Source: Bacteroidota bacterium
Lineage (GTDB): Bacteria; Bacteroidota; Bacteroidia; M30B66
Reading direction: 5' to 3'
Assembly (NCBI GenBank): GCA_027490225.1
Contig: JAIXYK010000032.1
Coordinates: 32,418 to 96,417, forward strand
DNA: 64,000 bases
In this document: in pieces, positions 1 to 64,000 of the stretch
Layout of the letters: each line of letters opens with the position of its first letter
Position numbering within the stretch: the first letter of the stretch is position 1
The notes under the pieces: generated by a model
What the model was told of the DNA's origin: nothing
The model's database searches: none
The model's input: the letters and a program-made list of their open reading frames with translations, nothing else
Position numbers and translations under genes: made by a program

Positions 1-626
1 TTTCCATTAGGTAAATTGTCGCTTTTCTTCTTTAAGTAATATTGGATTATCACCACGATACCAAGCAACATGAGTGCTCCTACCATGTGAATGGTAATTT
101 TTAAAGGTGCTAAATTTGAGGCTACGACCAAAGCACCCAACCAGCCTTGAAATCCCGTTAAAAAGAGCATCAAAAAACTCAAGCCCACAAGTTTTTTATT
201 GGTTGTCCAATAGGAGAAAGAACAAACGAGCATTCCAACCACAAAAAGACCTAATACGGCTCCTAATAAACGGTTAATGTATTCAATCCAAGTTTGTAAT
301 ACGTAGAACTCTGCATAATTATGTTTTGGATATTTTTCCCAATTCTCACGTGCAAAAGTTTCTTTTGAAACAAAGTTTGAGGTAGCTCTCCAAAGGGTAT
401 CATTCTCTATTACCATCATTCCTTTTTGGTATTCAAATGAAGGATGAAAATTTACCTGCTCAGGAGATGTTGGAGGTATATAATAACCAAAACACTTAGG
501 CCAATCGGGGCAACCCATTCCAGATTGTGTTACACGCACAACACTACCAGCAAGAATTACCAAAAATGTAAATACAAAAGTTAAAAATGAAAATATTCTA
601 AAAAACCGCTGAATTCGGTTACGCAT
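1..626 (-). CDS. ctaA: heme A synthase (CtaA/COX15 family), N-terminal part; gene runs off the window start
   Basis: The reverse-complement translation from ATG at 624-626 reads MRNRIQRFF...GCPDWPKCFGYY... across several TM helices. The Cys-Pro-Asp-Trp-Pro-x-Cys loop is the CtaA signature. The ORF is open to position 1. Confidence 0.75.
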   Translation of the reverse strand, partial: MRNRIQRFFRIFSFLTFVFTFLVILAGSVVRVTQSGMGCPDWPKCFGYYIPPTSPEQVNFHPSFEYQKGMMVIENDTLWRATSNFVSKETFARENWEKYPKHNYAEFYVLQTWIEYINRLLGAVLGLFVVGMLVCSFSYWTTNKKLVGLSFLMLFLTGFQGWLGALVVASNLAPLKITIHMVGALMLLGIVVIIQYYLKKKSDNLPNG

Positions 627-733
627 ATCTAATTAAGTATAAAGTGCAAATTACGCAGCAAATGAACTAACAAACAAATATTTGGAATTGTTTGGTTTGT
701 AATAACATCAACAAATTAGATTAGGTTTGTATA

Positions 734-1120
734 ATGATGAACGAACCCGACAAATCGACCTTTTTTATAGACTTACAACGCTTAGTGGTAGATTATGTTA
801 AAACCAGACTTGAACTGACCCAGCTTGTTGCTTTTGAAAAAATTTCAAAGATTGTAGCTTATTTGGTTATTGGTGTAATTCTAGCGCTTTTGTTTTTCTT
901 CGGATTACTGTTTGCAAGTGTAGTTTTAGGTATCTTTTTAAGTGATTTGCTGGGTAGCACCTTAATAGGATTTGGAATTATTGCACTTATTTATTTGTTG
1001 GTATTTATGGTCATTCTAAGCCTAAGAAATAAATTAATTGCCCCTGTTATCATTAATTCAATTATAAAGATTTTGTATGAACGCAGTCAATCAGATGAAG
1101 ATGAAATCCAAGAAGATTGA
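734..1120 (+). CDS. small membrane protein, phage-holin-family-like (2 TM)
   Basis: 128 aa with an amphipathic N-terminus, then two long hydrophobic helices and an acidic tail. This matches the size and topology of 'Holin-X' family proteins. Confidence 0.45.
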   Translation: MMNEPDKSTFFIDLQRLVVDYVKTRLELTQLVAFEKISKIVAYLVIGVILALLFFFGLLFASVVLGIFLSDLLGSTLIGFGIIALIYLLVFMVILSLRNKLIAPVIINSIIKILYERSQSDEDEIQED

Positions 1121-1448
1121 AGATATTGAAAGTCTTCTAGCAGAGCAAAAAAGACTTCGCAAAACCTTAAAATCTAGTGAAATAGAAATTAATGAACGAT
1201 TTGGTTATTTAAGAAGAAAGTATCCTATCATATTGTTGCACCAGATTCTGCCTTTTGAAGATAAAAAAAAGGAAATGATTGCAAACACATTGGTAATAGT
1301 AAGCAGTCTTTTTATGGGAAAAGTGGCTGATTCGGGTAAAGAACTTTTAGAAAACGTTTTCCAAAAGATATTTACTTGGATAAAGAAGAAAACTGGATTT
1401 GAGAAGGCTGAAGAAACTAGCGCTTCACAACCTGACTCAGCGCTTTAA
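1077..1448 (+). CDS. hypothetical protein (true start probably the internal Met at ~1095-1101)
   Basis: ORF on the same strand overlapping the end of the upstream gene; the first half is a charged coiled-coil-like stretch. Confidence 0.35.
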   Translation: MNAVNQMKMKSKKIEDIESLLAEQKRLRKTLKSSEIEINERFGYLRRKYPIILLHQILPFEDKKKEMIANTLVIVSSLFMGKVADSGKELLENVFQKIFTWIKKKTGFEKAEETSASQPDSAL

Positions 1449-2868
1449 TAAATGCATCATCAATTTTTATATACTCGAGCATTCTATTTGATTTTTGATT
1501 TAACAATTCAAATTTCGAGAATAACTGAGCTATTTTTTGGTCAACTTGTCTTGCACTTGAACTCATTTGCAATGAAAGTATCTTGTAGAAAATGAGTGCA
1601 TTTTCATAACCAATTTCATCATCTAGTTCCCTTATTTTCCTAGTAACAGAGCGTAATAAACTTGTTGCTGGATCATATTTATTAATCATTGAATAATTCA
1701 ATGCCAGTAACAATTTTACTTCAATCTCAGAATGTGGATAATTTTTAAAGCTGATATCATTAATTAACCCATTTAATTGCTGAACTGCCTCTTGGTATTT
1801 TTTTGCGTAAAATGCACAAGTAGAAACGTATTTTACGAAATTGATGTAGTTAGGAACATCGTTCTTGTCAGGCTCGTAATTAGGAATGAGCGTTTTGTTT
1901 TGTTCGTATAACTCTGTTTCTGTGCCCAATTCAATATGCCTTTCAATTTTAGACAATAAAAACTTCGTAGTGAACGCGCAATGGTTGAATAACAGAAATG
2001 ATTGCAATTTTTTATCTACCTCTTCGAAAAATCTAGTTTCCTTTTTAGGAAGATTCAATTTATGGTAATATTCGAAGGCTAGAAAATTATATACTAATTG
2101 CAGGTATTGATAATTGGTATCTTTTGAGAAGGTTGTAAAAACTTTTTCAAGTTTCAATAAGATATCTTCAATTGGCTCATCATCTTTTATAGCATCTGTA
2201 TTGGGTACAAAAAGTGCAAAAGAAATATCTACAATGCTTTTGTAAACTGTTAAATGGTGAGATAAATAAAGCGTACAAATATGCCCCATTTCCTTTTTAA
2301 TTAAGGCGAGGTATTCAATTTGCGATTTATTTCTGGATGCAAAATATTCACCTAGAGAATTCATAAAAGAATTCAATAAGTCTTCTGCTTTATCTAAAGC
2401 TATGGTGTAAGCAAGGTGCTTATTATAAAGCTGGGTGTATTCGTAATATTTCGGTGAATGAATGTGCAATTTCTTTAGAGCACTGTACACACTCGACATT
2501 TCATATGGCATGTCGTAGTTTTGCAATTCTGACTCTAATTTTGAAAGAATGGCAATGGCAGTATCTCTGTGCGTATCGTAGATTAATGTGGGAATGTTTG
2601 CAACTTTTCTCAATAAATCGATAATTGGAGTCGACATATTGTTGGTGAGGAAGTCTTGAATCTTATCAAACAACCTTGATTTTAAGGTGTAATAAGCACT
2701 CGTATTAACAGCTAACATTTCCTGAATATCCTCGTCGGTATATTTGTTCTCTCTATACAACTTCAACAACCTAAGGTATTTGTCTGCTTTGGTATCAATA
2801 AATTGTTGACACAAATCGTTGTACTCATCTTCCTTGAGCTGCAGAACTATACTCTTAAACTTAATCAT
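1417..2868 (-). CDS. hypothetical all-alpha protein (483 aa) with a possible N-terminal HTH-like segment
   Basis: Long uninterrupted ORF rich in Leu/Tyr/Lys with no TM segment or signal peptide. The N-terminal 70 aa resemble a small helix-turn-helix module. Confidence 0.55.
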   Translation of the reverse strand: MIKFKSIVLQLKEDEYNDLCQQFIDTKADKYLRLLKLYRENKYTDEDIQEMLAVNTSAYYTLKSRLFDKIQDFLTNNMSTPIIDLLRKVANIPTLIYDTHRDTAIAILSKLESELQNYDMPYEMSSVYSALKKLHIHSPKYYEYTQLYNKHLAYTIALDKAEDLLNSFMNSLGEYFASRNKSQIEYLALIKKEMGHICTLYLSHHLTVYKSIVDISFALFVPNTDAIKDDEPIEDILLKLEKVFTTFSKDTNYQYLQLVYNFLAFEYYHKLNLPKKETRFFEEVDKKLQSFLLFNHCAFTTKFLLSKIERHIELGTETELYEQNKTLIPNYEPDKNDVPNYINFVKYVSTCAFYAKKYQEAVQQLNGLINDISFKNYPHSEIEVKLLLALNYSMINKYDPATSLLRSVTRKIRELDDEIGYENALIFYKILSLQMSSSARQVDQKIAQLFSKFELLNQKSNRMLEYIKIDDAFIKALSQVVKR

Positions 2869-2923
2869 GCTGGCTTTTTGAGGGCAATATACTTGAAAAT
2901 TATAAAATAAGACAAGAACTTAT

Positions 2924-5900
2924 TTAATTTTCATCAACAGTTGTTGTAACCGCTCCTGGCAATTGATCTATTATTTCCCAAGTCCCGTCAGCGCGCTGTC
3001 TCTCAATTATGTAAAATCCAACACCTTGGTCTCCCCAGCCATTATAAGGTGTCCAATTTAATTCAATACTAAATGCGTCTGTTGCTTCAGCTTTTAATAC
3101 CACATTATCACTAAAACCCCCTTGTTTTCCTTCTATTCCGCATTGGTTCGTTGCCATAATCCTGTAAAAATACTTTGTATTATTTACATTTACATTTTCA
3201 TCTAAATATGACCTTTGTTCGCTCGGAACTGTTCCTAAGTATATAAAGTTAAGGTTATCGGTAGAGCGGTAAATTTTATAAGCTGTAACTTTATCGCCCA
3301 TAACAGCAGGAACGGGCCATTCGGTTAGTACAGATTCATTATTTACTACAGTAGACCTTGCTGCATTTACTTTTTGGTCTGCAAATAAATTATCAATTGG
3401 ATTGCTTAAGTCGTAATCAGAATCAGATTCCACATGCCATTGACCATTTAAGCCTTCTCCTTTTACAGAATATCTATATTTCACTGGACAAAAAACCGAA
3501 GAGTCTCTGTAAGCGGTAACACTTCCTGGCACAATTCCCAAATCTTCTGTAATTGCAGAATTTTCTTCTGTTCTAAAAATTCTGTATTGAGTTGGAATTT
3601 TTCCTACGTAAGGTGACCATGTGAGGTCAATTTTATTATCTTCTCTTGTAAATGCTTCAATATTGATTGTACAATGTTCAATAATACTATCACTTTCAAT
3701 AGAATAACCACATCTGTCGGATGTTATAATTTTATAACAATAAACATTTTCAAATGTATTTAAATTTCCATCTGTTAACGATATGGTGTGCGGATCTGAA
3801 ATCGTCTGAATTAATTCAAATTGCAGCGTTTCTTGATTCTTTTTATAAATCATATAAGCGCCGAAATCGGGTGCTAGAGACTCTTCCCATTCTACAATAA
3901 CTTCTGTTTGGCTTAAAACGCTCACACGAAGGATTGGCGTAACTGGCGCAGGAAGTGTATCAAAAACATTCACAATACTCGGAAGTATTAATGTATCACT
4001 GCAACCATTTTCATTGTGTACTTGAAGTTGAATGGTGTAAAAACCTGGCTCAAAATAAACAGCAGAAGGGTTTTGCAAAGTTGAAGTTGCTGCATTTCCG
4101 AAATCCCATGAATATGTTGGATTTTCCAGGTTGTAAGAAGTATTATTGAAGGTAACATTTAAAGGAGTGCACCCTTCTGTTTCTGTTAATGTGAATCCTG
4201 CAATAGGTATTAAATGAGCTTCAAGTCCATTAAACATGGCTGTATCTGTGCAGCCTCCTTCGTTAGTAGCAATTAATTGAATGTTAAATTCACCTGCTTC
4301 ATTGTAATTCACAGTTGGATTCTCTTCAGTTGAAGTTTGCCCATTGCCAAAATCCCAGAAATAGCTAACAGCACCAACTGAATTATTGACTGCATTTATA
4401 AGCAAAGGTGCGCAATTGCTGGTATCATTCACTGCAAATTCAGCTCTTGGAAAAGGAAAAACTGTAATTGGAAAAGGAATAGTAAAAAATGCGCTACAAC
4501 CTAAGGTGTCTTGAGAGAATAAAGTAATTATATATTCACCTGCTTGTTCAAAACTAAATACTGGATGTTGAACTGCACTTATTGTTCCTTCTCCAAAATT
4601 CCATTCCCATTCAACAGCACCCATTGATAAATCTGTAAACTGAACGGTATCTCCAATACATAATTGATTGTCAGACACTTGAAATTGTGTGCCTGGACCT
4701 AGAACTGTAACATAATCTACATATAGTAAAGTATCTGAACAACCGTTAGATGCAGTAATAATTAAACTAACATCATATTGTCCTGGGGCGCTGTATAATT
4801 TAACAGGATTCTGAACTGTTGAACTAGAGCCATCTCCAAAATCCCATAACCAAGTTACGGCCTCTACAGACTGATCAAAAAATTCTACAATAGATGGGGC
4901 GCAACTTGCAGGTGTAGGTGAATTGAAAGCTGCAATTGGTCCTGTTACAGATATTGGTACTTGTAAAAATACAGTATCAATGCAATTTTCTAAAGATGTT
5001 ATAATAGCTCTTGCTGTGAAATTTCCATTGCTTGTGTATAAGTGACTTGGCGTTGGGCCACTGCCAGTGGTCCCATCACCGAAGTCCCATTGCCAACTTA
5101 CAATTCCATCTTGAGAAGCCGTAAAATTTACTGGCAATGGATTACAGTTACCTGTAAATGAAGCTTCAATTTGAGGAGAAAATAAAGTAATCCCAGCTTT
5201 AGTAGTTGAATCTATGCATCCATGTGATGTTGTTATTGTTAACGAAATAGAATCTGCTGGTTCTGATGTAACAGAAATGAAAGGGTTACTTAATGTTGAA
5301 GTATCTCCATTTCCAAAGTCCCATAACCACGATACTGCATCCTGGCTTAAATCTGTAAATTGAACATTTAATGGTAAACAATTAGAAGTTTGGGTAAAAT
5401 CGAAATCCGCATTTGCACCATAAACTGTTATTGGAATGTCAATAACATCAATAGATTCACACCCTCCTGCATGATAATTCATTGCTTTTAAAGTAACATA
5501 GTAAACACCTGGATTTTGGAAAACATTAGACCCTGTGGTACTCCAATCATGGTCGTATGTTCCATCCTGCCATTGCCATAAATACCAGCCATATGCACCG
5601 TTATTCGCACCTGTGGAAAGATTTGTAAAATTTGCTGTAAAGGGCGCACATCCGCTAACAGGACCTACACTTTCAATTCTTGCAACAGGAAAATAAACTG
5701 TAACTGGCACAGGTAGGTTAAAAGTATTACTACAGCCATCTGGATCAGTATATTGTAAAGTGACATTAAACTCTCCAGCATGAGTATAAAAATGAGAAGG
5801 AAATGCTTCTGTTGAAGTTGTACTGTCTCCAAAATCCCATAAATATGTGTAATTTTCAGGAAAATCATGGGCAAATTCTACTGTATCTTTACAAACAGAA

Positions 5901-8746
5901 TGAGGATAAGTAACGACAGGTAATGGTGGGTTAGAGAAAAATGACTTTAACCTAGAAGACTGACAACCAAGAGTGTCAATTAACGTTAATACAACATTAT
6001 ATGCAGAAGCAGAAAGAGGGAAATCATTGCTTGCTGTGAAAGAATTACTTGTTATTCCATTTCCAAAATTCCAAACAAGACTTTGAACTACATTAGAATC
6101 GGGATAAGTTACTTGAATATTTGTATAAGAACAATAAACAGTTTCCTCTAAGGTAAAATCAATTAATCCTCCCCCAATTTGAATAGATTGTGGGTATTGA
6201 ATTGTATCATAACCTAGTTGAGTTTGAATCACATAGGAAACATTGTAAATACCAGAAGCTGCATAATTGTGCGATGGGTTTTGTTCTGTGGAGGTCGCGC
6301 CGTCTCCAAAATTCCATAAAACCACATCTTCCTCTTCATCCTGAGGATAAAATGAAATATTAATTGGTGCACATCCAATTAAAGGGAAAAGCAAATTTTC
6401 ACTTACACTACCTGTACTGCCTCCTGAGGAACTATCTCCAATAACGATAATCGGTATAGTTGATTCAAATGAGCCACTAAATTCAGTAGTATCACAATTG
6501 TTATTTTCAATTTGGAGGGTAACTTGATATTCACCATCAGTTTGATAAACATGAGTTGGGTTTTCTTCAGTCGAGGTAAATCCATCGCCAAAGTTCCATA
6601 ACCAAGAAGTAGCAGACTGATTAGTACTTGTAAAATTTATTGCAATAGGATTTGAACCTTCTACAGCCGAAGAAGTAAACCCTGCATTAAACGATGAAAA
6701 ATTAACCGAATTAAAACCTATGTACGTATAAGTACATCCCAGATTTGTGGTAACTGTTAAACTTGCATGATGTGTATTATTATTATCGTACACATGGGTT
6801 GGTGTTTCTGAAGTAGATGTTGTTCCATCTCCAAAATTCCACAACCACGAAACTACACTCACAGAATTAGTGTCTTGAAAAGTAACAGGAAAAGGCGGAC
6901 AAGGATCTATTGTTACATTAAACCTAGGTATGCCTCCTTCAACAATTACAGTTTGAAAGTTGGGATAATTTATTGAACAAACGCTGCCATTGTTTATAAG
7001 TAGTGAAACCGTATAAACACCTGCTTCTTCGTAGGTATGGTTTGGATTAGATAATGTTGAAGTGTTCCCGTCTCCAAAATTCCACAGATAACTTATGGCG
7101 GAATTATCTTGAATTCCAAAAGAAGCAGTAAACGGAACGCAAGCTGTTATTGGTGGCGGAGGATTATAAATAGCATTTTCGTAATTTACATCTATAAAGT
7201 TATTGATTATTAATGTATCTCGACATCCAGCCGGGTTTGTTGCAATTAACGTAACATTGTAAGAACCTAAATTTGGATAATTCTTATTAGGATTTGCTGA
7301 GGTAGAAACAGACCCATCTCCAAATAACCAAAGATAAGACGCAGCTCCAACACTAGTATTTGTAAAACTAACCTGAAATGGTGGACAACCTGAAGTGTCT
7401 GAAGCTGTAAATGAGGCTATTGGAGCAACAACAGTTACTGCCGCATTTATTAAATTGAAAGCCGTGCAGCCAAATTGATTCGTTGCTGTGAGTTTTACAT
7501 TATATGTACCTGGGTTTAGATAAGTAAATGTTGGGTTTGAAACTGTAGAACTTTGACCATTTCCAAAATCCCATAAATAACTAACAGCACCACTACTTTG
7601 ATTTGCAAAACTTACAGTTAAAGGCGCGCAGCCAGTTGAATTACTTAAAGTAAAAGAAGGTATTGGTAATGGGTTTACCTGAATAAAATTATTATTCTGA
7701 ACTGGATAACTACATCCATTTGGCATTGTAACGGTTAATCCAACAGTATAACTTCCTTCATTTTGGTATGTTACAGACTGAGCCTCATTAGAAGATGTTT
7801 GCCCATTTCCAAAACTCCAGCTGTAAAAAGATGCACTATCGATATTTGTAGAAAAATTAACCACAAGAGGCTTACATCCGCTTACAGTATTAGAAACAAT
7901 TTGTGGGATTATCGGAGTATGTATTTTTATATACTGACTTTTTACTACACTATCTAAACATCCAAAAGTGTTTACAATTTTCAATTTTACATTATAAGTT
8001 CCGGGAGCAGAATAAATTTTATTGGGAGATTGTTGCGTAGAAGTTGTTCCATCTCCAAAATCCCAAGTATAACTTCCTGCATTTGTATTTTGAGGACTAA
8101 ATTGAAAAACTTGGTTTGGATTGCAAGTTACAGTTGGAGTTGCAGAAAATTCCGCAGAAGTAATTGGATGAACACTTAAGTTTTCAGGTAATTGAAAAGA
8201 CCCAACACAACCACCTGAATTTGTAGCTAACATCGAGACTGTGTAATTACCGGCGTTATTATATATTTTGCTAGGATTACTTAGTAATGAATAAGTTCCA
8301 TCTCCAAAATCCCAGAAATAAGTGTTATTGCCAGGAGTAGTGTTTGTGAATGTAAAGTTAGTTTGATTCATACATCCACTTTGCACAGCACTAGTAAAGG
8401 ATGCAATTGGCCCAGGTAAAGCAGTAATGTAATTATTAAATATTGCTGTATCTCTGCTTCCATTAGAAGCAATGGCGATTAAGCTTACTGTATAATTACC
8501 AGGAGCTACATAAACGTTTTGGGGATTTTGTAAAGTTGAAAAATTGCCATTCCCGAAATTCCATTGGAATGAAGTTGCACCTGTCGAAGTATTAGTAAAA
8601 TTAACACTAAATGGCGCGCAACCTTGTTGTTGCGATGCGTTAAAACCTGCAGTAGGAATTTGGGCCCATAACTGGCTGCTTAGAAATAACAGACAGAAAT
8701 AGACTAATAATATGCGGTTTTTCTTTATATGTATAATTTTATCCAT
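2924..8746 (-). CDS. giant secreted cell-surface protein: signal peptide, ~20 tandem PKD domains, then FN3-like modules; no own T9SS CTD
   Basis: The track ORF is 2924..8896; I place the start at the internal Met (MDKIIHIKKNRILLVYFCLLFLSSQLWAQ, a signal peptide). The PKD-domain motif W(N/D)FGDG(T/S) recurs about 20 times at ~88-aa spacing. The C-terminal ~500 aa contain FN3-like YxYR..N..G repeats. Confidence 0.85.
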   Translation of the reverse strand: MDKIIHIKKNRILLVYFCLLFLSSQLWAQIPTAGFNASQQQGCAPFSVNFTNTSTGATSFQWNFGNGNFSTLQNPQNVYVAPGNYTVSLIAIASNGSRDTAIFNNYITALPGPIASFTSAVQSGCMNQTNFTFTNTTPGNNTYFWDFGDGTYSLLSNPSKIYNNAGNYTVSMLATNSGGCVGSFQLPENLSVHPITSAEFSATPTVTCNPNQVFQFSPQNTNAGSYTWDFGDGTTSTQQSPNKIYSAPGTYNVKLKIVNTFGCLDSVVKSQYIKIHTPIIPQIVSNTVSGCKPLVVNFSTNIDSASFYSWSFGNGQTSSNEAQSVTYQNEGSYTVGLTVTMPNGCSYPVQNNNFIQVNPLPIPSFTLSNSTGCAPLTVSFANQSSGAVSYLWDFGNGQSSTVSNPTFTYLNPGTYNVKLTATNQFGCTAFNLINAAVTVVAPIASFTASDTSGCPPFQVSFTNTSVGAASYLWLFGDGSVSTSANPNKNYPNLGSYNVTLIATNPAGCRDTLIINNFIDVNYENAIYNPPPPITACVPFTASFGIQDNSAISYLWNFGDGNTSTLSNPNHTYEEAGVYTVSLLINNGSVCSINYPNFQTVIVEGGIPRFNVTIDPCPPFPVTFQDTNSVSVVSWLWNFGDGTTSTSETPTHVYDNNNTHHASLTVTTNLGCTYTYIGFNSVNFSSFNAGFTSSAVEGSNPIAINFTSTNQSATSWLWNFGDGFTSTEENPTHVYQTDGEYQVTLQIENNNCDTTEFSGSFESTIPIIVIGDSSSGGSTGSVSENLLFPLIGCAPINISFYPQDEEEDVVLWNFGDGATSTEQNPSHNYAASGIYNVSYVIQTQLGYDTIQYPQSIQIGGGLIDFTLEETVYCSYTNIQVTYPDSNVVQSLVWNFGNGITSNSFTASNDFPLSASAYNVVLTLIDTLGCQSSRLKSFFSNPPLPVVTYPHSVCKDTVEFAHDFPENYTYLWDFGDSTTSTEAFPSHFYTHAGEFNVTLQYTDPDGCSNTFNLPVPVTVYFPVARIESVGPVSGCAPFTANFTNLSTGANNGAYGWYLWQWQDGTYDHDWSTTGSNVFQNPGVYYVTLKAMNYHAGGCESIDVIDIPITVYGANADFDFTQTSNCLPLNVQFTDLSQDAVSWLWDFGNGDTSTLSNPFISVTSEPADSISLTITTSHGCIDSTTKAGITLFSPQIEASFTGNCNPLPVNFTASQDGIVSWQWDFGDGTTGSGPTPSHLYTSNGNFTARAIITSLENCIDTVFLQVPISVTGPIAAFNSPTPASCAPSIVEFFDQSVEAVTWLWDFGDGSSSTVQNPVKLYSAPGQYDVSLIITASNGCSDTLLYVDYVTVLGPGTQFQVSDNQLCIGDTVQFTDLSMGAVEWEWNFGEGTISAVQHPVFSFEQAGEYIITLFSQDTLGCSAFFTIPFPITVFPFPRAEFAVNDTSNCAPLLINAVNNSVGAVSYFWDFGNGQTSTEENPTVNYNEAGEFNIQLIATNEGGCTDTAMFNGLEAHLIPIAGFTLTETEGCTPLNVTFNNTSYNLENPTYSWDFGNAATSTLQNPSAVYFEPGFYTIQLQVHNENGCSDTLILPSIVNVFDTLPAPVTPILRVSVLSQTEVIVEWEESLAPDFGAYMIYKKNQETLQFELIQTISDPHTISLTDGNLNTFENVYCYKIITSDRCGYSIESDSIIEHCTINIEAFTREDNKIDLTWSPYVGKIPTQYRIFRTEENSAITEDLGIVPGSVTAYRDSSVFCPVKYRYSVKGEGLNGQWHVESDSDYDLSNPIDNLFADQKVNAARSTVVNNESVLTEWPVPAVMGDKVTAYKIYRSTDNLNFIYLGTVPSEQRSYLDENVNVNNTKYFYRIMATNQCGIEGKQGGFSDNVVLKAEATDAFSIELNWTPYNGWGDQGVGFYIIERQRADGTWEIIDQLPGAVTTTVDEN

Positions 8747-8754
8747 CCCAATAT

Positions 8755-9231
8755 TTATTCTATGGTACCGTCTGCAACCAATGTAACTCTGCCTGTTTGC
8801 TCTGGTAAAACCGAATTGTTTTTTCCAATAGCTTTTACTTGATATACATAAACATCTGTACTTGTTATCTTTTTGCCTTTGTAAGAACCATCCCAATAAT
8901 TCTGAATGTCATCGCTCTCAAAAACCAATTCTCCAATGCGATTATATATTTGAAGATTAAAAGATTTAATTCCTTCTGCTTTTACCCCAAAAGAATCATT
9001 AAGTCCATCTCCATTAGGAGTAAATGCGCTTGGAATGTAAAGTAGTGGTTTCGGAATTGCCTCAGCAGTATTTGAAAGACTGGAAATTCCAGAACCTCCA
9101 ATTTTATAAGCTGTAACGCGATATGTTTTATTCTCACCATTATTAGATTGAGACTTCAAATCTTCATTTGAAAACACTATTAAACTAGCGATTAATAAAG
9201 TAAATGACCAATAATTGAATGATAATTTCAT
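8755..9231 (-). CDS. stand-alone T9SS type-B sorting-domain protein: signal peptide plus a gliding-motility-associated C-terminal domain (CHU_C) only
   Basis: 158 aa. The hydrophobic N-terminal signal peptide is followed by the motif FTPNGDGLNDSF...YNRIGELVF...WDG...DVYVYQV...GRVTLV, which is diagnostic of the type-B T9SS CTD. The stop lies ~8 nt before the start of the giant PKD gene. Confidence 0.75.
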   Translation of the reverse strand: MKLSFNYWSFTLLIASLIVFSNEDLKSQSNNGENKTYRVTAYKIGGSGISSLSNTAEAIPKPLLYIPSAFTPNGDGLNDSFGVKAEGIKSFNLQIYNRIGELVFESDDIQNYWDGSYKGKKITSTDVYVYQVKAIGKNNSVLPEQTGRVTLVADGTIE

Positions 9232-9535
9232 AAATACACTTTCAAATCTTCTTTAAGCTTAGTGTATTACTGCAATTATTGATTTTACGTTACCTATTGG
9301 AGTGAAATGAGTTGTGCATAAATTACATTTGTAATAAATTCTTCTTTTAACAAATCATTTAACGTGAAATTGTCGATTTTACTGACATTCAATCGAAATA
9401 AGTCTCAAATTAATCATGTAAGAAATTAGAATAAACTTACTTTTTATGCCATAAAACAAAAAAACACAGGAGTGTGCCTAGAAATGATTGAAATGAATTA
9501 TAAAAATCATATTTTAGACGGATTAATAAGATAGA

Positions 9536-10657
9536 ATGAAACAAGGTTTACTTTGCCTTATTCATATAGGAGACGACAAAAGGCTGCATTTAAAAGCAGA
9601 AGCTTTACGGGAAGAATTGAGTGATGATGTGAACACTGTTTGGCTGAGTGTTTCAGAATTGTATCTATACGACTTTGGTAATTTTGTTCCATTTATTATC
9701 TGTGTAATTAGCGATAGTAAAATAGAATGGCAAAATGAAGTAAATTTATTAAAATCAAAGTTTCCTCATTTCGTTTTAGGAATATATTCAGATGATATCT
9801 CTAGCATTCAAGCTTATGCAACAGGTTGCCAGTTTGTACTGCACTCAGAAGATAAACTTGGTAGTCAATTTTTATGGCAAATTGTTACTTCAAAACACTT
9901 AAACAACGAAAATCAAATATTAGAAAATCAAAGGCTTGAAAAATCTTTAGCGGAAATTCAATCCAAAAATAAAGAACTCGAAAAAATTAATTTTGAATTA
10001 GATCGATTTGTTTATTCTGCATCTCACGATTTACGATCACCCTTAACCTCTGTGCTTGGGTTATTGTATTTGTTAAGAACACAATTAATTGACGCTGAAT
10101 CTATTAAATATACAAATTTAATGGAAGAAAGCATTCTTAAATTAGATAATACAATTAAAGATATAGTAACATATTCCAGAAATAATAGGACGGATATTAT
10201 CAGAGAAAAGATTAAAGTAAAATCACTCATAAAAGATTTAGTCGATAATTTAAAATATTTAGAACCAACTGGAACATCATTAAATGAATCTATTGTTTTT
10301 AAAGGAATTAATATTCTCAATGCTGACAAAAACAGGCTTCAAACTATTTTAAATAATTTAATCTCAAATAGCATTAGATACAGGCAAACATCTCGTCAAT
10401 TAAAAATTCAAATAAAAACAGAAGTCACCGATGACAAGGTTATATTATCTGTCGAAGACAATGGAATAGGAATTAAAGAACAACATATAGATAGAATTTT
10501 TGATATGTTCTATCGTACAAATGATAGCAGCACTGGCTCTGGTCTTGGATTATATATTGTGAAAGAAACTATAAACAAATTAGGTGGAAGTATTCAGGTA
10601 AACTCTACAATTAATGAAGGAACTACTTTCATAGTTTCTTTTCCATTAGCTAATTAA
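9536..10657 (+). CDS. cytoplasmic sensor histidine kinase (HisKA plus HATPase_c) with a degenerate receiver-like N-terminal domain
   Basis: H-box SASHDLRSPL and G-box GSGLGLYIVK are present; there is no TM segment. Confidence 0.85.
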   Translation: MKQGLLCLIHIGDDKRLHLKAEALREELSDDVNTVWLSVSELYLYDFGNFVPFIICVISDSKIEWQNEVNLLKSKFPHFVLGIYSDDISSIQAYATGCQFVLHSEDKLGSQFLWQIVTSKHLNNENQILENQRLEKSLAEIQSKNKELEKINFELDRFVYSASHDLRSPLTSVLGLLYLLRTQLIDAESIKYTNLMEESILKLDNTIKDIVTYSRNNRTDIIREKIKVKSLIKDLVDNLKYLEPTGTSLNESIVFKGINILNADKNRLQTILNNLISNSIRYRQTSRQLKIQIKTEVTDDKVILSVEDNGIGIKEQHIDRIFDMFYRTNDSSTGSGLGLYIVKETINKLGGSIQVNSTINEGTTFIVSFPLAN

Positions 10658-10662
10658 TTATT

Positions 10663-11058
10663 ATGGAAAACACTTTTGAAGAAATAATTCTCATTGAAGA
10701 TAGTGAAATAGATGTTTTCATAAATACAAAAGTTATCGAATTGATGCAAATAACAGATCGTGTAGTTTCCCTGCCTTCCGGAGAAGCTGCGCTAGAATAC
10801 CTCAGCAATACGCAAAAAACATTCAATAAATCTTATTTAATATTCCTTGACATCAGAATGCCTAAAATGGATGGTTTTGAATTTCTCGAAAGTTTTCAAG
10901 CACTTCCTGAAAAAATAAAACAAAAAATTAGAATTGTAATGCTTTCTTCAACCATAGATACAATTGATTTAGAAAAAGCAAATGCCAATCCTTTTGTTTT
11001 AGCATTTATTCCCAAGCCACTGACAAGAGATAAAATTGCTAATTTGCAATTGATGTAA
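10663..11058 (+). CDS. single-domain response regulator (CheY-like receiver)
   Basis: Receiver motif LDIRMPKMDG with the conserved Asp; 131 aa with no output domain. The start is 6 nt after the kinase stop. Confidence 0.85.
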   Translation: MENTFEEIILIEDSEIDVFINTKVIELMQITDRVVSLPSGEAALEYLSNTQKTFNKSYLIFLDIRMPKMDGFEFLESFQALPEKIKQKIRIVMLSSTIDTIDLEKANANPFVLAFIPKPLTRDKIANLQLM

Positions 11059-11068
11059 AAATAAAAAA

Positions 11069-11101
11069 GGCGGATGTAATTAAATACATCCGCCTTTTTT
11101 T
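11069..11101. terminator. bidirectional rho-independent terminator
   Basis: Hairpin GGCGGATGTA-attaaa-TACATCCGCC flanked by an A-run on the 5' side and a T-run on the 3' side, between convergent genes. Confidence 0.8.
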
Positions 11102-11114
11102 GCATTTTTAAATA

Positions 11115-11996
11115 TTACTTTTCAACCGTAATAACCAAATATTTAGAAGATTTCCAGAAAGATTCGGAGTTTGTAATTGTTAAACTTTTTGCTTTCTTTT
11201 TACCATCCATTTCAATTTTGTAAGAAGATGTTGGATGCGTAGTAATTACCTTAGCAGATTTCGCATTAATTGGAATAGATGTTATTTTCGATACATCTAT
11301 TTGAGTAAAATAATCTTGATTAAAGTCGGATTTAAGAATTTTCTTTTTTCCTAATCCTAAAAATCCACCTTCTTTGTTTACTACTTTATTATCTCTTAAT
11401 TCTTTATATGTTCCTACAGCATAAAAAGCTGTGTTCATCTTAACTACCTGTTGTTCTATAACCTGTGTTTTACTAGCACTTTCGGTTTTCAAGTTAGATA
11501 CATTTGTATTTAACTCTGTAATCTGAATGTTTTGCGCAGCTAATTGCTCTTTTAAAGTTCCAATTTCTTTGTCTTTCTCAGCCAATTGCTCGGTCATTCG
11601 TTCAATTGTTTTTTCAAACTGTGAAATTTTAATATTTGATTTCTTCAGTTTTGATTGAAGATTAATAAGCTTCTGCTTATTTTCTTCCATTATCTCATTG
11701 ATATCATTGATATCTTGATTGATTCTATCTTTTGCTGTGCCCTGAAGTTCAGCTCCACCAGTAGCTGACGTTTTAATTGAGCCTTCTTTTTGTTTTACTT
11801 CTCTTAAATTATCTTCTATTTCATTCAATGATTCCATAAAAGAATTTATTGTGGAATCTTTTGAAGCTGCTTCTTTTGCAATGGCTTCTTTTTCAGCTTT
11901 TAATTTTTCTAATTCCGGATTAGGTTCATCTGCACTTTGACATCCGTTAAAAATTAAAGCAATACTTAATAGGGTTGAATACAACGCACTTTTCAT
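11115..11996 (-). CDS. coiled-coil lipoprotein, function unknown
   Basis: Lipobox ...LIFNGC, a long heptad-rich central region and a C-terminal beta-rich domain. Confidence 0.6.
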   Translation of the reverse strand: MKSALYSTLLSIALIFNGCQSADEPNPELEKLKAEKEAIAKEAASKDSTINSFMESLNEIEDNLREVKQKEGSIKTSATGGAELQGTAKDRINQDINDINEIMEENKQKLINLQSKLKKSNIKISQFEKTIERMTEQLAEKDKEIGTLKEQLAAQNIQITELNTNVSNLKTESASKTQVIEQQVVKMNTAFYAVGTYKELRDNKVVNKEGGFLGLGKKKILKSDFNQDYFTQIDVSKITSIPINAKSAKVITTHPTSSYKIEMDGKKKAKSLTITNSESFWKSSKYLVITVEK

Positions 11997-12174
11997 GGGC
12001 TATTTTTTTATGTTTCTATTTATGCGACAAAGTTAAAGCCTTTAAAAAGTAATAATAGCCATTTATTAAGTTAACCTTACAGAAAGAATTAACTACTCAA
12101 ACTATTATAAACACTGAGATTGTTGATAAATTTATATCTAAATCGACAATATTCGGAAAAAGAAAAAATAATGA

Positions 12175-13116
12175 TTACCTCAATTTTAGGATTGTCCCGG
12201 CAGCTGAGATTGCGCCCTTTTCAAGATTATTTAAAATATATAACCTATTTAATTTTATTGCAAATTTCTGTGAAACATCTTTTAAATTTTCATTCTCTCC
12301 GAGGCGGTAACTTTCTTGCACCGCTTTTCTTCGTTTTGGCTGAATATAAACGATTTCACCTTCCCTAAATTCATGATTCTCTTCTAAATCATTGTACTTT
12401 TTCAATTGCCAATGCATCAAATCTAATTCCTGAGTTAATGTTAAATAACTATCACCTTTCTTAGCCAAAACAAATTTAACATTATTATTTAATTCAATTT
12501 TTCTCCCAGTTTTTTTTGAAATTTCAAAATCCGAAAATTCACTTTTATCTGATTTGTTTTTATTTGATTTTGTAATAACTTTTGTTTCCTTTTTTATGAT
12601 GGCTGGTTTTGTATTCAACTTGTCATAAACATATAACTCATTTTCTTCGATTGTTTTTATAAGTAATTGGGCATACTGAGGATTAGTTGCATAACCTGCC
12701 GCTTTTAATCCTTTAGCCCAACCTTTATAATCGTCTTTGCTTAACTCAAAAAGAGATGAGTATCTCGCACCGTTCTTTAAAAACTTAGAATGGTCTTCAT
12801 ATGAAGCTAATACGTCCTTATACTTTCTAAAACACTCATTCTTTTCATCATCATCCTGATAAAATGTCTCACCTGTCCACTCCTTTTTACATTTAATTCC
12901 AAAATGATTATTTGCCGTTTTAGCCAAAATACTGTTACCCGCAGAAGATTCTAATATGCCTTGCCCTAACTTAATGGAAGCCGGAATTCCATATTTTTCC
13001 ATCTCTGTAATTGCAATATCCTTATATAAATCAACATAATTTTTCGGAGTGTATTTCGCCTGAGAATGCACTATTCCTGTAGAAATAAATAAAATAAAAG
13101 TTACTATTCTAACCAT
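12175..13116 (-). CDS. peptidoglycan hydrolase: N-acetylglucosaminidase (FlgJ-like) domain plus C-terminal LysM
   Basis: A signal peptide is followed by the motif GIPASIKLGQGILESSAG...NHFGIK typical of mannosyl-glycoprotein endo-beta-N-acetylglucosaminidases. A LysM-like segment sits at the C-terminus. Confidence 0.75.
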   Translation of the reverse strand: MVRIVTFILFISTGIVHSQAKYTPKNYVDLYKDIAITEMEKYGIPASIKLGQGILESSAGNSILAKTANNHFGIKCKKEWTGETFYQDDDEKNECFRKYKDVLASYEDHSKFLKNGARYSSLFELSKDDYKGWAKGLKAAGYATNPQYAQLLIKTIEENELYVYDKLNTKPAIIKKETKVITKSNKNKSDKSEFSDFEISKKTGRKIELNNNVKFVLAKKGDSYLTLTQELDLMHWQLKKYNDLEENHEFREGEIVYIQPKRRKAVQESYRLGENENLKDVSQKFAIKLNRLYILNNLEKGAISAAGTILKLR

Positions 13117-13198
13117 AAAACAAAGAAAAACACATTCGTCAAATTTTCAATACGTTTAAGAATTCATTTTTTAACGTAATTACACACATTCATTTTTA

Positions 13199-13206
13199 TA
13201 CCTTTG
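13199..13206 (+). promoter_or_regulatory. Bacteroidetes-type -7 element TAccTTTG upstream of queA
   Basis: TACCTTTGCAGCC lies ~23 nt upstream of the queA ATG and fits the TAnnTTTG sigma-A -7 consensus of Bacteroidota. Confidence 0.4.
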
Positions 13207-13228
13207 CAGCCCCAAAAAAAGTCATTCT

Positions 13229-14278
13229 ATGAAATTATCTCAGTTTAAGTTCAAGTTGCCTCCAGAACTCATTGCAGAGCGTCCTTCTGACAATCGTGAT
13301 GAATCCAGATTAATGGTACTTGACCGTAAAACCCAAACCATTCAACATAAAATGTTTCGTGACATTATGGATTATGTAGACGATGGAGATACTTTTATCA
13401 TAAATAATACAAAAGTTTTTCCTGCCCGTATGTACGGAAATAAGGAAAAAACAGGCGCTAAAATTGAAGTTTTTTTATTGCGCGAGTTAAATGCAGAAAG
13501 CAGACTTTGGGACGTATTAGTTGATCCTGCAAGAAAAATTAGAATAGGTAACAAATTGTACTTTGGCGACGATGACTCTCTTGTTGCAGAAGTTATTGAT
13601 AATACCACTTCTCGCGGAAGAACGCTTCGTTTTCTTTTTGACGGTCCACATGAAGAATTTAAAAAAGTGCTTTATTCTTTAGGTGAAACACCTATTCCAA
13701 AATACATTAACCGTAAACCGGATGAAGACGATACTGAACGTTTTCAAACTGTTTATGCGCGACATGAAGGTGCAGTTGCAGCTCCAACTGCAGGTTTGCA
13801 TTTTAGTAAAGAACTAATGAAACGCCTTGAACTTAAGGGTATTAACTTTGCAGAAGTTACGCTTCACGTAGGCCTTGGTAGTTTTAGAAATGTGGAAGTT
13901 GAAGATCTTAGCAAACACAAAATGGACAGCGAAGAGATGTATATTGATGAAGCTGCCACCATTATTGTGAACAAAGCAAAACTAGAGCGCAAAAAAATTA
14001 TCGCTGTAGGAACTACTACAATGAGAGCTATTGAAAGTTCGGTTTCTACAGAAGGCTTATTAAAGGAATATTCAGGTTGGACAAACAAGTTTATCTATCC
14101 ACCATACGATTTCAGAGTTGCTAATGCATTGGTTACAAATTTCCACATGCCAATGAGTACTTTACTTATAATGGTTTCTGCTTTTGCTGGTCATGATTTT
14201 TTAATGGAAGCATATAAAGAAGCTGTTAAAGAAAAATATAGATTCTTCACCTATGGTGATGCTATGTTGGTGATTTAA
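13229..14278 (+). CDS. queA: S-adenosylmethionine:tRNA ribosyltransferase-isomerase
   Basis: Colinear similarity to QueA throughout: [41 protein letters not shown]. Confidence 0.95.
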
Positions 14279-14950
14279 ATGCAAAAAACTCATGTTATAA
14301 TTGTAGCAGGAGGAAGCGGAAGCAGAATGGGTGCAGAAATCCCTAAACAATTTCTGCATTTCGCTGGGAAACCAATTTTGTTGCATACCATTGAAAAGTT
14401 TTATGCTACAAATGCAGCATACAATTTAATTCTTGTACTACCTGAATCGCATTTCGGCGCTTGGGAAGAGATTATTCAGCAATTTAATTGTACCATTCCT
14501 CATCAATTAGTGAAAGGAGGAAATACGCGTTTCCATTCAGTAAAAAATGGATTAGCATTAGTAAATGATGGATTTGTTGCGGTTCATGATGCCGTACGCC
14601 CATTGGTTACAAGCAATACAATTTTAAATACACTTGAAGCTGCATTTATCCACGGGGCAGCAATTCCTGTAATTGAAAGCACTGATTCGGTAAGAATACT
14701 GTCAGACAATGGTTCGGTTCCCCTCACAAGGTCTTTGTTAAGAAATGTACAAACTCCTCAATGTTTTGATACCAGCATTCTTAAACAAGCAATGCAGCAA
14801 GAATTTAATCAGGAGTTTACAGATTGTGCAAGTGTTGTCCAGAAAGCGGGTTTTCCTATTTTTTTAAGTGAAGGGAATATTGAAAACATTAAAATTACTA
14901 CTCCTTTGGATTTAAAGATTGCTGAATGTATTCGCACTCAGTTTGATTAA
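14279..14950 (+). CDS. ispD: 2-C-methyl-D-erythritol 4-phosphate cytidylyltransferase
   Basis: N-terminal motif VIIVAGGSGSRMG...PKQF and IspD length and fold motifs. Confidence 0.9.
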   Translation: MQKTHVIIVAGGSGSRMGAEIPKQFLHFAGKPILLHTIEKFYATNAAYNLILVLPESHFGAWEEIIQQFNCTIPHQLVKGGNTRFHSVKNGLALVNDGFVAVHDAVRPLVTSNTILNTLEAAFIHGAAIPVIESTDSVRILSDNGSVPLTRSLLRNVQTPQCFDTSILKQAMQQEFNQEFTDCASVVQKAGFPIFLSEGNIENIKITTPLDLKIAECIRTQFD

Positions 14951-15034
14951 AAATTGTCGATGACTTTTGTCAATTTCATACAAAGATTGATAATGTAATT
15001 TGGTTATAATAATTGAAATGATTCCCTTTGCCCA

Positions 15035-16324
15035 ATGAATATATTAATAATTGGCTCCGGTGGAAGAGAGCACACAATTGCCTGGAAAATCAGTCAAAGC
15101 GCCCAACTAGATGCGCTTTTTATTGTTCCCGGCAATGCGGGAACAGAAGAATTTGGAGAAAATGTAGATTTAAAAACTACAGATTTTGAAGGAATCGCAA
15201 ATCTTGTGTTGGAAAACAACATTACCATGGTAATTGTTGGACCAGAAGATCCTTTGGTAGCCGGCATTTCAGATTATTTCAGCAGTAATAAATTGCTTCA
15301 ACACGTTGCACTCATTGGACCTTCAAAAACAGCAGCTCAATTGGAAGGAAGCAAAGACTTTTCTAAGGCTTTCATGGGCAGACATAATATTCCCACTGCT
15401 GCATATAAAAGTTTTACAAAAAATGAGTTACCACAATCTTTCGAATTCCTGCAAACCTTAAAAGCTCCTTATGTCATAAAAGCTTCTGGTCTCGCTGCAG
15501 GAAAGGGTGTTATTATTGAAAACGAAATCGATAAAGCAAAATCTGCAATTGAAGAAATGTTTTCTGGAAAATTCGGAAATGCGGGAGAAACAGTTGTAAT
15601 TGAAGAATTCTTAGATGGAATAGAATGTTCTGTTTTCGCACTTTGTGATGGAAAAAATTTCCTCTTACTGCCAGAAGCAAAAGACTACAAGCGTATTGGA
15701 GAAAATGATTCGGGTTTGAATACCGGAGGTATGGGAGCTGTTTCTCCAGTTCCGTTTTTTGATGATTTATTGAAACAAAAAGTAATTGACCGAATAGTAA
15801 CACCAACGCTTTCTGGATTAAACCAAGAAGGAATTCCTTACGTTGGTTTTCTTTTCATTGGTTTAATGATTGTAAATCAAGAACCTTATGTAATAGAATA
15901 TAACTGCAGGCTTGGTGACCCAGAAACTGAAGTGGTGTTGCCTAGAATTAAAAATGATTTAATCGAATTGTTTAAGCATGTAGCTTCAGGAACCCTCGAA
16001 AGTCAACAAATAGAGATTGACCATCAAACGGCACTTACAGTAATGTGCGTATCTGGCGGCTATCCGGAACATTTTGAAAAAAATAAAAAAATTGAAGGTC
16101 TTGAATTACTTAAAAATGAACTTGTTTTTCACGCTGGAACGAAAACTACAAATGACAGTGTTTTAACTTGTGGTGGTCGCGTATTGGCTTTCACATCTTT
16201 AGGAGATTCAATTGAGGCTTGTCGAACTAACTCCTATAAATCCATTTCGAAAATTTGTTACGATGGGATTTATTTTAGAAAAGACATTGGCCAAGATTTA
16301 TTATCATTTGAAATAAAAAATTAA
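15035..16324 (+). CDS. purD: phosphoribosylamine--glycine ligase
   Basis: MNILIIGSGGREHTIAWK... plus ATP-grasp motifs; 429 aa. Confidence 0.95.
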   Translation: MNILIIGSGGREHTIAWKISQSAQLDALFIVPGNAGTEEFGENVDLKTTDFEGIANLVLENNITMVIVGPEDPLVAGISDYFSSNKLLQHVALIGPSKTAAQLEGSKDFSKAFMGRHNIPTAAYKSFTKNELPQSFEFLQTLKAPYVIKASGLAAGKGVIIENEIDKAKSAIEEMFSGKFGNAGETVVIEEFLDGIECSVFALCDGKNFLLLPEAKDYKRIGENDSGLNTGGMGAVSPVPFFDDLLKQKVIDRIVTPTLSGLNQEGIPYVGFLFIGLMIVNQEPYVIEYNCRLGDPETEVVLPRIKNDLIELFKHVASGTLESQQIEIDHQTALTVMCVSGGYPEHFEKNKKIEGLELLKNELVFHAGTKTTNDSVLTCGGRVLAFTSLGDSIEACRTNSYKSISKICYDGIYFRKDIGQDLLSFEIKN

Positions 16325-16327
16325 TCA

Positions 16328-17287
16328 ATGGAAATAGCAAACGATATTCAAGAAAGATTGCAGCAGCTGCAAGAAAAGTACGCTGTAATGGGGCAGGATT
16401 TAAGTTCTTATTTAGACGGTCTGTTGTATGCAGATTATTTAACTTATTGGGATTATGTTCACTTAGACACTTTGTTAAGTTTACAGTCTCCAAGAACTTC
16501 ATTCCCCGACGAAACTATTTTCATTATATATCATCAAATTACAGAACTTTATTTTAAACTGTGTTTGCATGAATTCGAACAAATAGGCAATCACGCTGAA
16601 CTTACCGCTAATTTTATGAATGAACGTGTAAGCCGAATAAACAGGTATTTCGAAAACCTTACCCATTCTTTTTTGATTATGGTTGATGGGATGGACAAAG
16701 AGCAATTTCTCAAATATAGAATGTCTCTTTTACCTGCAAGTGGTTTTCAAAGTGCACAGTACAGAATGATTGAAATCTGTTCAACTGATTTTTTTAATTT
16801 AATAGATAAAGACCACAGAGATAAATTTAATGAAAGTAATACCGACATTAAATCTCAATTCGAATACATCTATTGGAAAGCTGGTGCAACCGAATTAAAA
16901 AGTGGAAAAAAGACGCTTACTTTAGAGCAGTTTGAGAAGAAATACTCAAAGGTTTTAATTGAGTTATCAGAAAAAAATATCCTTACAAACCTATTTGCTT
17001 GTTACAGAAAACTGGCAGCTAAAGGTGAAGATATGACTGAAATTAAAAATTCACTTAAAAAATTAGATGTGCTGGTCAATATTAACTGGCCATTATCTCA
17101 TTACAAAAGTGCTGTGAGGTATTTACAAAAAGACCCCGAAGACATAAAAGCAACAGGTGGAACTAACTGGCAAAAATATTTACCTCCACGTTTTCAAAAA
17201 AGAATCTTCTATCCATCTCTTTGGACAGCAGATGAAATAGAAAACTGGGGAAAAGGTTGGGTAGAAGTTGAGGTATTTGGCAAATAA
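16328..17287 (+). CDS. kynA: tryptophan 2,3-dioxygenase
   Basis: TDO motif YLTYWDYVHLDTLLSLQSP and the heme-pocket helices; the ~320 aa length is typical of bacterial TDO. Confidence 0.8.
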   Translation: MEIANDIQERLQQLQEKYAVMGQDLSSYLDGLLYADYLTYWDYVHLDTLLSLQSPRTSFPDETIFIIYHQITELYFKLCLHEFEQIGNHAELTANFMNERVSRINRYFENLTHSFLIMVDGMDKEQFLKYRMSLLPASGFQSAQYRMIEICSTDFFNLIDKDHRDKFNESNTDIKSQFEYIYWKAGATELKSGKKTLTLEQFEKKYSKVLIELSEKNILTNLFACYRKLAAKGEDMTEIKNSLKKLDVLVNINWPLSHYKSAVRYLQKDPEDIKATGGTNWQKYLPPRFQKRIFYPSLWTADEIENWGKGWVEVEVFGK

Positions 17288-17992
17288 TTATCTTACCTTT
17301 TCTATAGAAAAACCCTCTATACTCACTCCATTAACCAAAGCAGTTCCTTGAGCAGCCGTAATTTGTATAGGAACAATTGCTGATAAATCTTGAATTCCTG
17401 TAAATATATCAGCAACAGCCAAATTGTTTACTGATAGCGTTCCTGACATTTTAATTTCAGTAGCCGTTTTGCGGTAAACCCTTACTTGTGCTGTCCAATT
17501 TCCTGGAGTCCCAATTGGAAACGAAATTACGTTTGGGCCAAATTTGAACCTCAAAATACAAGTATCAGCTGTAATTTGTCCAAATGCATTGATTTCTATT
17601 ATTTCATTATTATTTCCTAAAGTATTCGCCGCCATTGCATATGAACCTATTACAGTTTCATTGGTAACGGCTATTCCTGCCTGATCCATCGAACTAAACA
17701 ATATGGAAGATGGAACACTTGGTGCGGCTTGAACCAATTCTTGCCAACTTTCTCCGTTAAAATACCAAAAAGATACTGTGTTTGTGTCATAAACCATTAA
17801 GCCTTCGGCAGGAAGATTTATTGCATTTCTTTCTGTTGTAGAAAGGCGAGGCATAAGAAATCCTTGAGTCGAAGATGAAACATGCAAACGTGCACTTGCA
17901 TCTGGATTATTGGTCCCAATTCCAACGTTTTCAATTTGACCGAATAAAAGTTGAGGTAAAACCAATAGGAATGATATGATTATTTGCTTCAT
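17288..17992 (-). CDS. secreted hypothetical protein
   Basis: Signal peptide MKQIIISFLLVLPQLLFGQ. The N-terminal motif GIGTNNP...PRLSTTERNAI...GLMVYDT is a recurring Bacteroidota module of unknown function. Confidence 0.55.
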   Translation of the reverse strand: MKQIIISFLLVLPQLLFGQIENVGIGTNNPDASARLHVSSSTQGFLMPRLSTTERNAINLPAEGLMVYDTNTVSFWYFNGESWQELVQAAPSVPSSILFSSMDQAGIAVTNETVIGSYAMAANTLGNNNEIIEINAFGQITADTCILRFKFGPNVISFPIGTPGNWTAQVRVYRKTATEIKMSGTLSVNNLAVADIFTGIQDLSAIVPIQITAAQGTALVNGVSIEGFSIEKVR

Positions 17993-18074
17993 GGCACAAA
18001 ATTAAACAAAGTGTGCACTTTACCGTAAAATTTTCTGTAGTGCTTTGCGTTTAAATTTTCCCTTTTTTTGCATA

Positions 18075-18236
18075 ATGAAACTCTCACTTCAACTTCGTGT
18101 GTTATTTGCTTTTATAGCATTAAGTTTATTGTTAAGCGCATGCAGTCTTTTTAAAAAGAAATGTGATTGTCCTGACCATAGAAGAGCAAAACGTGTTGCA
18201 ACTATAATAGATAAATCGCTAAATTCGCAAACTTAG
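18075..18236 (+). CDS. possible small lipoprotein
   Basis: MKLSLQLRVLFAFIALSLLLSAC has a signal sequence and lipobox, followed by a short Cys-rich tail. It is very short, so evidence is weak. Confidence 0.25.
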   Translation: MKLSLQLRVLFAFIALSLLLSACSLFKKKCDCPDHRRAKRVATIIDKSLNSQT

Positions 18237-18258
18237 AATTAATCTAAATAAGAGTGTT

Positions 18259-18483
18259 TTGCGCGCATTGATTGAGTTGGCAGTAAACGAAACTGCTATA
18301 ATTTTAAATTTTTCTGATTCAGAAATTGCTTTAAAATTGTTGGAATTGGGCTGTTTGCCCGGTGCAAACATTCAACTATTGCATAAAGCTCCGATGGGAG
18401 ATCCTTTTGCATATCTAATAGATGGTTCAATAATTACGATGAGGAAGAAGGAAGCTGCTACCGTTATGATTCAATCAAAATAG
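18259..18483 (+). CDS. feoA: ferrous iron transport protein A
   Basis: 74-aa SH3-like FeoA domain (LxxLGxxPGxxI), directly upstream of feoB. Confidence 0.8.
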   Translation: MRALIELAVNETAIILNFSDSEIALKLLELGCLPGANIQLLHKAPMGDPFAYLIDGSIITMRKKEAATVMIQSK

Positions 18484-18487
18484 TATT

Positions 18488-20518
18488 TTGGAAACAAAAG
18501 AAATTATTTCTGTAGCCTTAGTTGGAAATCCAAATTGTGGTAAATCAACATTATTTAACGCTATCACAGGTCTTAACCAAAAAACAGGAAATTTCCCTGG
18601 CGTAACTGTTGAAAAGAAAAATGGAAAAGTAAGAATTCATGATCAACAGCTTCAAAGAAAACAAACATTTAATTTCATTGACCTTCCTGGTACTTATAGC
18701 CTATTTCCAAAATCGTTAGATGAAGCCGAAACCCTAAAAGTTTTAACAGAGCCTAATAATCCTGATTTTCCTGACATTGTTGTTACTGTTGCAGATGCCT
18801 CAAACCTAAAAAGGTCCTTGCTGCTTTGCTTACAAGTAAAAGAATTAGGACTCCCAGCAGTGCTGGTGCTTAACATGATTGATTTATTAGAAAGAAGCAA
18901 TTTAAGCATAGATATAGTTAAACTTTCTAAGGCCCTGCAAATTCCGATAATCGAAATGAATGCGAGGGATAAAAAGGGAATTAGCCAATTGAAGAAACAA
19001 TTATTTGAACCTATCAAATCTGAGATAAACGGAACTGAGTACAATGCTTTCCTAAATTCTATCAATAAATATTCTCAAAATCCGCAAATCGATGAAGAGA
19101 AACAAGCCAACTTAATTCAAGAAAAAGAAATGTTGCGTTTGTATTCCTTAATAGACGATGTTTTGAGTGGGGCGCTAATTCAAGCAAAGCAAACAAATGC
19201 ATTGAACTTGTCTCTTCGTTTAGATAAGTTTTTTACCCACCCATTTTGGGGCTTCATCATTTTTCTTGGAATACTGTTTTTTATCTTTCAATCAATATTT
19301 TCTTGGTCAGAAAAACCAATGGAATGGATTGATTTGCTTTTTTCTCTAACCTCAGATTGGATAAACAGCTCACTTCCTGATGGTGCATTTAATGATTTGT
19401 TAAGCAAAGGGATTATTCCCGGTTTAGGCGGCATTATGATGTTTATCCCTCAAATTGCCATCCTATTTGCCTTTATTGCAGTACTCGAAGATACAGGGTA
19501 TATGGCCAGGGTAAGCTATATTATGGATCGCTTAATGAGAGGATTTGGTATTAATGGAAAATCTATCATTCCATTAATAAGTGGAGTTGCCTGTGCTGTT
19601 CCCGCTATCATGTCGGCCCGAACAATTAAGAACCAAAAAGAAAGGCTCATTACCATTTTTGTAACACCATTAATGAGCTGTTCTGCACGTTTACCGGTTT
19701 ATACACTGTTAATTTCTGCAGCAGTTCCTGATCAAAATTTGGGACCTTTCAACATAAAAGGAGTCTTACTGATGGCCCTTTATCTTATTGGTTTTCTAGC
19801 TGCAATAGGTACTGCCCTCATCTTAAAATGGATAATAAAAAGTAAAGAAAAAAGCTATTTCATTATGGAACTGCCCGTTTACAGAAAACCACAATGGGGA
19901 GTTGTTGCATTTACAATGTATGATAAAGTAAAGGTTTTTGTAATGAATGCGGGAAAAATAATTGTAGCAATATCAGTAATTCTATGGTTACTTTCCTCTT
20001 ATGGGCCTACTCATAAATTTGAAGAAATAGAACTCAAATACAACAACACCGCATATTTTGAACAAGTAGGAAAAGAACAAGCAGAAAACAAATTAGCTTC
20101 TGAAAAACTCAGAAACTCATATGCAGGAATAATGGGAAGAACCATTGAACCTGCAATCGCTCCTTTGGGTTTTGATTGGAAAATTGGAATTGCCCTCGTT
20201 ACATCATTCGCGGCAAGAGAGGTTTTTGTGGGAACAATGGCCACTATGTATAGTGCAGGCAGCGACAGTGATGAAAATTCAGTTTCCCTAAAAGCTTCAT
20301 TGCAAAAAGATATAAACGAAAGCACTGGAAAACCATTATTTACTTTGGCAACAGTCATTTCACTTATCCTATTCTACGCGTTTGCTATGCAATGTATGAG
20401 CACCATTGCGGTTGTTTACAGAGAAACAGGTTCATGGAAATGGCCTGTGATTCAATTTATATATATGACAGCCTTAGCTTGGCTAGCAGCATTTATTGCA
20501 TATAATTTACTAAAATAA
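18488..20518 (+). CDS. feoB: ferrous iron transporter FeoB
   Basis: N-terminal G-domain VALVGNPNCGKSTLFNAITG followed by a polytopic membrane domain with Gate motifs. Confidence 0.95.
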   Translation: METKEIISVALVGNPNCGKSTLFNAITGLNQKTGNFPGVTVEKKNGKVRIHDQQLQRKQTFNFIDLPGTYSLFPKSLDEAETLKVLTEPNNPDFPDIVVTVADASNLKRSLLLCLQVKELGLPAVLVLNMIDLLERSNLSIDIVKLSKALQIPIIEMNARDKKGISQLKKQLFEPIKSEINGTEYNAFLNSINKYSQNPQIDEEKQANLIQEKEMLRLYSLIDDVLSGALIQAKQTNALNLSLRLDKFFTHPFWGFIIFLGILFFIFQSIFSWSEKPMEWIDLLFSLTSDWINSSLPDGAFNDLLSKGIIPGLGGIMMFIPQIAILFAFIAVLEDTGYMARVSYIMDRLMRGFGINGKSIIPLISGVACAVPAIMSARTIKNQKERLITIFVTPLMSCSARLPVYTLLISAAVPDQNLGPFNIKGVLLMALYLIGFLAAIGTALILKWIIKSKEKSYFIMELPVYRKPQWGVVAFTMYDKVKVFVMNAGKIIVAISVILWLLSSYGPTHKFEEIELKYNNTAYFEQVGKEQAENKLASEKLRNSYAGIMGRTIEPAIAPLGFDWKIGIALVTSFAAREVFVGTMATMYSAGSDSDENSVSLKASLQKDINESTGKPLFTLATVISLILFYAFAMQCMSTIAVVYRETGSWKWPVIQFIYMTALAWLAAFIAYNLLK

Positions 20519-20531
20519 GGAAGTTACAAAA

Positions 20532-21776
20532 ATGAAACGCAAAGAGCTGCTCCTATTATTAACACTTGCATTGATTCAATTCACCAACATAATGGATTTT
20601 ATGATCATTATGCCTTTGGGAAATCAATTAATGAAATTGTTTCAAATTGAACCAAGACAATTTGGATATATTGTTGGTGCTTATACTGTTACAGCTGGAA
20701 TTGTTGGCTTTGCCGGTGCATTTTTTATAGACAATTTCGATAGAAGGAAATTATTGTTGACCTGTTATGTCGGGTTTTTAATTGGCACTTTGGCTTGTGG
20801 TTTTGCTCCAAGTTATATTACAATGCTACTAGCAAGGATTTTAACCGGAATTTTTGGAGGGATTTTAGGAACCCTAGTATTATCAATAGTTGGAGATGCT
20901 ATTCCCGGAGAACGCCGTGCAACGGCCATGGGAATTGTAACGGCCGGTTTTTCATTGGCCGCTGTATTTGGGGTTCCATTTGGTAATTATTTAGCGCATG
21001 CTTTTAGCTGGCATGCCCCATTTCAATTTATTGCTGGCATTGGAACATTGATAATTATCGCAATTCTCATATTTATTCCAAAAATGGATGAACACATCAG
21101 GAATAAATCTAAACGCCCAGATCCTCTGCAAGTATTAAAAAATCTTTGGGAAAACAATAATCAGCGAAAAGCGCTTTTATTAATGTGTTTATTGATGTTA
21201 TCTCAATTTACCATCATTCCATTTATTGCTCCATACATGGAAAAAAATGTTGGTTTTACACAAATGCAGGTTACTTACATTTATCTTTTTGGTGGACTTT
21301 GCACGGTATTTACTGCTCCTTTGATTGGCCGATTGGCTGACAAAATTGGGAAACACAAGGTTTTTAGAGTTTTTGCAATATTCGCAATTATACCCATTTT
21401 TCTCATTACAAACATGCCTGTATTGCCAATTTGGATTGTCCTAATTGTTACTTCCTTTTTCTTTATTGCTGTTAATGGAAGGGTGGTTCCAGCTATCGCA
21501 CTAATTACAGGAACTACATTACCTCAAACCAGAGGTAGTTTTATGAGTTTCAACTCCTCTGTTCAGCAACTTTCTGCGGGATTAGCTTCATTTATTTCAG
21601 GTGCCATCATTACCCAAAGTGCAGCAGGAGAACTCATTAATTACGAGGTTATTGGTTACATTGCCATCATTGCATGCATAGGAAGCATTTGGGCAGCCGG
21701 AAGAATAAAAACGGCTGAACAACACGTGTTGGATATGCAAAAAGAAGCGGCTTTAAATCCCGAAGTAACTAAATAA
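20532..21776 (+). CDS. MFS transporter
   Basis: 12 predicted TM helices with MFS motif GxLxDRxGRRK-like sequences. Confidence 0.8.
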   Translation: MKRKELLLLLTLALIQFTNIMDFMIIMPLGNQLMKLFQIEPRQFGYIVGAYTVTAGIVGFAGAFFIDNFDRRKLLLTCYVGFLIGTLACGFAPSYITMLLARILTGIFGGILGTLVLSIVGDAIPGERRATAMGIVTAGFSLAAVFGVPFGNYLAHAFSWHAPFQFIAGIGTLIIIAILIFIPKMDEHIRNKSKRPDPLQVLKNLWENNNQRKALLLMCLLMLSQFTIIPFIAPYMEKNVGFTQMQVTYIYLFGGLCTVFTAPLIGRLADKIGKHKVFRVFAIFAIIPIFLITNMPVLPIWIVLIVTSFFFIAVNGRVVPAIALITGTTLPQTRGSFMSFNSSVQQLSAGLASFISGAIITQSAAGELINYEVIGYIAIIACIGSIWAAGRIKTAEQHVLDMQKEAALNPEVTK

Positions 21777-23106
21777 AGTTGGCTAGAATTTCATTTTCAA
21801 CTTCCTGAGAATCCCAAATTTCTTCAATGTTGGGTTTCTTCATAATCGATTGCATGATTCGTTCTTGCTTATCGCCAGCAACCAGTGCATCATTATAAGG
21901 AATATGGCTAAAAGTTACCATCGAATATAAAGGTGTCCAAAATTGTGGATATGCTTTGCTAAACTTGGCTTCTATTTTCTTTTGCAATAAAAAGGATGGT
22001 TCCGCAACTCTGTCGCGCATTTCAATAAAATTTCTTAAAGCCAATTCTGCAATAGCGTCTGCATTTTCTTTCCTGCTTTTTTCATAATTGCGCAAAAGTA
22101 AATCCCAGTCTTCATGTTGTGCATCATGAAGTTCACTAAAAATACTACAATCCTCAAAACCGCAATTCATTCCTTGCCCGTAAAATGGAACGATTGCGTG
22201 GGCGGCATCTCCAATCAACATAGCACTACTTTTCCAAGTCCAAGGGAAACATTTTACGATTACCATTCCTGCAGCAGGATTAGTTTTATACTCTTCTCTA
22301 AAATGAGGCATCATTGCCAAGGCATCTGAAAAATGCTCTCCAAAGAAGGTTTCTGCCTTCTCAATTGTATCTAAACTATCAAACGACAGTGCACCTGATT
22401 TTGGAAAAAACAAAGTACAAGTAAAACTTCCATCAATATTTGGAAGGGCTATGAGCATAAAATCTTTACGGGGCCAAATATGTAATGCATTTACTTCCAG
22501 CCTATGGCTTCCATCTTCATTAGGAGGAATGCTCAATTCTTTATAAGCGTAATCAATGTAATACTGAGAATAATTAAACCAAGGTGTTTTTTGCATCGCA
22601 TCTCTCACCTCAGAATAAGCCCCATCGGTTCCCACTAATAAATCTCCTTTTACAGAAATTTTTTCATTCCCAAATTGGAAATTGGCACTTGCTTCATCTA
22701 AGTTAACTCCTGTGCATTTGTGTTCGAAATGTATTTTAACACCTTCTTTTTCGGCCAAATCCATCAATTTGCAATTCAAATCTCCTCTTGAAACCGAATA
22801 AATAGATTGGCCATCATTTCCATATTGCTGAAAAGTTAGATTTCCTGCAACATCATGCATGATACGTCCATGCATTGGAATTCCTATTTTTCTAATTTCA
22901 TCATCAATTCCAACTCCCATTAAGCCTTTGAAACCTCTGTCAGAAAGTGCCAGGTTAATCGACCTTCCTGCGCTAATTGTTGCCTTGCGCATATCATTCC
23001 TGCGCTCAAAAACCTCCACTTTATAGCCTCTTTTTGCCATATAAATAGCATACAAAGAACCAACAAGTCCGGCTCCAACCACTGTTATCAAAGATTTTTC
23101 TGTCAT
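21769..23106 (-). CDS. kmo: kynurenine 3-monooxygenase (FAD-dependent)
   Basis: GxGxxG FAD-binding motif VVGAGLVGS; RSINLALS; HIWPRKDFMLIALPNIDGSFTCTLF matches the KMO core. Confidence 0.85.
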   Translation of the reverse strand: MTEKSLITVVGAGLVGSLYAIYMAKRGYKVEVFERRNDMRKATISAGRSINLALSDRGFKGLMGVGIDDEIRKIGIPMHGRIMHDVAGNLTFQQYGNDGQSIYSVSRGDLNCKLMDLAEKEGVKIHFEHKCTGVNLDEASANFQFGNEKISVKGDLLVGTDGAYSEVRDAMQKTPWFNYSQYYIDYAYKELSIPPNEDGSHRLEVNALHIWPRKDFMLIALPNIDGSFTCTLFFPKSGALSFDSLDTIEKAETFFGEHFSDALAMMPHFREEYKTNPAAGMVIVKCFPWTWKSSAMLIGDAAHAIVPFYGQGMNCGFEDCSIFSELHDAQHEDWDLLLRNYEKSRKENADAIAELALRNFIEMRDRVAEPSFLLQKKIEAKFSKAYPQFWTPLYSMVTFSHIPYNDALVAGDKQERIMQSIMKKPNIEEIWDSQEVENEILANFI

Positions 23107-23110
23107 TATA

Positions 23111-24379
23111 TTATTTTTTAAATGAATGAATGATACTTACAAATGTGTAAACATCATTAAATGAATTGTACAAAGGTACAGGAGCTATCCTTATAACATT
23201 TGGCTCTCTCCAATCAGCAATAACTCCATTAAGAGATAAATGTTCAAAAACTTCTTTCCCATTTTTGTGAAACAATAGTGATAACTGACAACCTCTTTGT
23301 TCAGGTGTTATAACAGTAAACAAATCTTTAAAATATTGCTCTTGCTGTAATTCCTCAAGTAAACTAAATAAAAAACCAGTTAATTTTTTGCTTTTACTAA
23401 CAATTGCAGGCATTGTAGCAGAAGCAAATATTTCCAAGGATGCCCTGTGTGCTGCCATAGATAAAACAGGAGCATTGCTCATTTGCCAGCTTTCTGCAGT
23501 TGGAGTTGGTAAAAATGTATCTCCCATTTTAAATCTTGTGTTGAGTTGATGTCCCCACCAGCCAGCTAATTTAAATGTATCGGGATTTGAAGAGTGTTTC
23601 TCGTGTATAAAGATTCCAGCCACGCCACCTGGACCTGAATTTAAATATTTATAAGAACACCATGCTGCAAAATCTACCTTCCATTCATTTAGTTTTAACT
23701 CAATATTCCCAATGGCATGAGCCAGATCAAAACCTGCAATTGCGCCTACAGCATGTGCAGCTTTGGTTATTTTTTCCATATCGAACACTTGACCGCTGTA
23801 GTAATTTACTCCTCCAATCATCACCAAGGCCAATGCTTCCCCTTCTTCTGAAATTGCTTTCAAAACATCTTCCTCATCAATTATTTCACTTCCTTCTCTG
23901 GGAGCGATTATTCTCAATGATTTTTCAGGCGTACTGTTATGAAAAACTGTTTGACTTTGTAAAGCGTAAATGTCTGATGGGAAAGCCTTTGCTTCACAAA
24001 TTATCCGATGTCTTGTTAATGTTGGCTTGTAAAAAGTTGCCATTAAAATGTGCAAATTCACAGTAAGGGCATTCATTGCAACTACTTCAGAAGTTTTTGC
24101 ACCTGTAATATGGGCTAATGTTTCAGAAAATTGTTCATGGTATGTAAGCCAGGGAGAACGAGCGTGAACATGACCTTCTACACCTAAATTGGACCAGTCT
24201 TCTAATTCTTGCAATACAGATTCTTTTGTTCTTACTGGCTGTAAACCCAAAGAATTTCCACAAAGATAAATTGCCTTTTTATCATTAATCTTTGGAAAAA
24301 GGAAAGATTTACAATATTCTGAAAGTTCATCCTCGCTATCTAATTGCTTACTTGTATGCAGTGCTTTATCAAGATTCAT
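23111..24379 (-). CDS. kynU: kynureninase (PLP-dependent)
   Basis: The N-terminal region ...YLCGNSLGLQP... and the overall class-V aminotransferase architecture at the right length are typical of kynureninase. It is adjacent to kmo. Confidence 0.85.
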   Translation of the reverse strand: MNLDKALHTSKQLDSEDELSEYCKSFLFPKINDKKAIYLCGNSLGLQPVRTKESVLQELEDWSNLGVEGHVHARSPWLTYHEQFSETLAHITGAKTSEVVAMNALTVNLHILMATFYKPTLTRHRIICEAKAFPSDIYALQSQTVFHNSTPEKSLRIIAPREGSEIIDEEDVLKAISEEGEALALVMIGGVNYYSGQVFDMEKITKAAHAVGAIAGFDLAHAIGNIELKLNEWKVDFAAWCSYKYLNSGPGGVAGIFIHEKHSSNPDTFKLAGWWGHQLNTRFKMGDTFLPTPTAESWQMSNAPVLSMAAHRASLEIFASATMPAIVSKSKKLTGFLFSLLEELQQEQYFKDLFTVITPEQRGCQLSLLFHKNGKEVFEHLSLNGVIADWREPNVIRIAPVPLYNSFNDVYTFVSIIHSFKK

Positions 24380-24831
24380 ATGGTGTAGATTGCTAAAATT
24401 AGCGCCTTAAAAATTTGTTGCAATATGACGGCTTTTTTACTCATTCTGTTCGAATTTTCGCCAAATAATATTTTGAATTAAATGCTATTCAATTTTCTTC
24501 TCCAAATATAATTTCGAAAAGAATGGAATACTATGCATCTCTTTCAAAAGGAGTACTAAATTTACGACGATGAAAATTCAAACAATCGTCTATTCTGTTT
24601 GGCAAAACGAAAGATATAAGTGCAAACATTTAAAATTCAGACATTTATAATTTTTTTATATTTTTCTTTCAATTGTTTGTAAATCAATTTTTAAATGTAT
24701 CTTTAATCATTAAATTGCATGATTGAGAATATTTAAGGGCAATAATTTTTGATTTAGCACCTTTTTAAACAAAAGCTTAAACATTGCATCACATTAACAC
24801 GTTTTTTTTAATTAAAATATAATTTTTCAGT

Positions 24832-27036
24832 ATGATTGAGACCGTTGAGACAACTACCGAACTCCACGAAAAGCTTCAATATTTCTTTGGCTTCAGCAAA
24901 TTTAAAGGCGAACAAGAAGCCATAATTCGCAATATCCTTAACAGAAATGACACTTTTGTAATAATGCCAACAGGTGGCGGAAAATCACTTTGCTACCAAT
25001 TGCCCGCACTTATGAGCGAAGGTGTTGCAATTATTGTTTCCCCATTAATTGCTTTAATGAAGAATCAAGTTGATGCTATTAGAAATTATGGCGCAGAAGA
25101 TGGCATTGCGCACTTCATGAATTCTTCCCTTAACAAGTCAGAAATAGCAAATGTTAAAAACGACATTACAAGAGGAATTACAAAATTGCTTTATGTAGCC
25201 CCTGAGTCATTAACTAAAGATGAAAATGTAGAATTCCTCAGAGAAATTAACATTTCCTTCTTTGCAATTGATGAGGCACATTGTATTTCAGAGTGGGGAC
25301 ACGATTTTAGACCCGAATACAGAAGACTACGTTCAATTATAGAAGCTATTGGCACTGTTCCTATTATGGCGCTTACGGCTACAGCTACTCCGAAAGTTCA
25401 AATAGATATTATGAAGAACCTCAACATGAATGAGGCTACTTTGTATAAATCGTCTTTCAATCGTGCAAATCTGATGTACGAAGTTAGACCTAAGAAAAAT
25501 GTTGTAAAAGAAATCATTCGCTTTATTAAGCAACATCAAGGTAAATCAGGAATTATATATTGTTTAAGCAGAAAGAAAGTAGAAGAAATTGCGGAGACAT
25601 TGCAAGTAAATGGAATTAAAGCTCTGCCTTACCATGCAGGACTTGATGCATCCACCAGAGCAAGTCACCAAGATAAATTCTTGATGGAAGAAGCCGACGT
25701 GATTGTTGCAACTATTGCTTTCGGAATGGGCATCGACAAACCAGATGTGAGATATGTTATTCACCATGAAATCCCTAAAAGTCTTGAAGGATATTATCAG
25801 GAAACAGGACGTGCTGGTAGAGATGGTGGTGAAGGAATCTGCTTGGCTTTTTACAGTTATGATGATATTCTTAAATTAGAAAAATTCCTTAAGAATAAGC
25901 ATGTAGCTGAACAGGAAATAGGTCAGCAATTATTGGCAGAAACAGTTGGATATTGCGAAACTTCTATATGTCGTCGTAAATTCTTATTGCATTATTTCGG
26001 AGAAGAATATGATGAAGCGGGTTGCAATAACATGTGCGACAATTGCAGCAATCCAAAAAGAAAGTTCGATGGGCAGGAAGAAATCTGTATGGTTATCGAT
26101 ACTGTTTTAGCTGTTAAAGAGAAATTTAAGGATAAGCATATTGTACAAATTTTAACCGGCGTGATTAATTCAATGGTGAAGTCATACAAACACGACACAC
26201 TTGAATTATTCGGAAAAGGTGATGAACACTCTGTTTTGCATTGGAATAGTGTAATTCGCCAGGCTGTTGTGCAAGGTTTCCTTGAAAAAGAAGTAGAAAA
26301 CTACGGAACTTTAAGAGTAACTAAAAAAGGATATGAGTATTTAGAAAATCCATATTCTATAATGATTACTGAAGATCATGACTACACTGATACGGATGAA
26401 GACGATGACATAGTAACTGCGGGAGCTGGTGGTGCAGGAGCCGGTGATGACGTACTTTTCGGAATCTTAAAAGACCTCACCAAAAAAATTGCGAAGAAGC
26501 ACAATATGCCTCCTTATGTAATTTTCCAGGAACAATCGTTGGTTGATATGACCATTCAATATCCAATTACAATGGATGAATTGAAACAGATTGCAGGTGT
26601 TGGTTCTGGAAAAGCTGAAAAATACGGAAAAGAGTTTGTTCCTGTAATTGCCAATTACGTAAAAGAAAACGAAATTGAGCGACCTATGAATATGATTGTA
26701 AAATCTGTTGTAAATAAATCTACGCAGAAAGTACATATCATTCAGAATGTTGACCGCAAAATTCCTTTGGAAGATATTGCTGATGCAAAAGGCTTAACAA
26801 TGGCTGTTCTTGTTGAAGAAATGGAAAGTATTGTATACTCAGGAACGAAACTGGATATCAGTTACTATATCAACAATACAATAGATGAAGAGATTCAGGA
26901 AGAAATAATCGATTATTTCAAGTCAGCAGAAACCGATTCTATTGCAGAAGCTGTAAAAGAATTAGAAGATGCAGAAATAGGAGAAACAGAAGTAAGATTA
27001 ATGCGTTTAAAGTTCATCTCTGAATACGGAAATTAA
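24832..27036 (+). CDS. recQ: ATP-dependent DNA helicase RecQ
   Basis: Helicase motifs I (PTGGGKSLCYQLPAL) and II (FAIDEAHCISEWGHDFRPEY), a RecQ-Ct Zn-finger cysteine cluster and a C-terminal HRDC-like region. Confidence 0.95.
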   Translation: MIETVETTTELHEKLQYFFGFSKFKGEQEAIIRNILNRNDTFVIMPTGGGKSLCYQLPALMSEGVAIIVSPLIALMKNQVDAIRNYGAEDGIAHFMNSSLNKSEIANVKNDITRGITKLLYVAPESLTKDENVEFLREINISFFAIDEAHCISEWGHDFRPEYRRLRSIIEAIGTVPIMALTATATPKVQIDIMKNLNMNEATLYKSSFNRANLMYEVRPKKNVVKEIIRFIKQHQGKSGIIYCLSRKKVEEIAETLQVNGIKALPYHAGLDASTRASHQDKFLMEEADVIVATIAFGMGIDKPDVRYVIHHEIPKSLEGYYQETGRAGRDGGEGICLAFYSYDDILKLEKFLKNKHVAEQEIGQQLLAETVGYCETSICRRKFLLHYFGEEYDEAGCNNMCDNCSNPKRKFDGQEEICMVIDTVLAVKEKFKDKHIVQILTGVINSMVKSYKHDTLELFGKGDEHSVLHWNSVIRQAVVQGFLEKEVENYGTLRVTKKGYEYLENPYSIMITEDHDYTDTDEDDDIVTAGAGGAGAGDDVLFGILKDLTKKIAKKHNMPPYVIFQEQSLVDMTIQYPITMDELKQIAGVGSGKAEKYGKEFVPVIANYVKENEIERPMNMIVKSVVNKSTQKVHIIQNVDRKIPLEDIADAKGLTMAVLVEEMESIVYSGTKLDISYYINNTIDEEIQEEIIDYFKSAETDSIAEAVKELEDAEIGETEVRLMRLKFISEYGN

Positions 27037-27053
27037 TCTATCATAGCTTTACA

Positions 27054-27101
27054 TAAGGGCTGAAAGATATAGTAGATTTTCTGCCTATCTTTCAGCCCTT
27101 A
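27054..27101. terminator. perfect 16-bp stem hairpin between recQ and the downstream T9SS gene
   Basis: TAAGGGCTGAAAGATA ... TATCTTTCAGCCCTTA (reverse complements) with a 16-nt loop and a weak T-run after. Confidence 0.5.
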
Positions 27102-27109
27102 CTATTTGT

Positions 27110-29725
27110 ATGAATAGATTTCGAATTTTCTGGATACTTATTGCGCTCTTGAGCTTCGGAAAAGCGAATGCCACTCATAATCGTGCAGGTGAAATTACTT
27201 ACAGGCATTTAGGTGGATTTCAATATGAAGCAACAATAATTACTTACACAAAAGCTGATAGTCCAGCAGACAGAAATGCTCTTGGCATTTCTTGGGGCGA
27301 TGGTGTTACAGATACAATTCCTAGAATTAACGGGAATGGAAATGGAGAAATCGTAGCCCCCGACATAAAGAAAAACATTTATGTTGGAGTTCACACTTAT
27401 CCTGCTCCAGCAATATATACCCTTAGTTTTGAGGATGCGAATAGAAATGGAGGTGTAGTCAATATTCCAAACTCAATAAACATTCCTTTCTTTGTTTCTA
27501 CACAGCTCATTATCAACCCATTTCTCGGTATAAACAATTCCGCTTTACTATTAAATCCACCGATTGACCAAGCCTGCCCCGGGCAAATATTTATCCATAA
27601 CCCTGGAGCTTTTGATCCTGATGGAGATAGTATATCATATCGACTTACCCAATGTTTAGGTGAAGATGGACTTTCTATTCCTGGTTTCGCACAGCCTGTT
27701 GGCAGTAATTCATTTTCATTAAATCCAATTACAGGAGACTTAATTTGGGATACACCAAATAATGGAAGTATTGGTGAATACAACGTTGCATTTGTTGTTG
27801 AGGAATGGAGAAATGGAATTTTAATTGGTTTTGTTACCCGTGATATGCAGATAACTGTTTCTCCATGCACAAATCAACCGCCTGCTTTTCTAGAACTTCC
27901 TGATTTATGTGTTGATGCAGGAACAGTGATTCAATTTGATGTAACTGCAACTGATGCTGATTTTCCTGTTCAACAAATTACTTTGAGTGCAACTGGTGGC
28001 CCTTTCCAATTCGATGCACCATTTAATGCAGAATTTGCCGCTGAAACTGGAAATAGTAACGTTAGTCAAACATTTACTTGGGCAACAGATTGCTCACACG
28101 TAAAAAAAGAACCACACTTATTTAGTTTTCGAGTTGTAGATAATGGAAACCCAAATCTGTCTGATTATGAAACTGTGCAGATTAAGGTTGTTGCTCAGGC
28201 TCCTGCGCCATTAATTGTAAGTTCTCAAACCAATGGTATATTATTAAATTGGACTTTAAGCCCTTGCCCACAGGCTTTAGGATATGCCATCTATAGGAAA
28301 AGTGATTTCTTCGGTTTTGTTCCAAATGCATGTGAAACAGGTGTTCCAGCATATACAGGCTATTCTTTAATAGACACAATTCTTGGTATTAATACGCTTT
28401 CTTATTTTGATAATAATAATGGATTGGGTTTGCTTCCTGGAAATAACTATTGCTATATGGTGACTGCACTTTTTGGCAATGGGGCCGAGAGTTATGCTAC
28501 TAACGAAGCTTGTACTGAATTAAAAAACACACTTCCCATTATCACAAATGTTAGTGTAAGGGAAACCGCAACTGAAAATGGGTCAATTTTCGTGGCATGG
28601 TCAAAACCTACCCAACTCGATACAATTCAGTGGCCTGGTCCATTTAGATACATTATCGAAAGAAAACAAAACAATAACTTCGTTGCTGTTGATTCATTAA
28701 ATTCTTTGAATGATACTACCTACATAGATTCTTCAATATTTCTTAATACCCAAAATCAGAATTACAGGTACAGAATTGCATTAAAAGCCATTGAAAACAA
28801 TGTTCCCATACTGCTAGGAAACAGCCAAGAAGCCACATCTGTATTCTTAAGCACCTTTGGAGTCTCTAATGGAGTAGAACTTTCTTGGAACTATACTGTT
28901 CCTTGGCAAAACGACTCTTTTATTGTTTATAGAAGGTTGAACGGAGCCGTCGAATTTGATAGTATTGGCATCACAAAATTCAAAAAATTTAAAGACCTTA
29001 ACCTTGCTAATGGAATACCTGTTTGCTATAAAGTAAAATCAAAAGGTGCTTATTCTGGAAGCGGAACGATTTCCCCTATAATCAACTTATCTCAAATAAG
29101 TTGCGCTACTCCGGTAGATAAAATACCGCCATGCAAACCAATATTAACAATACAGTCTTCCTGCGATTCTCTTTTAAATATTCTAAACTGGACATTTCCT
29201 TTTGATACTTGTTCGAAGGACATTTCAAAAGTTAATATTTACTATACAACTTCTTTAAATTCGCCACTGCAATTATTAGAAAGTATAACAGGAAACAATG
29301 TCTTTACTTTTCCCCACCAACCTGCTTTTGGTGTAGCTGGCTGTTATTCAGTAACTGCAATAGATTCATTTTTAAATGAAAGCACTTTTGATAGCGTTTG
29401 CGTTGATAATTGTCCTCAGTATGAATTGTCTAATGTCTTCTCTCCAAACGGTGACGGGCTTAATGACTTTTTTAAACCTTATCCATATAAATTTATAGAA
29501 GATATATCCTTAACAATATTTAATAGATGGGGAACCAAAGTTTTTTCTACAAACAATAAAGATGTAAACTGGTCGGGAATAGATGCTCAAACTGGTAAAC
29601 TAGTTACAGATGGAATCTATTTTTATATTTGCACTGTAAATGAACAAAGGCTGGAAGGCATTGTTCCTAGGAATATAAAAGGAACTGTAACAATTTTAGA
29701 CAGCAGAGCCTCACAAAACCAATAA
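27110..29725 (+). CDS. secreted T9SS cargo with Ig/cadherin-like and FN3-like modules and a C-terminal type-B CTD
   Basis: Signal peptide, then internal YxYR..N..G FN3-like repeats, then the C-terminal motif FSPNGDGLNDFF...FNRWGTKVF...W.G...G..V.DGIYFYI of the type-B T9SS sorting domain. Confidence 0.85.
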   Translation: MNRFRIFWILIALLSFGKANATHNRAGEITYRHLGGFQYEATIITYTKADSPADRNALGISWGDGVTDTIPRINGNGNGEIVAPDIKKNIYVGVHTYPAPAIYTLSFEDANRNGGVVNIPNSINIPFFVSTQLIINPFLGINNSALLLNPPIDQACPGQIFIHNPGAFDPDGDSISYRLTQCLGEDGLSIPGFAQPVGSNSFSLNPITGDLIWDTPNNGSIGEYNVAFVVEEWRNGILIGFVTRDMQITVSPCTNQPPAFLELPDLCVDAGTVIQFDVTATDADFPVQQITLSATGGPFQFDAPFNAEFAAETGNSNVSQTFTWATDCSHVKKEPHLFSFRVVDNGNPNLSDYETVQIKVVAQAPAPLIVSSQTNGILLNWTLSPCPQALGYAIYRKSDFFGFVPNACETGVPAYTGYSLIDTILGINTLSYFDNNNGLGLLPGNNYCYMVTALFGNGAESYATNEACTELKNTLPIITNVSVRETATENGSIFVAWSKPTQLDTIQWPGPFRYIIERKQNNNFVAVDSLNSLNDTTYIDSSIFLNTQNQNYRYRIALKAIENNVPILLGNSQEATSVFLSTFGVSNGVELSWNYTVPWQNDSFIVYRRLNGAVEFDSIGITKFKKFKDLNLANGIPVCYKVKSKGAYSGSGTISPIINLSQISCATPVDKIPPCKPILTIQSSCDSLLNILNWTFPFDTCSKDISKVNIYYTTSLNSPLQLLESITGNNVFTFPHQPAFGVAGCYSVTAIDSFLNESTFDSVCVDNCPQYELSNVFSPNGDGLNDFFKPYPYKFIEDISLTIFNRWGTKVFSTNNKDVNWSGIDAQTGKLVTDGIYFYICTVNEQRLEGIVPRNIKGTVTILDSRASQNQ

Positions 29726-29728
29726 TAA

Positions 29729-30325
29729 ATGTTTACAGGTATAATAGAGAGTTTGGGGCAAGTTTTATCAATAAATAAAAACCTGCAAAATGTAGATTTT
29801 TGGATCAGTGCCCCATTTTCGAATGAATTAAAAGTGGACCAAAGTCTCGCTCATAATGGAGTTTGCCTAACAGTTGTTGAAATTGATGGCGGTTCTTATA
29901 AAGTAACTGCAATAGATGAGACATTACAAAAATCAAATTTGGGAAATCTTCAAATAAACGATTTTGTGAATCTTGAGAGATGTATGGTTTTTAATGGCCG
30001 GATTGATGGGCATTTAGTACAAGGCCATGTTGATACCACAGCAAAAGTAACGCATATAAATGATGAGCAGGGAAGTTGGAGAATAGGTTTTGAATATGCT
30101 TCAAATACAAATCATATAACTGTAGAAAAAGGTTCAATATGTGTAAATGGAGTAAGCCTAACAGTTGTTAACTCTTCTATCAATTCATTTGAAGTAGCAA
30201 TTATTCCTTATACCTGGGAAAACACAACATTTAGATTTCTTAAAGTAAATGAAAAGGTAAACCTAGAATTCGATATCTTAGGAAAATATGTAGCTCGAAT
30301 TACAAGCTTACAAAATGTAAAATAA
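29729..30325 (+). CDS. ribE: riboflavin synthase alpha subunit
   Basis: MFTGIIESLGQV... and the duplicated lumazine-binding half-domains, colinear with E. coli RibC/RibE. Confidence 0.9.
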   Translation: MFTGIIESLGQVLSINKNLQNVDFWISAPFSNELKVDQSLAHNGVCLTVVEIDGGSYKVTAIDETLQKSNLGNLQINDFVNLERCMVFNGRIDGHLVQGHVDTTAKVTHINDEQGSWRIGFEYASNTNHITVEKGSICVNGVSLTVVNSSINSFEVAIIPYTWENTTFRFLKVNEKVNLEFDILGKYVARITSLQNVK

Positions 30326-30403
30326 AATTTCTATTTTCAAATCATTTAGCTTTTTTTAAACAAAGAAAAAGTTTAGTCGTTAAATGTTTAAATTAGTATC
30401 GAC

Positions 30404-31348
30404 GTGGATTATCTATTAGCTAAAGATTCGGTTTCAGGAGCAAACGCAACTTTCAATAAAGCCAAGTACTCAATAAAAGATTTAGAGAGACTTTCGGGCA
30501 TAAAAGCTCATACAATAAGGATTTGGGAACAACGCTATAACCTGCTTTCTCCCGTAAGAACTGATACTAACATTAGACTTTATACTGATGTTGAATTGAA
30601 GCAACTATTAAACATTGCTTCTTTGATAAAAGTTGGTGGTAAAATTTCGCATCTTAGTAAATTAACCAATGCCGAAATAGCCGAAAAAATAAATCTAACG
30701 CACGAGAAGCCGACAAATGAAGATGTTTATTTAAATTCTCAAGCAGATAATTTAGTTATCGCTATGGTGGATTTGAATGACCAACTTTTTGAATCGACCA
30801 TTAGCAATGCAAGCAAAAAATTCGGCTTTGAGAAAACCATGATTCATGTAATCATTCCTTTTTTAAGCAAAGTTGGAATTATGTGGAGAACAGGCGAAGT
30901 TGGCGTAATTCAGGAACATTTCATTAGCAATCTCATTCGTAGAAAAATGATTGTGGCTATAGATGAAGTGAGCAATTTACAAAACACATCCGACGACCTT
31001 TACTTGCTCTTTTTACCAGAAGGTGAATTGCATGAATTAGGACTTCTGTTTTCAAATTACCTTATAAAAAGCAAGGGCAAAAGAATTATTTACTTAGGAC
31101 AAACCGTTCCGTTTGATGATGTAATTAAGTTTTGCGAGCAATTCAATCCAAAATATTTACTTACCTTTTTTACTGCAGCATACAGTGCAGAAACCATCGA
31201 AAACTACATTTTAGATTTATTAAAGAACACAAATGAAACAACTTTATTAATTGCAGGAAATCAAATAAAAGAACGACCGGTGCTTGAAATGGATAGAGTA
31301 ATATCTTTAACCTCCCCTCAGGATCTTATTGCTGTGTTAGAAAAATAA
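30404..31348 (+). CDS. MerR-family light-sensing regulator with a C-terminal cobalamin-binding domain (LitR/CarH-like)
   Basis: The N-terminal MerR HTH is YSIKDLERLSGIKAHTIRIWEQRYNLL. The C-terminal B12-binding signature is E-x-H-x-x-G (EGELHELGLLF...RIIYLG). Confidence 0.75.
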   Translation: MDYLLAKDSVSGANATFNKAKYSIKDLERLSGIKAHTIRIWEQRYNLLSPVRTDTNIRLYTDVELKQLLNIASLIKVGGKISHLSKLTNAEIAEKINLTHEKPTNEDVYLNSQADNLVIAMVDLNDQLFESTISNASKKFGFEKTMIHVIIPFLSKVGIMWRTGEVGVIQEHFISNLIRRKMIVAIDEVSNLQNTSDDLYLLFLPEGELHELGLLFSNYLIKSKGKRIIYLGQTVPFDDVIKFCEQFNPKYLLTFFTAAYSAETIENYILDLLKNTNETTLLIAGNQIKERPVLEMDRVISLTSPQDLIAVLEK

Positions 31349-31401
31349 ATTATCTGCACTTTACTTATCTAAAATAAATTTTTTCTTAATAAATACAGTA
31401 T

Positions 31402-31440
31402 TGGCGCTACTTTCCAAGTGGCGCCATTTTTATTATTGAA
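31402..31440 (+). terminator. rho-independent terminator after the LitR-like gene
   Basis: GGCGCTACTT-tcc-AAGTGGCGCC stem (one mismatch) followed by ATTTTTATT. Confidence 0.65.
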
Positions 31441-31452
31441 ATTATGAAAATA

Positions 31453-31501
31453 ATTTTTGTTTAATGTTAAAATATATTTGTTAAACAAATTTTTGTTTAA
31501 T
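31453..31501 (+). promoter_or_regulatory. promoter/operator region with a 13-nt direct repeat ATTTTTGTTTAAT x2 flanking a TATATTTG -7 element
   Basis: The repeat copies lie at ~31453-31465 and ~31489-31501. TATATTTG at ~31474-31481 fits the Bacteroidota -7 consensus, and a TTTG ~20 nt upstream fits -33. Confidence 0.45.
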
Positions 31502-31531
31502 ACATTTGTCGAAACATTAAACATCACACCT

Positions 31532-32041
31532 ATGTCAGCTCAAGATTTTCAAACGGAAGTAATTAGTCTTAGTAAACCACTAAAGTATTTTGCACTTAAT
31601 TTGACTTCAAATGATGAAGATGCAAAAGACTTGTTGCAAGAAACATTGTTTAAAGCAATAAGTAACCGACATAGGTTTATCGAAAAAACAAACTTAAAAG
31701 CTTGGTGCTACACCATAATGAAGAATATCTTCATAAATAACTACCGCAGAACAGTAAAAGCAAATACAATAGTAGATAATACTAAAGATTTATATTTTCT
31801 TAATATACCTCAACAATCAAGTTCATTTGCCCCAGAATCTAAATATTCTGAACGTGAAATATTAAAGAAAGTAGATAGTCTTGAAAATGAATACAAAATA
31901 CCGTTTACAATGTATTTCGATGGGTATAAATACAAAGAAATTGCGGATTATTTAGATTTACCAATCGGTACAGTAAAAAGCAGAATATTTCTTGCTAGAA
32001 AGCAATTGATGACCATGTTAAAAGGATATTCGGCGGCTTAG
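31532..32041 (+). CDS. ECF-type RNA polymerase sigma factor (LitS/CarQ-like position)
   Basis: Sigma-70 region-2-like (LLQETLFKAI...AWCYTIMKNIFINNYRR) and region-4-like (EIADYLDLPIGTVKSRIFLARKQL) segments are present. I prefer the start at MSAQDF, because the track start at 31457 lies inside the predicted promoter. Confidence 0.75.
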   Translation: MSAQDFQTEVISLSKPLKYFALNLTSNDEDAKDLLQETLFKAISNRHRFIEKTNLKAWCYTIMKNIFINNYRRTVKANTIVDNTKDLYFLNIPQQSSSFAPESKYSEREILKKVDSLENEYKIPFTMYFDGYKYKEIADYLDLPIGTVKSRIFLARKQLMTMLKGYSAA

Positions 32042-32068
32042 CAGTAAGATTGAACTTTATGCTTATTT

Positions 32069-32938
32069 TTGCTGTTACAATATTCTATGTCATCTTCAAA
32101 TTCGCTAGACAGGTACAATTTAGTATGTTCAAAATGCAGCAAGCTAACAACTCAACAGTATAGCACCTCATTTACTCTCGGAATACGTTCTCTAGCTAAA
32201 GAATACCACAATCCTATCTATGCAATTTATGGTTTTGTGAGATTCGCAGATGAAATTGTTGACACTTTCGATAGAACTGATAAATCTGAATTACTCTCGA
32301 AATTCAAAGCAGACACCTACGAAGCAATTGAGAAAAAAATTAGTTTAAATCCAATCTTACATAGTTTTCAAGAAGTGGTGAATAAATATCACATTGAAAA
32401 TGAACTAATTGAAACATTTCTACAAAGCATGGAAATGGATTTAAATGAAAAAGGCTATTCCCAATCTTTATACGAAAAATATATTCTGGGCTCAGCAGAA
32501 GTGGTTGGCTTAATGTGCTTAAGGGTTTTTTGTAATGGCAACAAAGAACAATTTGAAAGCCTAAAGTTTCCTGCTATGCGTTTGGGTTCCGCATTTCAAA
32601 AAATCAATTTTCTTAGAGACCTAAAAGATGATTACAACGAACTTGGAAGAACATATTTTCCAGGTTTAGAAATGAGCGAGTTTAACGATAAATCAAAGTC
32701 TGACATAGAAAAAGACATAGAAACCGATTTTAAAGATGGTTATTTAGGTATTAAGTCTTTACCAAAAGGCGCAAGGCTGGGTGTATATGTAGCTTACGTT
32801 TACTATTACGCACTTTTCAAGAAAATTAAAAGAACCTCCCCACAAATTGTCTTGAATGAAAGAGTCAGAATTCCGAACTTTTACAAGTATTTTCTAATTC
32901 TTCGTTCATTGTTTAAACATTCTTTGAACCTTATATAA
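32069..32938 (+). CDS. crtB: phytoene synthase
   Basis: Both squalene/phytoene synthase signatures are present: YGFVRFADEIVDTFD and GSAFQKINFLRDLKDD. Confidence 0.85.
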   Translation: MLLQYSMSSSNSLDRYNLVCSKCSKLTTQQYSTSFTLGIRSLAKEYHNPIYAIYGFVRFADEIVDTFDRTDKSELLSKFKADTYEAIEKKISLNPILHSFQEVVNKYHIENELIETFLQSMEMDLNEKGYSQSLYEKYILGSAEVVGLMCLRVFCNGNKEQFESLKFPAMRLGSAFQKINFLRDLKDDYNELGRTYFPGLEMSEFNDKSKSDIEKDIETDFKDGYLGIKSLPKGARLGVYVAYVYYYALFKKIKRTSPQIVLNERVRIPNFYKYFLILRSLFKHSLNLI

Positions 32939-32974
32939 ACAATTTAATTGTAAATCAGTTTAGTATAGATAATT

Positions 32975-33826
32975 ATGGATACTTTAAACTTATCGGTTAC
33001 AATTGATAACAACTCGGGATTTTGCTTTGGAGTAGTTTATGCCATAGAAATGGCAGAAGATGTATTAGATGAAAGAGGTTATTTGTACTGTTTAGGAGAT
33101 ATTGTTCACAATGATGAAGAAGTAAATAGGCTAAAAGCAAAAGGTTTAAGAATTATAGACCATGAAACTTTTGCAACACTCAACAATGAGCATGTTTTAA
33201 TCCGTGCACATGGAGAACCGCCCTCCACATACGAAACAGCCATTAAAAATAATATCAACCTGATAGATGCAACTTGTCCTGTTGTATTAAAATTGCAAAA
33301 TAGAATCAGAGGCTCTTACGATAAAAAAGAAACAATCTTTCTTATGGGGAAGAAAGGACATGCCGAAGTAACTGGACTAATGGGGCAAATAAACAATGAA
33401 GGAATTGTGTTTTCGGATATTGAAGAACTAAACGATACTGAACTACCTGAAGAAATTACTTTGTATACACAAACTACTAAGAGTAAACAGAAGTTCAAAG
33501 AAACCAAAGAAGCACTTCAAGCTAAAGGTATCAAGGTAAATGCCCATGATACAATTTGCAGTCAAGTAAGCGACCGCGACATTGAGCTCAGGACTTTTGC
33601 ACGTTCTTATGATAAAATATTATTTGTCGGAGGAACAAAATCTTCCAACGGACGTGTTTTGTATAACGTTTGTAAAGAGCAGAATCCGAATTCCTTTTTC
33701 GTAAGTAATTTAAATGAGGTTCAAAAAGAATGGTTTCAAAAGAATGAAACAGTTGGTATTTGTGGAGCTACAAGCACGCCTCTTTGGTTAATGCAAGATG
33801 TTCAGAAGGCGCTTTTGAGTTATTAA
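32975..33826 (+). CDS. ispH: 4-hydroxy-3-methylbut-2-enyl diphosphate reductase
   Basis: LytB/IspH family: ...GFCFGVVYAIEMA..., ...IVHNDEEV..., and the three conserved Cys in their expected spacing (C17, C101, ~C195). Confidence 0.9.
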   Translation: MDTLNLSVTIDNNSGFCFGVVYAIEMAEDVLDERGYLYCLGDIVHNDEEVNRLKAKGLRIIDHETFATLNNEHVLIRAHGEPPSTYETAIKNNINLIDATCPVVLKLQNRIRGSYDKKETIFLMGKKGHAEVTGLMGQINNEGIVFSDIEELNDTELPEEITLYTQTTKSKQKFKETKEALQAKGIKVNAHDTICSQVSDRDIELRTFARSYDKILFVGGTKSSNGRVLYNVCKEQNPNSFFVSNLNEVQKEWFQKNETVGICGATSTPLWLMQDVQKALLSY

Positions 33827-33828
33827 TG

Positions 33829-34272
33829 ATGGCTAAGATTAATATTAGCACCAGAATACTTAATGCCAATTACAATATTGTTTATGCTAAATTTGATAAG
33901 GCACTTTTTTTAAAATTAGCTCCTCCTTTTCCTAAAGTTACATTGCTTCAATTTGATGGTTGCATCAAAGGAGATTTTGTGAAGCTTCAACTAAATTTCC
34001 CATTATTTAAGCAAACCTGGGAATCTGAAATCATTGACAACGGCTCAGAAAAACAAAGTATTTGGTTTATAGATAAAGGCACAAAACTTCCTTTTTTTAT
34101 AAGTAAATGGCAACATCACCATCTTATTAAACAAGATGAAAATGATGTAGTAATTGTTGATTCAATTCAGTTTTACAGCCATAATTGGTTCTTAACTTTG
34201 TTGTTTTACCCAATTATTTATTTGCAATTTCTTTACAGAATTCCAATTTACAAAAGCTTAAACAAACCGTAA
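33829..34272 (+). CDS. hypothetical protein, possibly SRPBCC/Bet v1-like
   Basis: ~148 aa with alternating beta/alpha hydrophobic periodicity. I start it at MMAKINIS rather than at the track start, which overlaps ispH. Confidence 0.4.
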   Translation: MAKINISTRILNANYNIVYAKFDKALFLKLAPPFPKVTLLQFDGCIKGDFVKLQLNFPLFKQTWESEIIDNGSEKQSIWFIDKGTKLPFFISKWQHHHLIKQDENDVVIVDSIQFYSHNWFLTLLFYPIIYLQFLYRIPIYKSLNKP

Positions 34273-34275
34273 TAA

Positions 34276-34863
34276 TTACCAGATAATTTCAGCAACAGCA
34301 CAGGTTTCCCACTTTTTATGAGCATGAACACTCAATCCAATTTTATTATAAGTTGGGTCTAAAACAATGTTTCTGTGCCCAAGACTTGGAACGCCGTCAT
34401 CTAATAACCATTGCATAGCAACATCTTTTCCGCTTTGCATTCCATAAGAAATACATTCGGCAAAATTCTTTTTGGGGCAAAGCTTTCGTTGGTGACCTAC
34501 ACCTCCACTTTTGCCAGTTTCTTCAGAAAAACATTTTGCATTCTCGTATAAATCGCTGTCAAAGTTAAGTGCCTTCATGCTTTCTAGCGTTCCGAGCTTC
34601 TTCTTGAGTGACTTTAAATAAGTATTGCTTTTTTCAATTTTTGCATAACCAGCAGGTCCGCTATAATTTTCTACAACGAAAAGTAAAAATAACTTTGGAT
34701 AAAGCCTTGCAAGATTAACATACAATATGGCTTCCTTCTCTGTTTCAGTTAGATATGGTACAGATTGCGCGGTGTTTGCCTCTTTATACTGCTCTGCTGA
34801 GAAATCTTGCGCATGATTTAATTGATAAACATAAAGAAGCAAAATGGTCACATAAACTTTCAT
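34276..34863 (-). CDS. secreted CAP/SCP/PR-1-like domain protein
   Basis: Signal peptide; GHQRKLCPKK...GHRNIVLDPTYNKIGLSVHA resembles the CAP motifs GHYTQ(V/M)VW...VGCA. Confidence 0.5.
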   Translation of the reverse strand: MKVYVTILLLYVYQLNHAQDFSAEQYKEANTAQSVPYLTETEKEAILYVNLARLYPKLFLLFVVENYSGPAGYAKIEKSNTYLKSLKKKLGTLESMKALNFDSDLYENAKCFSEETGKSGGVGHQRKLCPKKNFAECISYGMQSGKDVAMQWLLDDGVPSLGHRNIVLDPTYNKIGLSVHAHKKWETCAVAEIIW

Positions 34864-34924
34864 TTACACAAAACGAAGCTCGCTTAAGCGAAGTATTAGT
34901 GCCTGAAATTTATTTCTGAATGAA

Positions 34925-37309
34925 TTAATGCTGGATAATTAGTTTTTGTGTTTCAGCAAATCCTTCCTTATTCAGAAGTTGAACAAAATAAATTCCATTG
35001 GACAAATCTGAAGTTTCAACATTTACAGAACCATTGCTTGAGTTAAATAATAAAATTAATTTCCCTGAAACATCTAATATTTTCCCTTTAAACTCGCCCG
35101 ATTTACAAGAAACTTGAAACACGCTATTACTCGGATTTGGAAAAATGTCAAAACCAGTTTCATTCATTTCTTCTAAACTCTCGGGTGTATTTTTTATACC
35201 ATACAATTGAACATCATCGATATAAATACCATCCAATTCTGAAAATTGATCTGAAACAAAATGATACCTTATTCTTATCTTTTCTCCAGCATATTGTTTC
35301 AAAGATATACTTTCGTTTCTCCATAACCGGGTTCTGTCTTCATAATTTGGCTCAGCATCAACTCCATCAAAATTCTCGTGGATTGAAGTGTATTCTGCGC
35401 ACAATTTCTCCCAGACTCCGTTTTCTCTTTTAATTTGAACGGATGCAATATCATAGTATTGCTCAGTGAACCACCAAACCCAGTAATCTAATCGAGCATC
35501 TATAAAATCAGTTAAATCAATCTCATTTTCAAATTCCATCGAACTTTCTTCATTAGAAAGGTAAGGCGAAAAAGGCGAATCTGTTAATGAAAATGGTGCA
35601 GAATGATATCTTTCTGATGTTGTGCTCCATAACTGAGTATTGGCTTCGCTCACCCAATTATTTCCATTTTCAATACTATCATTAATTAAGTAAATAGGTT
35701 GCCCAAAAATATGGGTAATTGTATCTCTCCAGAAATTCCCATTAACCTGCACCAACCAAACGTATTTAATGGTGTCTCCAGCTTGTAAACTTGGAGGTAA
35801 TGCATAAGAAACAGAATGGCCCGAAGTGTCAAATCTCGTAGGAGAATTTATAATTACAGGAGAAAAATCTGTAAATGAGATGTTGCTAATTCCAATTGCT
35901 TCAACTGTAAAGTTTCCTGATGTATTTCCAAGGGAAACAAATCTAAATGGCAAAGTCCCATTTGTTCCAGGTGGAATATAGTAAGGAGCGTCATCTATAA
36001 TTTCAGCATAACTAAGCGCAAGTTTTAATGTTTTTAGATTCATAAAAACTTCATTTGCACTGGCTGGAATTATTACTTCGGCTGGAGGCCAAAAACCATA
36101 AAACGGTTCTCCGAACTCAGGTGTAAAAGCAAAAACTGCAGGCTTTGTAGTTGTGTCTCCATACATCCAATCATCTGAACCGCCATTTCCGGTATAATAG
36201 ATTGTTTCGGGAACAGTGCCATAATAAAAGTGGTTTTCTGCGCACATTGCTTCTGAAAGATTTCGAAATGTAACAGAGTCTGGGCATTGAGCATTCTCTA
36301 AATTCCCATAAGGATATATTAAAACATTACTAAATGAGTGGTTATTAATAGCATAGATAAATTGGTGTTGTTCTGTAAATAATTTCATCAACCTTGTTTC
36401 TGGTTCAGAAAAAGGAGCAGTACCTCTATATGTTTGTTGATCTGCAAATGGAGAAGAACCAAAATCATCAAAACCCCAGAATTTTCCATAATTCCTATTC
36501 AAGTCAACTCCAAAAGAGCCGTCACCATTATTTCTTCTGTTTTTTCTCCACAAGCCACCTCCGCCTGGTTCTGATACTTCGTTATATACATAACCATCAG
36601 GATTTACACAGGGTACGATGTATAACTCTGTTTGATCTAAAATTTGTTTGATTTCTAAATCATTCTCGTAGTTTTCAAGAAGATACCAAGTAAAAAATAT
36701 CAATTGAGAAACAGATAATGGCTCACGAGAATGGTGCAAAGAACTCATCAAGACTTTTGGTTCATTCGGCTCATCTGAATTCGGATTATCAGAAACGCGA
36801 ACCCAATTTACAGTTCTATTTTCTAAGGTTAACAATGTATCTGAAATTGGGCTTAATTCCGAAATCAATTGCGGATATTGCTGATGCATTGCATTAAAAT
36901 TATCGAGAATTTCCTGATAACTGTAAAAACCTGATTGACTTCCTTCTTGAAAATTTACTGGTGTTTTTACCTTTTTTAATCCACATTCGTCTTGAATTGC
37001 CCTGCTTTTCTCAAAATCTCCTTTTTTATACAACGACCTGTAATAGCTGCTTACATCTTCAATTAAAATAGAAGTTTCAAAACCAGCATTTGCTATTTTA
37101 AGCAATTCATTTTCCGAAAAATCTGAGATAAAAGAATGACCTTGACGCAACATTCCATGGTCAGTTTCTATACCTAAAGCTGCAAGTTTTTGAATTGGTT
37201 CTTGTTTCAGAAATATCTCAGCTCTGTGATACTTTTCAACCTGAGCTGTTAAGATTGTTGCGCAACTTATTACAAAAAAAACTATTAAAACAGTCCGTTT
37301 CATTTCCAT
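34925..37309 (-). CDS. M14-family zinc carboxypeptidase with a C-terminal T9SS type-A sorting domain
   Basis: Signal peptide, the M14 Zn-binding motif HHSREP (HxxE) and a C-terminal ~80 aa ending ...GIYFVQLLNKEGFAETQKLIIQH, typical of Por_Secre_tail. Confidence 0.8.
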   Translation of the reverse strand: MEMKRTVLIVFFVISCATILTAQVEKYHRAEIFLKQEPIQKLAALGIETDHGMLRQGHSFISDFSENELLKIANAGFETSILIEDVSSYYRSLYKKGDFEKSRAIQDECGLKKVKTPVNFQEGSQSGFYSYQEILDNFNAMHQQYPQLISELSPISDTLLTLENRTVNWVRVSDNPNSDEPNEPKVLMSSLHHSREPLSVSQLIFFTWYLLENYENDLEIKQILDQTELYIVPCVNPDGYVYNEVSEPGGGGLWRKNRRNNGDGSFGVDLNRNYGKFWGFDDFGSSPFADQQTYRGTAPFSEPETRLMKLFTEQHQFIYAINNHSFSNVLIYPYGNLENAQCPDSVTFRNLSEAMCAENHFYYGTVPETIYYTGNGGSDDWMYGDTTTKPAVFAFTPEFGEPFYGFWPPAEVIIPASANEVFMNLKTLKLALSYAEIIDDAPYYIPPGTNGTLPFRFVSLGNTSGNFTVEAIGISNISFTDFSPVIINSPTRFDTSGHSVSYALPPSLQAGDTIKYVWLVQVNGNFWRDTITHIFGQPIYLINDSIENGNNWVSEANTQLWSTTSERYHSAPFSLTDSPFSPYLSNEESSMEFENEIDLTDFIDARLDYWVWWFTEQYYDIASVQIKRENGVWEKLCAEYTSIHENFDGVDAEPNYEDRTRLWRNESISLKQYAGEKIRIRYHFVSDQFSELDGIYIDDVQLYGIKNTPESLEEMNETGFDIFPNPSNSVFQVSCKSGEFKGKILDVSGKLILLFNSSNGSVNVETSDLSNGIYFVQLLNKEGFAETQKLIIQH

Positions 37310-37872
37310 TTAAATGTTTCGATTAAGTGATTGATGTCTTTTCTTACAAAATCTAAAGAAGGCGCCAGAGAATCAGAATTTGGTTCTGCATAAAAATAAA
37401 GTGAGCCTCTTAAAAAATAGCGAGTACTATCTGTAACATGAAATTGTAAGGAAGATGCTGCTTCCCCGCCAATCTCATAAAGCATCCCGTAAACTTTTTC
37501 CGATTTGTTTTCAATGGGATATTCTCCTATTCCACTTGCCTTTACAGAATGCTTGTATGCCATTTTGCGAGATTCTTCTAAATACTCGGCTGCATTATTA
37601 TTCAATTCCTTAAAGCTGATATGTATTTTAGCTTTAAGCTTACCAAAATCAATATTTATATAACATTTCTCATTGTTTCTTCCGGTAGGTAACTCAATTT
37701 TAGAATAAGTTGGAAATTCGAATGTGTAAGGACATTCAATGTTGAGTTGTTGGTAATTTTTTTGAGGGAAATCAATCCTATAGTACCCGCGTGGCTTGGG
37801 AATTTCTGTTGTTTCTTCTCCACAGGAAATGCATGAAACAAAAAATAAAATGTAAAAAAAAGACCTAATCAT
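37300..37872 (-). CDS. gldD: probable gliding-motility lipoprotein GldD
   Basis: 190-aa lipoprotein (lipobox FVSCISC) immediately downstream of ssb, preceded by mutY. This is the genomic context in which gldD sits in Flavobacterium johnsoniae, and the size matches GldD. No recognisable sequence motif was checked. Confidence 0.5.
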   Translation of the reverse strand: MIRSFFYILFFVSCISCGEETTEIPKPRGYYRIDFPQKNYQQLNIECPYTFEFPTYSKIELPTGRNNEKCYINIDFGKLKAKIHISFKELNNNAAEYLEESRKMAYKHSVKASGIGEYPIENKSEKVYGMLYEIGGEAASSLQFHVTDSTRYFLRGSLYFYAEPNSDSLAPSLDFVRKDINHLIETFKWK

Positions 37873-37928
37873 TTAAAATAAATATTAGGTCAATATTAAG
37901 CATACTTTTGGAAAGTGCTTATGAAATG

Positions 37929-38351
37929 CTAATAATTATCATCAAACATTTCCTCTTCTTCATTATTATGTTGATTGCTTGCATCATCTCTTCTTCCTGT
38001 AAGAACAGTTAAGGTATCTGCCACAATTTCAACGGAGTATCTCTTTATTTTATCTTTATCTTCCCAAGTTCTGGAACGAAGTTTCCCTTCAATATATACA
38101 AGCGCGCCTTTTCGAACAATTTTTTCTGAAACCTCTGCCAAACCTCGCCATAAAACAATGTTGTGCCATTCTGTTTGTTCAAACCTGTTTCCGTCTTTCT
38201 TATAAATTTCTGTAGTTGCCAATGGAAAATTTGCAACTCTCACTCCATTCTCTAAAACCTTAATCTCAGGATCCTTACCAACATTCCCTATAAGAATTAC
38301 CTTATTCACACCTGCCATAGTACAAAACTTTATAGACCTTACTAACCACAA
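37929..38351 (-). CDS. ssb: single-stranded DNA-binding protein
   Basis: OB-fold N-terminus MAGVNKVILIGNVGKDPE... (likely true start) and an acidic C-terminal tail EEEMFDDNY. Confidence 0.9.
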   Translation of the reverse strand: MWLVRSIKFCTMAGVNKVILIGNVGKDPEIKVLENGVRVANFPLATTEIYKKDGNRFEQTEWHNIVLWRGLAEVSEKIVRKGALVYIEGKLRSRTWEDKDKIKRYSVEIVADTLTVLTGRRDDASNQHNNEEEEMFDDNY

Positions 38352-38405
38352 TAGTTAATAATGAAAACAGTAAACGCTTAAAAATAAATTTTGTTCAATG
38401 CCTAT

Positions 38406-39479
38406 TTAAATTTCATTTTTTGTTACCCCGTCAATAAATTTTTGAACTTCATTCTTCTCTAAAAATCTAGAAATCAATCTTGGAAAGGCTTTGGTATTTG
38501 CATTTAACCAAGGTTCTTTTTCAAATGAATGTAGAACTTTATTTGAAAATTCATTCACCAAACCAATTGTAAAAGTTGCATAAATATGCTGGTGAGTTAG
38601 TATGTGTTTTGTTGGTTCAAATTCCCTTTTAATCAGAAAATGAAATGATTCCAAATTCAATTCTCCGCTAACCACATTAAAATCGTCTTTAATTAAAACA
38701 AACTCATAAAGGCTTTCCCAAATATCGTTCTTATCGCGCTTTCTAATTAAAAAATTTGCATTGATATCAAACACCAATAAATAATGTAAGTTTCTAATAC
38801 CGACTTTAACTTTCTTCTCTTTAATTGGAAGTTCCTTTACCAGTTTATTTTTGATGGCAAAACATGTTTCATTAAATATGCAAGCATCACAAAAGGGGTT
38901 TTGAGGTTTGCATACCATTGCTCCAAATTCCATCATTGCCTGATTGAATGTTCCTGGATTTTTTTTATCTAAAATTTCATCTGCAATTTTTTGAAATTCT
39001 TTCTTTCCGATTGTTGAATCTATTGGAGTTTTAATGCCAAAATATCTGGAAATGAAACGATAAACATTGCCATCAACAACCGCTTTGGGCTCGTTAAATG
39101 CAAAGCTAGCAATAGCTGCAGCAGTATAGGTTCCAACGCCTTTTAATAGCAGTATTTCATTATAATTATCTGGGAATTTGCCATCAAATTGTTGTACTAT
39201 TTGTTTGGCTGCGAAATGCAAATTCCTGGCTCTTGAGTAATAGCCCAAACCTTGCCAGGTGCGCATTACTAAATCTTCGGGAGCTGCTGCTAAAGACTGC
39301 ACATCAGGAAACAGTGTTACAAATTTTAAATAATACTCCATACCCTGATCAACCCTGGTTTGCTGTAGTATTATTTCAGACAACCAAATATGATATGGAT
39401 TAGAAGTATTCCTCCAGGGTAAATCTCGTTTATTGAGATTATACCAAGTTAATAGTGGGTGAATTATGGGGTGAATCAT
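38406..39479 (-). CDS. mutY: A/G-specific adenine DNA glycosylase
   Basis: HhH-GPD domain, a [4Fe-4S] cysteine cluster (C..C..C...C) and a C-terminal NUDIX-like domain. Confidence 0.85.
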   Translation of the reverse strand: MIHPIIHPLLTWYNLNKRDLPWRNTSNPYHIWLSEIILQQTRVDQGMEYYLKFVTLFPDVQSLAAAPEDLVMRTWQGLGYYSRARNLHFAAKQIVQQFDGKFPDNYNEILLLKGVGTYTAAAIASFAFNEPKAVVDGNVYRFISRYFGIKTPIDSTIGKKEFQKIADEILDKKNPGTFNQAMMEFGAMVCKPQNPFCDACIFNETCFAIKNKLVKELPIKEKKVKVGIRNLHYLLVFDINANFLIRKRDKNDIWESLYEFVLIKDDFNVVSGELNLESFHFLIKREFEPTKHILTHQHIYATFTIGLVNEFSNKVLHSFEKEPWLNANTKAFPRLISRFLEKNEVQKFIDGVTKNEI

Positions 39480-39549
39480 GCTAGATTAGGGAACAAGATT
39501 AGGAGAATAAAATTTTAAAAAAAACTTTTTCATAATTAATTAAAACAAG

Positions 39550-39557
39550 TATCTTTG
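39550..39557 (+). promoter_or_regulatory. -7 element TATCTTTG upstream of the hup gene
   Basis: TATCTTTGCAGCC fits TAnnTTTG and shares the TTTGCAGCC extension with the queA and lepA promoters. Confidence 0.4.
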
Positions 39558-39630
39558 CAGCCCGTTTTTAAGAAACGCTAACTTACACATTAACAAAAAA
39601 CTAAATCCAAACCAATAACAACCAATAACA

Positions 39631-39918
39631 ATGACTAAAGCTGAAATTGTAGCAGAAATCGCGGAAAAGACCGGAATTGAAAAAATAACAGTTCAAGCTT
39701 CTGTAGAAGCGTTCATGAAATCAGTAAAAACAAATTTGTCTCAAGGTAAAAATGTTTACTTACGCGGATTTGGTAGTTTCATAGTTAAAAAACGTGCTAC
39801 TAAAAAAGGTCGTAACATTTCAAAAAATACTACCATCATCATTCCTGAGCATTTCATTCCATCTTTTAAGCCTGCAAAAACATTCAGCGAAAAAGTTAAA
39901 AAGTCTGTGAAGGCATAA
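39631..39918 (+). CDS. hup: HU-family DNA-binding protein
   Basis: MTKAEIVAEIAEKTGI...GFGSF...; ~95-aa HU/IHF fold. Confidence 0.9.
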   Translation: MTKAEIVAEIAEKTGIEKITVQASVEAFMKSVKTNLSQGKNVYLRGFGSFIVKKRATKKGRNISKNTTIIIPEHFIPSFKPAKTFSEKVKKSVKA

Positions 39919-39924
39919 TTTTAA

Positions 39925-40746
39925 ATGAATAAAAAGCAGCTTTTAGTAATAGCAGGATGTCTACTTATTGGAGTAATAATTTTTTTAGCTCCTAGAACAT
40001 CTCCTATTAAAAAAGAAGAAGCTGCTGATAAAAATACAGAATCGACTGATAAGGCCTTTGAAAGTCAGGTTTCTAGCGTAAAAAAAGAAATCACTCCCTC
40101 AGCCTTAGCAACGATAGAGTTCTTTGAAAGTAAACTAAAAGCATCTGTTGGTGCTGCAAAAGTTGTATGGCTTGATTCTCTCAGTAATAATTGGGACAAA
40201 CAAATGAGGCCAGGAATTGCAGCAGAATATGTTTTTCAAAAGGCAGCTATCATCAATACTGCTGAAAGCTGGAAAGAAGCAGGAGAAAGATTTCTTGGTC
40301 TTTCAAGATTTTTTCAAGGAGAAGACAACTCAACCATCGGCCTACGAGCTATTGAAGCACTAGAAAATGCTAAAAAGTTGAACGCTGATGATATCAATAT
40401 TAAAACTCAATTGGGAGTTGCATATGTTGAAACTAGTCAAGAACCAATGAAAGGAATAATGTTGTTGAGAGAGGCTGTTGCGCAAGATTCAACCAATATT
40501 GATGCACAATTAAACCTTGGATTCTTTTCTATGCAAAGCGCTCAATATGATAAAGCAGTAATTCGCTTTAAAAAGGTGATTAAATTAAAACCCGATTTAG
40601 TCGAAGCGAGATTGTATCTTTGCGATGCTTTGCTAGGAGAAGGAAAACAAGAGGAAGCAAAAACTGAATTGCTTAAAATAAAACAGTTAACCAAAGACAC
40701 AACGTTATTAAACGAAGCTAATAGTCGTTTAAAACAAATTAAATAG
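39925..40746 (+). CDS. TPR-repeat lipoprotein/periplasmic protein
   Basis: An N-terminal TM/signal segment followed by several 34-aa TPR-like repeats. Confidence 0.65.
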   Translation: MNKKQLLVIAGCLLIGVIIFLAPRTSPIKKEEAADKNTESTDKAFESQVSSVKKEITPSALATIEFFESKLKASVGAAKVVWLDSLSNNWDKQMRPGIAAEYVFQKAAIINTAESWKEAGERFLGLSRFFQGEDNSTIGLRAIEALENAKKLNADDINIKTQLGVAYVETSQEPMKGIMLLREAVAQDSTNIDAQLNLGFFSMQSAQYDKAVIRFKKVIKLKPDLVEARLYLCDALLGEGKQEEAKTELLKIKQLTKDTTLLNEANSRLKQIK

Positions 40747-40772
40747 AATTAATAATTTAAAAAATATCAATC

Positions 40773-40862
40773 ATGCCGAGCGGTAAAAAAAGAAAACGTC
40801 ATAAAATGGCAACCCACAAACGGAAAAAGCGCCTTCGCAAAAACCGTCATAAGAAGAAATAA
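40773..40862 (+). CDS. 29-aa ultra-basic peptide, candidate ribosomal protein bS22 homolog
   Basis: MPSGKKRKRHKMATHKRKKRLRKNRHKKK is 62% Lys/Arg/His and has its own terminator hairpin immediately downstream. Its composition and length resemble mycobacterial bS22 ([33 protein letters not shown]). It is below the ORF-track length cutoff. Confidence 0.5.
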   Translation: MPSGKKRKRHKMATHKRKKRLRKNRHKKK

Positions 40863-40869
40863 TTCATAT

Positions 40870-40918
40870 GGAATTACCACCTGTAAATAAATTTAACAGT
40901 TGGTAATTCCTTTATTTT
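40870..40918 (+). terminator. rho-independent terminator after the bS22-like ORF
   Basis: 10-bp perfect stem GGAATTACCA...TGGTAATTCC with a 21-nt loop, followed by TTTATTTT. Confidence 0.6.
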
Positions 40919-41004
40919 CACATTGCTGAAGTTTATAGCTGATGTGAGTTAACCTTTTAGTTTAACTCAGGTTCAGTTACTGCTTTGCGTTCAATTCATT
41001 AATT

Positions 41005-42555
41005 TTGAATAAAGAACTTGTTATTAATACCACTGGAAGTGAAGTGGTAATAGCACAGCTCGAAGACCGTAAACTTATAGAACTCAATCGCGAAAAAAGT
41101 AACAACAATTTCGCTGTTGGGGATATTTATTTGGGTAAGGTTAAAAAGGTGATGCCCGGACTTAATGCTGCTTTTGTAGATGTTGGGTACGAGAAAGATG
41201 CCTTTTTGCATTATCTAGACCTAGGTCCACAAGTTCAGTCTTTTAATAAATTTGCTAAATTAGGTTTGGCAGGTAAGCTTGCACCTGATGCTATTGGGGA
41301 TTTTAAAATGGAGCCGGACATTAAAAAGGACGGTAAGATTGGTGATGTGCTCCAAACAGGAAACCAAATTTTAGTTCAAATAGCAAAAGAACCTATTTCA
41401 ACTAAAGGACCTCGAATTAGCTCTGAAATTTCTTTAGCAGGCAGATATCTTGTACTTGTCCCTTTTTCTGACAAAATCTCGGTTTCTCAAAAAATCAAAG
41501 AAGCAGAGGAAAGAAATAGATTAAAAAGACTTATTCAAAGTATTAGACCAAAAGGGTTTGGGGTAATAATAAGAACGGTTGCTACAAATAAAAAAGTTGC
41601 AGAGCTTGATCAAGACCTTAACGAACTTATTGAGCGCTGGAATAGTCTCGTTGTTACTTTACCCACAGCTCAGCCAAAAGAAAAAGTATTGGGTGAAATT
41701 AAAAGAACTTCTGCACTATTAAGAGATGTTCTGAATGATACATTCAGCAGTATTACAGTTGATGACCAAACTATTTACAACGAGATTAAGAACTATATTC
41801 AACATATAGCTCCTGATAAAGAAAAAATTGTAAAACTTTACAAAGGAAAAGAAGGGATTTTTGAGGAATTTGGTATCGACAGGCAAATTAAAGCTGCTTT
41901 CGGACAAAATGTAAGCCTCAAAAGTGGTGCTTATTTAATCATACAGCATACAGAAGCTATGCACGTGATTGATGTAAATAGTGGTCATAGATCTCGTTCT
42001 GATAATGACCAGGAAACAAATGCCTTCGATTGTAATTTAGAAGCAGCGGGAGAAATTGCACGTCAATTAAGACTTCGTGATATGGGAGGAATAATTGTTG
42101 TCGACTTCATAGATATGCACTCTTCTGAAAATAGAAAGGTGCTTTTCGACAAGTTACGCGAAGCGATGGAAATGGACCGTGCCAAACACACCATTCTTCC
42201 ACCAAGTAAATTCGGATTGATACAAATCACTCGTCAACGTGTGAGGCCTGAATTAATCATTGAAACGCTCGAAAAATGCCCAACTTGCAATGGCACAGGT
42301 GAAATTCAGCCTTCTATTTTAATTTCTGATGAAATAGAAAACAACATCAGATACATTCTTAAAGAACAAAACGAGCGTAATATTAAATTGTGGGTGAATC
42401 CGTTTGTTGAAGCTTACCTTACTAAAGGATTTCCATCAATTCAAATGAAATGGTGGTTGAAATTTAAAGTTTGGGTACCTATAAAAGCCAATTCTTCTTA
42501 CCATTTTCTTGAATATCATTTCTTAAATAAGATAGACGAAGAGATTAAACTCTAA
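41005..42555 (+). CDS. rng: ribonuclease E/G family protein (RNase G-like)
   Basis: N-terminal S1 domain (GDIYLGKVKKVMPGLNAAFVDVG), catalytic DNase-I-like region (HVIDVNSG...) and Zn-link cysteines CPTCNGTG; ~516 aa. Confidence 0.85.
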   Translation: MNKELVINTTGSEVVIAQLEDRKLIELNREKSNNNFAVGDIYLGKVKKVMPGLNAAFVDVGYEKDAFLHYLDLGPQVQSFNKFAKLGLAGKLAPDAIGDFKMEPDIKKDGKIGDVLQTGNQILVQIAKEPISTKGPRISSEISLAGRYLVLVPFSDKISVSQKIKEAEERNRLKRLIQSIRPKGFGVIIRTVATNKKVAELDQDLNELIERWNSLVVTLPTAQPKEKVLGEIKRTSALLRDVLNDTFSSITVDDQTIYNEIKNYIQHIAPDKEKIVKLYKGKEGIFEEFGIDRQIKAAFGQNVSLKSGAYLIIQHTEAMHVIDVNSGHRSRSDNDQETNAFDCNLEAAGEIARQLRLRDMGGIIVVDFIDMHSSENRKVLFDKLREAMEMDRAKHTILPPSKFGLIQITRQRVRPELIIETLEKCPTCNGTGEIQPSILISDEIENNIRYILKEQNERNIKLWVNPFVEAYLTKGFPSIQMKWWLKFKVWVPIKANSSYHFLEYHFLNKIDEEIKL

Positions 42556-42578
42556 TTTGTTTGCTTTATTTTTGAAAA

Positions 42579-43037
42579 ATGAATCCTACCGTTTTTGAGA
42601 AATTATTGGCCTTCAACCATTGGGCTAATGAGCAATACATAGCAACTTTTTCAAGCCAAGCGTCTATTCTTCCAGAAAGATGCATTCAACTGATGAGTCA
42701 CATCATCGGTGCCGAAATTATTTGGTTCCAAAGAATAAACAATGAACCAATTACTCCTTCAGCATTTTCTCCTAAAAAAATTGAAGAGTTAAAAGATTTA
42801 AATAAAGAATTCTCTGAAAAGTGGCTTCAAAAGCTTCTTGCATTAACAGATGCAGAAGGCGCTTTAAAGATTGATTATAAGAGCCTTGATGGAACCCAAC
42901 ACACTTCCTCTTTTAATGACATTCTGATTCATATTTGCAATCATGCTACATACCACAGAGCACAAATTGCAGATGAATTAAGGAATGTTGGAATTAAACC
43001 TCCATCAACAGATTATATTGTCTTTTCAAGAGGCTAG
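42579..43037 (+). CDS. DinB/YfiT-like four-helix-bundle protein
   Basis: His-triad pattern (H..., IHICNHATYHRAQI) typical of the DinB_2 family. Confidence 0.55.
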   Translation: MNPTVFEKLLAFNHWANEQYIATFSSQASILPERCIQLMSHIIGAEIIWFQRINNEPITPSAFSPKKIEELKDLNKEFSEKWLQKLLALTDAEGALKIDYKSLDGTQHTSSFNDILIHICNHATYHRAQIADELRNVGIKPPSTDYIVFSRG

Positions 43038-44590
43038 TTTATCCTTTTAACCTCTAAATTAGGTTTTATTTCAAATTTTACTTCTTCATCAAAAGTTGAA
43101 GGAACTCTTTTAATTAAAACTGAAAAAGTTTTACCTCTTTCTATCCATTTAAAATTTACGTCTTTTACATTTTTAAAAGAAATTGGATTTTTCTCTCCTA
43201 TTGTGATATTTTCTGCTGCATCAATCCGCATTCCCATACTAAAAATTGTTGCACTGTTTTCCTCTTCTAGCTTTTGAATAAATACATATTCGTCGGCTGT
43301 ATTTCCGAATTCTCCCCAACCTAAAGGGTCTACCATTTCAAAATCGTATAAAACTATTCCAATACTTCCATCTGGAAGGGTTACAACACTATTTACAAAA
43401 TCATTTGTATTGATGTTGTTAAATCGGTAGTTTTTAGAAGAGAAGACTTTATCGTTCACAACAAAGTAATACTCATGCTGCATGTAAACTGCCAGATCAT
43501 CGTAAATGATTTGGAAAGTTTCAGATTTTGGATTTTCAGATTTTGAATAAATAGTTTTTTGAGGAAAAAAAACGTATTCTATTAATCCAGCTTCTGAAAG
43601 AAAATTTTCAGCATAAATGATAGGTCCGTTATTATAAGTAAATGGTTTCCATGAGTTTCCCGATCTGTATACATCAATCCTAATATTGGAATTACTTATA
43701 ATCTCTTTAGGAATATCTGTTAACGAAATATTGAAGGCAAAAGGTAATTCCATTTTATTAAAATAACCCTGACGTCCGAAAAATCTGTTTGATGTTGATG
43801 AAATCGTTTCAATTTCTCCTGGAATACTATCTATATCTAACACATCGATTACGAACTTAAGATTATTCATAAGCGCAACTTTGCCGAAACCTAAAGCTAC
43901 ATTACTCATAGCCACGCTTAAATGATATCCACTTGAATTTCTGGAACTTTTGTATTTAATAGCTTTTGATAAATCGTCGAGCTTTTCTCCAATCTGGTTC
44001 TCAAATGCTTTATATTTTTCTTTTTCTAATTGTATAGCAGTTTTTCCATCTGCAAACAGTCCAAATTTTGAAATTCCGAAATTCACTTGTTGTTTACTTA
44101 AAGACTTAATCAAAGGAACATTTGAAGCGGCTGTTGCTCCTGTTTCAACATTTTTTAATTTCCCAGAAGGATAATCTCCATTTTTAATAAATCTTTCCAA
44201 ATCTGCATTGTCACCCGCTTCAATCGAATTCCTGAAAATAAATTCTTTGCCACCCTTTTCGCCAATAATAAAATCGTTAAACTCAACATCTGGTAAGGCA
44301 AAAGAAATTTGTACCTGATCACCAGAATCGGTTCCTTTTGAGAAAATTACTTGACTATCTTTTACATCAATTTCAAAATAAATAGAATCGGGACTTACGT
44401 TAATTGTTGAAGAAGCCGAAATGTCAGATTCCATTGATTTAGGTTTTCCCGGAAGTGGGAAAAACTCTTTGATGGTTAACGTCTCACTTTTTTGAGCTGA
44501 TGCAATTTGTTGAAAAATTAAAAATCCAGCCAAAAATAAAATCGACTTTATTTTGATACTCCAAATAAAAACATGCTTAATTGCCATCAT
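43034..44590 (-). CDS. secreted hypothetical protein (518 aa)
   Basis: Signal peptide ...FLIFQQIASAQ; no recognisable motif. Confidence 0.55.
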   Translation of the reverse strand: MMAIKHVFIWSIKIKSILFLAGFLIFQQIASAQKSETLTIKEFFPLPGKPKSMESDISASSTINVSPDSIYFEIDVKDSQVIFSKGTDSGDQVQISFALPDVEFNDFIIGEKGGKEFIFRNSIEAGDNADLERFIKNGDYPSGKLKNVETGATAASNVPLIKSLSKQQVNFGISKFGLFADGKTAIQLEKEKYKAFENQIGEKLDDLSKAIKYKSSRNSSGYHLSVAMSNVALGFGKVALMNNLKFVIDVLDIDSIPGEIETISSTSNRFFGRQGYFNKMELPFAFNISLTDIPKEIISNSNIRIDVYRSGNSWKPFTYNNGPIIYAENFLSEAGLIEYVFFPQKTIYSKSENPKSETFQIIYDDLAVYMQHEYYFVVNDKVFSSKNYRFNNINTNDFVNSVVTLPDGSIGIVLYDFEMVDPLGWGEFGNTADEYVFIQKLEEENSATIFSMGMRIDAAENITIGEKNPISFKNVKDVNFKWIERGKTFSVLIKRVPSTFDEEVKFEIKPNLEVKRIN

Positions 44591-44640
44591 ACATTTAAAA
44601 CTTTACTGCAAATATACTTTTATAGGCTTAGGTCAATGAT

Positions 44641-47600
44641 TTGAATTTCCTATTTTTGTTTACTGTGCTCACAAAAAACAAATTATTTCTACTGATTTTA
44701 TTGTTATTGTTTTTAAATCCTTTAGAAACCAATGGCCAAACTTCATTGTTTTTTAAAAACATAAGCACTTCTGACGGGCTCTCTAATAAAAATGTAAACT
44801 GCATAACCCAAGATTCTTACGGTTACATGTGGTTTGGAACCAACGATGGTTTAAACAAATTCGATGGCAAAGAATGGGTTTATTACAGAGTTGATACTGA
44901 GAAATCAAATGGGTTATTATCTAATCATATTACTTCATTAGCCGCTGGAAAAAACGGAGAAATGTGGATTGGAACCTCAAATGCAGGCGTATTTAAGTAC
45001 AATCCGCTTCAGGGTAACTTTACAAATTATGTAAAAGGATTAGGTACCAATCAAATTGTTTCACTATTAATTGATGATGGAAATGAGCTTTATGTTAGTT
45101 GTGAAAAATTTGGAATTTTTAAGTTTAATAAAAATCTTGAAAGATTCATATCTCAACCTCAATTGGGATTTAGAAAAATTAATCAATACTATTCAATAAT
45201 TAAAATAGGGAATACGACTTATTCTGCTCCACTGGGCAATGGAATAATTGAAAACGAAAGTGGAAAATCGGCTCATTATCAGCTAGATGTAAGAAACAGT
45301 ATTTTTCCTGGGCATACTTTTAATTGTATGTTTTATGATGGAAAAAGAACCATTTGGCTGGGGGCTTGGGACAATGGTTTATACAGTTTTGATATCTTAA
45401 CAAAAGAATTAAAATTGGTCATTGTTCTAGGAAATAAGGAACTTTCTCCTTCAGAAAATGAAATCTCAACTATAATTTCTATTGAAAACAAACTGCTACT
45501 TGGAACTAAAAAAAACGGATGTTATTTATTTGATATTGAAAATAAAGAATTAAAAAATCTACCACATAATTTTATCAATAAATCCAGTATTTCTTCTAAC
45601 AATATTTTGTGCAGTTATAAAGACAGGAATAATAACATTTGGATTGGAACAGATAATGGAATCAGTATTTATGACCCATTTAATAATCAATTCGAATTAA
45701 AACAACTTTCAAATAAATCTTCAAATGAAGATTTCAATGATAAGGTGAATGCTATTTATTCAAAAAACAACACCCTTGTAATTTGCACAAATAAACATCT
45801 ATATATATCAGATAAAGACGGTGAATTAAAAGAACATTTTATACCTGAAAATCCTATTTATTATGCTGCATTTATTAATAAATCTGGTGATTTAATTATA
45901 GGAACAAATAAAACAGCTTTTATTGCCAGGCCCCCATATAGCAGCTTTAATAAGTTTAATACTTTTTATAAAATAAACCCCAAAAGTAAATTAGGCTTTG
46001 ATTTTTACTCTTTAGATGCAACCAGAATTATTGCAATTGAGGAAGACACGATTAATGGAATTCCCGTTTATATCATGTCAATATATGGTTATGGAACAGG
46101 AATTTTTTCTCAGAAAAAGTTATCTGGCTCTTTATTTCTACTAGAAAACAGAAACGCTTTTGAAAACTTTATGCAGAAATTCTTCAAAAATAAAAAAGGA
46201 GAGTTGTTTGTTTTAGGAAATGTGCATGGCATATTAAAAGGCTTTAATTTTAGAAATCCCAAACTATTGAATGAAATACTTAACGGGGAAGCAAATTACA
46301 AAGACATAGGCGATGCAAGGGGCTGGTCATATTTTGGGGCTAAAAAAGATTATGCTTCATTAAACAAACCAAATGCTGTTGCAGATATGCTCCAGCTAAA
46401 TGATGAGGAATACTTACTTTCTACCACTGATCAGGGATTGGTTCATTTTAATGAGAGAAAATCGATATTCACAAAAATTACATCAAATCATACTGCGCTT
46501 GAAGGAATAAAGCAAGATAAATTAGGCAGAATTTGGATTGTTACAAACGGTGGTTTTGATGTTTATTTTCCAAATAAAAACACATGGCAAAGAATACCTC
46601 AACAAGCAGGTTTGCCCGAAAAAGGAATACATGGTTATATTACATCGGCCAATGATTCTACTTGGATGGTTGGCAGTTTTGGCTCGTATATTCAATTTAA
46701 TCCAAATAAATATCAATTTAATGATAAACAACCACTAATTAAAATAACCCATTTAAATATTTTCGAAAATAATTCAGATTCATTACTAACTGAGCAGGAA
46801 ATTAAACTAAATTATAATCAAAACTATTTTACTTTTCAATTTACTTCTTTCAATACAACAAGCAATGAAAATATTCAATTTTCCTATCAATTAATAGGCT
46901 TAGACAAACGATGGGTGTTAGCCGGAAAAAGAAATACTGCGAGTTATACAAATTTAGATGCTGGCGATTATATTTTTCAAGTTAAAGCTACGAATAGCAT
47001 AGGAGTAAACTCTAAAATAGCCACAATAAAAATTAAAATAATACCCCCTTTTTTTAAAACAACTTGGTTTTATATAATGCTGATTTTTCTGTTTATTTTT
47101 ATTGTTTTTATAATAATTAGACTTAGGATAAATCAAATTAAACGTGAACAGGTTATAGTTTTAAATGCCGAATTTTCTGCACAGGAAAAAGAAAGAAAGC
47201 GACTTGCCCAAGATTTACACGATGACCTAGGAACAAGAATGTCGGCGCTAAAACTATTTATTGGTAGTTTAAGCTCCCATTTAATATCGAGTGAAGAAGG
47301 AAAATCTATAAAATCAAATGCTGAAAAGTTATTAGATGAATCTATTAAGGATTTAAGAGCGCTTTTGAATAACTTAAGCCCAGATACTGTAAGTAATTTT
47401 GGATATTACAAAGCGATAGAAGATTTAGCCATACGAATTAATAATATGAATGCTTTACAAGTTGAAATTATTAAAACAGGCAAGGAATTTAGATTTGAAA
47501 AAGAAAAAGAATTAACCATTTATCGAATTACACAAGAGTTAATTAATAATTCAATTAAACATGCTTCTTGTAGTAAAATTACCATCAATATTACTTTCAA

Positions 47601-47778
47601 TAAATCAGAATTAAGCATTTTTTACGAAGATGATGGCAAGGGATTTAATCTTTCAGAAAAAAGTCAAGGTTTTGGCTTACAGAACATTTCGAATCGCGTT
47701 GGCCTTATAAAAGGTAAAATTAGTTGGGACTCATTCCCAGGAAGAGGAACGCGGGTAATTATTGATTTAATTGTATAA
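44641..47778 (+). CDS. sensor histidine kinase with a periplasmic beta-propeller/Y_Y_Y sensor domain and a HisKA_3-type kinase core
   Basis: Signal peptide, repeated two-component-regulator propeller motifs (W.GT..G) and a single TM (WFYIMLIFLFIFIVFIIIRL). The H-box is LAQDLHDDLG (HisKA_3) and the ATPase G-box is near the C-terminus. Confidence 0.85.
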   Translation: MNFLFLFTVLTKNKLFLLILLLLFLNPLETNGQTSLFFKNISTSDGLSNKNVNCITQDSYGYMWFGTNDGLNKFDGKEWVYYRVDTEKSNGLLSNHITSLAAGKNGEMWIGTSNAGVFKYNPLQGNFTNYVKGLGTNQIVSLLIDDGNELYVSCEKFGIFKFNKNLERFISQPQLGFRKINQYYSIIKIGNTTYSAPLGNGIIENESGKSAHYQLDVRNSIFPGHTFNCMFYDGKRTIWLGAWDNGLYSFDILTKELKLVIVLGNKELSPSENEISTIISIENKLLLGTKKNGCYLFDIENKELKNLPHNFINKSSISSNNILCSYKDRNNNIWIGTDNGISIYDPFNNQFELKQLSNKSSNEDFNDKVNAIYSKNNTLVICTNKHLYISDKDGELKEHFIPENPIYYAAFINKSGDLIIGTNKTAFIARPPYSSFNKFNTFYKINPKSKLGFDFYSLDATRIIAIEEDTINGIPVYIMSIYGYGTGIFSQKKLSGSLFLLENRNAFENFMQKFFKNKKGELFVLGNVHGILKGFNFRNPKLLNEILNGEANYKDIGDARGWSYFGAKKDYASLNKPNAVADMLQLNDEEYLLSTTDQGLVHFNERKSIFTKITSNHTALEGIKQDKLGRIWIVTNGGFDVYFPNKNTWQRIPQQAGLPEKGIHGYITSANDSTWMVGSFGSYIQFNPNKYQFNDKQPLIKITHLNIFENNSDSLLTEQEIKLNYNQNYFTFQFTSFNTTSNENIQFSYQLIGLDKRWVLAGKRNTASYTNLDAGDYIFQVKATNSIGVNSKIATIKIKIIPPFFKTTWFYIMLIFLFIFIVFIIIRLRINQIKREQVIVLNAEFSAQEKERKRLAQDLHDDLGTRMSALKLFIGSLSSHLISSEEGKSIKSNAEKLLDESIKDLRALLNNLSPDTVSNFGYYKAIEDLAIRINNMNALQVEIIKTGKEFRFEKEKELTIYRITQELINNSIKHASCSKITINITFNKSELSIFYEDDGKGFNLSEKSQGFGLQNISNRVGLIKGKISWDSFPGRGTRVIIDLIV

Positions 47779-48415
47779 TTGTATTGAAATGATACAAATC
47801 GCCATTTGTGATGACCATCGCATAGTAGCTGATGGAATTAAGTCTCTGCTTCGAAATAAAACAGAAATTTCTGTTGTGGGAGAAGCCCATAATACCAATG
47901 AATTGATTGCCTTACTCAAAAAAGAAAAAGTAGATATCGTTTTAATGGATATTGGCTTAGGCAAAGAAAATGGAATTGACGCTACAGCTATCATCCTTCA
48001 GCAATTTCCAAAGGTTAAAGTTATTGCACTTACTATGCAAAATGACTTTACAAGTATTACCGAAATGAGAAATGCAGGAGCCTCAGGTTATTTGCTAAAA
48101 AACACTTCTTTAGAGGAACTTTGCGAGGCCATTTTCAAAGTACAAGAAGGAAGAACTTTTATTTCAAGAGAAATCAAGGAAATTCTAGACAAGCAAAAAG
48201 ATGGGGAATTGCCCGATTCAATCAAACTTACAGACAGAGAACAGGCTATATTAATTCATCTCAGTAACGGACTTACTACTAAAGAAATAGCCGATAGAAT
48301 TCTATTGAGTGAAGATACAGTGAAATGGTATCGAAAAAATCTTTTAGCTAAGTTTGAACAACCCAATGTTGCAGCATTAATAAAATGGGCTGTATTGAAT
48401 AAATTAATTCACTGA
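47771..48415 (+). CDS. NarL/FixJ-family response regulator (REC plus LuxR HTH)
   Basis: Receiver motif VDIVLMDIGL; C-terminal LuxR HTH LTDREQAILIHLSNGLTTKEIADRILLSEDTVKWYRKNL. It overlaps the kinase stop. Confidence 0.9.
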   Translation: MYNCIEMIQIAICDDHRIVADGIKSLLRNKTEISVVGEAHNTNELIALLKKEKVDIVLMDIGLGKENGIDATAIILQQFPKVKVIALTMQNDFTSITEMRNAGASGYLLKNTSLEELCEAIFKVQEGRTFISREIKEILDKQKDGELPDSIKLTDREQAILIHLSNGLTTKEIADRILLSEDTVKWYRKNLLAKFEQPNVAALIKWAVLNKLIH

Positions 48416-48913
48416 TTTATATATAGGAACAGTACTGCAAGCTTCTCCATACATTATGCTTTTTGCAATTGGGCGAAGTTTATTAGTCAACATTAAAAAA
48501 GCGGCTCTTGGAACAGGTAAATTTCCACATCCTTTAATGATAAGCCGTTTATCTGCGAATTCGGAAACATCCAAATTGTCGACTATTTCTTTATATAGTT
48601 CTGCTTCTAAAGTTTCTAAATCGCCAAATACAACTCGTTTTGCTAATGGCTCCAATTGAGCCGAAATTAACATGTAAGCCCAAACTGGCACTATCGCGTC
48701 AGCGCTGCAAAAAACTGCAACATATGCATCTTTATATTGATTCCAGTCATGCGATTGAATCCAAATACGAAAATCCTTTTCTCTTAAAATCAATTCTTGA
48801 AAAAGTTGTGATTTAATATCAATCTGAATTCTTTTTCCTTTTGGGTAATAATCTTCTAAATCAATATTAACTAACCCGCTATTTGCAACTTTATTTACAA
48901 TTAAATCTTCCAT
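48404..48913 (-). CDS. conserved hypothetical protein (DUF2480-like), commonly linked to suf genes in Bacteroidota
   Basis: 169-aa soluble protein immediately downstream of the suf cluster. Confidence 0.5.
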   Translation of the reverse strand: MEDLIVNKVANSGLVNIDLEDYYPKGKRIQIDIKSQLFQELILREKDFRIWIQSHDWNQYKDAYVAVFCSADAIVPVWAYMLISAQLEPLAKRVVFGDLETLEAELYKEIVDNLDVSEFADKRLIIKGCGNLPVPRAAFLMLTNKLRPIAKSIMYGEACSTVPIYKSVN

Positions 48914-48920
48914 TGCTGAT

Positions 48921-49238
48921 TTATAAAAATCCTAATTCAAGTTTAGCTTCTTCGCTCATCATGCTTTGGTCCCATGTAGGTTCAAAAGTAATTTCAACTT
49001 TGGCCGATTTCACTCCATCTACACTTCTTATCTTTTCTTCAACATCTGGTGGTAATGTTTCTGCTACCGGACAAGATGGTGAAGTTAATGTCATCAATAC
49101 ATGCACATCAAAATCTTCGTTAATGTTAACTTCATAAATCAATCCTAATTCATAAATATTAACAGGAATTTCAGGATCATAGCATGTCCTAATCATATCC
49201 AATACATCTTTTTCTATTTGCTCCAGCGTTTTTTCCAT
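48921..49238 (-). CDS. SUF-system Fe-S assembly protein (DUF59/SufT-like)
   Basis: The ~105-aa DUF59 fold with the conserved TLTSPSCP Cys motif. Confidence 0.8.
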   Translation of the reverse strand: MEKTLEQIEKDVLDMIRTCYDPEIPVNIYELGLIYEVNINEDFDVHVLMTLTSPSCPVAETLPPDVEEKIRSVDGVKSAKVEITFEPTWDQSMMSEEAKLELGFL

Positions 49239-49246
49239 CTTCTATT

Positions 49247-49660
49247 TTATGATTGAAAAGCCAATGCGTATAATTTCATTTGTTTAACCATCGAAACCAA
49301 ACCATTGCTTCTTGTAGGTGATAAGTGCTCTTTCAAGCCAATTTGGTCAATGAAAGAAAGTTCTGTTTTTACAATTTCATTGGGAGATTCATCGCTCAAA
49401 ACTCGAACAAGCAAACTCACAATTCCTTTTGGAATCTGAGCATCGCTGTCGGCTTTGTAAAATACCTTGCCTTCTTTGAGTTCTGCATTTAACCAAACCT
49501 GACTCTGGCAACCTTTTATTAAATATTCTTCTGTTTTTAATCCTTCATCAATTAGTGGCAAAGCTCTGCCAAGATCAATTAGGTATTCGTATTTTTCTGT
49601 CCAGTCTTCGAACATTTCAAATTCCTCTACTATCTCGGCTTCTTTAGCTGCTATGCTCAT
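49247..49660 (-). CDS. sufE: cysteine desulfuration protein SufE
   Basis: SufE family with the active-site motif KGCQSQVWL. Confidence 0.85.
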   Translation of the reverse strand: MSIAAKEAEIVEEFEMFEDWTEKYEYLIDLGRALPLIDEGLKTEEYLIKGCQSQVWLNAELKEGKVFYKADSDAQIPKGIVSLLVRVLSDESPNEIVKTELSFIDQIGLKEHLSPTRSNGLVSMVKQMKLYALAFQS

Positions 49661-50904
49661 TTTAACATTTTTTTTGCTAAGTGAATGGCTGATATCATGC
49701 TATCTATTTCTTCAATCGTATTGTAAAATGCGAATGAAGCTCTAATTGTTCCCGGAACCTTAAAAAAGTCCATTACCGGTTGTGCACAATGGTGACCTGT
49801 TCTAACAGCAATTCCTTGTTTATCGAGAATAAAACCAACATCATACGGATGCAAACCATCAATGCTAAAAGAAATCACAGGTACTTTTTGAACCGCTTGG
49901 CCAATTATTCTAACTCCATCAATATTCAGTAAAGCTTCTGTTCCGTAATGAAGCAGACTGTTTTCATAATTCAGCACTTCATCATGGTTCATTTCATTTA
50001 TATAATCTATTGCAGCACCTAAAGCAATTCCTCCTTCAATATTAGGAGTTCCTGCCTCAAATTTAAACGGAGCATCATTATAAGTCGTTTTCTCGAAAGT
50101 TACGGTCTTAATCATATCACCGCCGCCTTGATATGGTGGAATTTCAGCAAGTATTCTTTCTTTCCCGTATAAAATTCCAACACCAGACGGGCCAAACATT
50201 TTATGTGAAGAAAAAACATAGAAATCACAATCCAACGCTTGAACATCAACTTTAAAGTGAGGCACAGCTTGTGCGCCATCCAATAAAATTAAAGCTCCTA
50301 CTTTCCTTGCCATTTCCATTACCTTTTCAACTGGATTAATGGTTCCTAATGCATTCGAAACGTGCATCATTGCTAACATTCGCGTTCTTAGGCCAATAAT
50401 CTTTTCGGCTTCTTCTAAAATTAATTCCCCATTTAAATCCATAGGAATTACTTTCAAAACAGCCCCTGTTTGCTCGCATACCATTTGCCATGGAACTATA
50501 TTAGCATGATGTTCCATTGCTGTAACTACAATCTCATCACCTGGTTTCAGATAATTTCTTCCCCAGGTTTGAGCTACTAAATTTATTGCTTCGGTTGTGC
50601 CTTTTGTAAATACAATTTCACTGCTGGATTTAGCATTTATAAAATGACTCACTTTTGACCTAGCAACCTCATAAGCATCAGTAGCCAATTGACTCAGGTG
50701 ATGTACACCGCGGTGAATATTAGAATTCGTATTTGAGTAATAGTTTACAATTGAATCTATTACCAATTTTGGTTTTTGTGATGTGGCACCATTGTCAAAA
50801 TAAACGAGCGGTTTTCCATTTACCGTTGCAGATAAAATTGGAAAATCTGCACGAATTGCATGCACATCAAAAATTTGTTTTGCCTTCTCCTCTATCGTTT
50901 CCAT
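49657..50904 (-). CDS. sufS: cysteine desulfurase SufS
   Basis: Class-V aminotransferase. The PLP Lys region is SSHKMFGPSGVG, and the motif RTGHHCAQP with the catalytic Cys defines group-II SufS. Confidence 0.9.
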   Translation of the reverse strand: METIEEKAKQIFDVHAIRADFPILSATVNGKPLVYFDNGATSQKPKLVIDSIVNYYSNTNSNIHRGVHHLSQLATDAYEVARSKVSHFINAKSSSEIVFTKGTTEAINLVAQTWGRNYLKPGDEIVVTAMEHHANIVPWQMVCEQTGAVLKVIPMDLNGELILEEAEKIIGLRTRMLAMMHVSNALGTINPVEKVMEMARKVGALILLDGAQAVPHFKVDVQALDCDFYVFSSHKMFGPSGVGILYGKERILAEIPPYQGGGDMIKTVTFEKTTYNDAPFKFEAGTPNIEGGIALGAAIDYINEMNHDEVLNYENSLLHYGTEALLNIDGVRIIGQAVQKVPVISFSIDGLHPYDVGFILDKQGIAVRTGHHCAQPVMDFFKVPGTIRASFAFYNTIEEIDSMISAIHLAKKMLK

Positions 50905-50909
50905 GGGTA

Positions 50910-52232
50910 TTATTTTATTTGTTGAATCATTCCAGAAATAACTTCTGAAAGTTTTGTGCGTAAAGAATCATGCTTAATTTTATTGATAACTTCAGCAGCA
51001 TAAGCATCTAGCAGTAAGGCTTTTGCAATACTTTCTGAAATCCCTCTTGAACGTAAATAAAACAATTGCTCACTATCAATAAAACCTGTTGAAGAGCCAT
51101 GAGAGCATTTTACATCATCTGCATAAATTTCCAATTGAGGCTTGGTGTTAACCGTTGCATCTTCGCTTAGTAAAATATTCTTATTGCTTTGGTAAGCATT
51201 TGTTTTTTGTGCGTCTTGCCTCACAAACACTTTTCCATTAAAAACAGCAGTTCCATCTCCGGCAACAGCACCTTTATACAACTCATTACTTTCGCAATGT
51301 GGCATACTATGGTCAACTAATGTATGATTGTCGAACGTTTCTCCAGATTTTGGAAAATAAAATCCATCCAAATGGGTTTCGCAATGGGTTCCTTTTAAAA
51401 CAATTGTTAAGTTATTTCTAACAAGCTTTCCAGCCAAAGTAACAGTAACAGTTTCAAACTTAGCGTTATTTTGTAAGTAAGCTTCTGTAGTTTGAACTAT
51501 ACCCATTTTCTTACCAACTTCTTGAACATTATACCAACTTACACTTGCTTTCTCTCCAACAACTATTTCTGTAAATCCGTTAATTAATGTAGTTTCATTG
51601 TTATTGGAAGAAACTTGAAGATGGATAAAATTTACCGATGAGCCATTTTCTGCCACTATTAATATTCTTGGCTGAATTAATTTAGGCTCATTTTCAGTAC
51701 TTGACTGAATAATTTGAAAAGTCTTTTCAATATGAACATTTTCAGGGACATATACAAATAATCCATCTTGAAATAATGCAGTATTCAATGCAATAAATGA
51801 ATCAGTATCTGTTTTTGTGTGCATGCCCAAGTGCATTAATGCATGCACATTTTTGCTGGCAATTGCGTCTGCAAGACTACTTACAATTACACCTTGCGGC
51901 CATTCCTTTTTTTGATTCAGTTTTTCATCATAAAATCCATCAATCAAAAACAAATTGTTTGCATCATCTACCATTAATTCGTTTTGCACAACATTACCAG
52001 TAGAATTTCGGGTCAATGAGTGATTTAATTCTGATTTTACAAACGCTTCGAAAGAAAGGTACTTGTATTCTTCCCATTTTTTTGTTGGGAAACCTAAATG
52101 CTTGAAAGCTTCTGCTGCTTTATTCCTAAATCCAGACAGAACAGGATTGTCAGGGAAAAATGCAGTTTTCTGCAATTCAAAATCTGCAAGTAATTTATCT
52201 TTTAACGTAACTCCGTCTACTATAGCACTCAT
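50910..52232 (-). CDS. sufD: Fe-S cluster assembly protein SufD
   Basis: Beta-helix SufB/D family at ~440 aa, lacking the SufB-specific N-terminal region. It is positioned between sufC and sufS. Confidence 0.8.
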   Translation of the reverse strand: MSAIVDGVTLKDKLLADFELQKTAFFPDNPVLSGFRNKAAEAFKHLGFPTKKWEEYKYLSFEAFVKSELNHSLTRNSTGNVVQNELMVDDANNLFLIDGFYDEKLNQKKEWPQGVIVSSLADAIASKNVHALMHLGMHTKTDTDSFIALNTALFQDGLFVYVPENVHIEKTFQIIQSSTENEPKLIQPRILIVAENGSSVNFIHLQVSSNNNETTLINGFTEIVVGEKASVSWYNVQEVGKKMGIVQTTEAYLQNNAKFETVTVTLAGKLVRNNLTIVLKGTHCETHLDGFYFPKSGETFDNHTLVDHSMPHCESNELYKGAVAGDGTAVFNGKVFVRQDAQKTNAYQSNKNILLSEDATVNTKPQLEIYADDVKCSHGSSTGFIDSEQLFYLRSRGISESIAKALLLDAYAAEVINKIKHDSLRTKLSEVISGMIQQIK

Positions 52233-52245
52233 CTTTTCCTATTAT

Positions 52246-53001
52246 TTATGATAATGCCACTTCTTTTTTAATCCAATCGTATCCTTTTTCTTCCAGCTCC
52301 AAAGCCAGTTCTTTTCCGCCTGATTTCACAATTTTTCCATCAAATAAAACATGTACAAAATCAGGAACTATATAATCCAATAAACGCTGATAATGCGTAA
52401 TTACAATAGTTGCGTTTTCCTTCGATTTTAAACGTGTTACACCGTTTGCTACAACACGCAAAGCGTCAATGTCTAAACCTGAATCTGTTTCATCTAAAAC
52501 AGCAAGTTTAGGTTGTAACATGGCCATTTGAAATATCTCATTTCTTTTTTTCTCCCCACCCGAAAAACCTTCGTTTACTGAGCGGTTTGTAAGATTGGTA
52601 TCCATTTCCACTACAGCTTTTTTATCTTTCATTAGTTGAAGAAATTCCTTTGGTTCCATTGGAGGTAACCCTCTGTAAGCCCTTTGCTCGTTGATAGCGG
52701 TCTTTAAGAAGTTAGTAATACTTACTCCTGGAATTTCTACTGGATACTGAAACGCAAGAAAAATTCCCTCACGAGCGCGATCTTCAGGCGCAAGTTCAAG
52801 TAAATCTTTTCCATCAAAAATTATTTCACCAGCTGTTACTTCGTAATCTTCTCTTCCCGCAAGAACAGAAGCCAAAGTACTTTTTCCGGAACCGTTGGGT
52901 CCCATTATAGCATGCACCTCACCAGGCTTCACTTCCAGACTAAACCCTTTCAAAATCTCTTTTTCTTCTACCCTCGCGAAGAGGTTACGTATACTTAACA
53001 T
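52246..53001 (-). CDS. sufC: Fe-S cluster assembly ATPase SufC
   Basis: ABC ATPase: Walker A GPNGSGKST, signature FSGGEKKR and Walker B LAVLDETDSGLD. Confidence 0.95.
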   Translation of the reverse strand: MLSIRNLFARVEEKEILKGFSLEVKPGEVHAIMGPNGSGKSTLASVLAGREDYEVTAGEIIFDGKDLLELAPEDRAREGIFLAFQYPVEIPGVSITNFLKTAINEQRAYRGLPPMEPKEFLQLMKDKKAVVEMDTNLTNRSVNEGFSGGEKKRNEIFQMAMLQPKLAVLDETDSGLDIDALRVVANGVTRLKSKENATIVITHYQRLLDYIVPDFVHVLFDGKIVKSGGKELALELEEKGYDWIKKEVALS

Positions 53002-53180
53002 GTGCTTGAATTTTGTGCTTGTTTAAAATCATTCTAAATAATTTGCAAAATTAACAGTTTTATGTGGATAAAGTTTAGTTTTTTTTATTTGAAAACTACC
53101 TATTCCTCAGAGAGTTTGATGTGATAAGTATGAAACTGTAATAATAATCATATATAACTGATATTTAGTGTCATAAAATA

Positions 53181-53223
53181 TATATATGAAATTTTGCAAT
53201 TAATTTGCAAAATTTCATATATA
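53181..53223. promoter_or_regulatory. perfect 43-bp palindrome (19-bp arms, 5-bp spacer) in the sufC/ATPase divergent intergenic region
   Basis: TATATATGAAATTTTGCAA-ttaat-TTGCAAAATTTCATATATA. The right arm runs into a TATATTTG -7-like element. A related ATTTGCAAAAT copy lies at ~53040-53052. Confidence 0.55.
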
Positions 53224-53234
53224 TTTGTGAAATG

Positions 53235-54410
53235 TTTCACAGACAACTAATTACGAAGCTAAACCGGTTGGCAATTCAGTTCCCGGTTTTGGCCATAACA
53301 GGACCAAGACAAGTTGGAAAAAGCACCTTAGCTAAGATGTTTGCAGAGGTAGCTGGCAAAAAATTTATCCTTTTCGACTTAGAAAAACCTTCTGACCAGC
53401 TTGCTTTAGAAGAACAAACAACGCAGGTACTAGAAAGTCACAGGGATAATCTTGTAATAATTGACGAGGTACAAAGACAAAAGGCGCTTTTCCCAATAAT
53501 GAGGTATTTAGTAGATGAGCATAGAATTCCGCTACGCTTCTTGCTTTTGGGTTCTGCTTCACCAGAGTTAATTAAAAATAGTGCTGAATCTTTAGCGGGA
53601 AGAATTGCTTTTGCAGAGCTAAGCGGATTTCTACCGTTGGAAACAGGAATTGAATCCTGGAGAAAACTCTGGTTTAGAGGCGGATATCCTACTGCATTTA
53701 TACAAGACGATAATGAACTAAGAAGAGATTGGTTTGAAAACTATATAAATACTTATGTTCAAAGAGATCTCCCTCTATTAGGAATGCCATCAGAGCCAGG
53801 AGTTACCATTAGGCTTTTATACATGTTAGCGCATTTAAATGGGCAGGTATTAAATATGAGCACCCTTGCGCGAAACTTAGGACTTAGTGTAAATACGATA
53901 AAAACGTATTTGTTTTTTCTCGAGAATGCAGGATTAATAAGACTTCTGCAGCCATGGTTTGTAAATTCGTCTAAACGATTGGTTAAAAACCCAAAACTAT
54001 ATTTTAGAGATACTGGTATTCTTCATTTTTTACTGGGTATTTATAAGGAACAAGATGTTTTAATACATCCTGCTTGTGGAGCCTCTTTTGAAGGATTTAT
54101 AATTGAAAAAACACTTGCGAACCCGAATTTAAACTTGCATGGATATTTCTATTCTGAACACAGTGGCGGAGAAATAGATTTAATGCTTGTTGAAGGTATG
54201 AACATAAAATGTACAATTGAAATCAAACTTGGAGGAATTAGCAACTTGAGCAAGGTTTCTAAAGTGCTTCATCAGAATTTTTCAAGTGCATCAAGGGTTT
54301 TAGTGAGTGGTGAAACAAATAAAAATATGCAACTGTCGAATAATATGGAAATGAAGACTGTTGAAAATTACTTTACAGAATTTCTTGGAGCGCGTGAAGC
54401 AAATTCTTAG
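53235..54410 (+). CDS. AAA-family ATPase with C-terminal DUF4143-type domain
   Basis: Walker A ITGPRQVGKSTLAK and Walker B LVIIDEVQ. I prefer the ATG at MFHRQLI over the track's TTG at 53205, which lies inside the palindrome. Confidence 0.8.
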   Translation, partial: FHRQLITKLNRLAIQFPVLAITGPRQVGKSTLAKMFAEVAGKKFILFDLEKPSDQLALEEQTTQVLESHRDNLVIIDEVQRQKALFPIMRYLVDEHRIPLRFLLLGSASPELIKNSAESLAGRIAFAELSGFLPLETGIESWRKLWFRGGYPTAFIQDDNELRRDWFENYINTYVQRDLPLLGMPSEPGVTIRLLYMLAHLNGQVLNMSTLARNLGLSVNTIKTYLFFLENAGLIRLLQPWFVNSSKRLVKNPKLYFRDTGILHFLLGIYKEQDVLIHPACGASFEGFIIEKTLANPNLNLHGYFYSEHSGGEIDLMLVEGMNIKCTIEIKLGGISNLSKVSKVLHQNFSSASRVLVSGETNKNMQLSNNMEMKTVENYFTEFLGAREANS

Positions 54411-54480
54411 TAAGTTGAAAATATTTTCAATTGAGAAAATGGTTAATTTAATAATTACCTTCTTGCAAACATCATTCGCC

Positions 54481-54488
54481 AAATTGCG
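54481..54488 (+). promoter_or_regulatory. -7 element TACTTTTG immediately upstream of lepA
   Basis: TACTTTTGCAGCC ends only a few nt before the first in-frame start codons. This implies a very short leader. Confidence 0.4.
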
Positions 54489-54503
54489 TTACTTTTGCAG
54501 CCG

Positions 54504-56291
54504 ATGAAAAACATTCGTAACTTTTGCATCATTGCACACATAGACCATGGTAAATCAACCTTGGCCGATCGTCTCCTTGAATTTACCAATACAATTACTA
54601 AGCGCGAATCGCAAGCTCAGGTCCTCGACGACATGGATTTAGAGCGTGAGCGCGGTATTACCATTAAAAGTAAAGCCATTAAAATGGAATATCTTTTAAA
54701 TGGAGAAAAATACATTTTGAACCTAATTGATACTCCGGGACACGTTGACTTCTCTTATGAAGTTTCACGTTCTATTGCAGCATGCGAAGGAGCTTTGCTC
54801 ATAGTAGATGCTGCACAAGGTATTCAAGCACAAACCATTAGTAATTTATATCTGGCTTTAGAGCACGATTTAGAAATTATTCCTATTCTTAATAAAATGG
54901 ACTTGCCGGGCGCAATGCCAGAAGAGGTAAAAGATCAAATTGTGGAATTAATTGGATGCAAACGCGAAGATATTCTCGCTGCATCTGGTAAAACAGGCAT
55001 GGGCGTTCACGATATTTTAGAAGCGATTGTTAGCCGCGTGCCTGCTCCAAAAGGTGACCCAAATGGAGAATTGCAGGCATTGATTTTTGATTCTGTATTT
55101 AACTCTTTCCGTGGTATTTATGCGTATTTTCGTGTAATTAATGGTTCAATTAAAAAAGGCGACAAGGTAAAATTCATGTCAACTGGAAGTGAATATTTTG
55201 CTGATGAAATTGGCTCCTTGCGATTAAAACCAGAACCAAGAAATGAAGTAAATGCAGGTGACGTTGGTTATTTAATTTCCGGAATCAAAGAAGCCAAAGA
55301 AGTAAAAGTGGGCGACACCATTACACATGTTGACAAACCTTGCAAAGAACAAATCAAAGGTTTTGAAGATGTGAAACCAATGGTATTTGCGGGAATTTTC
55401 CCAGTTGATACTGAAGATTACGAAGAACTGAGGTATTCTATGGAAAAACTTCAGTTAAATGATGCATCGCTTACTTTCGAGCCAGAATCATCTGCGGCTT
55501 TAGGATTTGGTTTCCGTTGTGGTTTCCTAGGAATGCTCCACATGGAGATTATTCAGGAAAGACTGGAACGCGAATTTAACATGACAGTAATCACTACAGT
55601 TCCAAACGTTTCTTATAAAGCTTATAAAACAAATGGAGAAGAGTTAATTGTAAATAATCCAACTGACTTACCCGATCCTAGCAAATTAGATAGAATTGAG
55701 GAGCCTTACATTCGTGCACAAGTAATTACAAAATCAGAATACACCGGTGCCATTATGACATTGTGTATTCAAAAAAGAGGATTCCTTGTAAATCAAAATT
55801 ACTTAACTACAGACCGTGTTGAATTGGTATTTGAAATGCCGATGGGTGAAATTGTTTTCGATTTCTATGATAAATTGAAGTCATTATCAAGAGGTTATGC
55901 CTCATTTGATTATCATCCAATTAATTACCGGGAATCAAAACTGGTGAAGCTAGATTTAATGTTGAATGGAGAACCTGTGGATGCTTTGTCTTCTTTGATA
56001 CACAGAGACAATGCGTATGATTTTGGTAAAAAGATTTGCGAGAAACTAAAGGAATTACTGCCGCGTCAACAATTTGAAATTGCGATTCAAGCCTCAATTG
56101 GTGCAAAAATTATTGCACGTGAAACTGTGAAAGCGATGCGTAAAGATGTAACTGCAAAATGTTACGGAGGAGATATCTCCAGAAAGCGTAAATTGTTGGA
56201 TAAGCAGAAAGAAGGTAAGAAACGCATGCGCCAAGTTGGTTCTGTAGAAATTCCACAAACCGCATTCATGGCGGTGTTGAAGCTCGATTAG
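54504..56291 (+). CDS. lepA: translation elongation factor 4 (LepA)
   Basis: [25 protein letters not shown]... is colinear with EF4 and includes the LepA-specific C-terminal domain. The track start three codons upstream is less likely. Confidence 0.95.
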
Positions 56292-56358
56292 AAAATAATT
56301 TAAGCAAACTGTAACTTTTATTTTTTGAATTGCTCTTAGGGCTCAAATTCTCCCAATT

Positions 56359-56844
56359 GTGACTGTAGCAGAATTCAATAAAAGTGTAGACTTATTCTCA
56401 GATAACATCTATCGTTTCGTGTTAAAAAACATGCGAAGCGAAGATGAGGCAAGAGATATTGTACAAGATACTTTCGAAAAAGTTTGGCTCAAAGCGGCCG
56501 AAGTTTCGTTTGAAAAAGCAAAGTCGTATTTGTTTACTACAGCTTACAGGCTAATGTTGGAGAGAATTCGCAAAAGCAGGCGCACCACTTCAATTGATCA
56601 TTCACTTAGAGTGGTTTCTGTAGATGAGCAACCCGATTTTGATGTAATAAAAATATTGAACGAAGGAATTTCCCGATTACCAGAAGATCAGCGTTCGGTT
56701 TTGTTGTTACGTGATTATGAAGGTTATCATTATGATGAAATCGGGCAAATTACTGGATTAAATGAAAGCCAGGTGAAAGTCTATATTTACAGAGCACGTG
56801 TGTTTTTAAAAAATTATATTGTAGCAGCTGAGAATTTAATATGA
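56359..56844 (+). CDS. ECF RNA polymerase sigma factor
   Basis: Sigma-70 region 2 (DIVQDTFEKVWLK...YLFTTAYRLMLERIRK) and region 4 (SVLLLRDYEGYHYDEIGQITGLNESQVKVYIYRAR). Apparent GTG start. Confidence 0.8.
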   Translation: MTVAEFNKSVDLFSDNIYRFVLKNMRSEDEARDIVQDTFEKVWLKAAEVSFEKAKSYLFTTAYRLMLERIRKSRRTTSIDHSLRVVSVDEQPDFDVIKILNEGISRLPEDQRSVLLLRDYEGYHYDEIGQITGLNESQVKVYIYRARVFLKNYIVAAENLI

Positions 56845-58082
56845 GCAAAATTACTACATATAATTACGAGGCCTTTTTATTAGATTATTGGGAAGGAAAT
56901 TTGCCTGCTGAAGATATTGCAGAATTAATCTTATTTATTAATAATAATCCAGCATTAAATATAGAATTAAATGATTTACCGAATTTTGAACCACTAGATA
57001 ATAGCAAGATTTCTGCAGATTTCAAATTCAATTTAAAAAAATCGGCTGATGATGTAAAAGATAGATTTAATGAATTATGTATTGAATTTTATAATAAAAC
57101 AATTACTGCCGAAAATAAAATAGCATTAGATGCAATTACAAAAGAATTTCCCACTTTAGAAATTGAATTTAAATATTTCGGAATTACTTATTTAAAACCT
57201 GATTTAGATGTATTTTTTCAAAATAAATCAGTATTACAAAAATCATTTATTCCTGCGAACAGCTTTGAATATAAAGCTATTCAATACCTTGAAAATGAAT
57301 TGAGCAGCTCTGAAAAAGAAACATTTGAAAAAGAAGTTGCCGAAAATGAAGGATTAAAAATCGAATTAAATAAATATAAAATAACTAAACTAGTTGATGT
57401 AGATATTATATTCGAACACAAAAATAAATTATATAAAACAGAAAATAAAAAAGGAATTGTTCCGATTTGGATGCGTTATGCGGCTGCCGCTGCAATTTTT
57501 ATTAGTGCCGGAATTTATTTTGTGAATAAGGATTCAATTAAAAACCAAGGAATTGCAAGTATTCAACCTGATACAACAAATTACATTAGACCCGTAAAGA
57601 ATAATGTGCTGGAAATAGATACTACTTTCGAAAAACAATTAATTATTCCTAATAAAAAGCTAGATATTCAAAAGTCAACAATTCAAGAAAATAAAATAAC
57701 TCCTGAGCCACTGTTTACTTTGAGGCATAAAGCTAGCATTGAAATAGAAGAGCCATTTGTTTTAGAAACAGAATATCTGGCAAATATTTCACTTCCTGAC
57801 CTTGTGTTAAATGAGACAGCAGAATTGACAAATAATAACGAAATATCTTCACGGAATTTATTTATTAAAAAGATAAAGAAAATTCTTAAAAAAGAAAATA
57901 TAGATTTAGATACACCAATTGAAAGTATTAAAGAAAATGGTTTGGCAGAATCTAGCATTAAAGGATTAGAATTAATTACCAATGGAGCCATAAGTGTACA
58001 AAGAGAAAATACCGAAAATGGCAAAAGATACAAGGGTTTTAGCATTGGTTCATTGAGCTACAGCCGCTCAAATTCAAAATAA
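56841..58082 (+). CDS. putative anti-sigma factor (single-pass membrane protein)
   Basis: Its start overlaps the sigma stop. An N-terminal cytoplasmic segment is followed by one TM (WMRYAAAAAIFISAGIYFV) and an extracytoplasmic domain. Confidence 0.6.
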   Translation: MSKITTYNYEAFLLDYWEGNLPAEDIAELILFINNNPALNIELNDLPNFEPLDNSKISADFKFNLKKSADDVKDRFNELCIEFYNKTITAENKIALDAITKEFPTLEIEFKYFGITYLKPDLDVFFQNKSVLQKSFIPANSFEYKAIQYLENELSSSEKETFEKEVAENEGLKIELNKYKITKLVDVDIIFEHKNKLYKTENKKGIVPIWMRYAAAAAIFISAGIYFVNKDSIKNQGIASIQPDTTNYIRPVKNNVLEIDTTFEKQLIIPNKKLDIQKSTIQENKITPEPLFTLRHKASIEIEEPFVLETEYLANISLPDLVLNETAELTNNNEISSRNLFIKKIKKILKKENIDLDTPIESIKENGLAESSIKGLELITNGAISVQRENTENGKRYKGFSIGSLSYSRSNSK

Positions 58083-58153
58083 TTTAATGCCTCGTGTAAC
58101 TTTTAATTTAATTGCATCTCTTACCTCCAAAATAACCCACAAATAATATAATT

Positions 58154-59602
58154 ATGAAAAATTCAATTTTAACTGTTGCAATAATGTTAATTTCTTGCAT
58201 TTCATTAATTGCACAAACTGGACTTGAAAAACGAGAATTAGCCGCATTTCAAGAAATAAATATTGCAGGAAATTTAGACGTATTTATAAGTCAATCTAAT
58301 GAAGAAAGTATTAGTGCCAATGCTGAAGATTTTAAAACAATGCAAATATCAAATGATAAAAATGTATTATTGTTAAGCGGCGCTACAGAAGGAAAAGTTT
58401 ACATTAAATTAAAAGAATTAAATTCATTAATTATATCGGGTTCTTCGGATGTATATAGTTCTGATACATTAAAAGGGAATAATTTTAAATTAATTTGTTC
58501 CGGAGCTGGTGATGCCAATTTACTTTTTAAGTATAACGAAATTGAAGCATTAATAAGCGGAACTTCTGATGCGAAGTTGGCAGGTTCTGCTAATAACTTA
58601 AAAGGAATAGTTTCTGGAGCAGGTGATTTAAAAGCATATAAATTAATTGTACAAAATGCTGATTTATTGATTTCGGGAAGCGGAGATGCACAAGTAAATG
58701 TGGCTGTTAAATTAAAGGCGAGTGTTGCAGGAGCGGGTACATTATATCACGCTGGCGAGCCCAAAGAAATGGATGTGAATGTTTCAGGCTCTGGAGAAGT
58801 GAAAAAATCTAATACTGAAGCTGGGGCATCAGATACAACACGCATACAGTTAGGAAATAAACAAATAATTATTTTAGATAAAGACGGAAAAAACAAAATT
58901 GAAATAGGTGATGATGTGATGGTTGATGGAGAAATAAAAGGAGAAAAAGAAAAGAAAAAAAGAAAACCACAAAGTATCTGGTCAGGTTTTGAAATGGGAA
59001 TTAATGGTTATTTAAATGCTGACAATACTTTAAATATGGACAGTGTGAATCAGGCATATTCTTTAAATTATGGAAAAAGTCTTGTGGTAAACATTAATTT
59101 TTATGAATTAAAAGGTAGAATATTAAAGGATAATATTACAGTAACTACTGGTCTAGGAAGCGAAATAAATAATTATCGCTTTGAGAATAATACGAAATTA
59201 ATTTCCAATTCAAATCCAACTACAGCAGAAATAGAAAGCAATTTATATTACGATAAAAGCAAATTAACAACGGCTTATTTAAATGCACCATTATATTTAT
59301 CTTTTGCTACCAATCCATTTAAAAATGGAAAAAGATTGAGCATTTCTCCTGGAATTACTGCTGGCTGGAGATTTACAACATACAACAAACGTGTTGTAGA
59401 AAACAATGGCGACCGCAACAAAATTAGAACCCGCGACGATTTTAATATTAATCCATTTAGGGTGAATGCTTCCTTAAGATTGGCATACGGCAGTTTTGTA
59501 CTATTTGCAAATTACTCTGTAACTGATTTCTTTCAAAAAGATAAAGGACCAAATTTAATGCCTTTTTCAGCGGGAATAAGATTGGTAGGATTAGGGGATT
59601 AA
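58154..59602 (+). CDS. secreted protein with DUF4097/DUF2807-like 'adhesin head' beta-helix repeats and a C-terminal beta-rich domain
   Basis: Signal peptide; repeated motifs (I/L)SGSGD...SG(A/S)GD at ~20-aa periodicity; the C-terminus ends with alternating aromatic/hydrophobic beta-strands. Confidence 0.65.
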   Translation: MKNSILTVAIMLISCISLIAQTGLEKRELAAFQEINIAGNLDVFISQSNEESISANAEDFKTMQISNDKNVLLLSGATEGKVYIKLKELNSLIISGSSDVYSSDTLKGNNFKLICSGAGDANLLFKYNEIEALISGTSDAKLAGSANNLKGIVSGAGDLKAYKLIVQNADLLISGSGDAQVNVAVKLKASVAGAGTLYHAGEPKEMDVNVSGSGEVKKSNTEAGASDTTRIQLGNKQIIILDKDGKNKIEIGDDVMVDGEIKGEKEKKKRKPQSIWSGFEMGINGYLNADNTLNMDSVNQAYSLNYGKSLVVNINFYELKGRILKDNITVTTGLGSEINNYRFENNTKLISNSNPTTAEIESNLYYDKSKLTTAYLNAPLYLSFATNPFKNGKRLSISPGITAGWRFTTYNKRVVENNGDRNKIRTRDDFNINPFRVNASLRLAYGSFVLFANYSVTDFFQKDKGPNLMPFSAGIRLVGLGD

Positions 59603-59615
59603 GATTCTCAAAAAT

Positions 59616-59657
59616 AAAGCCTTCATCAAGATAACTTGGTGAAGGCTTTATTTTTGA
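59616..59657 (+). terminator. rho-independent terminator
   Basis: 15-bp stem AAAGCCTTCATCAAG...CTTGGTGAAGGCTTT (one G-U wobble), loop ATAA, then TTTTTG. Confidence 0.8.
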
Positions 59658-59837
59658 GAATTCGTTTTTGTATAATTTGAAATTAAATAAACGGTTATAA
59701 ACACTTGTTATTGAATTAAATTAGAGGAATTATTAGTTTTTTAAGACAGATTGTATGTTTAGATTTATTTTAAAAGAACTTTTAAATCTTTAATTTCAGG
59801 TAATTTAGAATTCTTAAATTACTTGCAATTAAAAATG

Positions 59838-59935
59838 TTCCTAAGATGCCCCGCGGCCCCGATAGCAGTGATAGCCCGGAGCGACACTGGAGCGAGGACT
59901 AGAACGGATAGCGGGAAAAGCCGCCCAAATAAAAA
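59838..59935 (+). other. GC-rich (~60% GC) ~100-nt island in the corA 5' region; candidate structured leader or ncRNA
   Basis: GATGCCCCGCGGCCCCGATAGCAGTGATAGCCCGGAGCGACACTGGAGCGAGGACTAGAACGGATAGCGGGAAAAGCCGCC sits in otherwise ~30% GC intergenic DNA. It carries GATAGC x3 and GGAGCG x2 direct repeats and a GCCGCCCAAAUAAAAAAUG stretch. Confidence 0.3.
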
Positions 59936-60040
59936 ATGAACGGGTTGAATTGGGGTTTCTATTCTGAATTTAAAACCTTACTTTTGCAGCGCTTTCGAAA
60001 AAAAGCATTTTGTTGAACCCTTAACCCACCGCCATGGACG

Positions 60041-60973
60041 ATGATAACGATCTTTCGCACAACACAACGCAAGCTCGAAGAAATTCAGAAGCCGGAACCT
60101 GGTTGCTGGGTAAATGTAGTTGACCCTACCGAAGCTGAGCTGAACTGGCTTTTAGAAACATTCCCGTTTACGGAGGAATACCTGCAAGACCCATTAGATA
60201 TTGACGAAAAAGCACGTGCCGAAAGGGACGAAGATGTGCTGTTTACGTTGATTAGAATTCCGCATTTTCAGGGGAAAAAAGATGAGGCTCCGTTTATTAC
60301 AATTCCGCTGGGAGTGATTATGAATAACGATTACATTGTTACCATTACCAAGGAAGACAATATAATTGTGCAGGAATTTGAGAATAACCGGGTAAAAAAC
60401 CTCAACACTTCTAAGCATTATCAGTTTTTATTGTTGATTTTGTTAAAAACGGCTACCAAGTTTTTATCTCATTTGAGGGAAATTAATAAAACGGTAGACC
60501 AGATAGAAGACGACTTGCAGGTGAGCATGAGAAATCAGGATATTTTTGATTTGCTGAAGTATCAAAAAGTATTGATTTACTATACTACTGCATTGAAATC
60601 GAACGAGTTAATGATGGCGCGTTTGAACAGGTTGCAATTGATACGTACGTATGAGGAAGACGAGGAATTGTTTCAGGATGTTGTAACTGAGTTTCAACAG
60701 GCCATAGAAATGACGAATATTGCGCACAACATCTTGTTACAAATGACTTCTGCTTATGCCAGTATCATTAACAACAACATGAACAAGATTATTAAAACGC
60801 TTACGCTGATTACGATTGTGTTGTACGTGCCTACCTTAATTGCCAGTTTATTTGGAATGAATGTGCCGATTCCGGGACAAGATTCTGGTTCTGCTTTCGC
60901 CATAATATTGAGTGTTTCATTGGCTTTGAGCGGAATAATACTGGTAATATTTATGCGTAGGCGCTGGTTTTAA
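60041..60973 (+). CDS. corA: magnesium/cobalt transporter CorA
   Basis: Two C-terminal TM helices carrying the GMN signature (LFGMNVPIPG); ~310 aa. Confidence 0.9.
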   Translation: MITIFRTTQRKLEEIQKPEPGCWVNVVDPTEAELNWLLETFPFTEEYLQDPLDIDEKARAERDEDVLFTLIRIPHFQGKKDEAPFITIPLGVIMNNDYIVTITKEDNIIVQEFENNRVKNLNTSKHYQFLLLILLKTATKFLSHLREINKTVDQIEDDLQVSMRNQDIFDLLKYQKVLIYYTTALKSNELMMARLNRLQLIRTYEEDEELFQDVVTEFQQAIEMTNIAHNILLQMTSAYASIINNNMNKIIKTLTLITIVLYVPTLIASLFGMNVPIPGQDSGSAFAIILSVSLALSGIILVIFMRRRWF

Positions 60974-61053
60974 AAATGAGAGAATGGCTGTTGTAAGCCA
61001 ATATTTAAAACAATTTATTTACCTTCGCGCAAATTCTAAAATAGGTTTTTTAC

Positions 61054-61614
61054 ATGGCAACTACACAAGACGTTAACGTAGGTACGTTTATTAGATACAA
61101 TGGTGATTTGTGCGTTATAACTGAATGGCAACACCGTACACCGGGAAATTTACGCGCTTTTTATCAAGCAAAAATGCGTAATATTAAAAATGGTAAGGCT
61201 GCCGAAAATCGTTTTAGATCGGGTGAAGAAATAGAAGTGGTACGTGTGGAAATGAAACCTTTACAGTATTTGTACAAAGAAAACTCTTCTTTGATTTGTA
61301 TGGATAGCGAAACCTATGAGCAGATTTATATTGACGAGATTTTGTTTGGTGATGGGGTGAAGTTTATGAAGGAAGAAATGATAGTGAATGCTGCATTTGA
61401 GGGCGATTCTGTGATTTATGCTGAACCTCCGCGTTCAGTAGAATTAGAAGTAACTTACACTGAGCCTGGCGTAAAAGGAGATACTGCAACTAAAACATTA
61501 AAACCAGCAACGTTAGAAACTGGGGCAAATATCAATATTCCGCTTTTTATAAACATTGGCGAAAAAATTAAAGTGGATACGCGTACTGGAGAGTACATGG
61601 AGCGAGTAAAATAA
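61054..61614 (+). CDS. efp: translation elongation factor P
   Basis: 186 aa; KOW-like N-domain (GTFIRYNGDLCVITEWQHRTPGN) colinear with EF-P. Confidence 0.9.
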   Translation: MATTQDVNVGTFIRYNGDLCVITEWQHRTPGNLRAFYQAKMRNIKNGKAAENRFRSGEEIEVVRVEMKPLQYLYKENSSLICMDSETYEQIYIDEILFGDGVKFMKEEMIVNAAFEGDSVIYAEPPRSVELEVTYTEPGVKGDTATKTLKPATLETGANINIPLFINIGEKIKVDTRTGEYMERVK

Positions 61615-61619
61615 TTGTT

Positions 61620-62351
61620 GTGAACGTTTACGAAACTATAATTGCGGCGAAGAGAGCGAAAAGAGCACTCTTCGCCGTTTTAGTTGACCCCGGTAAGAGC
61701 GATGTTTCACAATTAAACAAGCTGTTAAAAGCAATAGAAAAACGTCCTGTTGATTTTATTTTTATTGGTGGAAGTTTGGCGAGTGCGCATCAATTGGACC
61801 AGTGTATTCAAATTTTAAAGGATTACCAGACGGCGCCCATTGTTATTTTTCCGGGCAATGAAGTTCAGATTCATCCTCAGGCAAATGCCATTTTATTGTT
61901 GTCGTTGATTTCGGGCAGAAACCCTGATTTATTGATTGGAAAGCATGTAAATGCCGCACTGCAATTGAAAAAGAGCAAGTTAGAAGTGATTCCTACAGGT
62001 TACATGTTGATAGAAAGCGGAAGGCTTACATCGGTTGCTTACATGAGTCATACTTTACCGATTCCGAGAGATAAAAACGATATAGCAAGCGCAACAGCAT
62101 TGGCAGGAGAACTTTTGGGAATGAAATTGATTTACTTGGAAGCTGGCAGCGGAGCTGAACAACCAGTTCCTGCTGAAATGATAAAGGAAGTTAAAGAAGT
62201 ACTAAACATTCCATTAATTGTTGGAGGAGGCATTGACTCAGCTGAGAAATATAAGCAAGCTTTGAATGCAGGTGCTGATTTAATTGTGGTTGGAAATGCT
62301 TTGGAAAAGAAACCTGAACTTTTGCTTGAGTTTTTAAGAACTAATCCATAA
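61620..62351 (+). CDS. (hepta/geranylgeranyl)glyceryl phosphate synthase family protein (PcrB/GGGPS)
   Basis: TIM-barrel PcrB family at 243 aa: ...DFIFIGGS..., ...LIYLEAGSGA..., ...PLIVGGGI..., GADLIVVGNA. Confidence 0.7.
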   Translation: MNVYETIIAAKRAKRALFAVLVDPGKSDVSQLNKLLKAIEKRPVDFIFIGGSLASAHQLDQCIQILKDYQTAPIVIFPGNEVQIHPQANAILLLSLISGRNPDLLIGKHVNAALQLKKSKLEVIPTGYMLIESGRLTSVAYMSHTLPIPRDKNDIASATALAGELLGMKLIYLEAGSGAEQPVPAEMIKEVKEVLNIPLIVGGGIDSAEKYKQALNAGADLIVVGNALEKKPELLLEFLRTNP

Positions 62352-63063
62352 AAACCGCTTCGAGCACATCGGTGGTTTTAAATGTTGCCAAAGATGGAAT
62401 ATGCCATCGGTAATAATCAACCAAGTGTTTTACGATGATTTGTCGTTGGGTTCTATTTAATCGAATTAAATGGAGTTCATCAATTCTAGAATTGATAAGT
62501 TTTCCAATTACATCACTTATATTAATATCGAGACAGGTATCGGCATGGTGGTCGAGAAATACACCATCGGTAAATTGAAAATAGGGTGTTTCTTCTGTGA
62601 AGTTATTGGTTGGATAAAAGCCTAAGAACCTTGAAAAGTCTATCAGGAACTTTAAATGAAAATTTGGAATGTTTCTTGTATGCGCATCAAAATACTGAAT
62701 ATTGGTATGAATAAAGTCGAACAAATTGGGGTTTGCTTCTTCTTCTTTAATTGTATGATAAAGGACTTCGGCTAAAAATAATGATTGTGCAATTTTTACC
62801 GGTGACTGATAGATAGAAGAAAACGGGATTTCTACTTTAATTTCTTTGAGGGTTTGTAGTGATTTGTTATTTCTAATTTGCATTTCCACTTCTAGTAGTG
62901 ACAATGGCTGTAGAAAAGAAGATTTGTTTCCGCCTTTTTTACCAAAAACACCATTCACCATAAATGAAACCATACCAGATTGCTGTGTATACAACTTAGC
63001 AATAACTGCATTGTCAGCATATTTTAAAGTGTTTAGGACAATGGCTTTTGTGGAAATGAGCAT
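62341..63063 (-). CDS. recO: DNA repair protein RecO
   Basis: MLISTKAIVLNTLKYADNAVIAKLYTQQSGMVSFMVNGV... gives the N-terminal OB fold, and the length matches RecO. Confidence 0.8.
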   Translation of the reverse strand: MLISTKAIVLNTLKYADNAVIAKLYTQQSGMVSFMVNGVFGKKGGNKSSFLQPLSLLEVEMQIRNNKSLQTLKEIKVEIPFSSIYQSPVKIAQSLFLAEVLYHTIKEEEANPNLFDFIHTNIQYFDAHTRNIPNFHLKFLIDFSRFLGFYPTNNFTEETPYFQFTDGVFLDHHADTCLDINISDVIGKLINSRIDELHLIRLNRTQRQIIVKHLVDYYRWHIPSLATFKTTDVLEAVFMD

Positions 63064-63066
63064 TTT

Positions 63067-64000
63067 TTAATTCACCATTAAAATCTTGGTGACTTTGGTT
63101 TGGGTACCATCCGTATTGGCGCAAAAAACAAGATAAACACCAGAAGCTGCTCTTTTACCTGAAAAATTTAAACCATTCCAAACCGCGGTGCCACCATTTG
63201 CACGTGTATTAAATACTAAGTTACCTTGAACATCTGTAATTCTAACATCCGCATCGGTAACCAAACCAGTTATTGCAATAGGACCAGTGTAGTCTGGTCT
63301 TACAGGATTTGGGAAAGCGTATATTTTACCAAACACATCATTCCCTTTTGTAGCATCGCTTCTATAACTGCAAATGCCTTGGTCTGTTCCAAAGAAAACC
63401 TCACCAGTATTGTCATTAATAACTATTGAATTAATCGTATTGCTTAACAATGGACTGTTTTCACTTGTAAATTGCTGAATAACAGATGTTCCATCGGGAG
63501 AAACTAAAAAAACACCTGCTTTTTTAGTTCCCAACCATTTTCTGTTTCCACCATCAATTGCAATGGCAGTAACCTCTTCTGAATTCAATAAATACTGATT
63601 AAAACCACCTTGATTTACAGTGATAAGTTGGGCTTCCCAGTTTGTGCTGCCTTCTTGCAGAATTGCTTCGGGACTGTAAAATACATTGATTCCTTTTGAT
63701 GTGCCCACCCACATCTGGCCTTCCCGGTCTTGGGCCATGCTTAATACGTTTGAAGAGGTCATGCTACCAGAACCTGCTTGGTCATTTATCAATTTAAAAT
63801 CGGTAATCTGATTTCCATCATTCTTAAAAACCAACACACCTACTTCGGGAATAATCATCCATTTTTGGTTGGAGCTATCGGCTATGATAGTTCCAGTTGG
63901 TCGGTTATTGATGGCGCTTGTTAAATTGTACGAAAACCATTCGTTGGCAGCATTCTTCATGCAAATTGGTTTTGGAACACCTGCGTTGCTTACCCAAAGT
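63067..64000 (-). CDS. T9SS cargo with beta-propeller (two-component-regulator-propeller-like) repeats and a type-A CTD; N-terminus beyond the window end
   Basis: The ORF stays open upstream of the track Met to position 64000 (…LWVSNAGVPKPICMKN…). W.GT..G propeller repeats are present, and the C-terminal ~80 aa end ...GVYLVFCANTDGTQTKVTKILMVN. Confidence 0.75.
   Translation of the reverse strand, partial: LWVSNAGVPKPICMKNAANEWFSYNLTSAINNRPTGTIIADSSNQKWMIIPEVGVLVFKNDGNQITDFKLINDQAGSGSMTSSNVLSMAQDREGQMWVGTSKGINVFYSPEAILQEGSTNWEAQLITVNQGGFNQYLLNSEEVTAIAIDGGNRKWLGTKKAGVFLVSPDGTSVIQQFTSENSPLLSNTINSIVINDNTGEVFFGTDQGICSYRSDATKGNDVFGKIYAFPNPVRPDYTGPIAITGLVTDADVRITDVQGNLVFNTRANGGTAVWNGLNFSGKRAASGVYLVFCANTDGTQTKVTKILMVN

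Follow-up and report, generated by a model that had tools for sequence, protein, structure and literature searches.

Gene arrangement at the locus

The window, that is the whole stretch of 64,000 nt analysed here, derives from a Bacteroidota bacterium (M30B66; assembly GCA_027490225.1, contig JAIXYK010000032.1, positions 32,418 to 96,417 of the forward strand). A short gene for a type-B T9SS sorting domain (CTD) directly precedes the gene for a giant PKD protein on its minus strand. The locus contains the following features:

1417..2868, minus strand: 483-aa TPR-like protein directly downstream of the giant; cytoplasmic, all-helical, conserved
2924..8746, minus strand: giant coding sequence, 1940 aa, with signal peptide, PKD array, three complete and one truncated FN3-like modules and no CTD
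2927..3100, minus strand: terminal truncated FN3-like module of the giant (last 58 aa), with strands A, B, C, C' and E only, ending in TTTVDEN
3101..4186, minus strand: three complete FN3-like modules of the giant (about aa 1521-1882), assigned by sequence periodicity
4187..8662, minus strand: PKD-repeat array of the giant (about aa 29-1520), 17 PKD_4/PKD stretches
8663..8746, minus strand: giant signal peptide, aa 1-28, ...SSQLWA/Q (MDKIIHIKKNRILLVYFCLLFLSSQLWA/Q; cleavage at the slash)
8747..8754, minus strand: 8-nt spacer between the minigene stop and the giant ATG
8755..9231, minus strand: minigene coding sequence, 158 aa, with signal peptide, FN3 F-G strands, type-B CTD and short acidic extension
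8758..8775, minus strand: six-residue extension ADGTIE past the canonical CTD end, at the minigene C-terminus
8776..9051, minus strand: type-B T9SS CTD of the minigene, aa 61-152, FTPNGDGLND ... GRVTLV
9052..9147, minus strand: mature minigene N-terminus, aa 29-60, with the second half of the E-F loop, F strand KTYRVTAYK and G strand SSLSNTAEAIP (FN3-like)
9148..9231, minus strand: minigene signal peptide, aa 1-28, MKLSFNYWSFTLLIASLIVFSNEDLKSQ, predicted cleavage near S27/Q28
9536..10657, plus strand: divergent soluble histidine kinase (HK), 373 aa, HisKA and HATPase_c, no TM segment
10663..11058, plus strand: receiver-only response regulator (RR), 131 aa, PF00072

The minigene product (the mini) matches PF13585 CHU_C with 67.5 bits (cutoff 27; aa 66-139) and TIGR04131 with 54.7 bits (curated cutoff 35). 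Its CTD keeps all conserved type-B motifs and has the CTD of GhpA (9flp) as its sole sequence match in the PDB. The signal peptide was called heuristically from the hydrophobic N-terminal segment (Kyte-Doolittle 19-residue maximum 1.53, followed by S-Q), and the cleavage site was read by eye using the Bacteroidetes 'Q-rule'. The sorting domain lies at the C-terminus, ending at aa 152 of 158; in place of a passenger, it is preceded by only about 32 mature residues, which make up two strands and no whole domain. Among the matches listed, 75 of 80 type-B CTD loci in species genomes have the CTD at the end of a protein longer than 230 aa, a baseline taken from a profile scan of genome contigs with the mini alignment, which contains generic CTD motifs and for the most part picks up conventional type-B cargo of large size. 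More than 100 homologues of the minigene, 140-171 aa in length, were found.

The giant follows in a different frame: the minigene stop (TAA, 8757..8755) is separated by the 8-nt spacer from the giant ATG at 8746, and the giant stop lies at 2926..2924. Its own N-terminal hydrophobic segment (Kyte-Doolittle 19-residue maximum 1.85, then A-Q) is matched by a conserved signal peptide with an equivalent A/G-Q site in orthologous giants. Pfam assigns 17 PKD_4/PKD stretches (689.7 and 463.4 bits). Searches of Pfam and NCBIfam gave no match of the giant to a type-A (TIGR04183/PF18962) or type-B CTD, not even a cryptic one, and its C-terminus (...GAVTTTVDEN) aligns to FN3-like strands A-E. These data bear out the sequence-only reading, which had described a 158-aa product with a signal peptide and a complete type-B CTD and, about 8 nt behind it, a secreted protein of about 1940 aa without a recognisable sorting domain. 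It had counted about 20 PKD repeats, against the 17 matches given by Pfam.

The arrangement of a mini and a CTD-less giant is real. The identical minigene was found in identical context in at least six independent assemblies (different samples; JGI, ENA, Logan) and the arrangement recurs across diverged genomes, so an assembly artefact is excluded. The gap between the two genes measures -4, 7-11 or 40 nt in orthologous loci. Thus, there is no conserved frame relation between mini and giant and a fixed recoding event is impossible, in agreement with the earlier statement that this is not a simple frameshift. An operon is suggested by the 8-nt spacing only; scans of the mini/giant locus for sigma-70 promoters, terminators and the Bacteroidetes -7 motif yielded nothing above chance.

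The 483-aa protein had no match in Pfam, NCBIfam, PADLOC or the PDB sequences. Its AF2 model (pLDDT 89.4) gave weak TPR/Rap/NprR-like matches in a fold search, and the protein is 81-99.6% identical between loci whose HKs share about 47% identity. The HK lacks a hydrophobic segment (Kyte-Doolittle maximum 1.29), its N-terminus looks cytoplasmic, and it lies upstream of the mini-giant pair in all class-A loci for which sufficient sequence is available. No called gene within 10 kb of the pair matched the PorP_SprF family in loci L001, L007, L008, L010 and L012. The window also encodes GldD and a type-A CTD protein, which indicates that the organism possesses T9SS/gliding machinery.

Two fragments of one FN3-like domain

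The two products were placed on a profile built from the tails of 22 fused homologues only (186 positions). The last residues of the giant cover positions 4-61 and minigene residues 29-152 cover positions 64-185, with aa 29-60 falling on positions 64 to about 95. The footprints do not overlap, and that of the mini starts right past the predicted cleavage site. Read as one sequence, giant tail and mature mini are 31-42% identical to the fused tails, with no gap at the junction and with invariant columns on both sides of the cut. The complete FN3-like module 3 of the giant matches the same profile through its own F strand (KYFYRIMA).

Judged by these alignments, the giant C-terminus and the mature mini derive from one ancestral tail, as two fragments that abut without overlapping. 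The giant thus stops within strand E of its final FN3-like module, and the missing F and G strands open the mature mini. The segment that had been taken for a linker of about 35 aa in the minigene product is therefore no linker but the F and G strands of an FN3-like domain, as judged from the profile, the alignment and the AF2 model.

For this model, a single covalent chimera of the window's giant tail and mini was used as input, with the fused tails as alignment rows. The prediction reached a pLDDT of 90.5 and placed five strands in the giant part (2-6, 12-16, 27-35, 41-48, 53-56) and the F and G strands in the mini part (65-73, 80-82 and 86-88 of the chimera), followed by the CTD sandwich; the best fold matches in the PDB were tandem FN3 domains. 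As the chimera leans on the fused homologues, the model shows compatibility of the halves and not affinity.

In chaperone-usher pili and in the type V pili of Bacteroidota (which PMC8512630 mentions), an Ig-like fold that lacks its terminal strand or strands is completed in the periplasm by those of another polypeptide. The same features are seen here: the acceptor lacks terminal strands and is conserved in this state, and the free terminus of the donor consists of exactly the missing strands. In contrast to donor-strand complementation or exchange, the donor here would give F and G, two strands instead of one, and the putative pairing would be 1:1 and not polymerising. Furthermore, no chaperone, usher or protease is evident, and the donor itself carries the secretion/anchoring domain.

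Conservation of the pair and its fused relatives

Complete giants are present in 12 loci, with lengths of 1930-1945 aa and a VDEN end in 12/12. The gene order (RR and HK, divergent from mini, giant and 483-aa protein) is the same in L001-L012, while the outer flanks differ. The sequence-only reading had proposed a synteny check across related genomes and had named a fused ORF at an orthologous locus as evidence against its view: mini and CTD-less giant are kept in the 12 complete-giant loci, and no syntenic orthologue is fused.

In a metagenome scan with a hand-made DNA pattern for YRVTAYK-x10-N-x-A-D/E, minis accounted for 38 of the 41 matches; in viral contigs the pattern had no matches. A giant homologue follows the mini in 17 of these 38 cases, and 12 minis (class B) have no adjacent giant. 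These orphans have RR homologues directly behind them (40-45% identity to the RR of the window). Locus L093, in turn, carries a split-type giant without an adjacent mini, and together with the class-B minis it indicates that mini and giant are not always paired in cis.

Altogether, at least 86 distinct minis (90% clusters) of constant length were recovered. The F-G segment is nearly as conserved as the CTD (65% vs 67% mean identity) and contains the invariant residues Y37, R38, S51, S53 and N54. The signal peptide is the most variable segment (14.5%), yet it is present in 86/86 minis, and in all 86 a Q precedes the YRV motif by no more than 14 aa. In the giant, the truncated module is the best-conserved part (69.7% identity vs 48-66% elsewhere). 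Both ORFs stay intact across lineages that share only about 86-88% identity in LepA. This pattern of sequence conservation indicates that the pair and its cut site are under purifying selection. The C-terminal end divides the minis: 77 of 84 extend 6-7 residues beyond the G.VTLV motif (subfamily 1), while subfamily-2 minis and fused homologues end one residue past it, the latter with ...TLIR.

Fused homologues in canonical order (P0121, P0122, P0129, P0182 and others; 1900-7200 aa) share their four FN3-like tail modules with the giant, continue into the F-G strands and CTD seen in the mini, and are colinear with giant plus mini. They differ in being single polypeptides and in having two Cys (YCYRI ... 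SNE.C) that are absent from the minis; the basic residue ahead of the F strand, found in all minis, is missing. Among the best 150 tail relatives (50% clusters), 55 are split-type, defined as ending 40-47 aa past a conserved Trp, as against 44 fused ones. In a crude NJ tree, one change separates the split and fused classes. The fused relatives fall into a distinct class, which points to an evolutionary origin and not to an artefact. The best explanation of these sequence relationships appears to be that a canonical type-B T9SS adhesin was split once, long ago, and that the break fell within the E-F loop of the final FN3-like domain. As the tail now precedes the head, the gene order must have arisen through rearrangement of a fused ancestor, in which the tail fragment would have gained its own start codon and signal peptide and become the first gene of the operon.

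The same need for a rearrangement could be taken as a sign of decay, with a meaningless CTD fragment left ahead of a truncated adhesin gene. We consider such a rearranged or pseudogenised remnant highly improbable. It is already contradicted by the intact ORFs in at least 12 complete-giant loci and many partial ones across the LepA range given above, and the constant length of the mini clusters, the strong purifying selection on both fragments and the 55 diverged split-type clusters speak against it as well. Only the unusual gene order speaks for an artefact of assembly or binning, or for a single protein made by stop-codon readthrough or frameshifting. Both can be practically dismissed, given the shared junction in the JGI, ENA and Logan assemblies, the varying spacer and frame and the conserved signal peptide of the giant.

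Proposed export of the giant by a sorting domain in trans

On balance, we favour an ancient split that left two cooperating chains: mini and giant would rebuild the FN3 domain, the CTD would be supplied to the giant in trans, and T9SS would co-export and anchor both. Association, co-export and anchoring are steps that we infer from the complementary halves. Both chains would be exported by Sec, and the mini, made first, would offer its N-terminal F and G strands to the incomplete last domain of the giant (A, B, C, C', E). An FN3 sandwich would thereby be rebuilt non-covalently in the periplasm, resembling strand complementation. The two-chain complex would then carry a type-B CTD for T9SS export and would be held on the cell surface through this CTD by a PorP/SprF-type outer-membrane protein, as is other type-B cargo. 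Mini and giant would probably have to join before export. Type-B CTDs remain intact and bind PorP-like anchors (PMC9143113), retention by PorP/SprF-like proteins is expected for type-B cargo (PMC9143113, PMC12618676), and T9SS moves folded proteins (PMC9251779). The more specific proposal that T9SS exports a two-chain cargo, in which the giant is recognised, translocated and anchored only via an adaptor donating two strands, has in our estimate an even chance of being correct.

Canonical type-B cargo, such as SprB of F. johnsoniae (with SprF), PG1035 of P. gingivalis (with PorP) and GhpA of Aureispira, likewise has a Sec signal peptide and a large Ig-like/PKD passenger, and shares with the minigene a TIGR04131/CHU_C domain with all conserved motifs. 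In contrast to these proteins, passenger and CTD are two genes and polypeptides here, the CTD gene comes first and the cut lies inside a domain. Moreover, the CTD has a 6-7-residue C-terminal extension and no porP/sprF-like gene is adjacent; such a cognate gene near type-B cargo is frequent but not universal (PMC12618676). There is also a likeness to hitchhiker or piggyback export, known from Tat hydrogenase subunits and peroxisomal import (reviewed in PMC9251779), where the targeting signal of a partner carries a signal-less protein through a transporter for folded proteins. Here, the transporter would be the outer-membrane T9SS, and the putative interface is a single rebuilt domain instead of a subunit interface.

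In the literature on piggyback export, hitchhiking and strand complementation with T9SS, we found no description of a split T9SS cargo; the split passenger/CTD arrangement has thus not been described for this system. The same literature gave no precedent for a non-covalent complex co-exported by T9SS, which counts against our interpretation, as do the missing PorP/SprF-like gene within 10 kb, the class-B minis, L093 and the extension in subfamily 1. The sequence-only reading had suggested, among other options, a split cargo or an in-trans partner, and the abutting halves, the fused homologues and the conserved pair support this arrangement, with a function in trans as its probable consequence. 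Another of its options, a decoy substrate, may be conceivable but leaves the complementary half-domains unexplained.

The mini might instead be an independent small T9SS surface or signalling protein that is co-regulated with the giant but not joined to it, the giant having another route of export and retention. It could then act as a PorA-like CTD ligand or as a PorP-like barrel cap. The 12 of 38 mini loci that have receiver-only regulators in place of an adjacent giant fit this idea. PorA of P. gingivalis, a small cargo protein, activates PorXY through the binding of its CTD to PorY in the periplasm (PMC12152298), and PG1035 has been proposed as a PorP cap (PMC9143113). PorA resembles the mini in being a small secreted protein with little beyond its CTD and a link to a two-component system (PMC12152298, PMC7712824). 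However, its CTD is of type A and its partner PorY is a membrane kinase, whereas the mini has a type-B CTD, a soluble kinase as neighbour and a non-CTD part that is a half-domain matching the neighbouring giant. PorA/PorY-type signalling as the main reading was set aside because of the soluble kinase: without a transmembrane or periplasmic part, the HK cannot directly sense a periplasmic CTD. An independent mini also leaves unexplained why its non-CTD part corresponds to exactly the F and G strands missing from the giant and is conserved like the CTD. The truncated module, being the most conserved region of the giant, argues for a partner, and orphan minis may pair in trans, since lone split giants of the L093 type exist. 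We therefore regard an independent role of the mini as rather unlikely.

Less likely still is that the chains do assemble, but for periplasmic quality control or retention, with the mini chaperoning or capping an open, aggregation-prone domain, or with the CTD serving only as an anchor after export by another route. Capping is plausible in so far as the core of an FN3 fragment left open with five strands would be exposed, and the lack of a precedent for two-chain T9SS cargo fits as well. On the other hand, the same tail belongs to ordinary T9SS cargo in the fused relatives, the type-B motifs of the CTD are all kept under selection, and none of the nearby genes encodes another system that could take a 1940-aa PKD protein across the outer membrane.

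The locus provides a clean natural case of a gene split inside a domain, with the gene order altered as well and the outcome kept by selection. If the giant is indeed exported with the help of the mini, the sorting tag would be a separately encoded unit, possibly regulated apart from its cargo or exchangeable, and adaptors and giants that stand alone would find their partners in trans, elsewhere in the genome. T9SS cargo is now defined, predicted and counted by a CTD on the same polypeptide; with a tag that works in trans, CTD-based secretome predictions would overlook a whole class of large adhesins, which in this analysis comprises at least 55 diverged clusters. The translocon would also have to take a non-covalent complex, which bears on substrate recognition and handover by SprA/Sov and the PorP/SprF shuttle. 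Finally, a natural split FN3 pair, already tried by evolution, would offer a tool for T9SS surface display, in which the cargo could be any protein with the five-strand fragment at its end.

Gene pair and T9SS context

The pair comprises a small protein gene directly upstream of a giant adhesin ORF, with 8 nt between the stop codon of the former and the ATG of the latter. The genes considered here are:

8755..9231, minus strand: small protein gene, 158 aa, stop TAA
2924..8746, minus strand: giant ORF (ATG at 8746, end at 2924), 1940 aa
1417..2868, minus strand: gene of a cytoplasmic, all-helical 483-aa protein, always downstream of the giant
9536..11058, plus strand: histidine kinase and receiver-only regulator, always divergent from the pair
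34925..37872, minus strand: GldD lipoprotein gene adjoining a 794-aa M14 peptidase with a type-A (Por_Secre_tail) CTD

Residues 66-139 of the small protein form a type-B T9SS sorting domain, matching PF13585 (CHU_C, 67.5 bits) and TIGR04131 (54.7 bits) above the curated cutoffs. In the giant, the family search returned 17 PKD matches and no sorting-domain match; its C-terminus reads ...GAVTTTVDEN. At the N-terminus of each protein, a hydrophobic segment leads into A/S-Q, judged by eye to be a signal-peptidase I site that follows the Bacteroidetes 'Q-rule'. ORF coordinates, HMM matches and N-terminal segments thus bear out the sequence-only reading of a CTD minigene upstream of a CTD-less PKD giant. 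By its HMM matches, domain position and signal peptide, the small protein qualifies as a true type-B CTD protein, albeit one that lacks a passenger; the giant, in turn, is a CTD-less adhesin of the T9SS type.

The GldD gene and the type-A CTD peptidase indicate that the organism has T9SS/gliding machinery, and the peptidase, carrying its own CTD, shows that this genome also encodes cargo of the usual fused type. No porP/sprF-like gene was found within 10 kb of the pair.

A split FN3-like module

The C-terminal 420 residues of the giant consist of FN3-like modules, the last of which apparently stops after the E strand. Residues 29-60 of the small protein (SNNGENKTYRVTAYKIGGSGISSLSNTAEAIP), encoded at 9052..9147 on the minus strand, resemble strands F and G of an FN3-like module. 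When the giant's 420 residues were used in an exhaustive profile-free search of 1.84 billion cluster representatives, two classes of full-tail matches emerged, one ending where the giant ends (split-type) and the other running on for 122-134 residues in the same polypeptide (fused). This extra stretch (..Y.D..T.LDQ..YCYRI.A.E.GGN...SLSNE.C....APNAFTPNGDG...TLIR) corresponds to an F strand, a G strand and a type-B CTD. The last 58 aa of the giant together with the mature small protein align to natural fused tails with 31-42% identity and a gap-free joint, which is flanked on either side by invariant columns (W16, Y19, W22, V27 and Y30; R68, S81, S83, N84 and the CTD motifs). In a profile HMM built exclusively from fused tails (n=22, 186 positions), the giant's last residues occupy positions 4-61 and residues 29-152 of the small protein positions 64-185, so that the fragments abut without overlap; the second begins exactly past the predicted signal-peptide cleavage site. 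The segment previously described as a ~35-aa linker is therefore better assigned to strands F and G.

Joined and modelled with AF2 (pLDDT 90.5, pTM 0.74), the two fragments yield, in order, the giant's five strands, F and G of the small protein and the CTD sandwich, with tandem FN3 domains as top PDB fold matches; because the input alignment consists of fused homologues, this shows compatibility and not binding.

The chain ends differ in composition. Fused tails (P0121-P0268, alignments A3/A4) carry two nearly invariant cysteines around the F-G hairpin (YCYRI ... SNE.C), which are absent from all small proteins; these have instead a K/R at most 3 residues ahead of the F strand (86/86). The C-termini of split-type giants are mostly acidic residues, and together these features may reflect compensation at the new chain ends. 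Moreover, 77 of 84 small proteins of the window's subfamily continue past the usual CTD end with an acidic stretch of 6-7 residues (A[DE]G..[DE]; 8758..8775, minus strand, in the window), an extension absent from fused relatives and from a second subfamily.

Conservation and origin of the pair

At least six independent assemblies, differing in sample and pipeline, carry an identical small protein in the same context, and this rules out an assembly artefact. More than 100 homologues of 140-171 aa were found, with identity down to ~45%. In genomes with a 56-70% identical small protein, where LepA is only ~86-88% identical, the order is unchanged despite different outer flanks: receiver-only regulator and histidine kinase (divergent), small protein, giant (1930-1943 aa), 483-aa protein. 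Scanning metagenome contigs with a DNA pattern for the F-G motif yielded 41 loci, 38 of them stand-alone CHU_C proteins of 143-171 aa and none inside a large ORF. A giant homologue follows at -26 to 115 nt (mostly 7-11 nt) in 17 of these 38, and a receiver-only regulator 40-45% identical to that of the window in 12 (class B); the remaining nine have other neighbours or lie on contigs too short to classify. All complete giants (12/12) end in VDEN.

As the sequence-only reading had held, this is not a simple frameshift: the spacer varies among orthologues in length and frame (-4, 7-11, 40 nt), which excludes readthrough or frameshift fusion. A decaying remnant is hard to reconcile with the purifying selection that both half-domains are under, since the F-G segment is as conserved as the CTD (mean pairwise identity over 86 small proteins 65% and 67%; signal peptide 14.5%) and the truncated module is the best-kept region of the giants (69.7% vs 48-66% elsewhere).

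Among the best 150 representatives of 50%-identity clusters of tail relatives, 55 are split-type, ending 40-47 residues (mode 42) past the conserved Trp of the last module, and 44 are fused. In a crude NJ tree computed from the sequence preceding the cut, one parsimony change parts the classes, and the nearest neighbour of each split-type protein is itself split-type. Because a domain cannot originate as separate halves, the most parsimonious history is that a fused cargo underwent one ancient fission, after which the tail gene came to lie upstream.

More distant loci keep the same elements in varied form. L138 encodes the small protein, a 152-aa signal-peptide/FN3 protein, an 1832-aa split-type giant, the 483-aa protein, regulator and kinase. 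Directly upstream of the giants in L138 (3930..4388) and L093 (2297..2878), a protein of 152 or 193 aa carries a signal peptide and one complete FN3-like domain, but no CTD. The L093 giant (2952..11454) is called as two ORFs of 1004 and 1817 aa, the first with a junk-like end and the second without a signal peptide, probably because a sequencing error or frameshift interrupts a giant of ~2800 aa. It has no adjacent small protein, and L011, L013 and L015 have small proteins without an adjacent giant; the partners may therefore pair in trans across the genome. The latter three (10001..10435, 4775..5212 and 9932..10351) belong to the second subfamily, of 139-148 aa with a canonical ...VTLVR end, whose conserved surroundings are different: upstream, on the other strand, lies a PF06491 (Disulph_isomer) gene, receiver genes usually follow downstream, and the vicinity contains no giant. 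Locus L014 (9983..15789) holds a stand-alone F-G-motif protein of 147 aa (RKYRVVAYK ... SVSNEVEIIP); 417 nt further on begins an unrelated protein of 1648 aa that lacks PKD motifs and has an end resembling a type-A CTD.

Proposed assembly and regulatory neighbourhood

Type-B CTDs stay uncleaved and hold cargo on PorP/SprF-like outer-membrane proteins (PMC9143113, PMC12618676), and folded proteins are T9SS transport substrates (PMC9251779). The complementary anatomy of the two fragments is conserved, and the best-supported model, which we consider moderately probable, is strand completion with a CTD supplied in trans. The small protein, translated first, would encounter the C-terminus of the giant in the periplasm, donate strands F and G to complete the last FN3 domain and provide the CTD for export and anchoring; association, co-export and anchoring are all inferred.

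In the main rival reading, modelled on PorA and the binding of its CTD to the kinase PorY (PMC12152298), the small protein would act independently at the surface or in signalling. Support comes from the class-B loci and from the invariable presence of two-component genes nearby, but the neighbouring kinase is soluble, without TM segments and with an N-terminus resembling a pseudo-receiver, and the half-domains are left unexplained. Class-B genes directly precede a homologous receiver-only regulator (40-45% identity) in L094, L095, L097, L098, L105, L115, L119 and L122, so that the sorting-tag gene is associated with regulators of this family whether a giant is present or not.

The 483-aa protein is the best-conserved member of the module (81-99.6% identity where the kinase has ~47% and the giant ~56%) and thus nearly as conserved as LepA. 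Sequence searches of Pfam, NCBIfam, PADLOC and PDB gave no match, while more than 785 homologues share a constant length of 480-485 aa. Its AF2 model (pLDDT 89.4) is a TPR-like solenoid with weak fold similarity to Rap/NprR regulators. In locus L137 it occurs without a giant, again among regulator and kinase genes. Speculatively, the 483-aa protein, kinase and regulator may serve as the module's regulatory arm. Two small overlapping ORFs (734..1120 and 1077..1448, plus strand; 128 and 123 aa) run convergently towards the 483-aa gene and are kept in L001, L002, L003 and L008; the 128-aa product matches Phage_holin_3_6 below threshold (23.6 bits vs cutoff 28.4).

The proposed two-chain assembly resembles donor-strand complementation in pili and the proposed co-export resembles hitchhiker export by Tat; no report of either for T9SS was found in the searchable literature. 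Compared with SprB/SprF-type cargo and its own fused relatives, the pair is new in its two-gene architecture, the cut inside a domain and the reversed gene order, and the small protein in its short extension past the CTD.

Follow-up and report, generated by a model that had tools for sequence, protein, structure and literature searches.

Organization of the locus

The window, i.e., the whole stretch of DNA analysed (64 kb), derives from an uncultured freshwater Bacteroidia genome, and the features of the locus under study are presented in Table 1. In order, and all on the + strand, the locus contains a gene for a MerR-type B12-binding regulator (carH), a terminator, and the genes for an ECF sigma factor, a phytoene synthase family enzyme (crtB), IspH and a small SRPBCC-fold protein. 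An earlier, sequence-only reading had described the regulator, ECF sigma factor, crtB and ispH as lying on one strand with short gaps, and all of these genes were indeed found on the + strand.

Table 1. Genes and regulatory features of the carH-sigma-crtB-ispH locus (positions are those of the window)
Feature	Position	Strand	Description
Candidate carH ECF-type promoter	30358..30381	+	-35 AAAC (30358-30361), 17-nt spacer, -10 GTT (30379-30381)
carH/litR	30404..31348	+	GTG start, 314 aa; class I CarH/LitR-type photoreceptor-repressor by sequence
carH intrinsic terminator	31402..31436	+	Stem-loop 31402-31426, then T-tract
Operator IR1 (predicted)	31458..31487	.	TGTTTAA-N16-TTAAACA; right half overlaps -33 element TTTG (31477-31480)
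Operator IR2 (predicted)	31494..31523	.	TGTTTAA-N16-TTAAACA; encloses -7 box TACATTTG (31501-31508), predicted start ~31513
ECF (group 4) sigma gene	31532..32041	+	169 aa; first in operon
crtB, phytoene synthase family	32087..32938	+	283 aa; SQS_PSY 8.6e-41
Candidate ispH ECF-type promoter	32937..32960	+	AAAC-N17-GTT, 15 nt before ispH ATG
ispH (lytB), HMBPP reductase	32975..33826	+	283 aa; last MEP pathway step; LYTB 8.3e-86
SRPBCC gene	33826..34272	+	148 aa; small ligand-binding protein (helix-grip, Bet v 1/START-like)

The locus was compared with 80 related Bacteroidota loci, 1.2 Mb in total. The order carH-sigma-crtB-ispH is held in five GTDB species representatives (L007-L010 and L027), four of which also possess the SRPBCC gene, the contig of L008 stopping within ispH. 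Locus L012 retains carH-sigma-crtB as far as its end, and the contig of L011 stops shortly past carH. On a broader scale, the order carH-sigma-(crtI)-crtB recurs in about 40 of the 80 loci, and the gene that most often adjoins carH is the sigma gene. Since the gene order is conserved among relatives, the adjacency is not due to chance. A wider arrangement, (cruF or crtZ)-carH-sigma-crtI-crtB-crtYcd-ispH-crtZ, occurs in about 25 Cytophagales loci of the set. Additional members of the related clusters (idi, queD, folE, photolyase and uvrC) fit a predicted light-protection regulon.

The predicted B12-binding regulator

The carH product is composed of a MerR-family HTH, a four-helix-bundle B12 cap and a Rossmann B12-binding domain. 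MerR_1 (2.4e-14) and B12-binding_2 (PF02607, 2.6e-08) were matched over their Pfam cutoffs. PF02310, the family by which the B12-binding domain was to be recognized in the C-terminal half, gave a weak match (E = 0.0037, 17.5 bits, under the cutoff of 32.1), and the NF052513 CarH model scored 95.7 bits (2.7e-27), short of its equivalog cutoff of 400 bits. The E-x-H-x-x-G signature noted in the earlier reading is present as ELHELG (residues 208-213). In an alignment to Thermus CarH (5c8d), this stretch falls at the His177 region and covers the cobalt-ligand His. The alignment also takes in an AdoCbl-type W-x9-EH motif, WRTGEVGVIQEH, at residues 161-172. Examination of 120 homologues shows that W161, E171, H172, E208 and H210 are invariant in every one of them. 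The recognition helix is likewise invariant among the retrieved homologues, in part through retrieval bias, because HTIRIWEQ was among the search patterns. By sequence, the regulator carries every hallmark of a class I (AdoB12) CarH/LitR, and apart from PF02310 the evidence for B12 binding is strong.

Alternatively, the regulator might sense B12 availability or redox instead of light, and tune isoprenoid synthesis to cofactor supply. There are CarH/LitR relatives, and also PpaA/AerR-type proteins, that behave in this manner. Photochemistry cannot be read from a sequence by itself, and the frequent B12 auxotrophy of Bacteroidota also counts toward such a role. Nevertheless, there is no variation in the W-x9-EH motif, which forms the adenosyl cap in photoreceptor CarH; the relatives' clusters include photolyase, uvrC and carotenoid genes; and no Rfam family, cobalamin riboswitch included, was matched in the region. 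We consider this alternative very improbable.

The carH and sigma genes are arranged in tandem, not divergently, with a terminator between them. This terminator, already attributed to the regulator in the earlier reading, has a stem of 11 bp with 6 GC pairs and the tail TTTTTATTAT; comparable hairpins with a T-tract occur past carH in L007, L012 and L027. On sequence grounds, carH would be a separate transcription unit ended by a strong terminator.

The ECF sigma factor and its upstream region

The sigma factor contains Sigma70_r2 and Sigma70_r4_2 domains and scores over the cutoff of TIGR02937. Its leading sub-threshold family is SigH_actino (TIGR02947, 93.9 bits vs. a cutoff of 251.55), and its closest solved relative is SigH of M. 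tuberculosis (2.3e-22). Within the clade of the window the sigma factors are 77-85% identical. Because there is no anti-sigma gene beside the sigma gene, the factor may be controlled mainly via its own synthesis. Both the ATG at 31532 and the block upstream of it are conserved in the clade; the alternative starts TTG 31457 and TTG 31493 were rejected as spurious, this stretch being conserved regulatory DNA. A second ECF sigma gene is located in the window at about 56431-56844.

A promoter had been proposed ahead of the sigma gene. A candidate is present, although its type had to be corrected to the Bacteroidetes housekeeping form TTTG-N20-TAnnTTTG, here TTTG-N20-TACATTTG. E. coli-type promoters were matched in the region about as often as chance predicts (28 vs. 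24.8 expected). A TAnnTTTG -7 box is present within IR2 in all seven of the seven clade members, 30 to 32 nt ahead of the sigma ATG. The sigmaA -7 consensus is located at -12 to -5 (PMC9723704).

The two 30-bp palindromes of this region are the only exact copies in the window (0.03 expected), both of them ahead of the sigma gene. With up to one mismatch, 104 matches were detected in the 1.2 Mb of the 80 related loci, including 74 ahead of the sigma gene, 8 ahead of carH, 7 ahead of crtZ-carH and 2 ahead of ispH. The palindrome precedes the sigma gene in 46 of the 54 sigma-bearing loci, in two copies in 25 of these 46. In three sigma-less loci with the order carH-crtI-crtB (L049, L079 and L082), it is found immediately upstream of carH. 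Since the pair occurs upstream of the sigma gene throughout the phylum, we read it as the predicted CarH operator, an assignment made from co-occurrence and dyad symmetry.

The crtB, ispH and SRPBCC genes

The gaps between sigma and crtB, crtB and ispH, and ispH and the SRPBCC gene are 45, 36 and -1 nt, respectively, and their sequences are not conserved; the start codon of the SRPBCC gene overlaps the stop codon of ispH. Across the clade the sigma-crtB spacer ranges from 26 to 59 nt, and in 39 loci the sigma gene and the crt gene that follows it (crtI or crtB) are separated by a median of about 20 nt. We found no terminator between sigma and crtB. Nor is a sigmaA -7 box conserved ahead of any of crtB, ispH and the SRPBCC gene; for ispH, 28 of 29 loci have no such box upstream. 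With so short a gap and no conserved promoter, crtB would share a transcript with the sigma gene, started at the housekeeping promoter under CarH control, and would not be driven by the sigma factor as had been suggested. The sigma, crtB, ispH and SRPBCC genes, judged by their spacing, look like a single light-released operon. As ispH is normally essential, silencing of the operon in the dark would call for some leaky expression, a promoter not seen here or an additional copy of the gene.

The CrtB protein contains the Asp-rich motifs FADEIVD and RDLKDD. IspH scores 353.8 bits against NF002187 (equivalog cutoff 276) and is 79-84% identical within the clade. For the last gene, the earlier reading had suggested an SRPBCC-like small protein; a Pfam search of the product returned no match, the protein is named SRPBCC in the source databases, and its fold is borne out by the AF2 model (pLDDT 96.6), for which Foldseek gave a probability of 1.0 and TM values of 0.55-0.72 to Bet v 1, PYL2 and ZhuI. 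Among the compared loci, the linkage of this gene to ispH is confined to the clade of the window.

As the earlier reading had stated for crtI, crtY and crtZ, homologues of these genes are missing from the 64 kb window, and so are those of cruF, crtW, idi and photolyase. Moreover, crtI, crtYcd, crtZ and cruF are missing from the cluster in all clade members, crtI and crtYcd having been lost from it. Without crtI and the cyclase in the cluster or the window, the locus is not a self-sufficient carotenoid unit, and crtI and lycopene cyclase would have to be located elsewhere if carotenoids are made. These same absences would be expected if the SQS_PSY enzyme of the clade had left carotenoid synthesis and made only phytoene or a squalene-like product, the module then regulating general isoprenoid flux. 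In this regard, the leading NCBIfam match of the enzyme is HpnD, and the enzyme stays below the equivalog cutoffs of HpnD and of CrtB alike. On the other hand, the enzyme is 51-69% identical to products of crtB genes adjoining crtI in complete crt clusters, the view is of 64 kb of the genome, and scattered crt genes are common, as illustrated by the unlinked cyclase of flavobacterium GF1 (PMC6974559). We hold a departure from carotenoid synthesis to be unlikely.

Candidate ECF-type promoters

The carH candidate promoter in Table 1 ends 23 nt before the GTG start codon. Of 81 loci, 55 have a motif of this type, [AG]AAC-N17/18-GTT, ahead of carH, compared to a mean of 4.9 and a maximum of 11 after shuffling, and the control spacings N12, N14 and N20 occur at background level (5, 9 and 3 loci, respectively). 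The motif is directional, with a sharp spacing peak at 17; its strict form was found 15 times in the forward and 0 times in the reverse direction. In all eight of eight clade members it lies at a fixed position ahead of carH, with AAAC, GAAC or GGAAC as the -35. The -35 of the window (TTAAAC) resembles an operator half-site, but the GAAC and GGAAC variants of the clade argue against the two being identical. When the window is taken by itself, the loose motif is about as frequent as chance would predict (28 matches vs. roughly 22 expected).

Enrichment of the motif was evident upstream of carH (41/81), ispH (12/28), crtZ (13/31), cruF (3/14) and photolyase (3/5), and other genes were at background (22/587 vs. 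14.5 expected). For ispH, the 12 loci, clade member L027 among them, carry the motif within 150 nt upstream, where 0.5 would be expected. No enrichment was observed across the compared loci upstream of the sigma gene, crtI (1/41), crtB (4/43 vs. 1.1 expected) or crtYcd. The best-supported targets of the sigma factor, as judged from these motifs, are probably carH, in a feedback loop, and ispH.

A strict LitR-LitS-crt cascade, in which the sigma gene is the sole target of CarH, and crtB and ispH depend on the sigma factor for transcription from downstream promoters of their own, has the precedent of Streptomyces (PMC11519972) and would account for the ECF-type motif ahead of ispH, both in the window and in the 12 of 28 loci. 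It is at odds with the motif counts at crtB and crtI, with the unconserved 45-nt spacer (and its range in the clade), with the median gap of about 20 nt and with the absence of a terminator between sigma and crtB, and we find it decidedly unlikely.

The motifs could also have been assigned to the wrong proteins, such that another regulator binds the palindromes, another ECF sigma factor (for instance, that of the second gene in the window) reads AAC-N17-GTT, and the regulon of the adjacent sigma factor is unrelated. Upstream of carH, the motif is equally common in loci without (23/32) and with (32/49) an adjacent sigma gene, and therefore cannot be attributed to that particular sigma factor; the local palindrome is missing from most of the 26 carH loci that have no adjacent sigma gene. 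Yet the palindrome tracks the carH cluster, with 91 of the 104 matches located ahead of the sigma gene, carH, crtZ-carH or ispH, the genes bearing the ECF-type motif are exactly those of the light cluster, and carH has the sigma gene as its most frequent neighbour. Misassignment thus seems to us doubtful.

A model for light control

Taken together, we consider it reasonably likely, from the sequence comparisons, that the locus is a form, present in Bacteroidota, of a light switch already known in bacteria, combining a B12 sensor, an ECF sigma factor and isoprenoid genes. The LitR/LitS-like logic put forward in the earlier reading holds in silico insofar as a B12 regulator is paired with an ECF sigma factor and carotenoid/isoprenoid genes; the wiring differs.

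In the dark, AdoCbl-loaded CarH would occupy both TGTTTAA-N16-TTAAACA operators, which cover the -33 and -7 elements and the start of the sigmaA-type promoter, and would thereby block the sigma-crtB-ispH-SRPBCC operon. In the light, photolysis of the cofactor would release CarH from the DNA and allow transcription, such that phytoene synthase and the last MEP-pathway enzyme would rise together. The newly made sigma factor would then read [AG]AAC-N17-GTT promoters: at carH, providing negative feedback and quick re-repression in the dark; at ispH, providing an additional boost; and probably at unlinked photoprotection genes, which in relatives would be crtZ, cruF and photolyase.

Comparison with known systems

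Like the class I CarH/LitR proteins of Thermus thermophilus (5c8d), Myxococcus xanthus and Bacillus megaterium (LitR), the regulator has a three-part build of MerR HTH, four-helix bundle with W-x9-EH and Rossmann domain with E-x-H-x-x-G; its gene also adjoins carotenoid genes, and the promoter of the light-induced unit is overlapped by the predicted operator. Unlike them, it shows only about 30% identity over the B12 module, the operator predicted for it consists of two 30-bp palindromes, and the first controlled gene is that of an ECF sigma factor. The Thermus CarH operator consists of three 11-bp direct repeats, and the protein reportedly binds such repeats and not palindromes.

The crt gene cluster of Algoriphagus sp. 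KK10202C (Cytophagales) is likewise reported to contain ispH, in the same orientation among the crt genes; the cluster of the window's clade differs in having no crtI, crtYcd or crtZ and in carrying the SRPBCC gene after ispH. To our knowledge, the regulator, the sigma gene and the DNA sites do not appear in the description of the Algoriphagus cluster.

In the class II LitR proteins of Pseudomonas (PplR1/PmlR2), footprinting experiments defined two TGTACA-N12-TGTACA sites, at the -35 and downstream of the transcription start (PMC9758184). As in the window, each promoter has a pair of dyad sites: the first covers the -35 region, the second falls past the transcription start but before the start codon. 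The half-sites share the core TnnACA (TGTACA and TAAACA, respectively). The spacing (N12 vs. N16 here) and the half-site sequences differ, and the Rossmann B12 domain is missing from the class II proteins, a LOV partner supplying the light signal.

The closest solved relatives of the sigma factor, the actinobacterial SigH/SigR/SigE factors (ECF12-like; PMC10012870; PDB 5zx2), govern stress-protection regulons, and the predicted AAC-N17/18-GTT fits their GGAAC-N17-18-cGTT geometry (PMC10012870). In contrast to these, the sigma gene of the window has no adjacent ZAS anti-sigma gene, and control would be transcriptional, via the photoreceptor, in place of anti-sigma thiol oxidation.

The LitR-LitS cascade of Streptomyces is a precedent for light-inducible carotenogenesis (PMC11519972). 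There, the genes are divergent, as opposed to the tandem genes separated by a terminator in the window; here, crtB (and crtI in relatives) is predicted to be co-transcribed with the sigma gene from a housekeeping promoter under repression. For the sigma factor, the promoter predicted here is [AG]AAC-N17-GTT, compared to the sigma-LitS consensus GCATCCR-N15-CVGAAD, which has zero matches in the window, and the predicted targets are carH, ispH, crtZ, cruF and photolyase, compared to crtE in Streptomyces. In Streptomyces, and by prediction also in the window, a B12 photoreceptor-repressor gates production of an ECF sigma factor lacking any evident anti-sigma partner; this factor in turn reads dedicated light-regulon promoters, and carH/litR is itself light-induced.

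Gene content of the module

The module occupies a series of closely spaced genes on the forward strand (see table below), in an AT-rich window (about 31-37% GC) from an uncultured bacterium that several Logan metagenome assemblies contain (SRR16126835 and others). Among the GTDB species representatives its closest relatives are freshwater "Bacteroidia/Flavobacteriales" MAGs, with no more than 55-58% identity in the regulator. A sequence-only reading had placed the ECF sigma factor gene, crtB and ispH in a same-strand series with short gaps, and this arrangement holds: 45 nt separate the sigma gene from crtB and 36 nt separate crtB from ispH, and the SRPBCC ORF overlaps the end of ispH (gap of -1 nt). 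Convergent genes follow downstream of the SRPBCC ORF. Longer sigma ORFs with TTG starts were considered and rejected; the stretch concerned is conserved as regulatory DNA, not as protein, and the true start is the ATG.

Coordinates of the genes and predicted control elements of the module in the window
Feature	Position	Strand	Remarks
ribE	29729-30325	+	
Candidate ECF-type promoter of carH	30358-30381	+	23 nt before GTG
carH, MerR/B12 regulator	30404-31348	+	
Terminator	31402-31426		11-bp stem
First palindrome	31458-31487		TGTTTAA-N16-TTAAACA
sigmaA promoter, TTTG	31477-31480		20 nt to second box
Second palindrome	31494-31523		TGTTTAA-N16-TTAAACA
sigmaA promoter, TACATTTG	31501-31508		-7 box
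ECF sigma factor gene	start ATG 31532	+	169 aa
crtB	32087-32938	+	
Candidate ECF-type promoter of ispH	32937-32960	+	15 nt before ATG
ispH	32975-33826	+	
SRPBCC ORF	33826-34272	+	148 aa

The CarH regulator

The regulator carries a MerR-type HTH domain at residues 22-89 (PF13411, 2.4e-14; PF00376, 2.1e-09; both pass their cutoffs) and a B12-binding_2 domain, the four-helix-bundle B12 cap (PF02607, 34.4 bits, cutoff 23), and phmmer recovered the CarH structure of Thermus thermophilus (TtCarH, 5c8d) at 9e-20. The W-x9-EH cap, WRTGEVGVIQEH in the window protein, aligns with WHRGEIGVAEEH of 5c8d, and the region of the cobalt-ligand His, PEGELHELG, aligns with PPGERHEIG of TtCarH, where ELHELG represents the E/D-x-H-x-x-G signature; the C-terminal E-x-H-x-x-G signature originally proposed for this MerR protein is present. 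Residues W161, E171, H172, E208 and H210 are unchanged in 120 of 120 Bacteroidota homologues. The Rossmann-type B12-binding domain PF02310, suggested as a check on the C-terminal half, gave a partial answer: similarity is seen, but at 17.5 bits (E = 0.0037) it stays under the cutoff of 32.1. A precomputed PF02310 match is present in several CarH homologues. The NCBIfam CarH equivalog cutoff is also missed, and because of these two sub-threshold results we call the window regulator a divergent member of the class I CarH/LitR family, with AdoCbl photochemistry predicted from its sequence.

Within the clade formed by the window and seven related GTDB loci (L007-L012 and L027), sequence identity is 53-58% for CarH, 65-69% for CrtB, 77-85% for the sigma factor and 79-84% for IspH, such that the sigma factor and IspH are far better conserved than CarH or CrtB in the same genomes. 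The photoreceptor changes fast apart from its invariant cofactor and DNA-binding residues. No variation in the recognition helix was seen across the 81 sequences (the window and 80 related Bacteroidota loci with a CarH homologue), a sample biased by the use of HTIRIWEQ as a retrieval pattern, and a test for covariation between the helix and the presence of the palindromes described below is therefore uninformative.

The sigma factor, CrtB, IspH and the SRPBCC protein

The sigma gene product exceeds the TIGR02937 cutoff and is assigned only to generic group 4 (ECF) factors. Among characterised proteins the actinobacterial SigH and SigR are nearest to it, and the TIGR02947 score of 93.9 bits is below the cutoff of 251.55. 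The module contains no anti-sigma-like ORF, and crtB lies directly 3' of the sigma gene.

CrtB matches PF00494 (SQS_PSY) at 8.6e-41, contains both Asp-rich motifs (FADEIVD and RDLKDD) and is 51-69% identical to the crtB products encoded beside crtI in complete crt clusters; it misses the NCBIfam CrtB equivalog cutoffs, which belong to models built for other phyla. IspH passes two equivalog cutoffs (NF002187, 353.8 bits against 276; TIGR00216, 232.2 against 187.85).

Pfam yielded no family match for the 148-aa protein encoded after ispH. Its AF2 model (pLDDT 96.6) has the order of secondary structure expected for a helix-grip fold (beta-alpha-alpha-beta6-alpha) and gave 278 PDB matches at E <= 0.001, the best being of Bet v 1-type, PYL and ZhuI, which substantiates its earlier description as SRPBCC-like. 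Two broader interpretations of this gene were rejected. It is not the counterpart of the gene of about 156 aa that follows ispH in Cytophagales, since the latter is crtZ, encoding a His-box protein; its copy in one related locus (L017) did not match the window protein by BLASTP. A general linkage of SRPBCC genes to crt or ispH was likewise dismissed, the homologues in Flectobacillus and CP058647 occurring in unrelated contexts.

Transcription units

The terminator in the carH-sigma spacer closes the carH unit, as had been claimed, and hairpins of a similar kind follow carH in related loci. Neither a terminator nor a conserved sigmaA box was found between the sigma, crtB, ispH and SRPBCC genes, and across the clade the three gaps vary in length and are unconserved in sequence. 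In 39 loci the median gap between the sigma gene and the next crt gene is about 20 nt; large gaps between sigma and crtI, regarded as places where promoters might hide, are mostly artefacts of non-ATG crtI start codons. Upstream of ispH a sigmaA box is missing in 28 of 29 loci. The genes from sigma to SRPBCC are thus predicted to form a single operon, and carH a separate unit.

A palindrome pair over the promoter of the sigma gene

The palindrome TGTTTAA-N16-TTAAACA occurs twice in the carH-sigma spacer and has no other exact match in the 64 kb, where 0.03 would be expected. Between and within the two copies lies a Bacteroidetes sigmaA promoter (consensus, and position of the -7 box at -12 to -5, according to PMC9723704), in agreement with the previous prediction of a promoter before the sigma gene. 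The -7 box is located inside the second palindrome, 30 to 32 nt before the sigma ATG, in 7 of 7 clade members, and in silico the pair covers the -33, -7 and +1 regions of this promoter. The E. coli-type promoter scan of positions 29500-35000 returned 28 matches against 24.8 expected and is therefore uninformative, and Rfam gave no match in the same interval at E <= 1, cobalamin riboswitches included.

In 1.2 Mb of related loci we counted 104 palindromes with at most one mismatch, of which 74 precede the sigma gene, 8 precede carH, 7 precede crtZ-carH and 2 precede ispH. At least one precedes the sigma gene in 46 of the 54 sigma-bearing loci, and two do so in 25. In three loci where carH-crtI-crtB lacks a sigma gene (L049, L079 and L082), the palindrome stands directly upstream of carH. 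The footprinted sites of class II LitR, TGTACA-N12-TGTACA, one at -35 and the other past the transcription start (PMC9758184), offer a parallel in their dyad, their pairing and the half-site core TnnACA. On account of this core, together with the phylum-wide placement, dyad symmetry, pairing and -33/-7/+1 position, we infer that the palindromes are operators of CarH, acting as a dark-state repressor.

Additional sites of this type were recorded. Upstream of carH in the window there is a degenerate palindrome, TTTTCAA-N15-TTAAACA (30334-30362, two mismatches), and a lone TGTTTAA (30385-30391) without a good partner; the pattern at 30334-30391 is not conserved across the clade and may reflect weak autoregulation by CarH. 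In two Adhaeribacter loci (L030, 14465-14494; L039, 14225-14254) a one-mismatch palindrome, TGTTTAA-N16-TTTAGACA, is found directly upstream of ispH, followed by AAAC-N17-GTT 29 nt before the start codon, and ispH thus appears to be under both control elements in these genomes. Exact palindromes also precede non-crt genes in two other loci (L069, 1339-1368 and 4034-4063; L062, 1180-1209), encoding DUF1295, DUF218 and T9SS-tailed DUF4397 proteins, genes by which the CarH regulon may be extended in other lineages. The CarH-linked sigma gene is tandemly duplicated in L064 and in L013 (10062-11307), the latter with a palindrome before each copy (10008-10037 and, with one mismatch, 10726-10756).

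A second, ECF-type promoter motif

A directional bipartite motif, [AG]AAC-N17(18)-GTT, is found upstream of carH in 55 of 81 loci, compared to a mean of 4.9 and a maximum of 11 in shuffled sequences. Control spacings of 12, 14 and 20 nt remain at background level there, and the spacing profile spikes at 17. An alternative reading would take the element as everted CarH half-sites. The strict form, however, occurs 15 times in gene orientation and never reversed, its downstream part reads GTTA and not TGTTTAA, and in the eight clade members, all of which carry the motif at the same position, the -35 element varies among AAAC, GAAC and GGAAC; such variation is typical of the ECF "AAC" box and is incompatible with a CarH half-site. 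This alternative was consequently rejected in favor of an ECF-type promoter.

By gene class, the motif is enriched upstream of carH (41/81, 2.3 expected), ispH (12/28, 0.5 expected), crtZ (13/31, 0.7 expected), cruF (3/14, 0.1 expected) and photolyase genes (3/5, 0.1 expected). There is no enrichment before crtI, crtB, crtYcd or the sigma gene, nor before unrelated genes (22/587, 14.5 expected). The geometry agrees with that of SigH/SigE promoters, GGAAC-N17-18-cGTT (PMC10012870), SigH being the closest solved relative of the sigma factor. The natural reading of these sequence patterns is that a light-induced sigma factor would transcribe carH, ispH and peripheral photoprotection genes. Upstream of carH the motif is equally frequent with or without an adjacent sigma gene, and no clean pattern emerged either for its dependence on that gene or for mutual exclusion between palindrome and motif.

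Within the window alone the loose motif occurs at chance density, and no further regulon members were therefore called. The matches upstream of ribE were discarded, as they fall within the C-terminal coding part of the preceding type IX-secretion (T9SS) gene (27110-29725), a neighbor of carH; this gene encodes another large secreted protein, and its C-terminal part is conserved enough to mimic a motif match. AAAC-N17-GTT reads on both strands at 39543-39567, where a MutY-like glycosylase gene (38406-39479, minus strand) and an HU gene (39631-39918, plus strand) diverge, and occurs again before the SSB gene (38373-38396, minus strand); these could be DNA-repair targets of the sigma factor or chance matches. 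TAAACA-N-CGTT (spacing 18; 24778-24803), 28 nt upstream of recQ, is unconserved in the four other scannable clade loci and is therefore probably due to chance.

Comparison of cluster layouts and the remainder of the window

Layouts were derived by ORF clustering of the 80 loci with a CarH homologue. The sigma gene adjoins carH in 54 of them (55 of 81 with the window). The Cytophagales layout is (cruF or crtZ)-carH-sigma-crtI-crtB-(c7)-crtYcd-ispH-(crtZ or crtW). In some Flavobacteriales it is uvrC<-carH-sigma-crtI-crtB-idi-queD-folE, with a photolyase gene within or just past the cluster. The clade shares the order recQ-T9SS-ribE-carH-sigma-crtB-ispH-SRPBCC, and neither crtI nor a lycopene (fused) cyclase gene is in the cluster of the window or of its seven relatives. 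Tao et al. reportedly noted in 2006 that ispH lies within the crt cluster of a Cytophagales member, Algoriphagus KK10202C. The complete Algoriphagus-type cluster has crtI and a lycopene cyclase gene in the interval from the regulator to ispH, and the window lacks both; its copy represents a widespread cluster in reduced form, and the finding is modest for the window itself.

The assertion that other crt genes lie outside the window was supported by tblastn with queries from the related loci: crtI, crtYcd, cruF, crtZ, crtW, idi and photolyase genes are absent in the 64 kb. The sole match was a generic FAD-fold similarity to a kynurenine-monooxygenase-like ORF. A 483-aa ORF (1417-2868) with a weak crtI match was rejected as crtI, given the absence of an amine-oxidase domain. 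The remainder of the window contains housekeeping genes, with no further carotenoid or light-related gene among them.

Several other features of the window were observed. The gene ispD, also of the MEP pathway, is located at 14279-14950 between queA and purD, 16 kb upstream and unlinked to the light module. Kynurenine-pathway genes lie close together (16328-17287 and 21769-24379), comprising tryptophan 2,3-dioxygenase, an FAD_binding_3 monooxygenase and kynureninase, with feoAB and an MFS transporter gene in between. The region 2924-9231 encodes a very large PKD-repeat surface protein (about 1990 aa) and, next to it, a CHU_C protein of 158 aa that was called separately (8755-9231) and overlaps the start of the former in the longest window ORFs. 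At 56431-59602 a second ECF sigma factor (about 137 aa) precedes a 413-aa protein without a Pfam domain and a DUF2807/OMP beta-barrel protein, which together look like a separate sigma/anti-sigma-type cell-surface module.

A proposed light-responsive circuit and its relation to known systems

Work on B12-based CarH/LitR photoreceptors has covered Thermus, Myxococcus, Bacillus and Streptomyces. In lakes and oceans the Bacteroidota are among the major heterotrophs exposed to light. For Flavobacteriaceae, the occurrence of MerR/B12 regulators before crt genes has been remarked on (PMC6974559), and light-induced pigmentation is reported in Chryseobacterium, its mechanism not being established (PMC7064467). 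In the literature searched, Bacteroidota B12 photoreceptors appear in gene-adjacency remarks only, and the full texts searched, with incomplete coverage, do not describe a Bacteroidota CarH operator, a CarH-ECF pairing or the promoter of the sigma factor.

In the proposed circuit, AdoCbl-bound CarH would occupy the two palindromes in the dark and keep the sigma-crtB-ispH-SRPBCC operon off. Light would release CarH, the operon would be transcribed and the sigma factor would accumulate; ECF-type promoters would then fire at carH (negative feedback), at ispH (a boost) and presumably at unlinked genes. The LitR/LitS cascade of Streptomyces serves as precedent (PMC11519972).

The window and its 80 relatives yield concrete, testable DNA sites, namely paired candidate operators and a candidate promoter of ECF type, and the main value lies in these phylum-wide sites, less so in the reduced window copy. 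This makes it possible to approach directly, in cultured relatives of the same layout, how light controls pigmentation, photorepair and the supply of isoprenoids in the phylum, and the elements are compact parts for optogenetic control in Bacteroidota. Since ispH is normally essential, its predicted placement under a light switch raises the question of its expression in the dark. A more speculative synthesis, which we consider rather unlikely as a whole, would posit a Bacteroidota-wide negative-feedback pair of CarH and an anti-sigma-free ECF factor, with CarH as repressor of the sigma gene and the sigma factor as driver of carH transcription; the MEP enzyme IspH, carotenoid and DNA-photorepair genes would respond jointly to light and external B12, in B12-auxotrophic freshwater and marine members isoprenoid flux and photoprotection would hinge on B12 from their neighbors, and TGTTTAA-N16-TTAAACA and [AG]AAC-N17-GTT would define an undescribed phylum-wide light regulon.

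In the CarQ-CarR-CarS system of Myxococcus, a membrane anti-sigma factor (CarR) and an antirepressor (CarS) are encoded beside the sigma gene, whereas in the window module crtB comes directly after the sigma gene and there is no anti-sigma-like ORF. The ZAS anti-sigma gene adjacent to SigH/SigR (ECF12-type) is also absent here, the TIGR02947 cutoff is missed, and the likeness to that system is confined to promoter geometry and closest solved structure. The litR-litS-crt logic of Streptomyces, invoked in the sequence-only reading, stands in part. Its litR and litS have divergent promoters in one control region, whereas here the two genes are in tandem on the forward strand with the terminator between them; crtB, for which no conserved promoter of its own was found, would be read as part of the sigma transcript; the promoter is predicted to have another motif, the sigma-LitS consensus GCATCCR-N15-CVGAAD having no match on either window strand; and the predicted operator is palindromic. 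The wiring diagram thus differs from the Streptomyces model, and what the two share is an ECF sigma gene next to the regulator, preceded here by a predicted operator through which the regulator would control it.

Follow-up and report, generated by a model that had tools for sequence, protein, structure and literature searches.

Does the gap between a TPR protein gene and an RNase E/G-family gene in this Bacteroidota genome hold a protein-coding gene and, if it does, for which protein? In the stretch of DNA analysed here (64,000 nucleotides in all, referred to below as the window) this gap measures 258 bp, close to the 260 bp given in a preliminary description of the locus. Both the sequence and the list of open reading frames (ORFs) place in it a frame of 29 codons, running from ATG to TAA, for the peptide MPSGKKRKRHKMATHKRKKRLRKNRHKKK. 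The preliminary description had quoted this peptide exactly, and had counted 18 of its 29 residues as Lys, Arg or His. The correct count is 20 (11 Lys, 6 Arg and 3 His), with 17 residues being either Lys or Arg. It had also put the ORF forward as a candidate for the ribosomal protein bS22. The best explanation overall, which we hold with high confidence, is that the ORF is a Bacteroidia bacterium's gene for bS22, a protein of the small ribosomal subunit. The features of the locus are collected in Table 1.

Table 1. Features at and around the short ORF, in coordinates of the window.
Feature	Coordinates	Strand	Basis
HU gene	39631..39918	+	Pfam Bac_DNA_binding, E = 1.6e-26
TPR protein gene	39925..40746	+	Pfam TPR_11, TPR_19 and others
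Putative A-rich translation-initiation region without Shine-Dalgarno (SD) sequence	40759..40772	+	Sequence
bS22 coding sequence (29 codons + TAA), peptide MPSGKKRKRHKMATHKRKKRLRKNRHKKK	40773..40862	+	ORF list, PDB matches, conservation
Hairpin followed by TTTATTTTC, intrinsic-terminator-like or 3'-end-stabilising	40870..40919	+	Folding
RNase G (RNase E/G family) gene	41005..42555	+	Pfam RNase_E_G, E = 5.4e-99

The encoded peptide is orthologous to structurally verified bS22

A phmmer search with the peptide against all PDB chains returned three matches, every one of them ribosomal. The strongest was to chain 9i5v_10 of P. gingivalis (E = 1.6e-10, 27 of 29 residues identical), named AURKAIP1/COX24 domain-containing protein by its depositors, followed by chain 7jil_5 of F. 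johnsoniae (E = 5.5e-10, 26 of 29 identical), deposited as 30S ribosomal protein S22, and chain 8fmw_V of Borrelia burgdorferi (E = 1e-5), deposited as 30S ribosomal protein bS22. The same three chains were found by a family profile of 23 sequences (A1), with E-values of 1.6e-15 to 6e-13. The assignment to bS22 made in the preliminary description is therefore borne out by 90-93% identity to the F. johnsoniae and P. gingivalis cryo-EM chains of that name, and the window ORF is orthologous to structurally verified bS22. Scans of the peptide against NCBIfam and Pfam gave no match at E <= 10; such scans serve short, compositionally biased sequences poorly. The peptide and three 30-residue variants of it were absent from the protein collection. 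As only 31-residue variants are present there, this absence of the shorter sequences is uninformative.

Jha et al. (NAR 2020/21, PMC7797042) built a 30-residue peptide of pI 12.7 de novo into unassigned density of the 30S subunit, and matched it to the hypothetical gene Fjoh_1533, which they described as highly conserved among Bacteroidetes. Its product was named bS22 because it occupies the same position as M. smegmatis bS22. In F. johnsoniae (PDB 7JIL; PMC7797042) it lies in a pocket between h44 and h45 and contacts H70 of the 23S rRNA. In the P. gingivalis ribosome (2025; PDB 9I5V/9I5X; PMC12123416) bS22 was modelled at the same site, beside the aminoglycoside-binding site of h44; work cited in that paper reports that mycobacteria lacking bS22 become more susceptible to kanamycin. 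A 2026 paper on F. johnsoniae found bS22 in all 70S initiation complexes and found it absent from isolated 30S maps; its authors presume that the protein is lost from isolated 30S subunits during low-Mg2+ purification, and speculate on an interplay with IF3. In Borrelia (2023; PMC10618245) an unannotated bS22 homolog, bb0822, was detected via cryo-EM density, and further homologs were predicted, such short genes defeating annotation tools. Conventional bottom-up mass spectrometry of Borrelia ribosomes had detected every ribosomal protein except bS22. The preliminary description had portrayed the distribution of bS22 outside Actinobacteria as poorly known, a view overtaken by these reports: Bacteroidota bS22 has been in the literature since 2020, with further confirmation in 2025 and 2026, and its Borrelia counterpart since 2023. 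The window gene is an ortholog of this known protein.

By analogy with these ribosomes, the window gene would be expressed and its product would reside in the ribosome of this organism. The polycationic protein of 29 residues would be translated from an SD-less, A-rich leader. Going by the F. johnsoniae and P. gingivalis structures, it would then form a short bent helix in the rRNA pocket between h44 and h45 of the 16S rRNA, below the platform and close to the decoding centre. In that position its Lys, Arg and His side chains may neutralise rRNA phosphate charge, and its C-terminal lysines could reach H70 of the 23S rRNA and so provide an extra intersubunit contact.

The annotation status of the gene was checked indirectly. 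Four public Logan contigs (L121-L124; runs SRR16126835, SRR35819081, SRR16126896 and SRR16126855) match the window at 99.985-100% identity and include the exact bS22 coding sequence (L121:3849-3938). On these four contigs no gene was called between TPR and RNase G, in agreement with the earlier statement that the ORF is unannotated. Homologs of 31 residues in other genomes were called, mostly under the name 'hypothetical protein' and otherwise as 'AURKAIP1/COX24 domain-containing protein'. The value of the present identification is thus one of annotation, not of discovery: automated calling misses a conserved ribosomal protein gene in this organism's assemblies, and restoring bS22 gives a fuller ribosomal protein list for this organism.

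Gene order and the hairpin downstream of bS22

For the comparison across genomes, codons 1-19 were back-translated into a degenerate DNA pattern, which was scanned against one genome per GTDB species and identified at least 120 loci. Of 119 loci among the matches listed, 103 had an RNase G gene downstream of bS22 in the same orientation, with a median of 151 nt between the two; in the window the two genes are 142 nt apart, again on one strand. HU was found upstream on the same strand in 102 of the loci listed, either adjacent to bS22 (55 loci) or separated from it by one gene (47 loci). A TPR homolog was detectable upstream in 43 of them, and MutY and SSB lay farther upstream on the opposite strand. 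The one-strand order HU-(TPR)-bS22-RNase G is a conserved trait of class Bacteroidia. The gaps in the window, 6 nt between HU and TPR and 26 nt between TPR and bS22, suggest a single transcript, and on this spacing alone HU, TPR and bS22 are probably co-transcribed.

No RNase G followed bS22 in 11 loci with enough downstream sequence, among the matches listed. By record title these came from Ignavibacteria, Rhodothermales/Rubricoccaceae, Omnitrophota, Neomarinimicrobiota, WOR-3, Treponema and one Bacteroidota MAG. Among the matches listed, the linkage of bS22 to RNase G is therefore a feature of class Bacteroidia. The linkage of HU to bS22 extends to Ignavibacteria, Neomarinimicrobiota and WOR-3.

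Three further observations concern the neighbouring genes. The start of RNase G is ambiguous over 41005-41046: the longest ORF begins at TTG 41005, which the motif TAATTTTG overlaps, and encodes 516 aa, and on contigs sharing the window's sequence the automated gene calls differ (516 aa on two, 503 aa on two). Matches to TAnnTTTG, the -7 motif of Bacteroidota, were located at 39550 (upstream of HU), 40615 and 41000. The motif was rejected as promoter evidence, and these occurrences carry no weight, since the window shows no excess of it (88 copies where 103 would be expected). Just upstream of SSB (about 36000-37900; L121:1-948), a gene for a GldD-like gliding-motility lipoprotein and one for a peptidase M14 with a Por secretion tail point to a gliding, T9SS-bearing Bacteroidota organism.

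The preliminary description had also reported a 10-bp stem and a T-run after the ORF. The hairpin is real: it begins eight bases past the bS22 stop codon, and is built from an outer stem of 10 bp (40870-40879 paired to 40901-40910), followed inwards by one mismatch and four further pairs, with TTTATTTTC after the hairpin. It folds at -18.4 kcal/mol (z = -5.0), and none of 200 shuffles was as stable. A simple consensus terminator scanner, run over 40300-41300, flagged no terminator, probably because the internal mismatch pushes the loop past the scanner's 8-nt limit. Among the matches listed, structure directly after the bS22 stop codon was common (z < -2 in 77 of 119 loci), as it was in the first half of the spacer between bS22 and RNase G (z < -2 in 54 of 83 loci). 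The sequence of the downstream hairpin is itself unconserved, with a downstream entropy of about 1.9 bits among the matches listed. Structure that is common while its sequence is unconserved fits a terminator or a 3'-end-stabilising hairpin, and the hairpin would accordingly terminate or stabilise the transcript before RNase G.

The whole intergenic region folds at -42.4 kcal/mol (z = -6.3). Past the terminator-like hairpin, and before RNase G begins, comes a second, extended stem-loop (40925-40988). This stem-loop could be an element of the RNase G 5'-UTR. We rejected it as part of the bS22 feature, as the second half of the spacer had z < -2 in only 18 of 83 loci among the matches listed. 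An Rfam scan of the whole window at gathering thresholds matched no family, so the hairpins of the window correspond to no known RNA families; there was no rRNA in the window.

A short ORF, a hairpin with a T-run and a same-strand gene 142 nt beyond it make up an attenuator-like layout, and both the downstream RNase G and the structured stretch after the stop codon recur among the matches listed. Could the ORF then be chiefly a leader peptide, with the hairpin and T-run attenuating RNase G and the peptide itself functionless? We consider this very improbable. Unlike leader peptides, this peptide is conserved nearly residue for residue across phyla and from 32 to 70% GC. In the bS22 family 15 of 29 positions are invariant and the mean column identity is 85% across phyla, which is not what would be expected of a dispensable peptide. 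Near-identical peptides are, moreover, physically present in ribosomes, and lineages outside class Bacteroidia (Ignavibacteria, Rhodothermales, Treponema and others) retain the ORF with no RNase G gene behind it. A gene for bS22 remains the preferred reading, with a secondary regulatory role of its ORF, via read-through, being possible.

In E. coli, 16S rRNA is matured at its 5' end by RNase G. In class Bacteroidia bS22 almost always immediately precedes RNase G, in most cases with an intervening hairpin, and this arrangement may reflect a functional coupling, a suggestion that we regard as unlikely. The literature searched held no mention of bS22 and RNase G together, and their linkage is a minor lead. 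If the suggestion were true, regulated read-through of the hairpin could tie RNase G synthesis to ribosomal protein supply; alternatively, bS22 could load late in 30S maturation, after 16S processing.

Codon-level conservation of the reading frame

An ORF of 28-31 codons, with essentially the same stop position, was present in 120 of 120 loci among the matches listed. Codons 20-28 provide an unbiased test of its conservation, as they lie outside the search pattern. Among the matches listed, they read R-L-R-K-N-R-H-K-K in nearly all genomes, with a third-position entropy of 0.87-1.85 bits and a second-position entropy of 0-0.17 bits in 7 of the 9 codons. Pairwise codon differences over the same nine codons and the same matches comprised 31,342 synonymous and 7,173 non-synonymous changes. 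The identical peptide is found in at least 12 other species, with 12-18 silent nucleotide changes per 90 nt. A Rhodothermales homolog at 70% GC keeps 27 of 29 residues, with changes at 18 of 29 third positions and at 5 of 58 first and second positions. The preliminary description had suggested looking for conservation of the frame with codon-aware variation, and these counts supply it. The bS22 ORF is a real protein-coding gene under strong purifying selection.

Conservation ends at the ORF boundaries: the flanks have an entropy of about 1.6-2.0 bits, except at the A-rich positions -12 to -14 and at -1. In the window, the leader carries A at -3, and its positions -9 to -14 are all A. Among the matches listed, A was found at -12 to -14 in 77-98 of 119 loci, and was the most frequent base at -3 (60 of 119). 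T occupied position -1 in 87 of 119 loci among the matches listed. Initiation in Bacteroidia has been described as SD-less and dependent on upstream adenines (F. johnsoniae paper, 2026). The A-rich leader of bS22 fits this mode of start selection, and would function in it here.

Since AAA, AAG and AGA give Lys and Arg by composition, and A-rich runs in a window of 34% GC translate as Lys-rich strings, a frame this short, and uncalled by automated pipelines on this organism's contigs, might be taken for a chance opening in an A-rich spacer; the conservation data refute this and make its probability negligible, as the degenerate pattern of the first 19 codons had one match in the window and none in 100 window shuffles, and the same frame, stop and codon-aware variation recur in at least 120 genomes, one of them at 70% GC. 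Just as close to nil is the probability that the real gene is an antisense ORF of 37 codons (40767..40880, minus strand, GTG start), with the plus-strand ORF as its mirror. This ORF is present in the window, and its frame is stop-free across the coding sequence in 90 of 120 genomes among the matches listed, as is to be expected because the complements of Lys and Arg codons are never stop codons. However, it is broken in the other 30, and not one of the 120 loci has a break in the sense frame; the variation falls at third positions of the sense frame, and it is the sense-strand peptide that matches solved ribosomal chains. The conservation data thus effectively refute the antisense ORF as well, and leave the plus-strand ORF as the gene.

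Bacteroidota-type bS22 was also seen in genomes labelled Omnitrophota, Neomarinimicrobiota, Treponema, WOR-3, Ignavibacteria and Rhodothermales (loci L014, L028, L093, L107, L004 and L083, among others). Its distribution would then be broader than the 'Mycobacteria and Bacteroidia' of the 2026 paper, on the strength of MAG labels, which can be wrong. A 'Streptomyces griseus' MAG (L078, 36% GC) and a 'Lachnospiraceae bacterium' (L061, 34% GC) both carry Bacteroidia-type bS22 with RNase G downstream and TPR or HU/MutY upstream; the likeliest explanation is that these contigs belong to Bacteroidota and were mis-binned or mislabelled.

Comparison with known bS22 proteins and their relatives

In size and extreme basicity the window peptide resembles actinobacterial bS22 (M. 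smegmatis, 5O61/5XYU; C. acnes, 8CRX), mS38/AURKAIP1/Cox24 (PF08213) and eL41. In the comparisons made here it showed no significant sequence similarity to them, and there were no reciprocal PDB matches at E <= 10. At that threshold the A1 profile retrieved solely Bacteroidota and Borrelia chains. The M. smegmatis bS22 sequence, which we checked against 5O61, 5XYU and other entries and found to match their chain exactly, retrieved actinobacterial bS22 and, weakly, mS38 (E = 0.1-6), with no Bacteroidota-type chain at E <= 10. A Smith-Waterman alignment of the window peptide with M. smegmatis bS22 scored 48, compared to 38.1 +/- 5.4 for composition-matched shuffles (z = 1.85), and 108 of 2000 shuffles scored as high.

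The Pfam family COX24_C (PF08213, formerly DUF1713) gave no match to the window peptide at E <= 10, a result to which HMMER bias filters may contribute, and it matched 6 of the 23 relatives, with a best E-value of 0.17. Given the lack of cross-matches, the z-score of 1.85 and the weak PF08213 matches, membership of the actinobacterial/mitochondrial family is unproven at the sequence level. The preliminary description had called the peptide mS38-like and had proposed an HMM of the bS22/mS38 family as a check; neither the likeness in sequence nor a match to PF08213 was recovered. The name shared with the actinobacterial/mitochondrial family rests on the published equivalence of pocket and bent helix, the same h44/h45 pocket and bent helix being reported for the F. 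johnsoniae, P. gingivalis and Borrelia homologs (PMC7797042, PMC12123416, PMC10618245). NCBI, for its part, names some Bacteroidota homologs 'AURKAIP1/COX24 domain-containing protein'.

Borrelia burgdorferi bS22 (bb0822, 8FMW) is a clear sequence homolog from another phylum, with about 71% identity and E-values of 1e-5 for the single peptide and 6e-13 for the A1 profile. It differs from the window gene in its GUG start (PMC10618245), where the latter has ATG, and it was likewise missing from its genome annotation (PMC10618245). The closest likeness is to bS22 of F. johnsoniae and P. gingivalis, which share with the window peptide a length of 29-30 residues, 26-27 identical residues out of 29 and the invariant motifs (MPxGKKRK...THKRKK...NRHKK). 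The substitutions that separate them are conservative: the window peptide has M12 for V and L21/K23 for A/A relative to F. johnsoniae, and S3 for N and R22 for K relative to P. gingivalis. The likeness extends to the surroundings of the gene, as the bS22 neighbourhood of the window is also that of the Flavobacteriales and Bacteroidales genomes sampled.

Follow-up and report, generated by a model that had tools for sequence, protein, structure and literature searches.

A promoter palindrome that travels with PDC-S01 ATPase genes and probably serves as their autogenous operator

A perfect palindrome lies directly upstream of an AAA_14, winged-helix and DUF4143 gene of the PDC-S01 group in the window, that is, in the whole 64-kb stretch of DNA that was analysed. 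Comparison of homologous loci showed that this palindrome is a family-wide cis element, which moves with the gene, has a fixed symmetry about a single base and a conserved 33-bp core, and sits on the core promoter. We consider it probable that the palindrome is the autogenous operator of the gene at 53232-54410. As judged from sequence comparison, the most likely binder is the protein that the gene encodes, which would control its own expression. The reading of the window was corrected in this respect, and the palindrome is not a suf regulator site.

The inverted repeat consists of the arms ATATATATGAAATTTTGCAA (53180-53199) and TTGCAAAATTTCATATATAT (53205-53224), which are 100% complementary and separated by the 5-nt spacer TTAAT, with the symmetry centre at base 53202. 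An earlier sequence-only reading of this DNA had described a perfect palindrome with 19-bp arms. The perfection held, while the arms proved to be 20 nt each (45 bp in total). That reading had also placed the palindrome beyond chance, which was borne out by two results. No longer perfect inverted repeat with a spacer of at most 20 nt was found anywhere in the 64 kb, and the palindrome folded as single-stranded DNA reached -18.6 kcal/mol (z = -6.4), which none of 200 dinucleotide shuffles equalled. Exact matches to GAAATTTTGCAA in the window were confined to the two arms. The intergenic region that holds the palindrome has 22% G+C, and the outer arm ends are simple (TA)n. The outermost 4-6 nt on each side (ATATAT) are a lineage-specific extension that the relatives do not carry, and L007, L009 and L013 diverge from the window palindrome outside about +/-16-17. 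The window core had a PWM score of 35.0, among the top scores in 498 kb, and a PWM scan of the window found no second operator site besides 53186-53218. A conserved block upstream resembles the outer left arm in direct orientation; it was kept in L007 and L009 despite diverged flanks, and similar strings were also present in L012 and L013. An intrinsic terminator was considered as well and rejected, with only 3 G-C pairs in 20 and no upstream minus-strand gene to terminate. The elements of this region are as follows.

53180-53224, no strand assigned: full perfect palindrome, 20-nt arms and 5-nt spacer
53186-53218, no strand assigned: 33-bp core of the proposed operator, ATGAAATTTTGCAATT-A-ATTTGCAAAATTTCAT, centred on 53202; the family-conserved portion
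53146-53168, no strand assigned: conserved block TAATCATATATAACTGATATT, direct repeat D2, with the operator centre about 45 nt downstream
53220-53227, plus strand: TATATTTG, which fits the Bacteroidota -7 consensus (TAnnTTTG); shares 5 nt with the right arm and is separated from the ATG by 4 nt

The downstream gene encodes a protein of 392 aa. Pfam found AAA_14 (1e-23; 84 bits, cutoff 27) followed by DUF4143 (5e-34; 118 bits, cutoff 28.1), which is the PDC-S01/COG1373 architecture, and an HTH_24 match at residues 207-237 (1e-4, at the Pfam cutoff). PADLOC matched the PDC-S01 model PDLC04790 (E = 1.2e-76) and six more PDC-S01 models, and a search of NCBIfam gave no match. All of the sequence features tested were present, and by these the protein is a member of PDC-S01/COG1373. 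The start codon ATG at 53232, 7 nt past the right arm, was backed by N-terminal alignment with homologues; the mechanical ORF begins upstream at the in-frame TTG 53205. Among 53 sequences, G24, G29 and K30 of Walker A and D78 and E79 of Walker B were invariant, as were E287 and D316 of the PD-(D/E)XK signature, with E330 and K332 at 90% or more; the window protein has all of these residues. The AF2 model built from 53 homologues (pLDDT 91) contains an AAA+ module, a winged helix (about 189-258) and a C-terminal alpha/beta domain that bears E287, D316 and E330-x-K332. Residues 220-232 form the predicted recognition helix, and the basic wing (N245, K248, R249, K252 and K255) is invariant or nearly so. 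The top Foldseek matches were RuvB, ORC subunits, the archaeal AAA+ proteins 2fna and 2qen, and Avs4; AAA+ ATPases with winged-helix DNA-binding domains (RuvB, ORC, 2fna and 2qen) are thus among them. Profile matches of the MarR/ArsR type (MarR/HlyU-type) to the winged-helix region were sub-threshold, and PDB sequence and profile searches gave generic P-loop and sub-threshold winged-helix matches only, with no solved relative by sequence.

53232-54410, plus strand: AAA_14, winged-helix and DUF4143 (PD-(D/E)XK-like) gene, 392 aa, from Pfam, PADLOC and AF2; proposed operator binder
53796-54005, plus strand: predicted winged helix, residues 189-258, from AF2 secondary structure, invariant columns and HTH_24
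53886-53897, plus strand: codons S219-V220-N221-T222 at the N-terminus of the recognition helix, which covary with inner operator bases
54075-54359, plus strand: PD-(D/E)XK-like C-terminal domain, residues 282-376, from alignment columns and fold elements

DUF4143 was previously assigned to the PD-(D/E)XK nuclease superfamily with function unknown (PMC3424549). PDC-S01, by description a fusion of an ATPase with a PD-(D/E)XK domain, was ranked the fourth commonest prokaryotic defence candidate, detected about 29,500 times in bacteria and 10,000 times in archaea; its anti-phage role is a candidate one, with validation pending (PMC12988326). In rumen genomes, no other single defence locus was as frequent (PMC13356809). 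In one condition, the Thermus family member TT_P0211 showed a 6.6-fold increase in mRNA (PMC4406477), which is consistent with regulated expression in the PDC-S01 family.

Close relatives were then compared. Six contigs with an identical protein (L001-L006) are uninformative on variation, since their intergenic regions are 100% identical. L007 (91% identity) and L009 (83%) have the synteny of the window; in both, the palindrome core was kept and the mid-intergenic sequence had diverged, while the sufC-proximal block 53020-53098 was strongly conserved. The decisive case was L011/L013 (69% identity, on a 4.2-Mb chromosome), where no suf gene is adjacent and ATGAAATTTTGCAATT-A-AATTGCAAATTTTCAT is kept together with TATATTTG just before the ATG. 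The palindrome therefore goes with the ATPase gene and not with sufC. L012 and L014, which with L011/L013 span 69-76% identity, stand in other contexts and keep the palindrome, as do L047, L048 and L049. The pattern ATGAAAwTTTGCAA-N5-TTGCAAAwTTTCAT, with TAnnTTTG directly before the ATG, was retained in all of L007, L009, L011/L013, L012 and L014.

For the family as a whole, homologue upstream regions (-80 to -1) were drawn from species genomes and metagenomes, of which 57 were distinct. An inverted repeat scoring at least 10 was present in 32 of these 57 regions; the control rates were 3.6% for 111 other ORFs from these loci and 0.35% for shuffles. Planctomycetota, Deltaproteobacteria, Chlamydiota, Latescibacterota, Nitrospirota, Firmicutes and Bacteroidota are among the hosts, and so is an archaeal methanogen, Methanocalculus. 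At a score of 9 or more there were 35 palindromes; the spacer is odd in every one of them, which means that the symmetry is about a single base, and anchoring on the centre base brings them into register. The half-site consensus at offsets -15 to -2 is T-R-Y-A-A-W-T-T-K-n-M-A-A-T, with a core of 33 bp; across the 35 palindromes the positions of highest information were A-12, T-8 and A-4. Watson-Crick symmetry was at least 0.83 across offsets 2-16 and fell to background level beyond 17. Changes were compensated on both arms, as in TTGTATATTTGCATTA of L019 vs TTGTAGATTTGCATTA of L053. Each arm holds two similar heptads, T-G-M-A-A-W-T, at -15 to -9 and -7 to -1. A symmetric site of 33 bp is also long for one winged-helix dimer.

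In a PWM scan of about 498 kb (the window and related loci), every site with a score above 20 fell 16-75 nt ahead of an ATPase start, with one exception, an orphan remnant at L015:3045. About a third of the homologues at 30% identity or more had no clear palindrome, and start-codon errors may explain some of these cases. Homologues on viral contigs with at least 38% identity have palindromes centred 19-34 nt before the start, while most of the viral-contig matches near 30% identity fall into a subfamily with a different element, so that this set validates the palindrome in part. The plasmid copies of cultured GC-rich organisms carry the AT-rich dyad CCTTGCAAwT...AwTTGCAAGG, which mostly ends at the annotated start codon or within 3 nt of it (T. 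thermophilus HB8, M. japonicum, R. leguminosarum, A. tumefaciens, P. denitrificans, A. caldus and S. linguale). In the GC-rich replicons of Thermus, rhizobia, Paracoccus and Acidithiobacillus the element is an AT-rich island. The dyad of the Spirosoma gene Slin_6960 is perfect at 15/15 positions, and the gene is annotated as an ArsR-family regulator; the members in T. thermophilus HB8, M. japonicum and A. tumefaciens are TTH_RS10120, MAFF_RS36320 and QYR00_24010. The ATPase was the only gene common to 28 representative loci. Co-inheritance of a site with one gene across contexts, with no other gene shared, is what would be expected of an autogenous operator.

The palindrome overlaps the promoter. 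TAnnTTTG is the -7 promoter consensus of Bacteroidota, known from Bacteroides and Flavobacterium promoters. The overlap of the right arm with a -7-like element, noted in the sequence-only reading, was confirmed; throughout the window clade the box overlaps the right arm and lies 4-5 nt before the ATG. It was kept in six of the seven relatives checked (69-91% identity; L007, L009, L012, L013, L014, L047 and L048), and L049 reads AATCTTTG. A box right before the ATG suggests a leaderless or near-leaderless mRNA. A canonical -33 TTTG, which should lie 19-21 nt away from the -7 box, was absent in the window. Elsewhere in the family, the sigma-70 hexamers that can be recognised occupy three registers relative to the centre of the palindrome. 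In the first, the -10 box lies at -13 to -8 (left core) with TTGACA 17 nt upstream (L019 and L053-57). In the second, the -35 box lies at -17 to -12 and the -10 box at +6 to +11, which puts the predicted start at the ATG; L034 has a perfect TTGACA-N17-TATAAT inside the palindrome, the rhizobial (Mesorhizobium) copy has TTGCAC-N17-ATAATT inside it, and the other plasmid copies have similar hexamers within the palindrome. In the third, the -35 box lies at +3 to +9 and the -10 box at +26 to +32 (L021, L022, L059, L068 and L071). In the archaeal copies, the TATA-like TTTTATAT abuts the left arm. The dyad thus lies over the gene's own core promoter, as an operator does, with the start sites being predicted ones. 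The constant geometry under changing promoter type and register indicates that the palindrome is not itself the promoter and points to a site for a factor that travels with the element.

The N-terminus of the predicted recognition helix varied together with the inner bases of the palindrome. The residues [S/A]VNT or PNT pair with TTTGCA(A/T)T in three separate clades, namely the window clade, the L019/L056 clade, and L020 with L059, the latter two proteins being otherwise 46-50% identical to S/T-H-N-T proteins with TTGTAAAT operators. In L029 and L036, which share 39% identity, DNKT is paired with TTGGAGT. With identity in the rest of the protein taken into account, a partial Mantel test yielded a correlation at the inner bases, offsets 2-7, of r = 0.34 (p = 0.001), whereas core, outer bases and flanks showed none. 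As the first covariation window (residues 217-226) had been picked post hoc, an unbiased scan of 352 ten-residue windows was run, in which 213-222 ranked first and 8 of the 12 top windows overlapped 211-227. The covariation was calculated over 17-19 lineages, and the correlations are modest (0.3-0.4). Residues of the predicted DNA-binding domain thus follow the sequence of the site to a modest degree, as is expected of the binder of an operator.

The sequence-only reading had named no cognate regulator. The recognition-helix covariation, together with the lack of any other shared gene, argues for the ATPase's own winged helix as the binder. The ATPase would bind the site through this domain as a symmetric dimer or a higher oligomer. 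The variable N-terminus of the recognition helix (S219-T222) would read the variable inner bases at offsets 2-7, and the invariant basic wing would contact the invariant A/T core (AAWTT near offset 10). An invariant wing facing an invariant AAWTT would fit the way in which winged helices usually bind, where the helix enters the major groove and the wing reaches into the minor groove beside it. The predicted code is SVNT with TTTGCAAT, SHNT with TTGTAAAT and DNKT with TTGGAGT. In the window, the operator would span about -46 to -14 relative to the start predicted at or beside the ATG. Its occupancy would block RNA polymerase, and the ATPase-nuclease would be held at a low, self-limited level. 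From the position of the site, we infer repression rather than activation.

The other side of the intergenic region carries, on the minus strand, sufC (52246-53001), sufD, sufS, sufE, an FeS_assembly_P gene and a DUF2480 gene, with no sufB paralogue within the 64-kb window; on the plus strand the ATPase gene is followed by lepA. The sequence-only reading had proposed a dimeric-regulator operator coordinating the suf operon and/or the ATPase. Its operator part is supported by the dyad symmetry, the promoter overlap and the conserved bases. The link to suf was not supported, as the same palindrome precedes ATPase homologues with no suf gene nearby (L011/L013, L012 and L014), and related palindromes precede homologues in many phyla. 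A suf-operon regulator site of the IscR/SufR type was rejected on the same ground, the palindrome being found without suf (L011-L014 and others) and always with the ATPase. On this comparative evidence, the suf operon is a mere neighbour of the palindrome. The second copy of the half-site near sufC was found where it had been reported.

53041-53051, no strand assigned: distal half-site ATTTGCAAAAT, probably outside the element; 53053-53046 on the minus strand reads TAATTTTG

This site lies 40 nt from the sufC start at 53001, and extended to a 17-mer it is 94% identical to 53198-53214. The 11-mer repeat alone is weak evidence, because two copies of an 11-mer in 64 kb were reached by 12 of 100 window shuffles. 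On the minus strand, TAATTTTG matches TAnnTTTG about 45 nt before the sufC ATG. This match was retained in L007 (TATTTTTG) and L009 (TAATTTTG), in which small changes alter the half-site reading, and no distal half-site was found upstream of the ATPase in the other contexts of L012, L013 and L014. The distal copy is not a feature of the family, being missing in other contexts, and it coincides with the -7-type box of sufC. By sequence, the distal half-site is more likely a -7-type box of the sufC promoter than a second operator site. A sufC promoter is the simplest account of it, and sufC needs one because there is no sufB upstream. It may also have been co-opted as an auxiliary operator, as the shared 12-mer spans the whole half-site.

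Several other explanations were weighed against the autogenous operator. A host dimeric transcription factor that acts on the palindrome and the distal half-site could coordinate sufCDSE with the divergent ATPase; the two sites share ATTTGCAAAAT (17 nt, 94%) and flank the divergent intergenic region, and the block 53020-53098 near sufC was strongly conserved in L007 and L009. We regard this as highly improbable, given that the palindrome is found away from suf genes in L011-L014 and in other phyla, that the distal site is missing in those contexts and coincides with the sufC TAnnTTTG, and that no host factor could serve bacteria and archaea alike. It is very improbable that the symmetry arose only from promoter hexamers that overlap or diverge (TTGCAA; TTTG on both strands), with no operator function. 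Hexamers resembling TTGCAA/TTGACA and TATAAT are indeed embedded in the palindromes, and TTTGCAAA supplies TTTG on both strands in a Bacteroidota genome. However, the 33-bp geometry is constant over sigma-70, Bacteroidota -33/-7 and archaeal TATA-box promoters, while the distance of the hexamers from the centre falls into three registers. In many cases the right arm is past the -10 box, where no promoter signal is needed, and other genes of the same loci have no such palindromes. A selfish repeat of the REP or MITE kind, or a palindrome that arose by chance in AT-rich or TA-repeat sequence, would agree with the 22% G+C and the (TA)n arm ends. The sequence-only reading had named hundreds of copies as the mark of a REP-like element; instead, a single copy was found in the window, and the matches in the 498 kb lie upstream of ATPase genes apart from one orphan. 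Shuffles essentially never matched the scores, and dozens of independent loci have kept both the position and the sequence, so that we give this explanation almost no weight.

A different case is a stand-alone nucleic-acid structure (a 5' leader RNA hairpin, a terminator or a DNA cruciform) in which pairing alone is selected and no dedicated protein is involved. The strong predicted hairpin (z = -6.4), a terminator-like call on the minus strand in the consensus scan and the covariation of both arms would all be expected of it. It is nevertheless quite improbable, since particular bases and not just pairs are conserved across phyla, and the symmetry reaches offsets 1-2, which cannot pair in a hairpin. 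Mismatches of the G.T and A.C types were about equal (7 vs 8), so there is no strand bias and no wobble signature of an RNA strand. The starts predicted inside or after the palindrome would leave the full hairpin untranscribed. A search of Rfam 15 found no family at the gathering score; the matches were miRNA-hairpin noise, the best with 28 bits against the 90 required. The remaining explanation keeps the ATPase as the binder and gives the palindrome a mainly non-transcriptional role, either as an assembly or loading platform for an AAA+ oligomer in the manner of ORC or DnaA, or as a cruciform or duplex substrate or decoy of the PD-(D/E)XK domain, for example as a 'self' reference or a supercoiling sensor. 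The two heptads per arm make four subsites, two forward and then two reverse. The fold is akin to RuvB and ORC, the PD-(D/E)XK catalytic residues are conserved, and the arms are unusually long and often perfect in an AT-rich palindrome prone to extrusion. Against these points, the site overlaps a -35/-10 or -7 promoter in all lineages examined, as a transcriptional operator does. There is a single site per gene with no second one nearby, and the covariation falls on the winged helix and not on the nuclease domain. We therefore hold a mainly non-transcriptional role to be unlikely, and the autogenous operator is preferred.

PDC-S01 is a very common and uncharacterised candidate anti-phage gene. 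It has neither a validated function nor a solved structure, and no description of its regulation was found. In the literature on DUF4143, COG1373, PDC-S01 and AAA_14, no upstream palindrome, operator or DNA-binding specificity was found described; the proposed mechanism itself would be classical autoregulation. The operator and the predicted recognition code would be the first concrete molecular handle on PDC-S01. They would supply a defined DNA ligand for binding and structure work, a readout of derepression and a code that can be tested by helix swaps, and the operator signature could sharpen the annotation of gene starts and family members. In a broader model, PDC-S01 would be a sequence-programmable DNA-binding ATPase-nuclease, each gene would carry a cognate four-heptad palindrome that nucleates an AAA+ oligomer as in ORC or DnaA, and the promoter copy, beyond being a repressor site, would act as a 'self' reference or sensor. 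This model is distinctly unlikely. If it were true, invading DNA, supercoiling or cruciform extrusion would titrate or activate the protein and couple derepression to nuclease activation, and the family's repeated passage between Bacteria and Archaea would be accounted for by a promoter, operator and leaderless start that come as one unit.

Among known systems, DnaA binds DnaA boxes at its own promoter and Orc1/Cdc6 binds origin boxes beside its own gene; like PDC-S01, these are AAA+ proteins with a C-terminal HTH or winged helix and specific sites. PDC-S01 does not belong to their sequence families, and it has a PD-(D/E)XK nuclease-like domain. Their sites are arrays of asymmetric 9-mers or origin boxes around an unwinding element, whereas the PDC-S01 site is one perfect dyad of 33 bp. 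The likeness comes from the fold search and the placement of the site, not from a role in replication. In autorepressors of the MarR/ArsR type, a winged helix reads a dyad at its own promoter, as is proposed for PDC-S01, and a weak similarity was seen (HTH_24, the sub-threshold matches and one ArsR annotation). Membership of these families is not established, because the E-values are sub-threshold. In PDC-S01, the winged helix is embedded between the AAA+ and nuclease-like modules, and the operator is about twice as long. BrxR/CapW (WYL-type) and RptR (PMC12255303) repress anti-phage genes through inverted repeats in promoters. In contrast to the proposed arrangement, they are encoded by separate regulator genes of other families, while PDC-S01 loci have no conserved separate regulator. 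The C proteins of restriction-modification systems are small, separate HTH proteins of the Xre type with an unrelated C-box motif, whereas the DNA-binding domain of PDC-S01 is fused to the ATPase-nuclease. With these differences, the proposed arrangement resembles the C-box systems in having a palindrome that overlaps the promoter, a potentially toxic nuclease, autogenous control and horizontal portability.

The 35 inverted repeats found upstream of ATPase homologues were aligned on their single central base, and each operator arm was seen to consist of two alike heptads, T-G-M-A-A-W-T, offset by 8 bp. With two heptads per arm, the operator carries four subsites, two forward followed by two reverse. 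Upstream of the operator lies a further conserved block. The corresponding features in the window are:

53187-53193 and 53195-53201: operator heptads, mirrored on the right arm
53146-53168: conserved block TAATCATATATAACTGATATT, some 45 nt before the operator centre

The block is related to the outer left arm of the palindrome as a direct repeat (D2). It is kept amid diverging flanks in the syntenic loci L007 and L009, and strings resembling it also occur in L012 and L013, two further loci with ATPase homologues.

The right arm of the palindrome also bears on the start of the ATPase gene. An in-frame TTG within this arm lengthens the mechanical ORF by 9 codons (53205-53231), and at least one gene call in the public databases, P0001 of 401 aa, starts there. 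N-terminal alignment supports the ATG at 53232. Support for this ATG implies that the starts of some database entries of the ATPase family probably extend into the operator.

On the other side of the operator, the suf genes form one cluster:

49247-53001, minus strand: sufC-sufD-sufS-sufE with an FeS_assembly_P gene and a DUF2480 gene

There is no sufB upstream of sufC in this cluster, and a tblastn search of the whole 64 kb with SufD found no further sufB/sufD paralogue. Without an upstream sufB, sufC therefore needs a promoter of its own here. The sufC-proximal block at 53020-53098 was near-invariant among relatives of 83-91% identity.

In the window (53232-56291), L012, and L013, the gene lepA adjoins the ATPase gene or sits close to it, in varying orientation and at varying distance. 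The G+C content of the ATPase gene is 36% vs 38% in its neighbours. Because this value is close to that of the neighbours and lepA is nearby in all three loci, the ATPase gene looks as if it had long been resident in this Flavobacteriales lineage and had not been inserted recently.

Palindromes were also found away from the ATPase starts:

L015:3029-3061: orphan operator copy in another of the related loci, position-weight matrix score 22.4
11063-11100: palindrome AAAAAAGGCGGATGTAATT / AAATACATCCGCCTTTTTT, 95% complementary, no spacer
31458-31523: imperfect palindrome with 32-nt arms, 78%

The orphan copy matches the L012 operator exactly for about 26 nt, and divergence begins within the right arm. 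No ATPase ORF lies downstream of it, and a separate partial ATPase gene is 2.4 kb off; this arrangement looks like a rearrangement breakpoint within the palindrome. The palindrome at 11063-11100 has the appearance of a bidirectional terminator, and the start of the one at 31458-31523 falls on the first base of a mechanical ORF, 31457-32041.

A distinct element, TTTCGGCTAAAAT, was found upstream of the ATPase starts in a divergent PDC-S01 subfamily of about 25-31% identity with the N-terminus M-x-Y (loci L037, L069/L070, L113/L115, L116, L118, L119, and L121). In several of these loci it is partnered by AGCCGAAA, 8-25 nt downstream. These upstream sequences suggest that other PDC-S01 branches have an operator type of their own.
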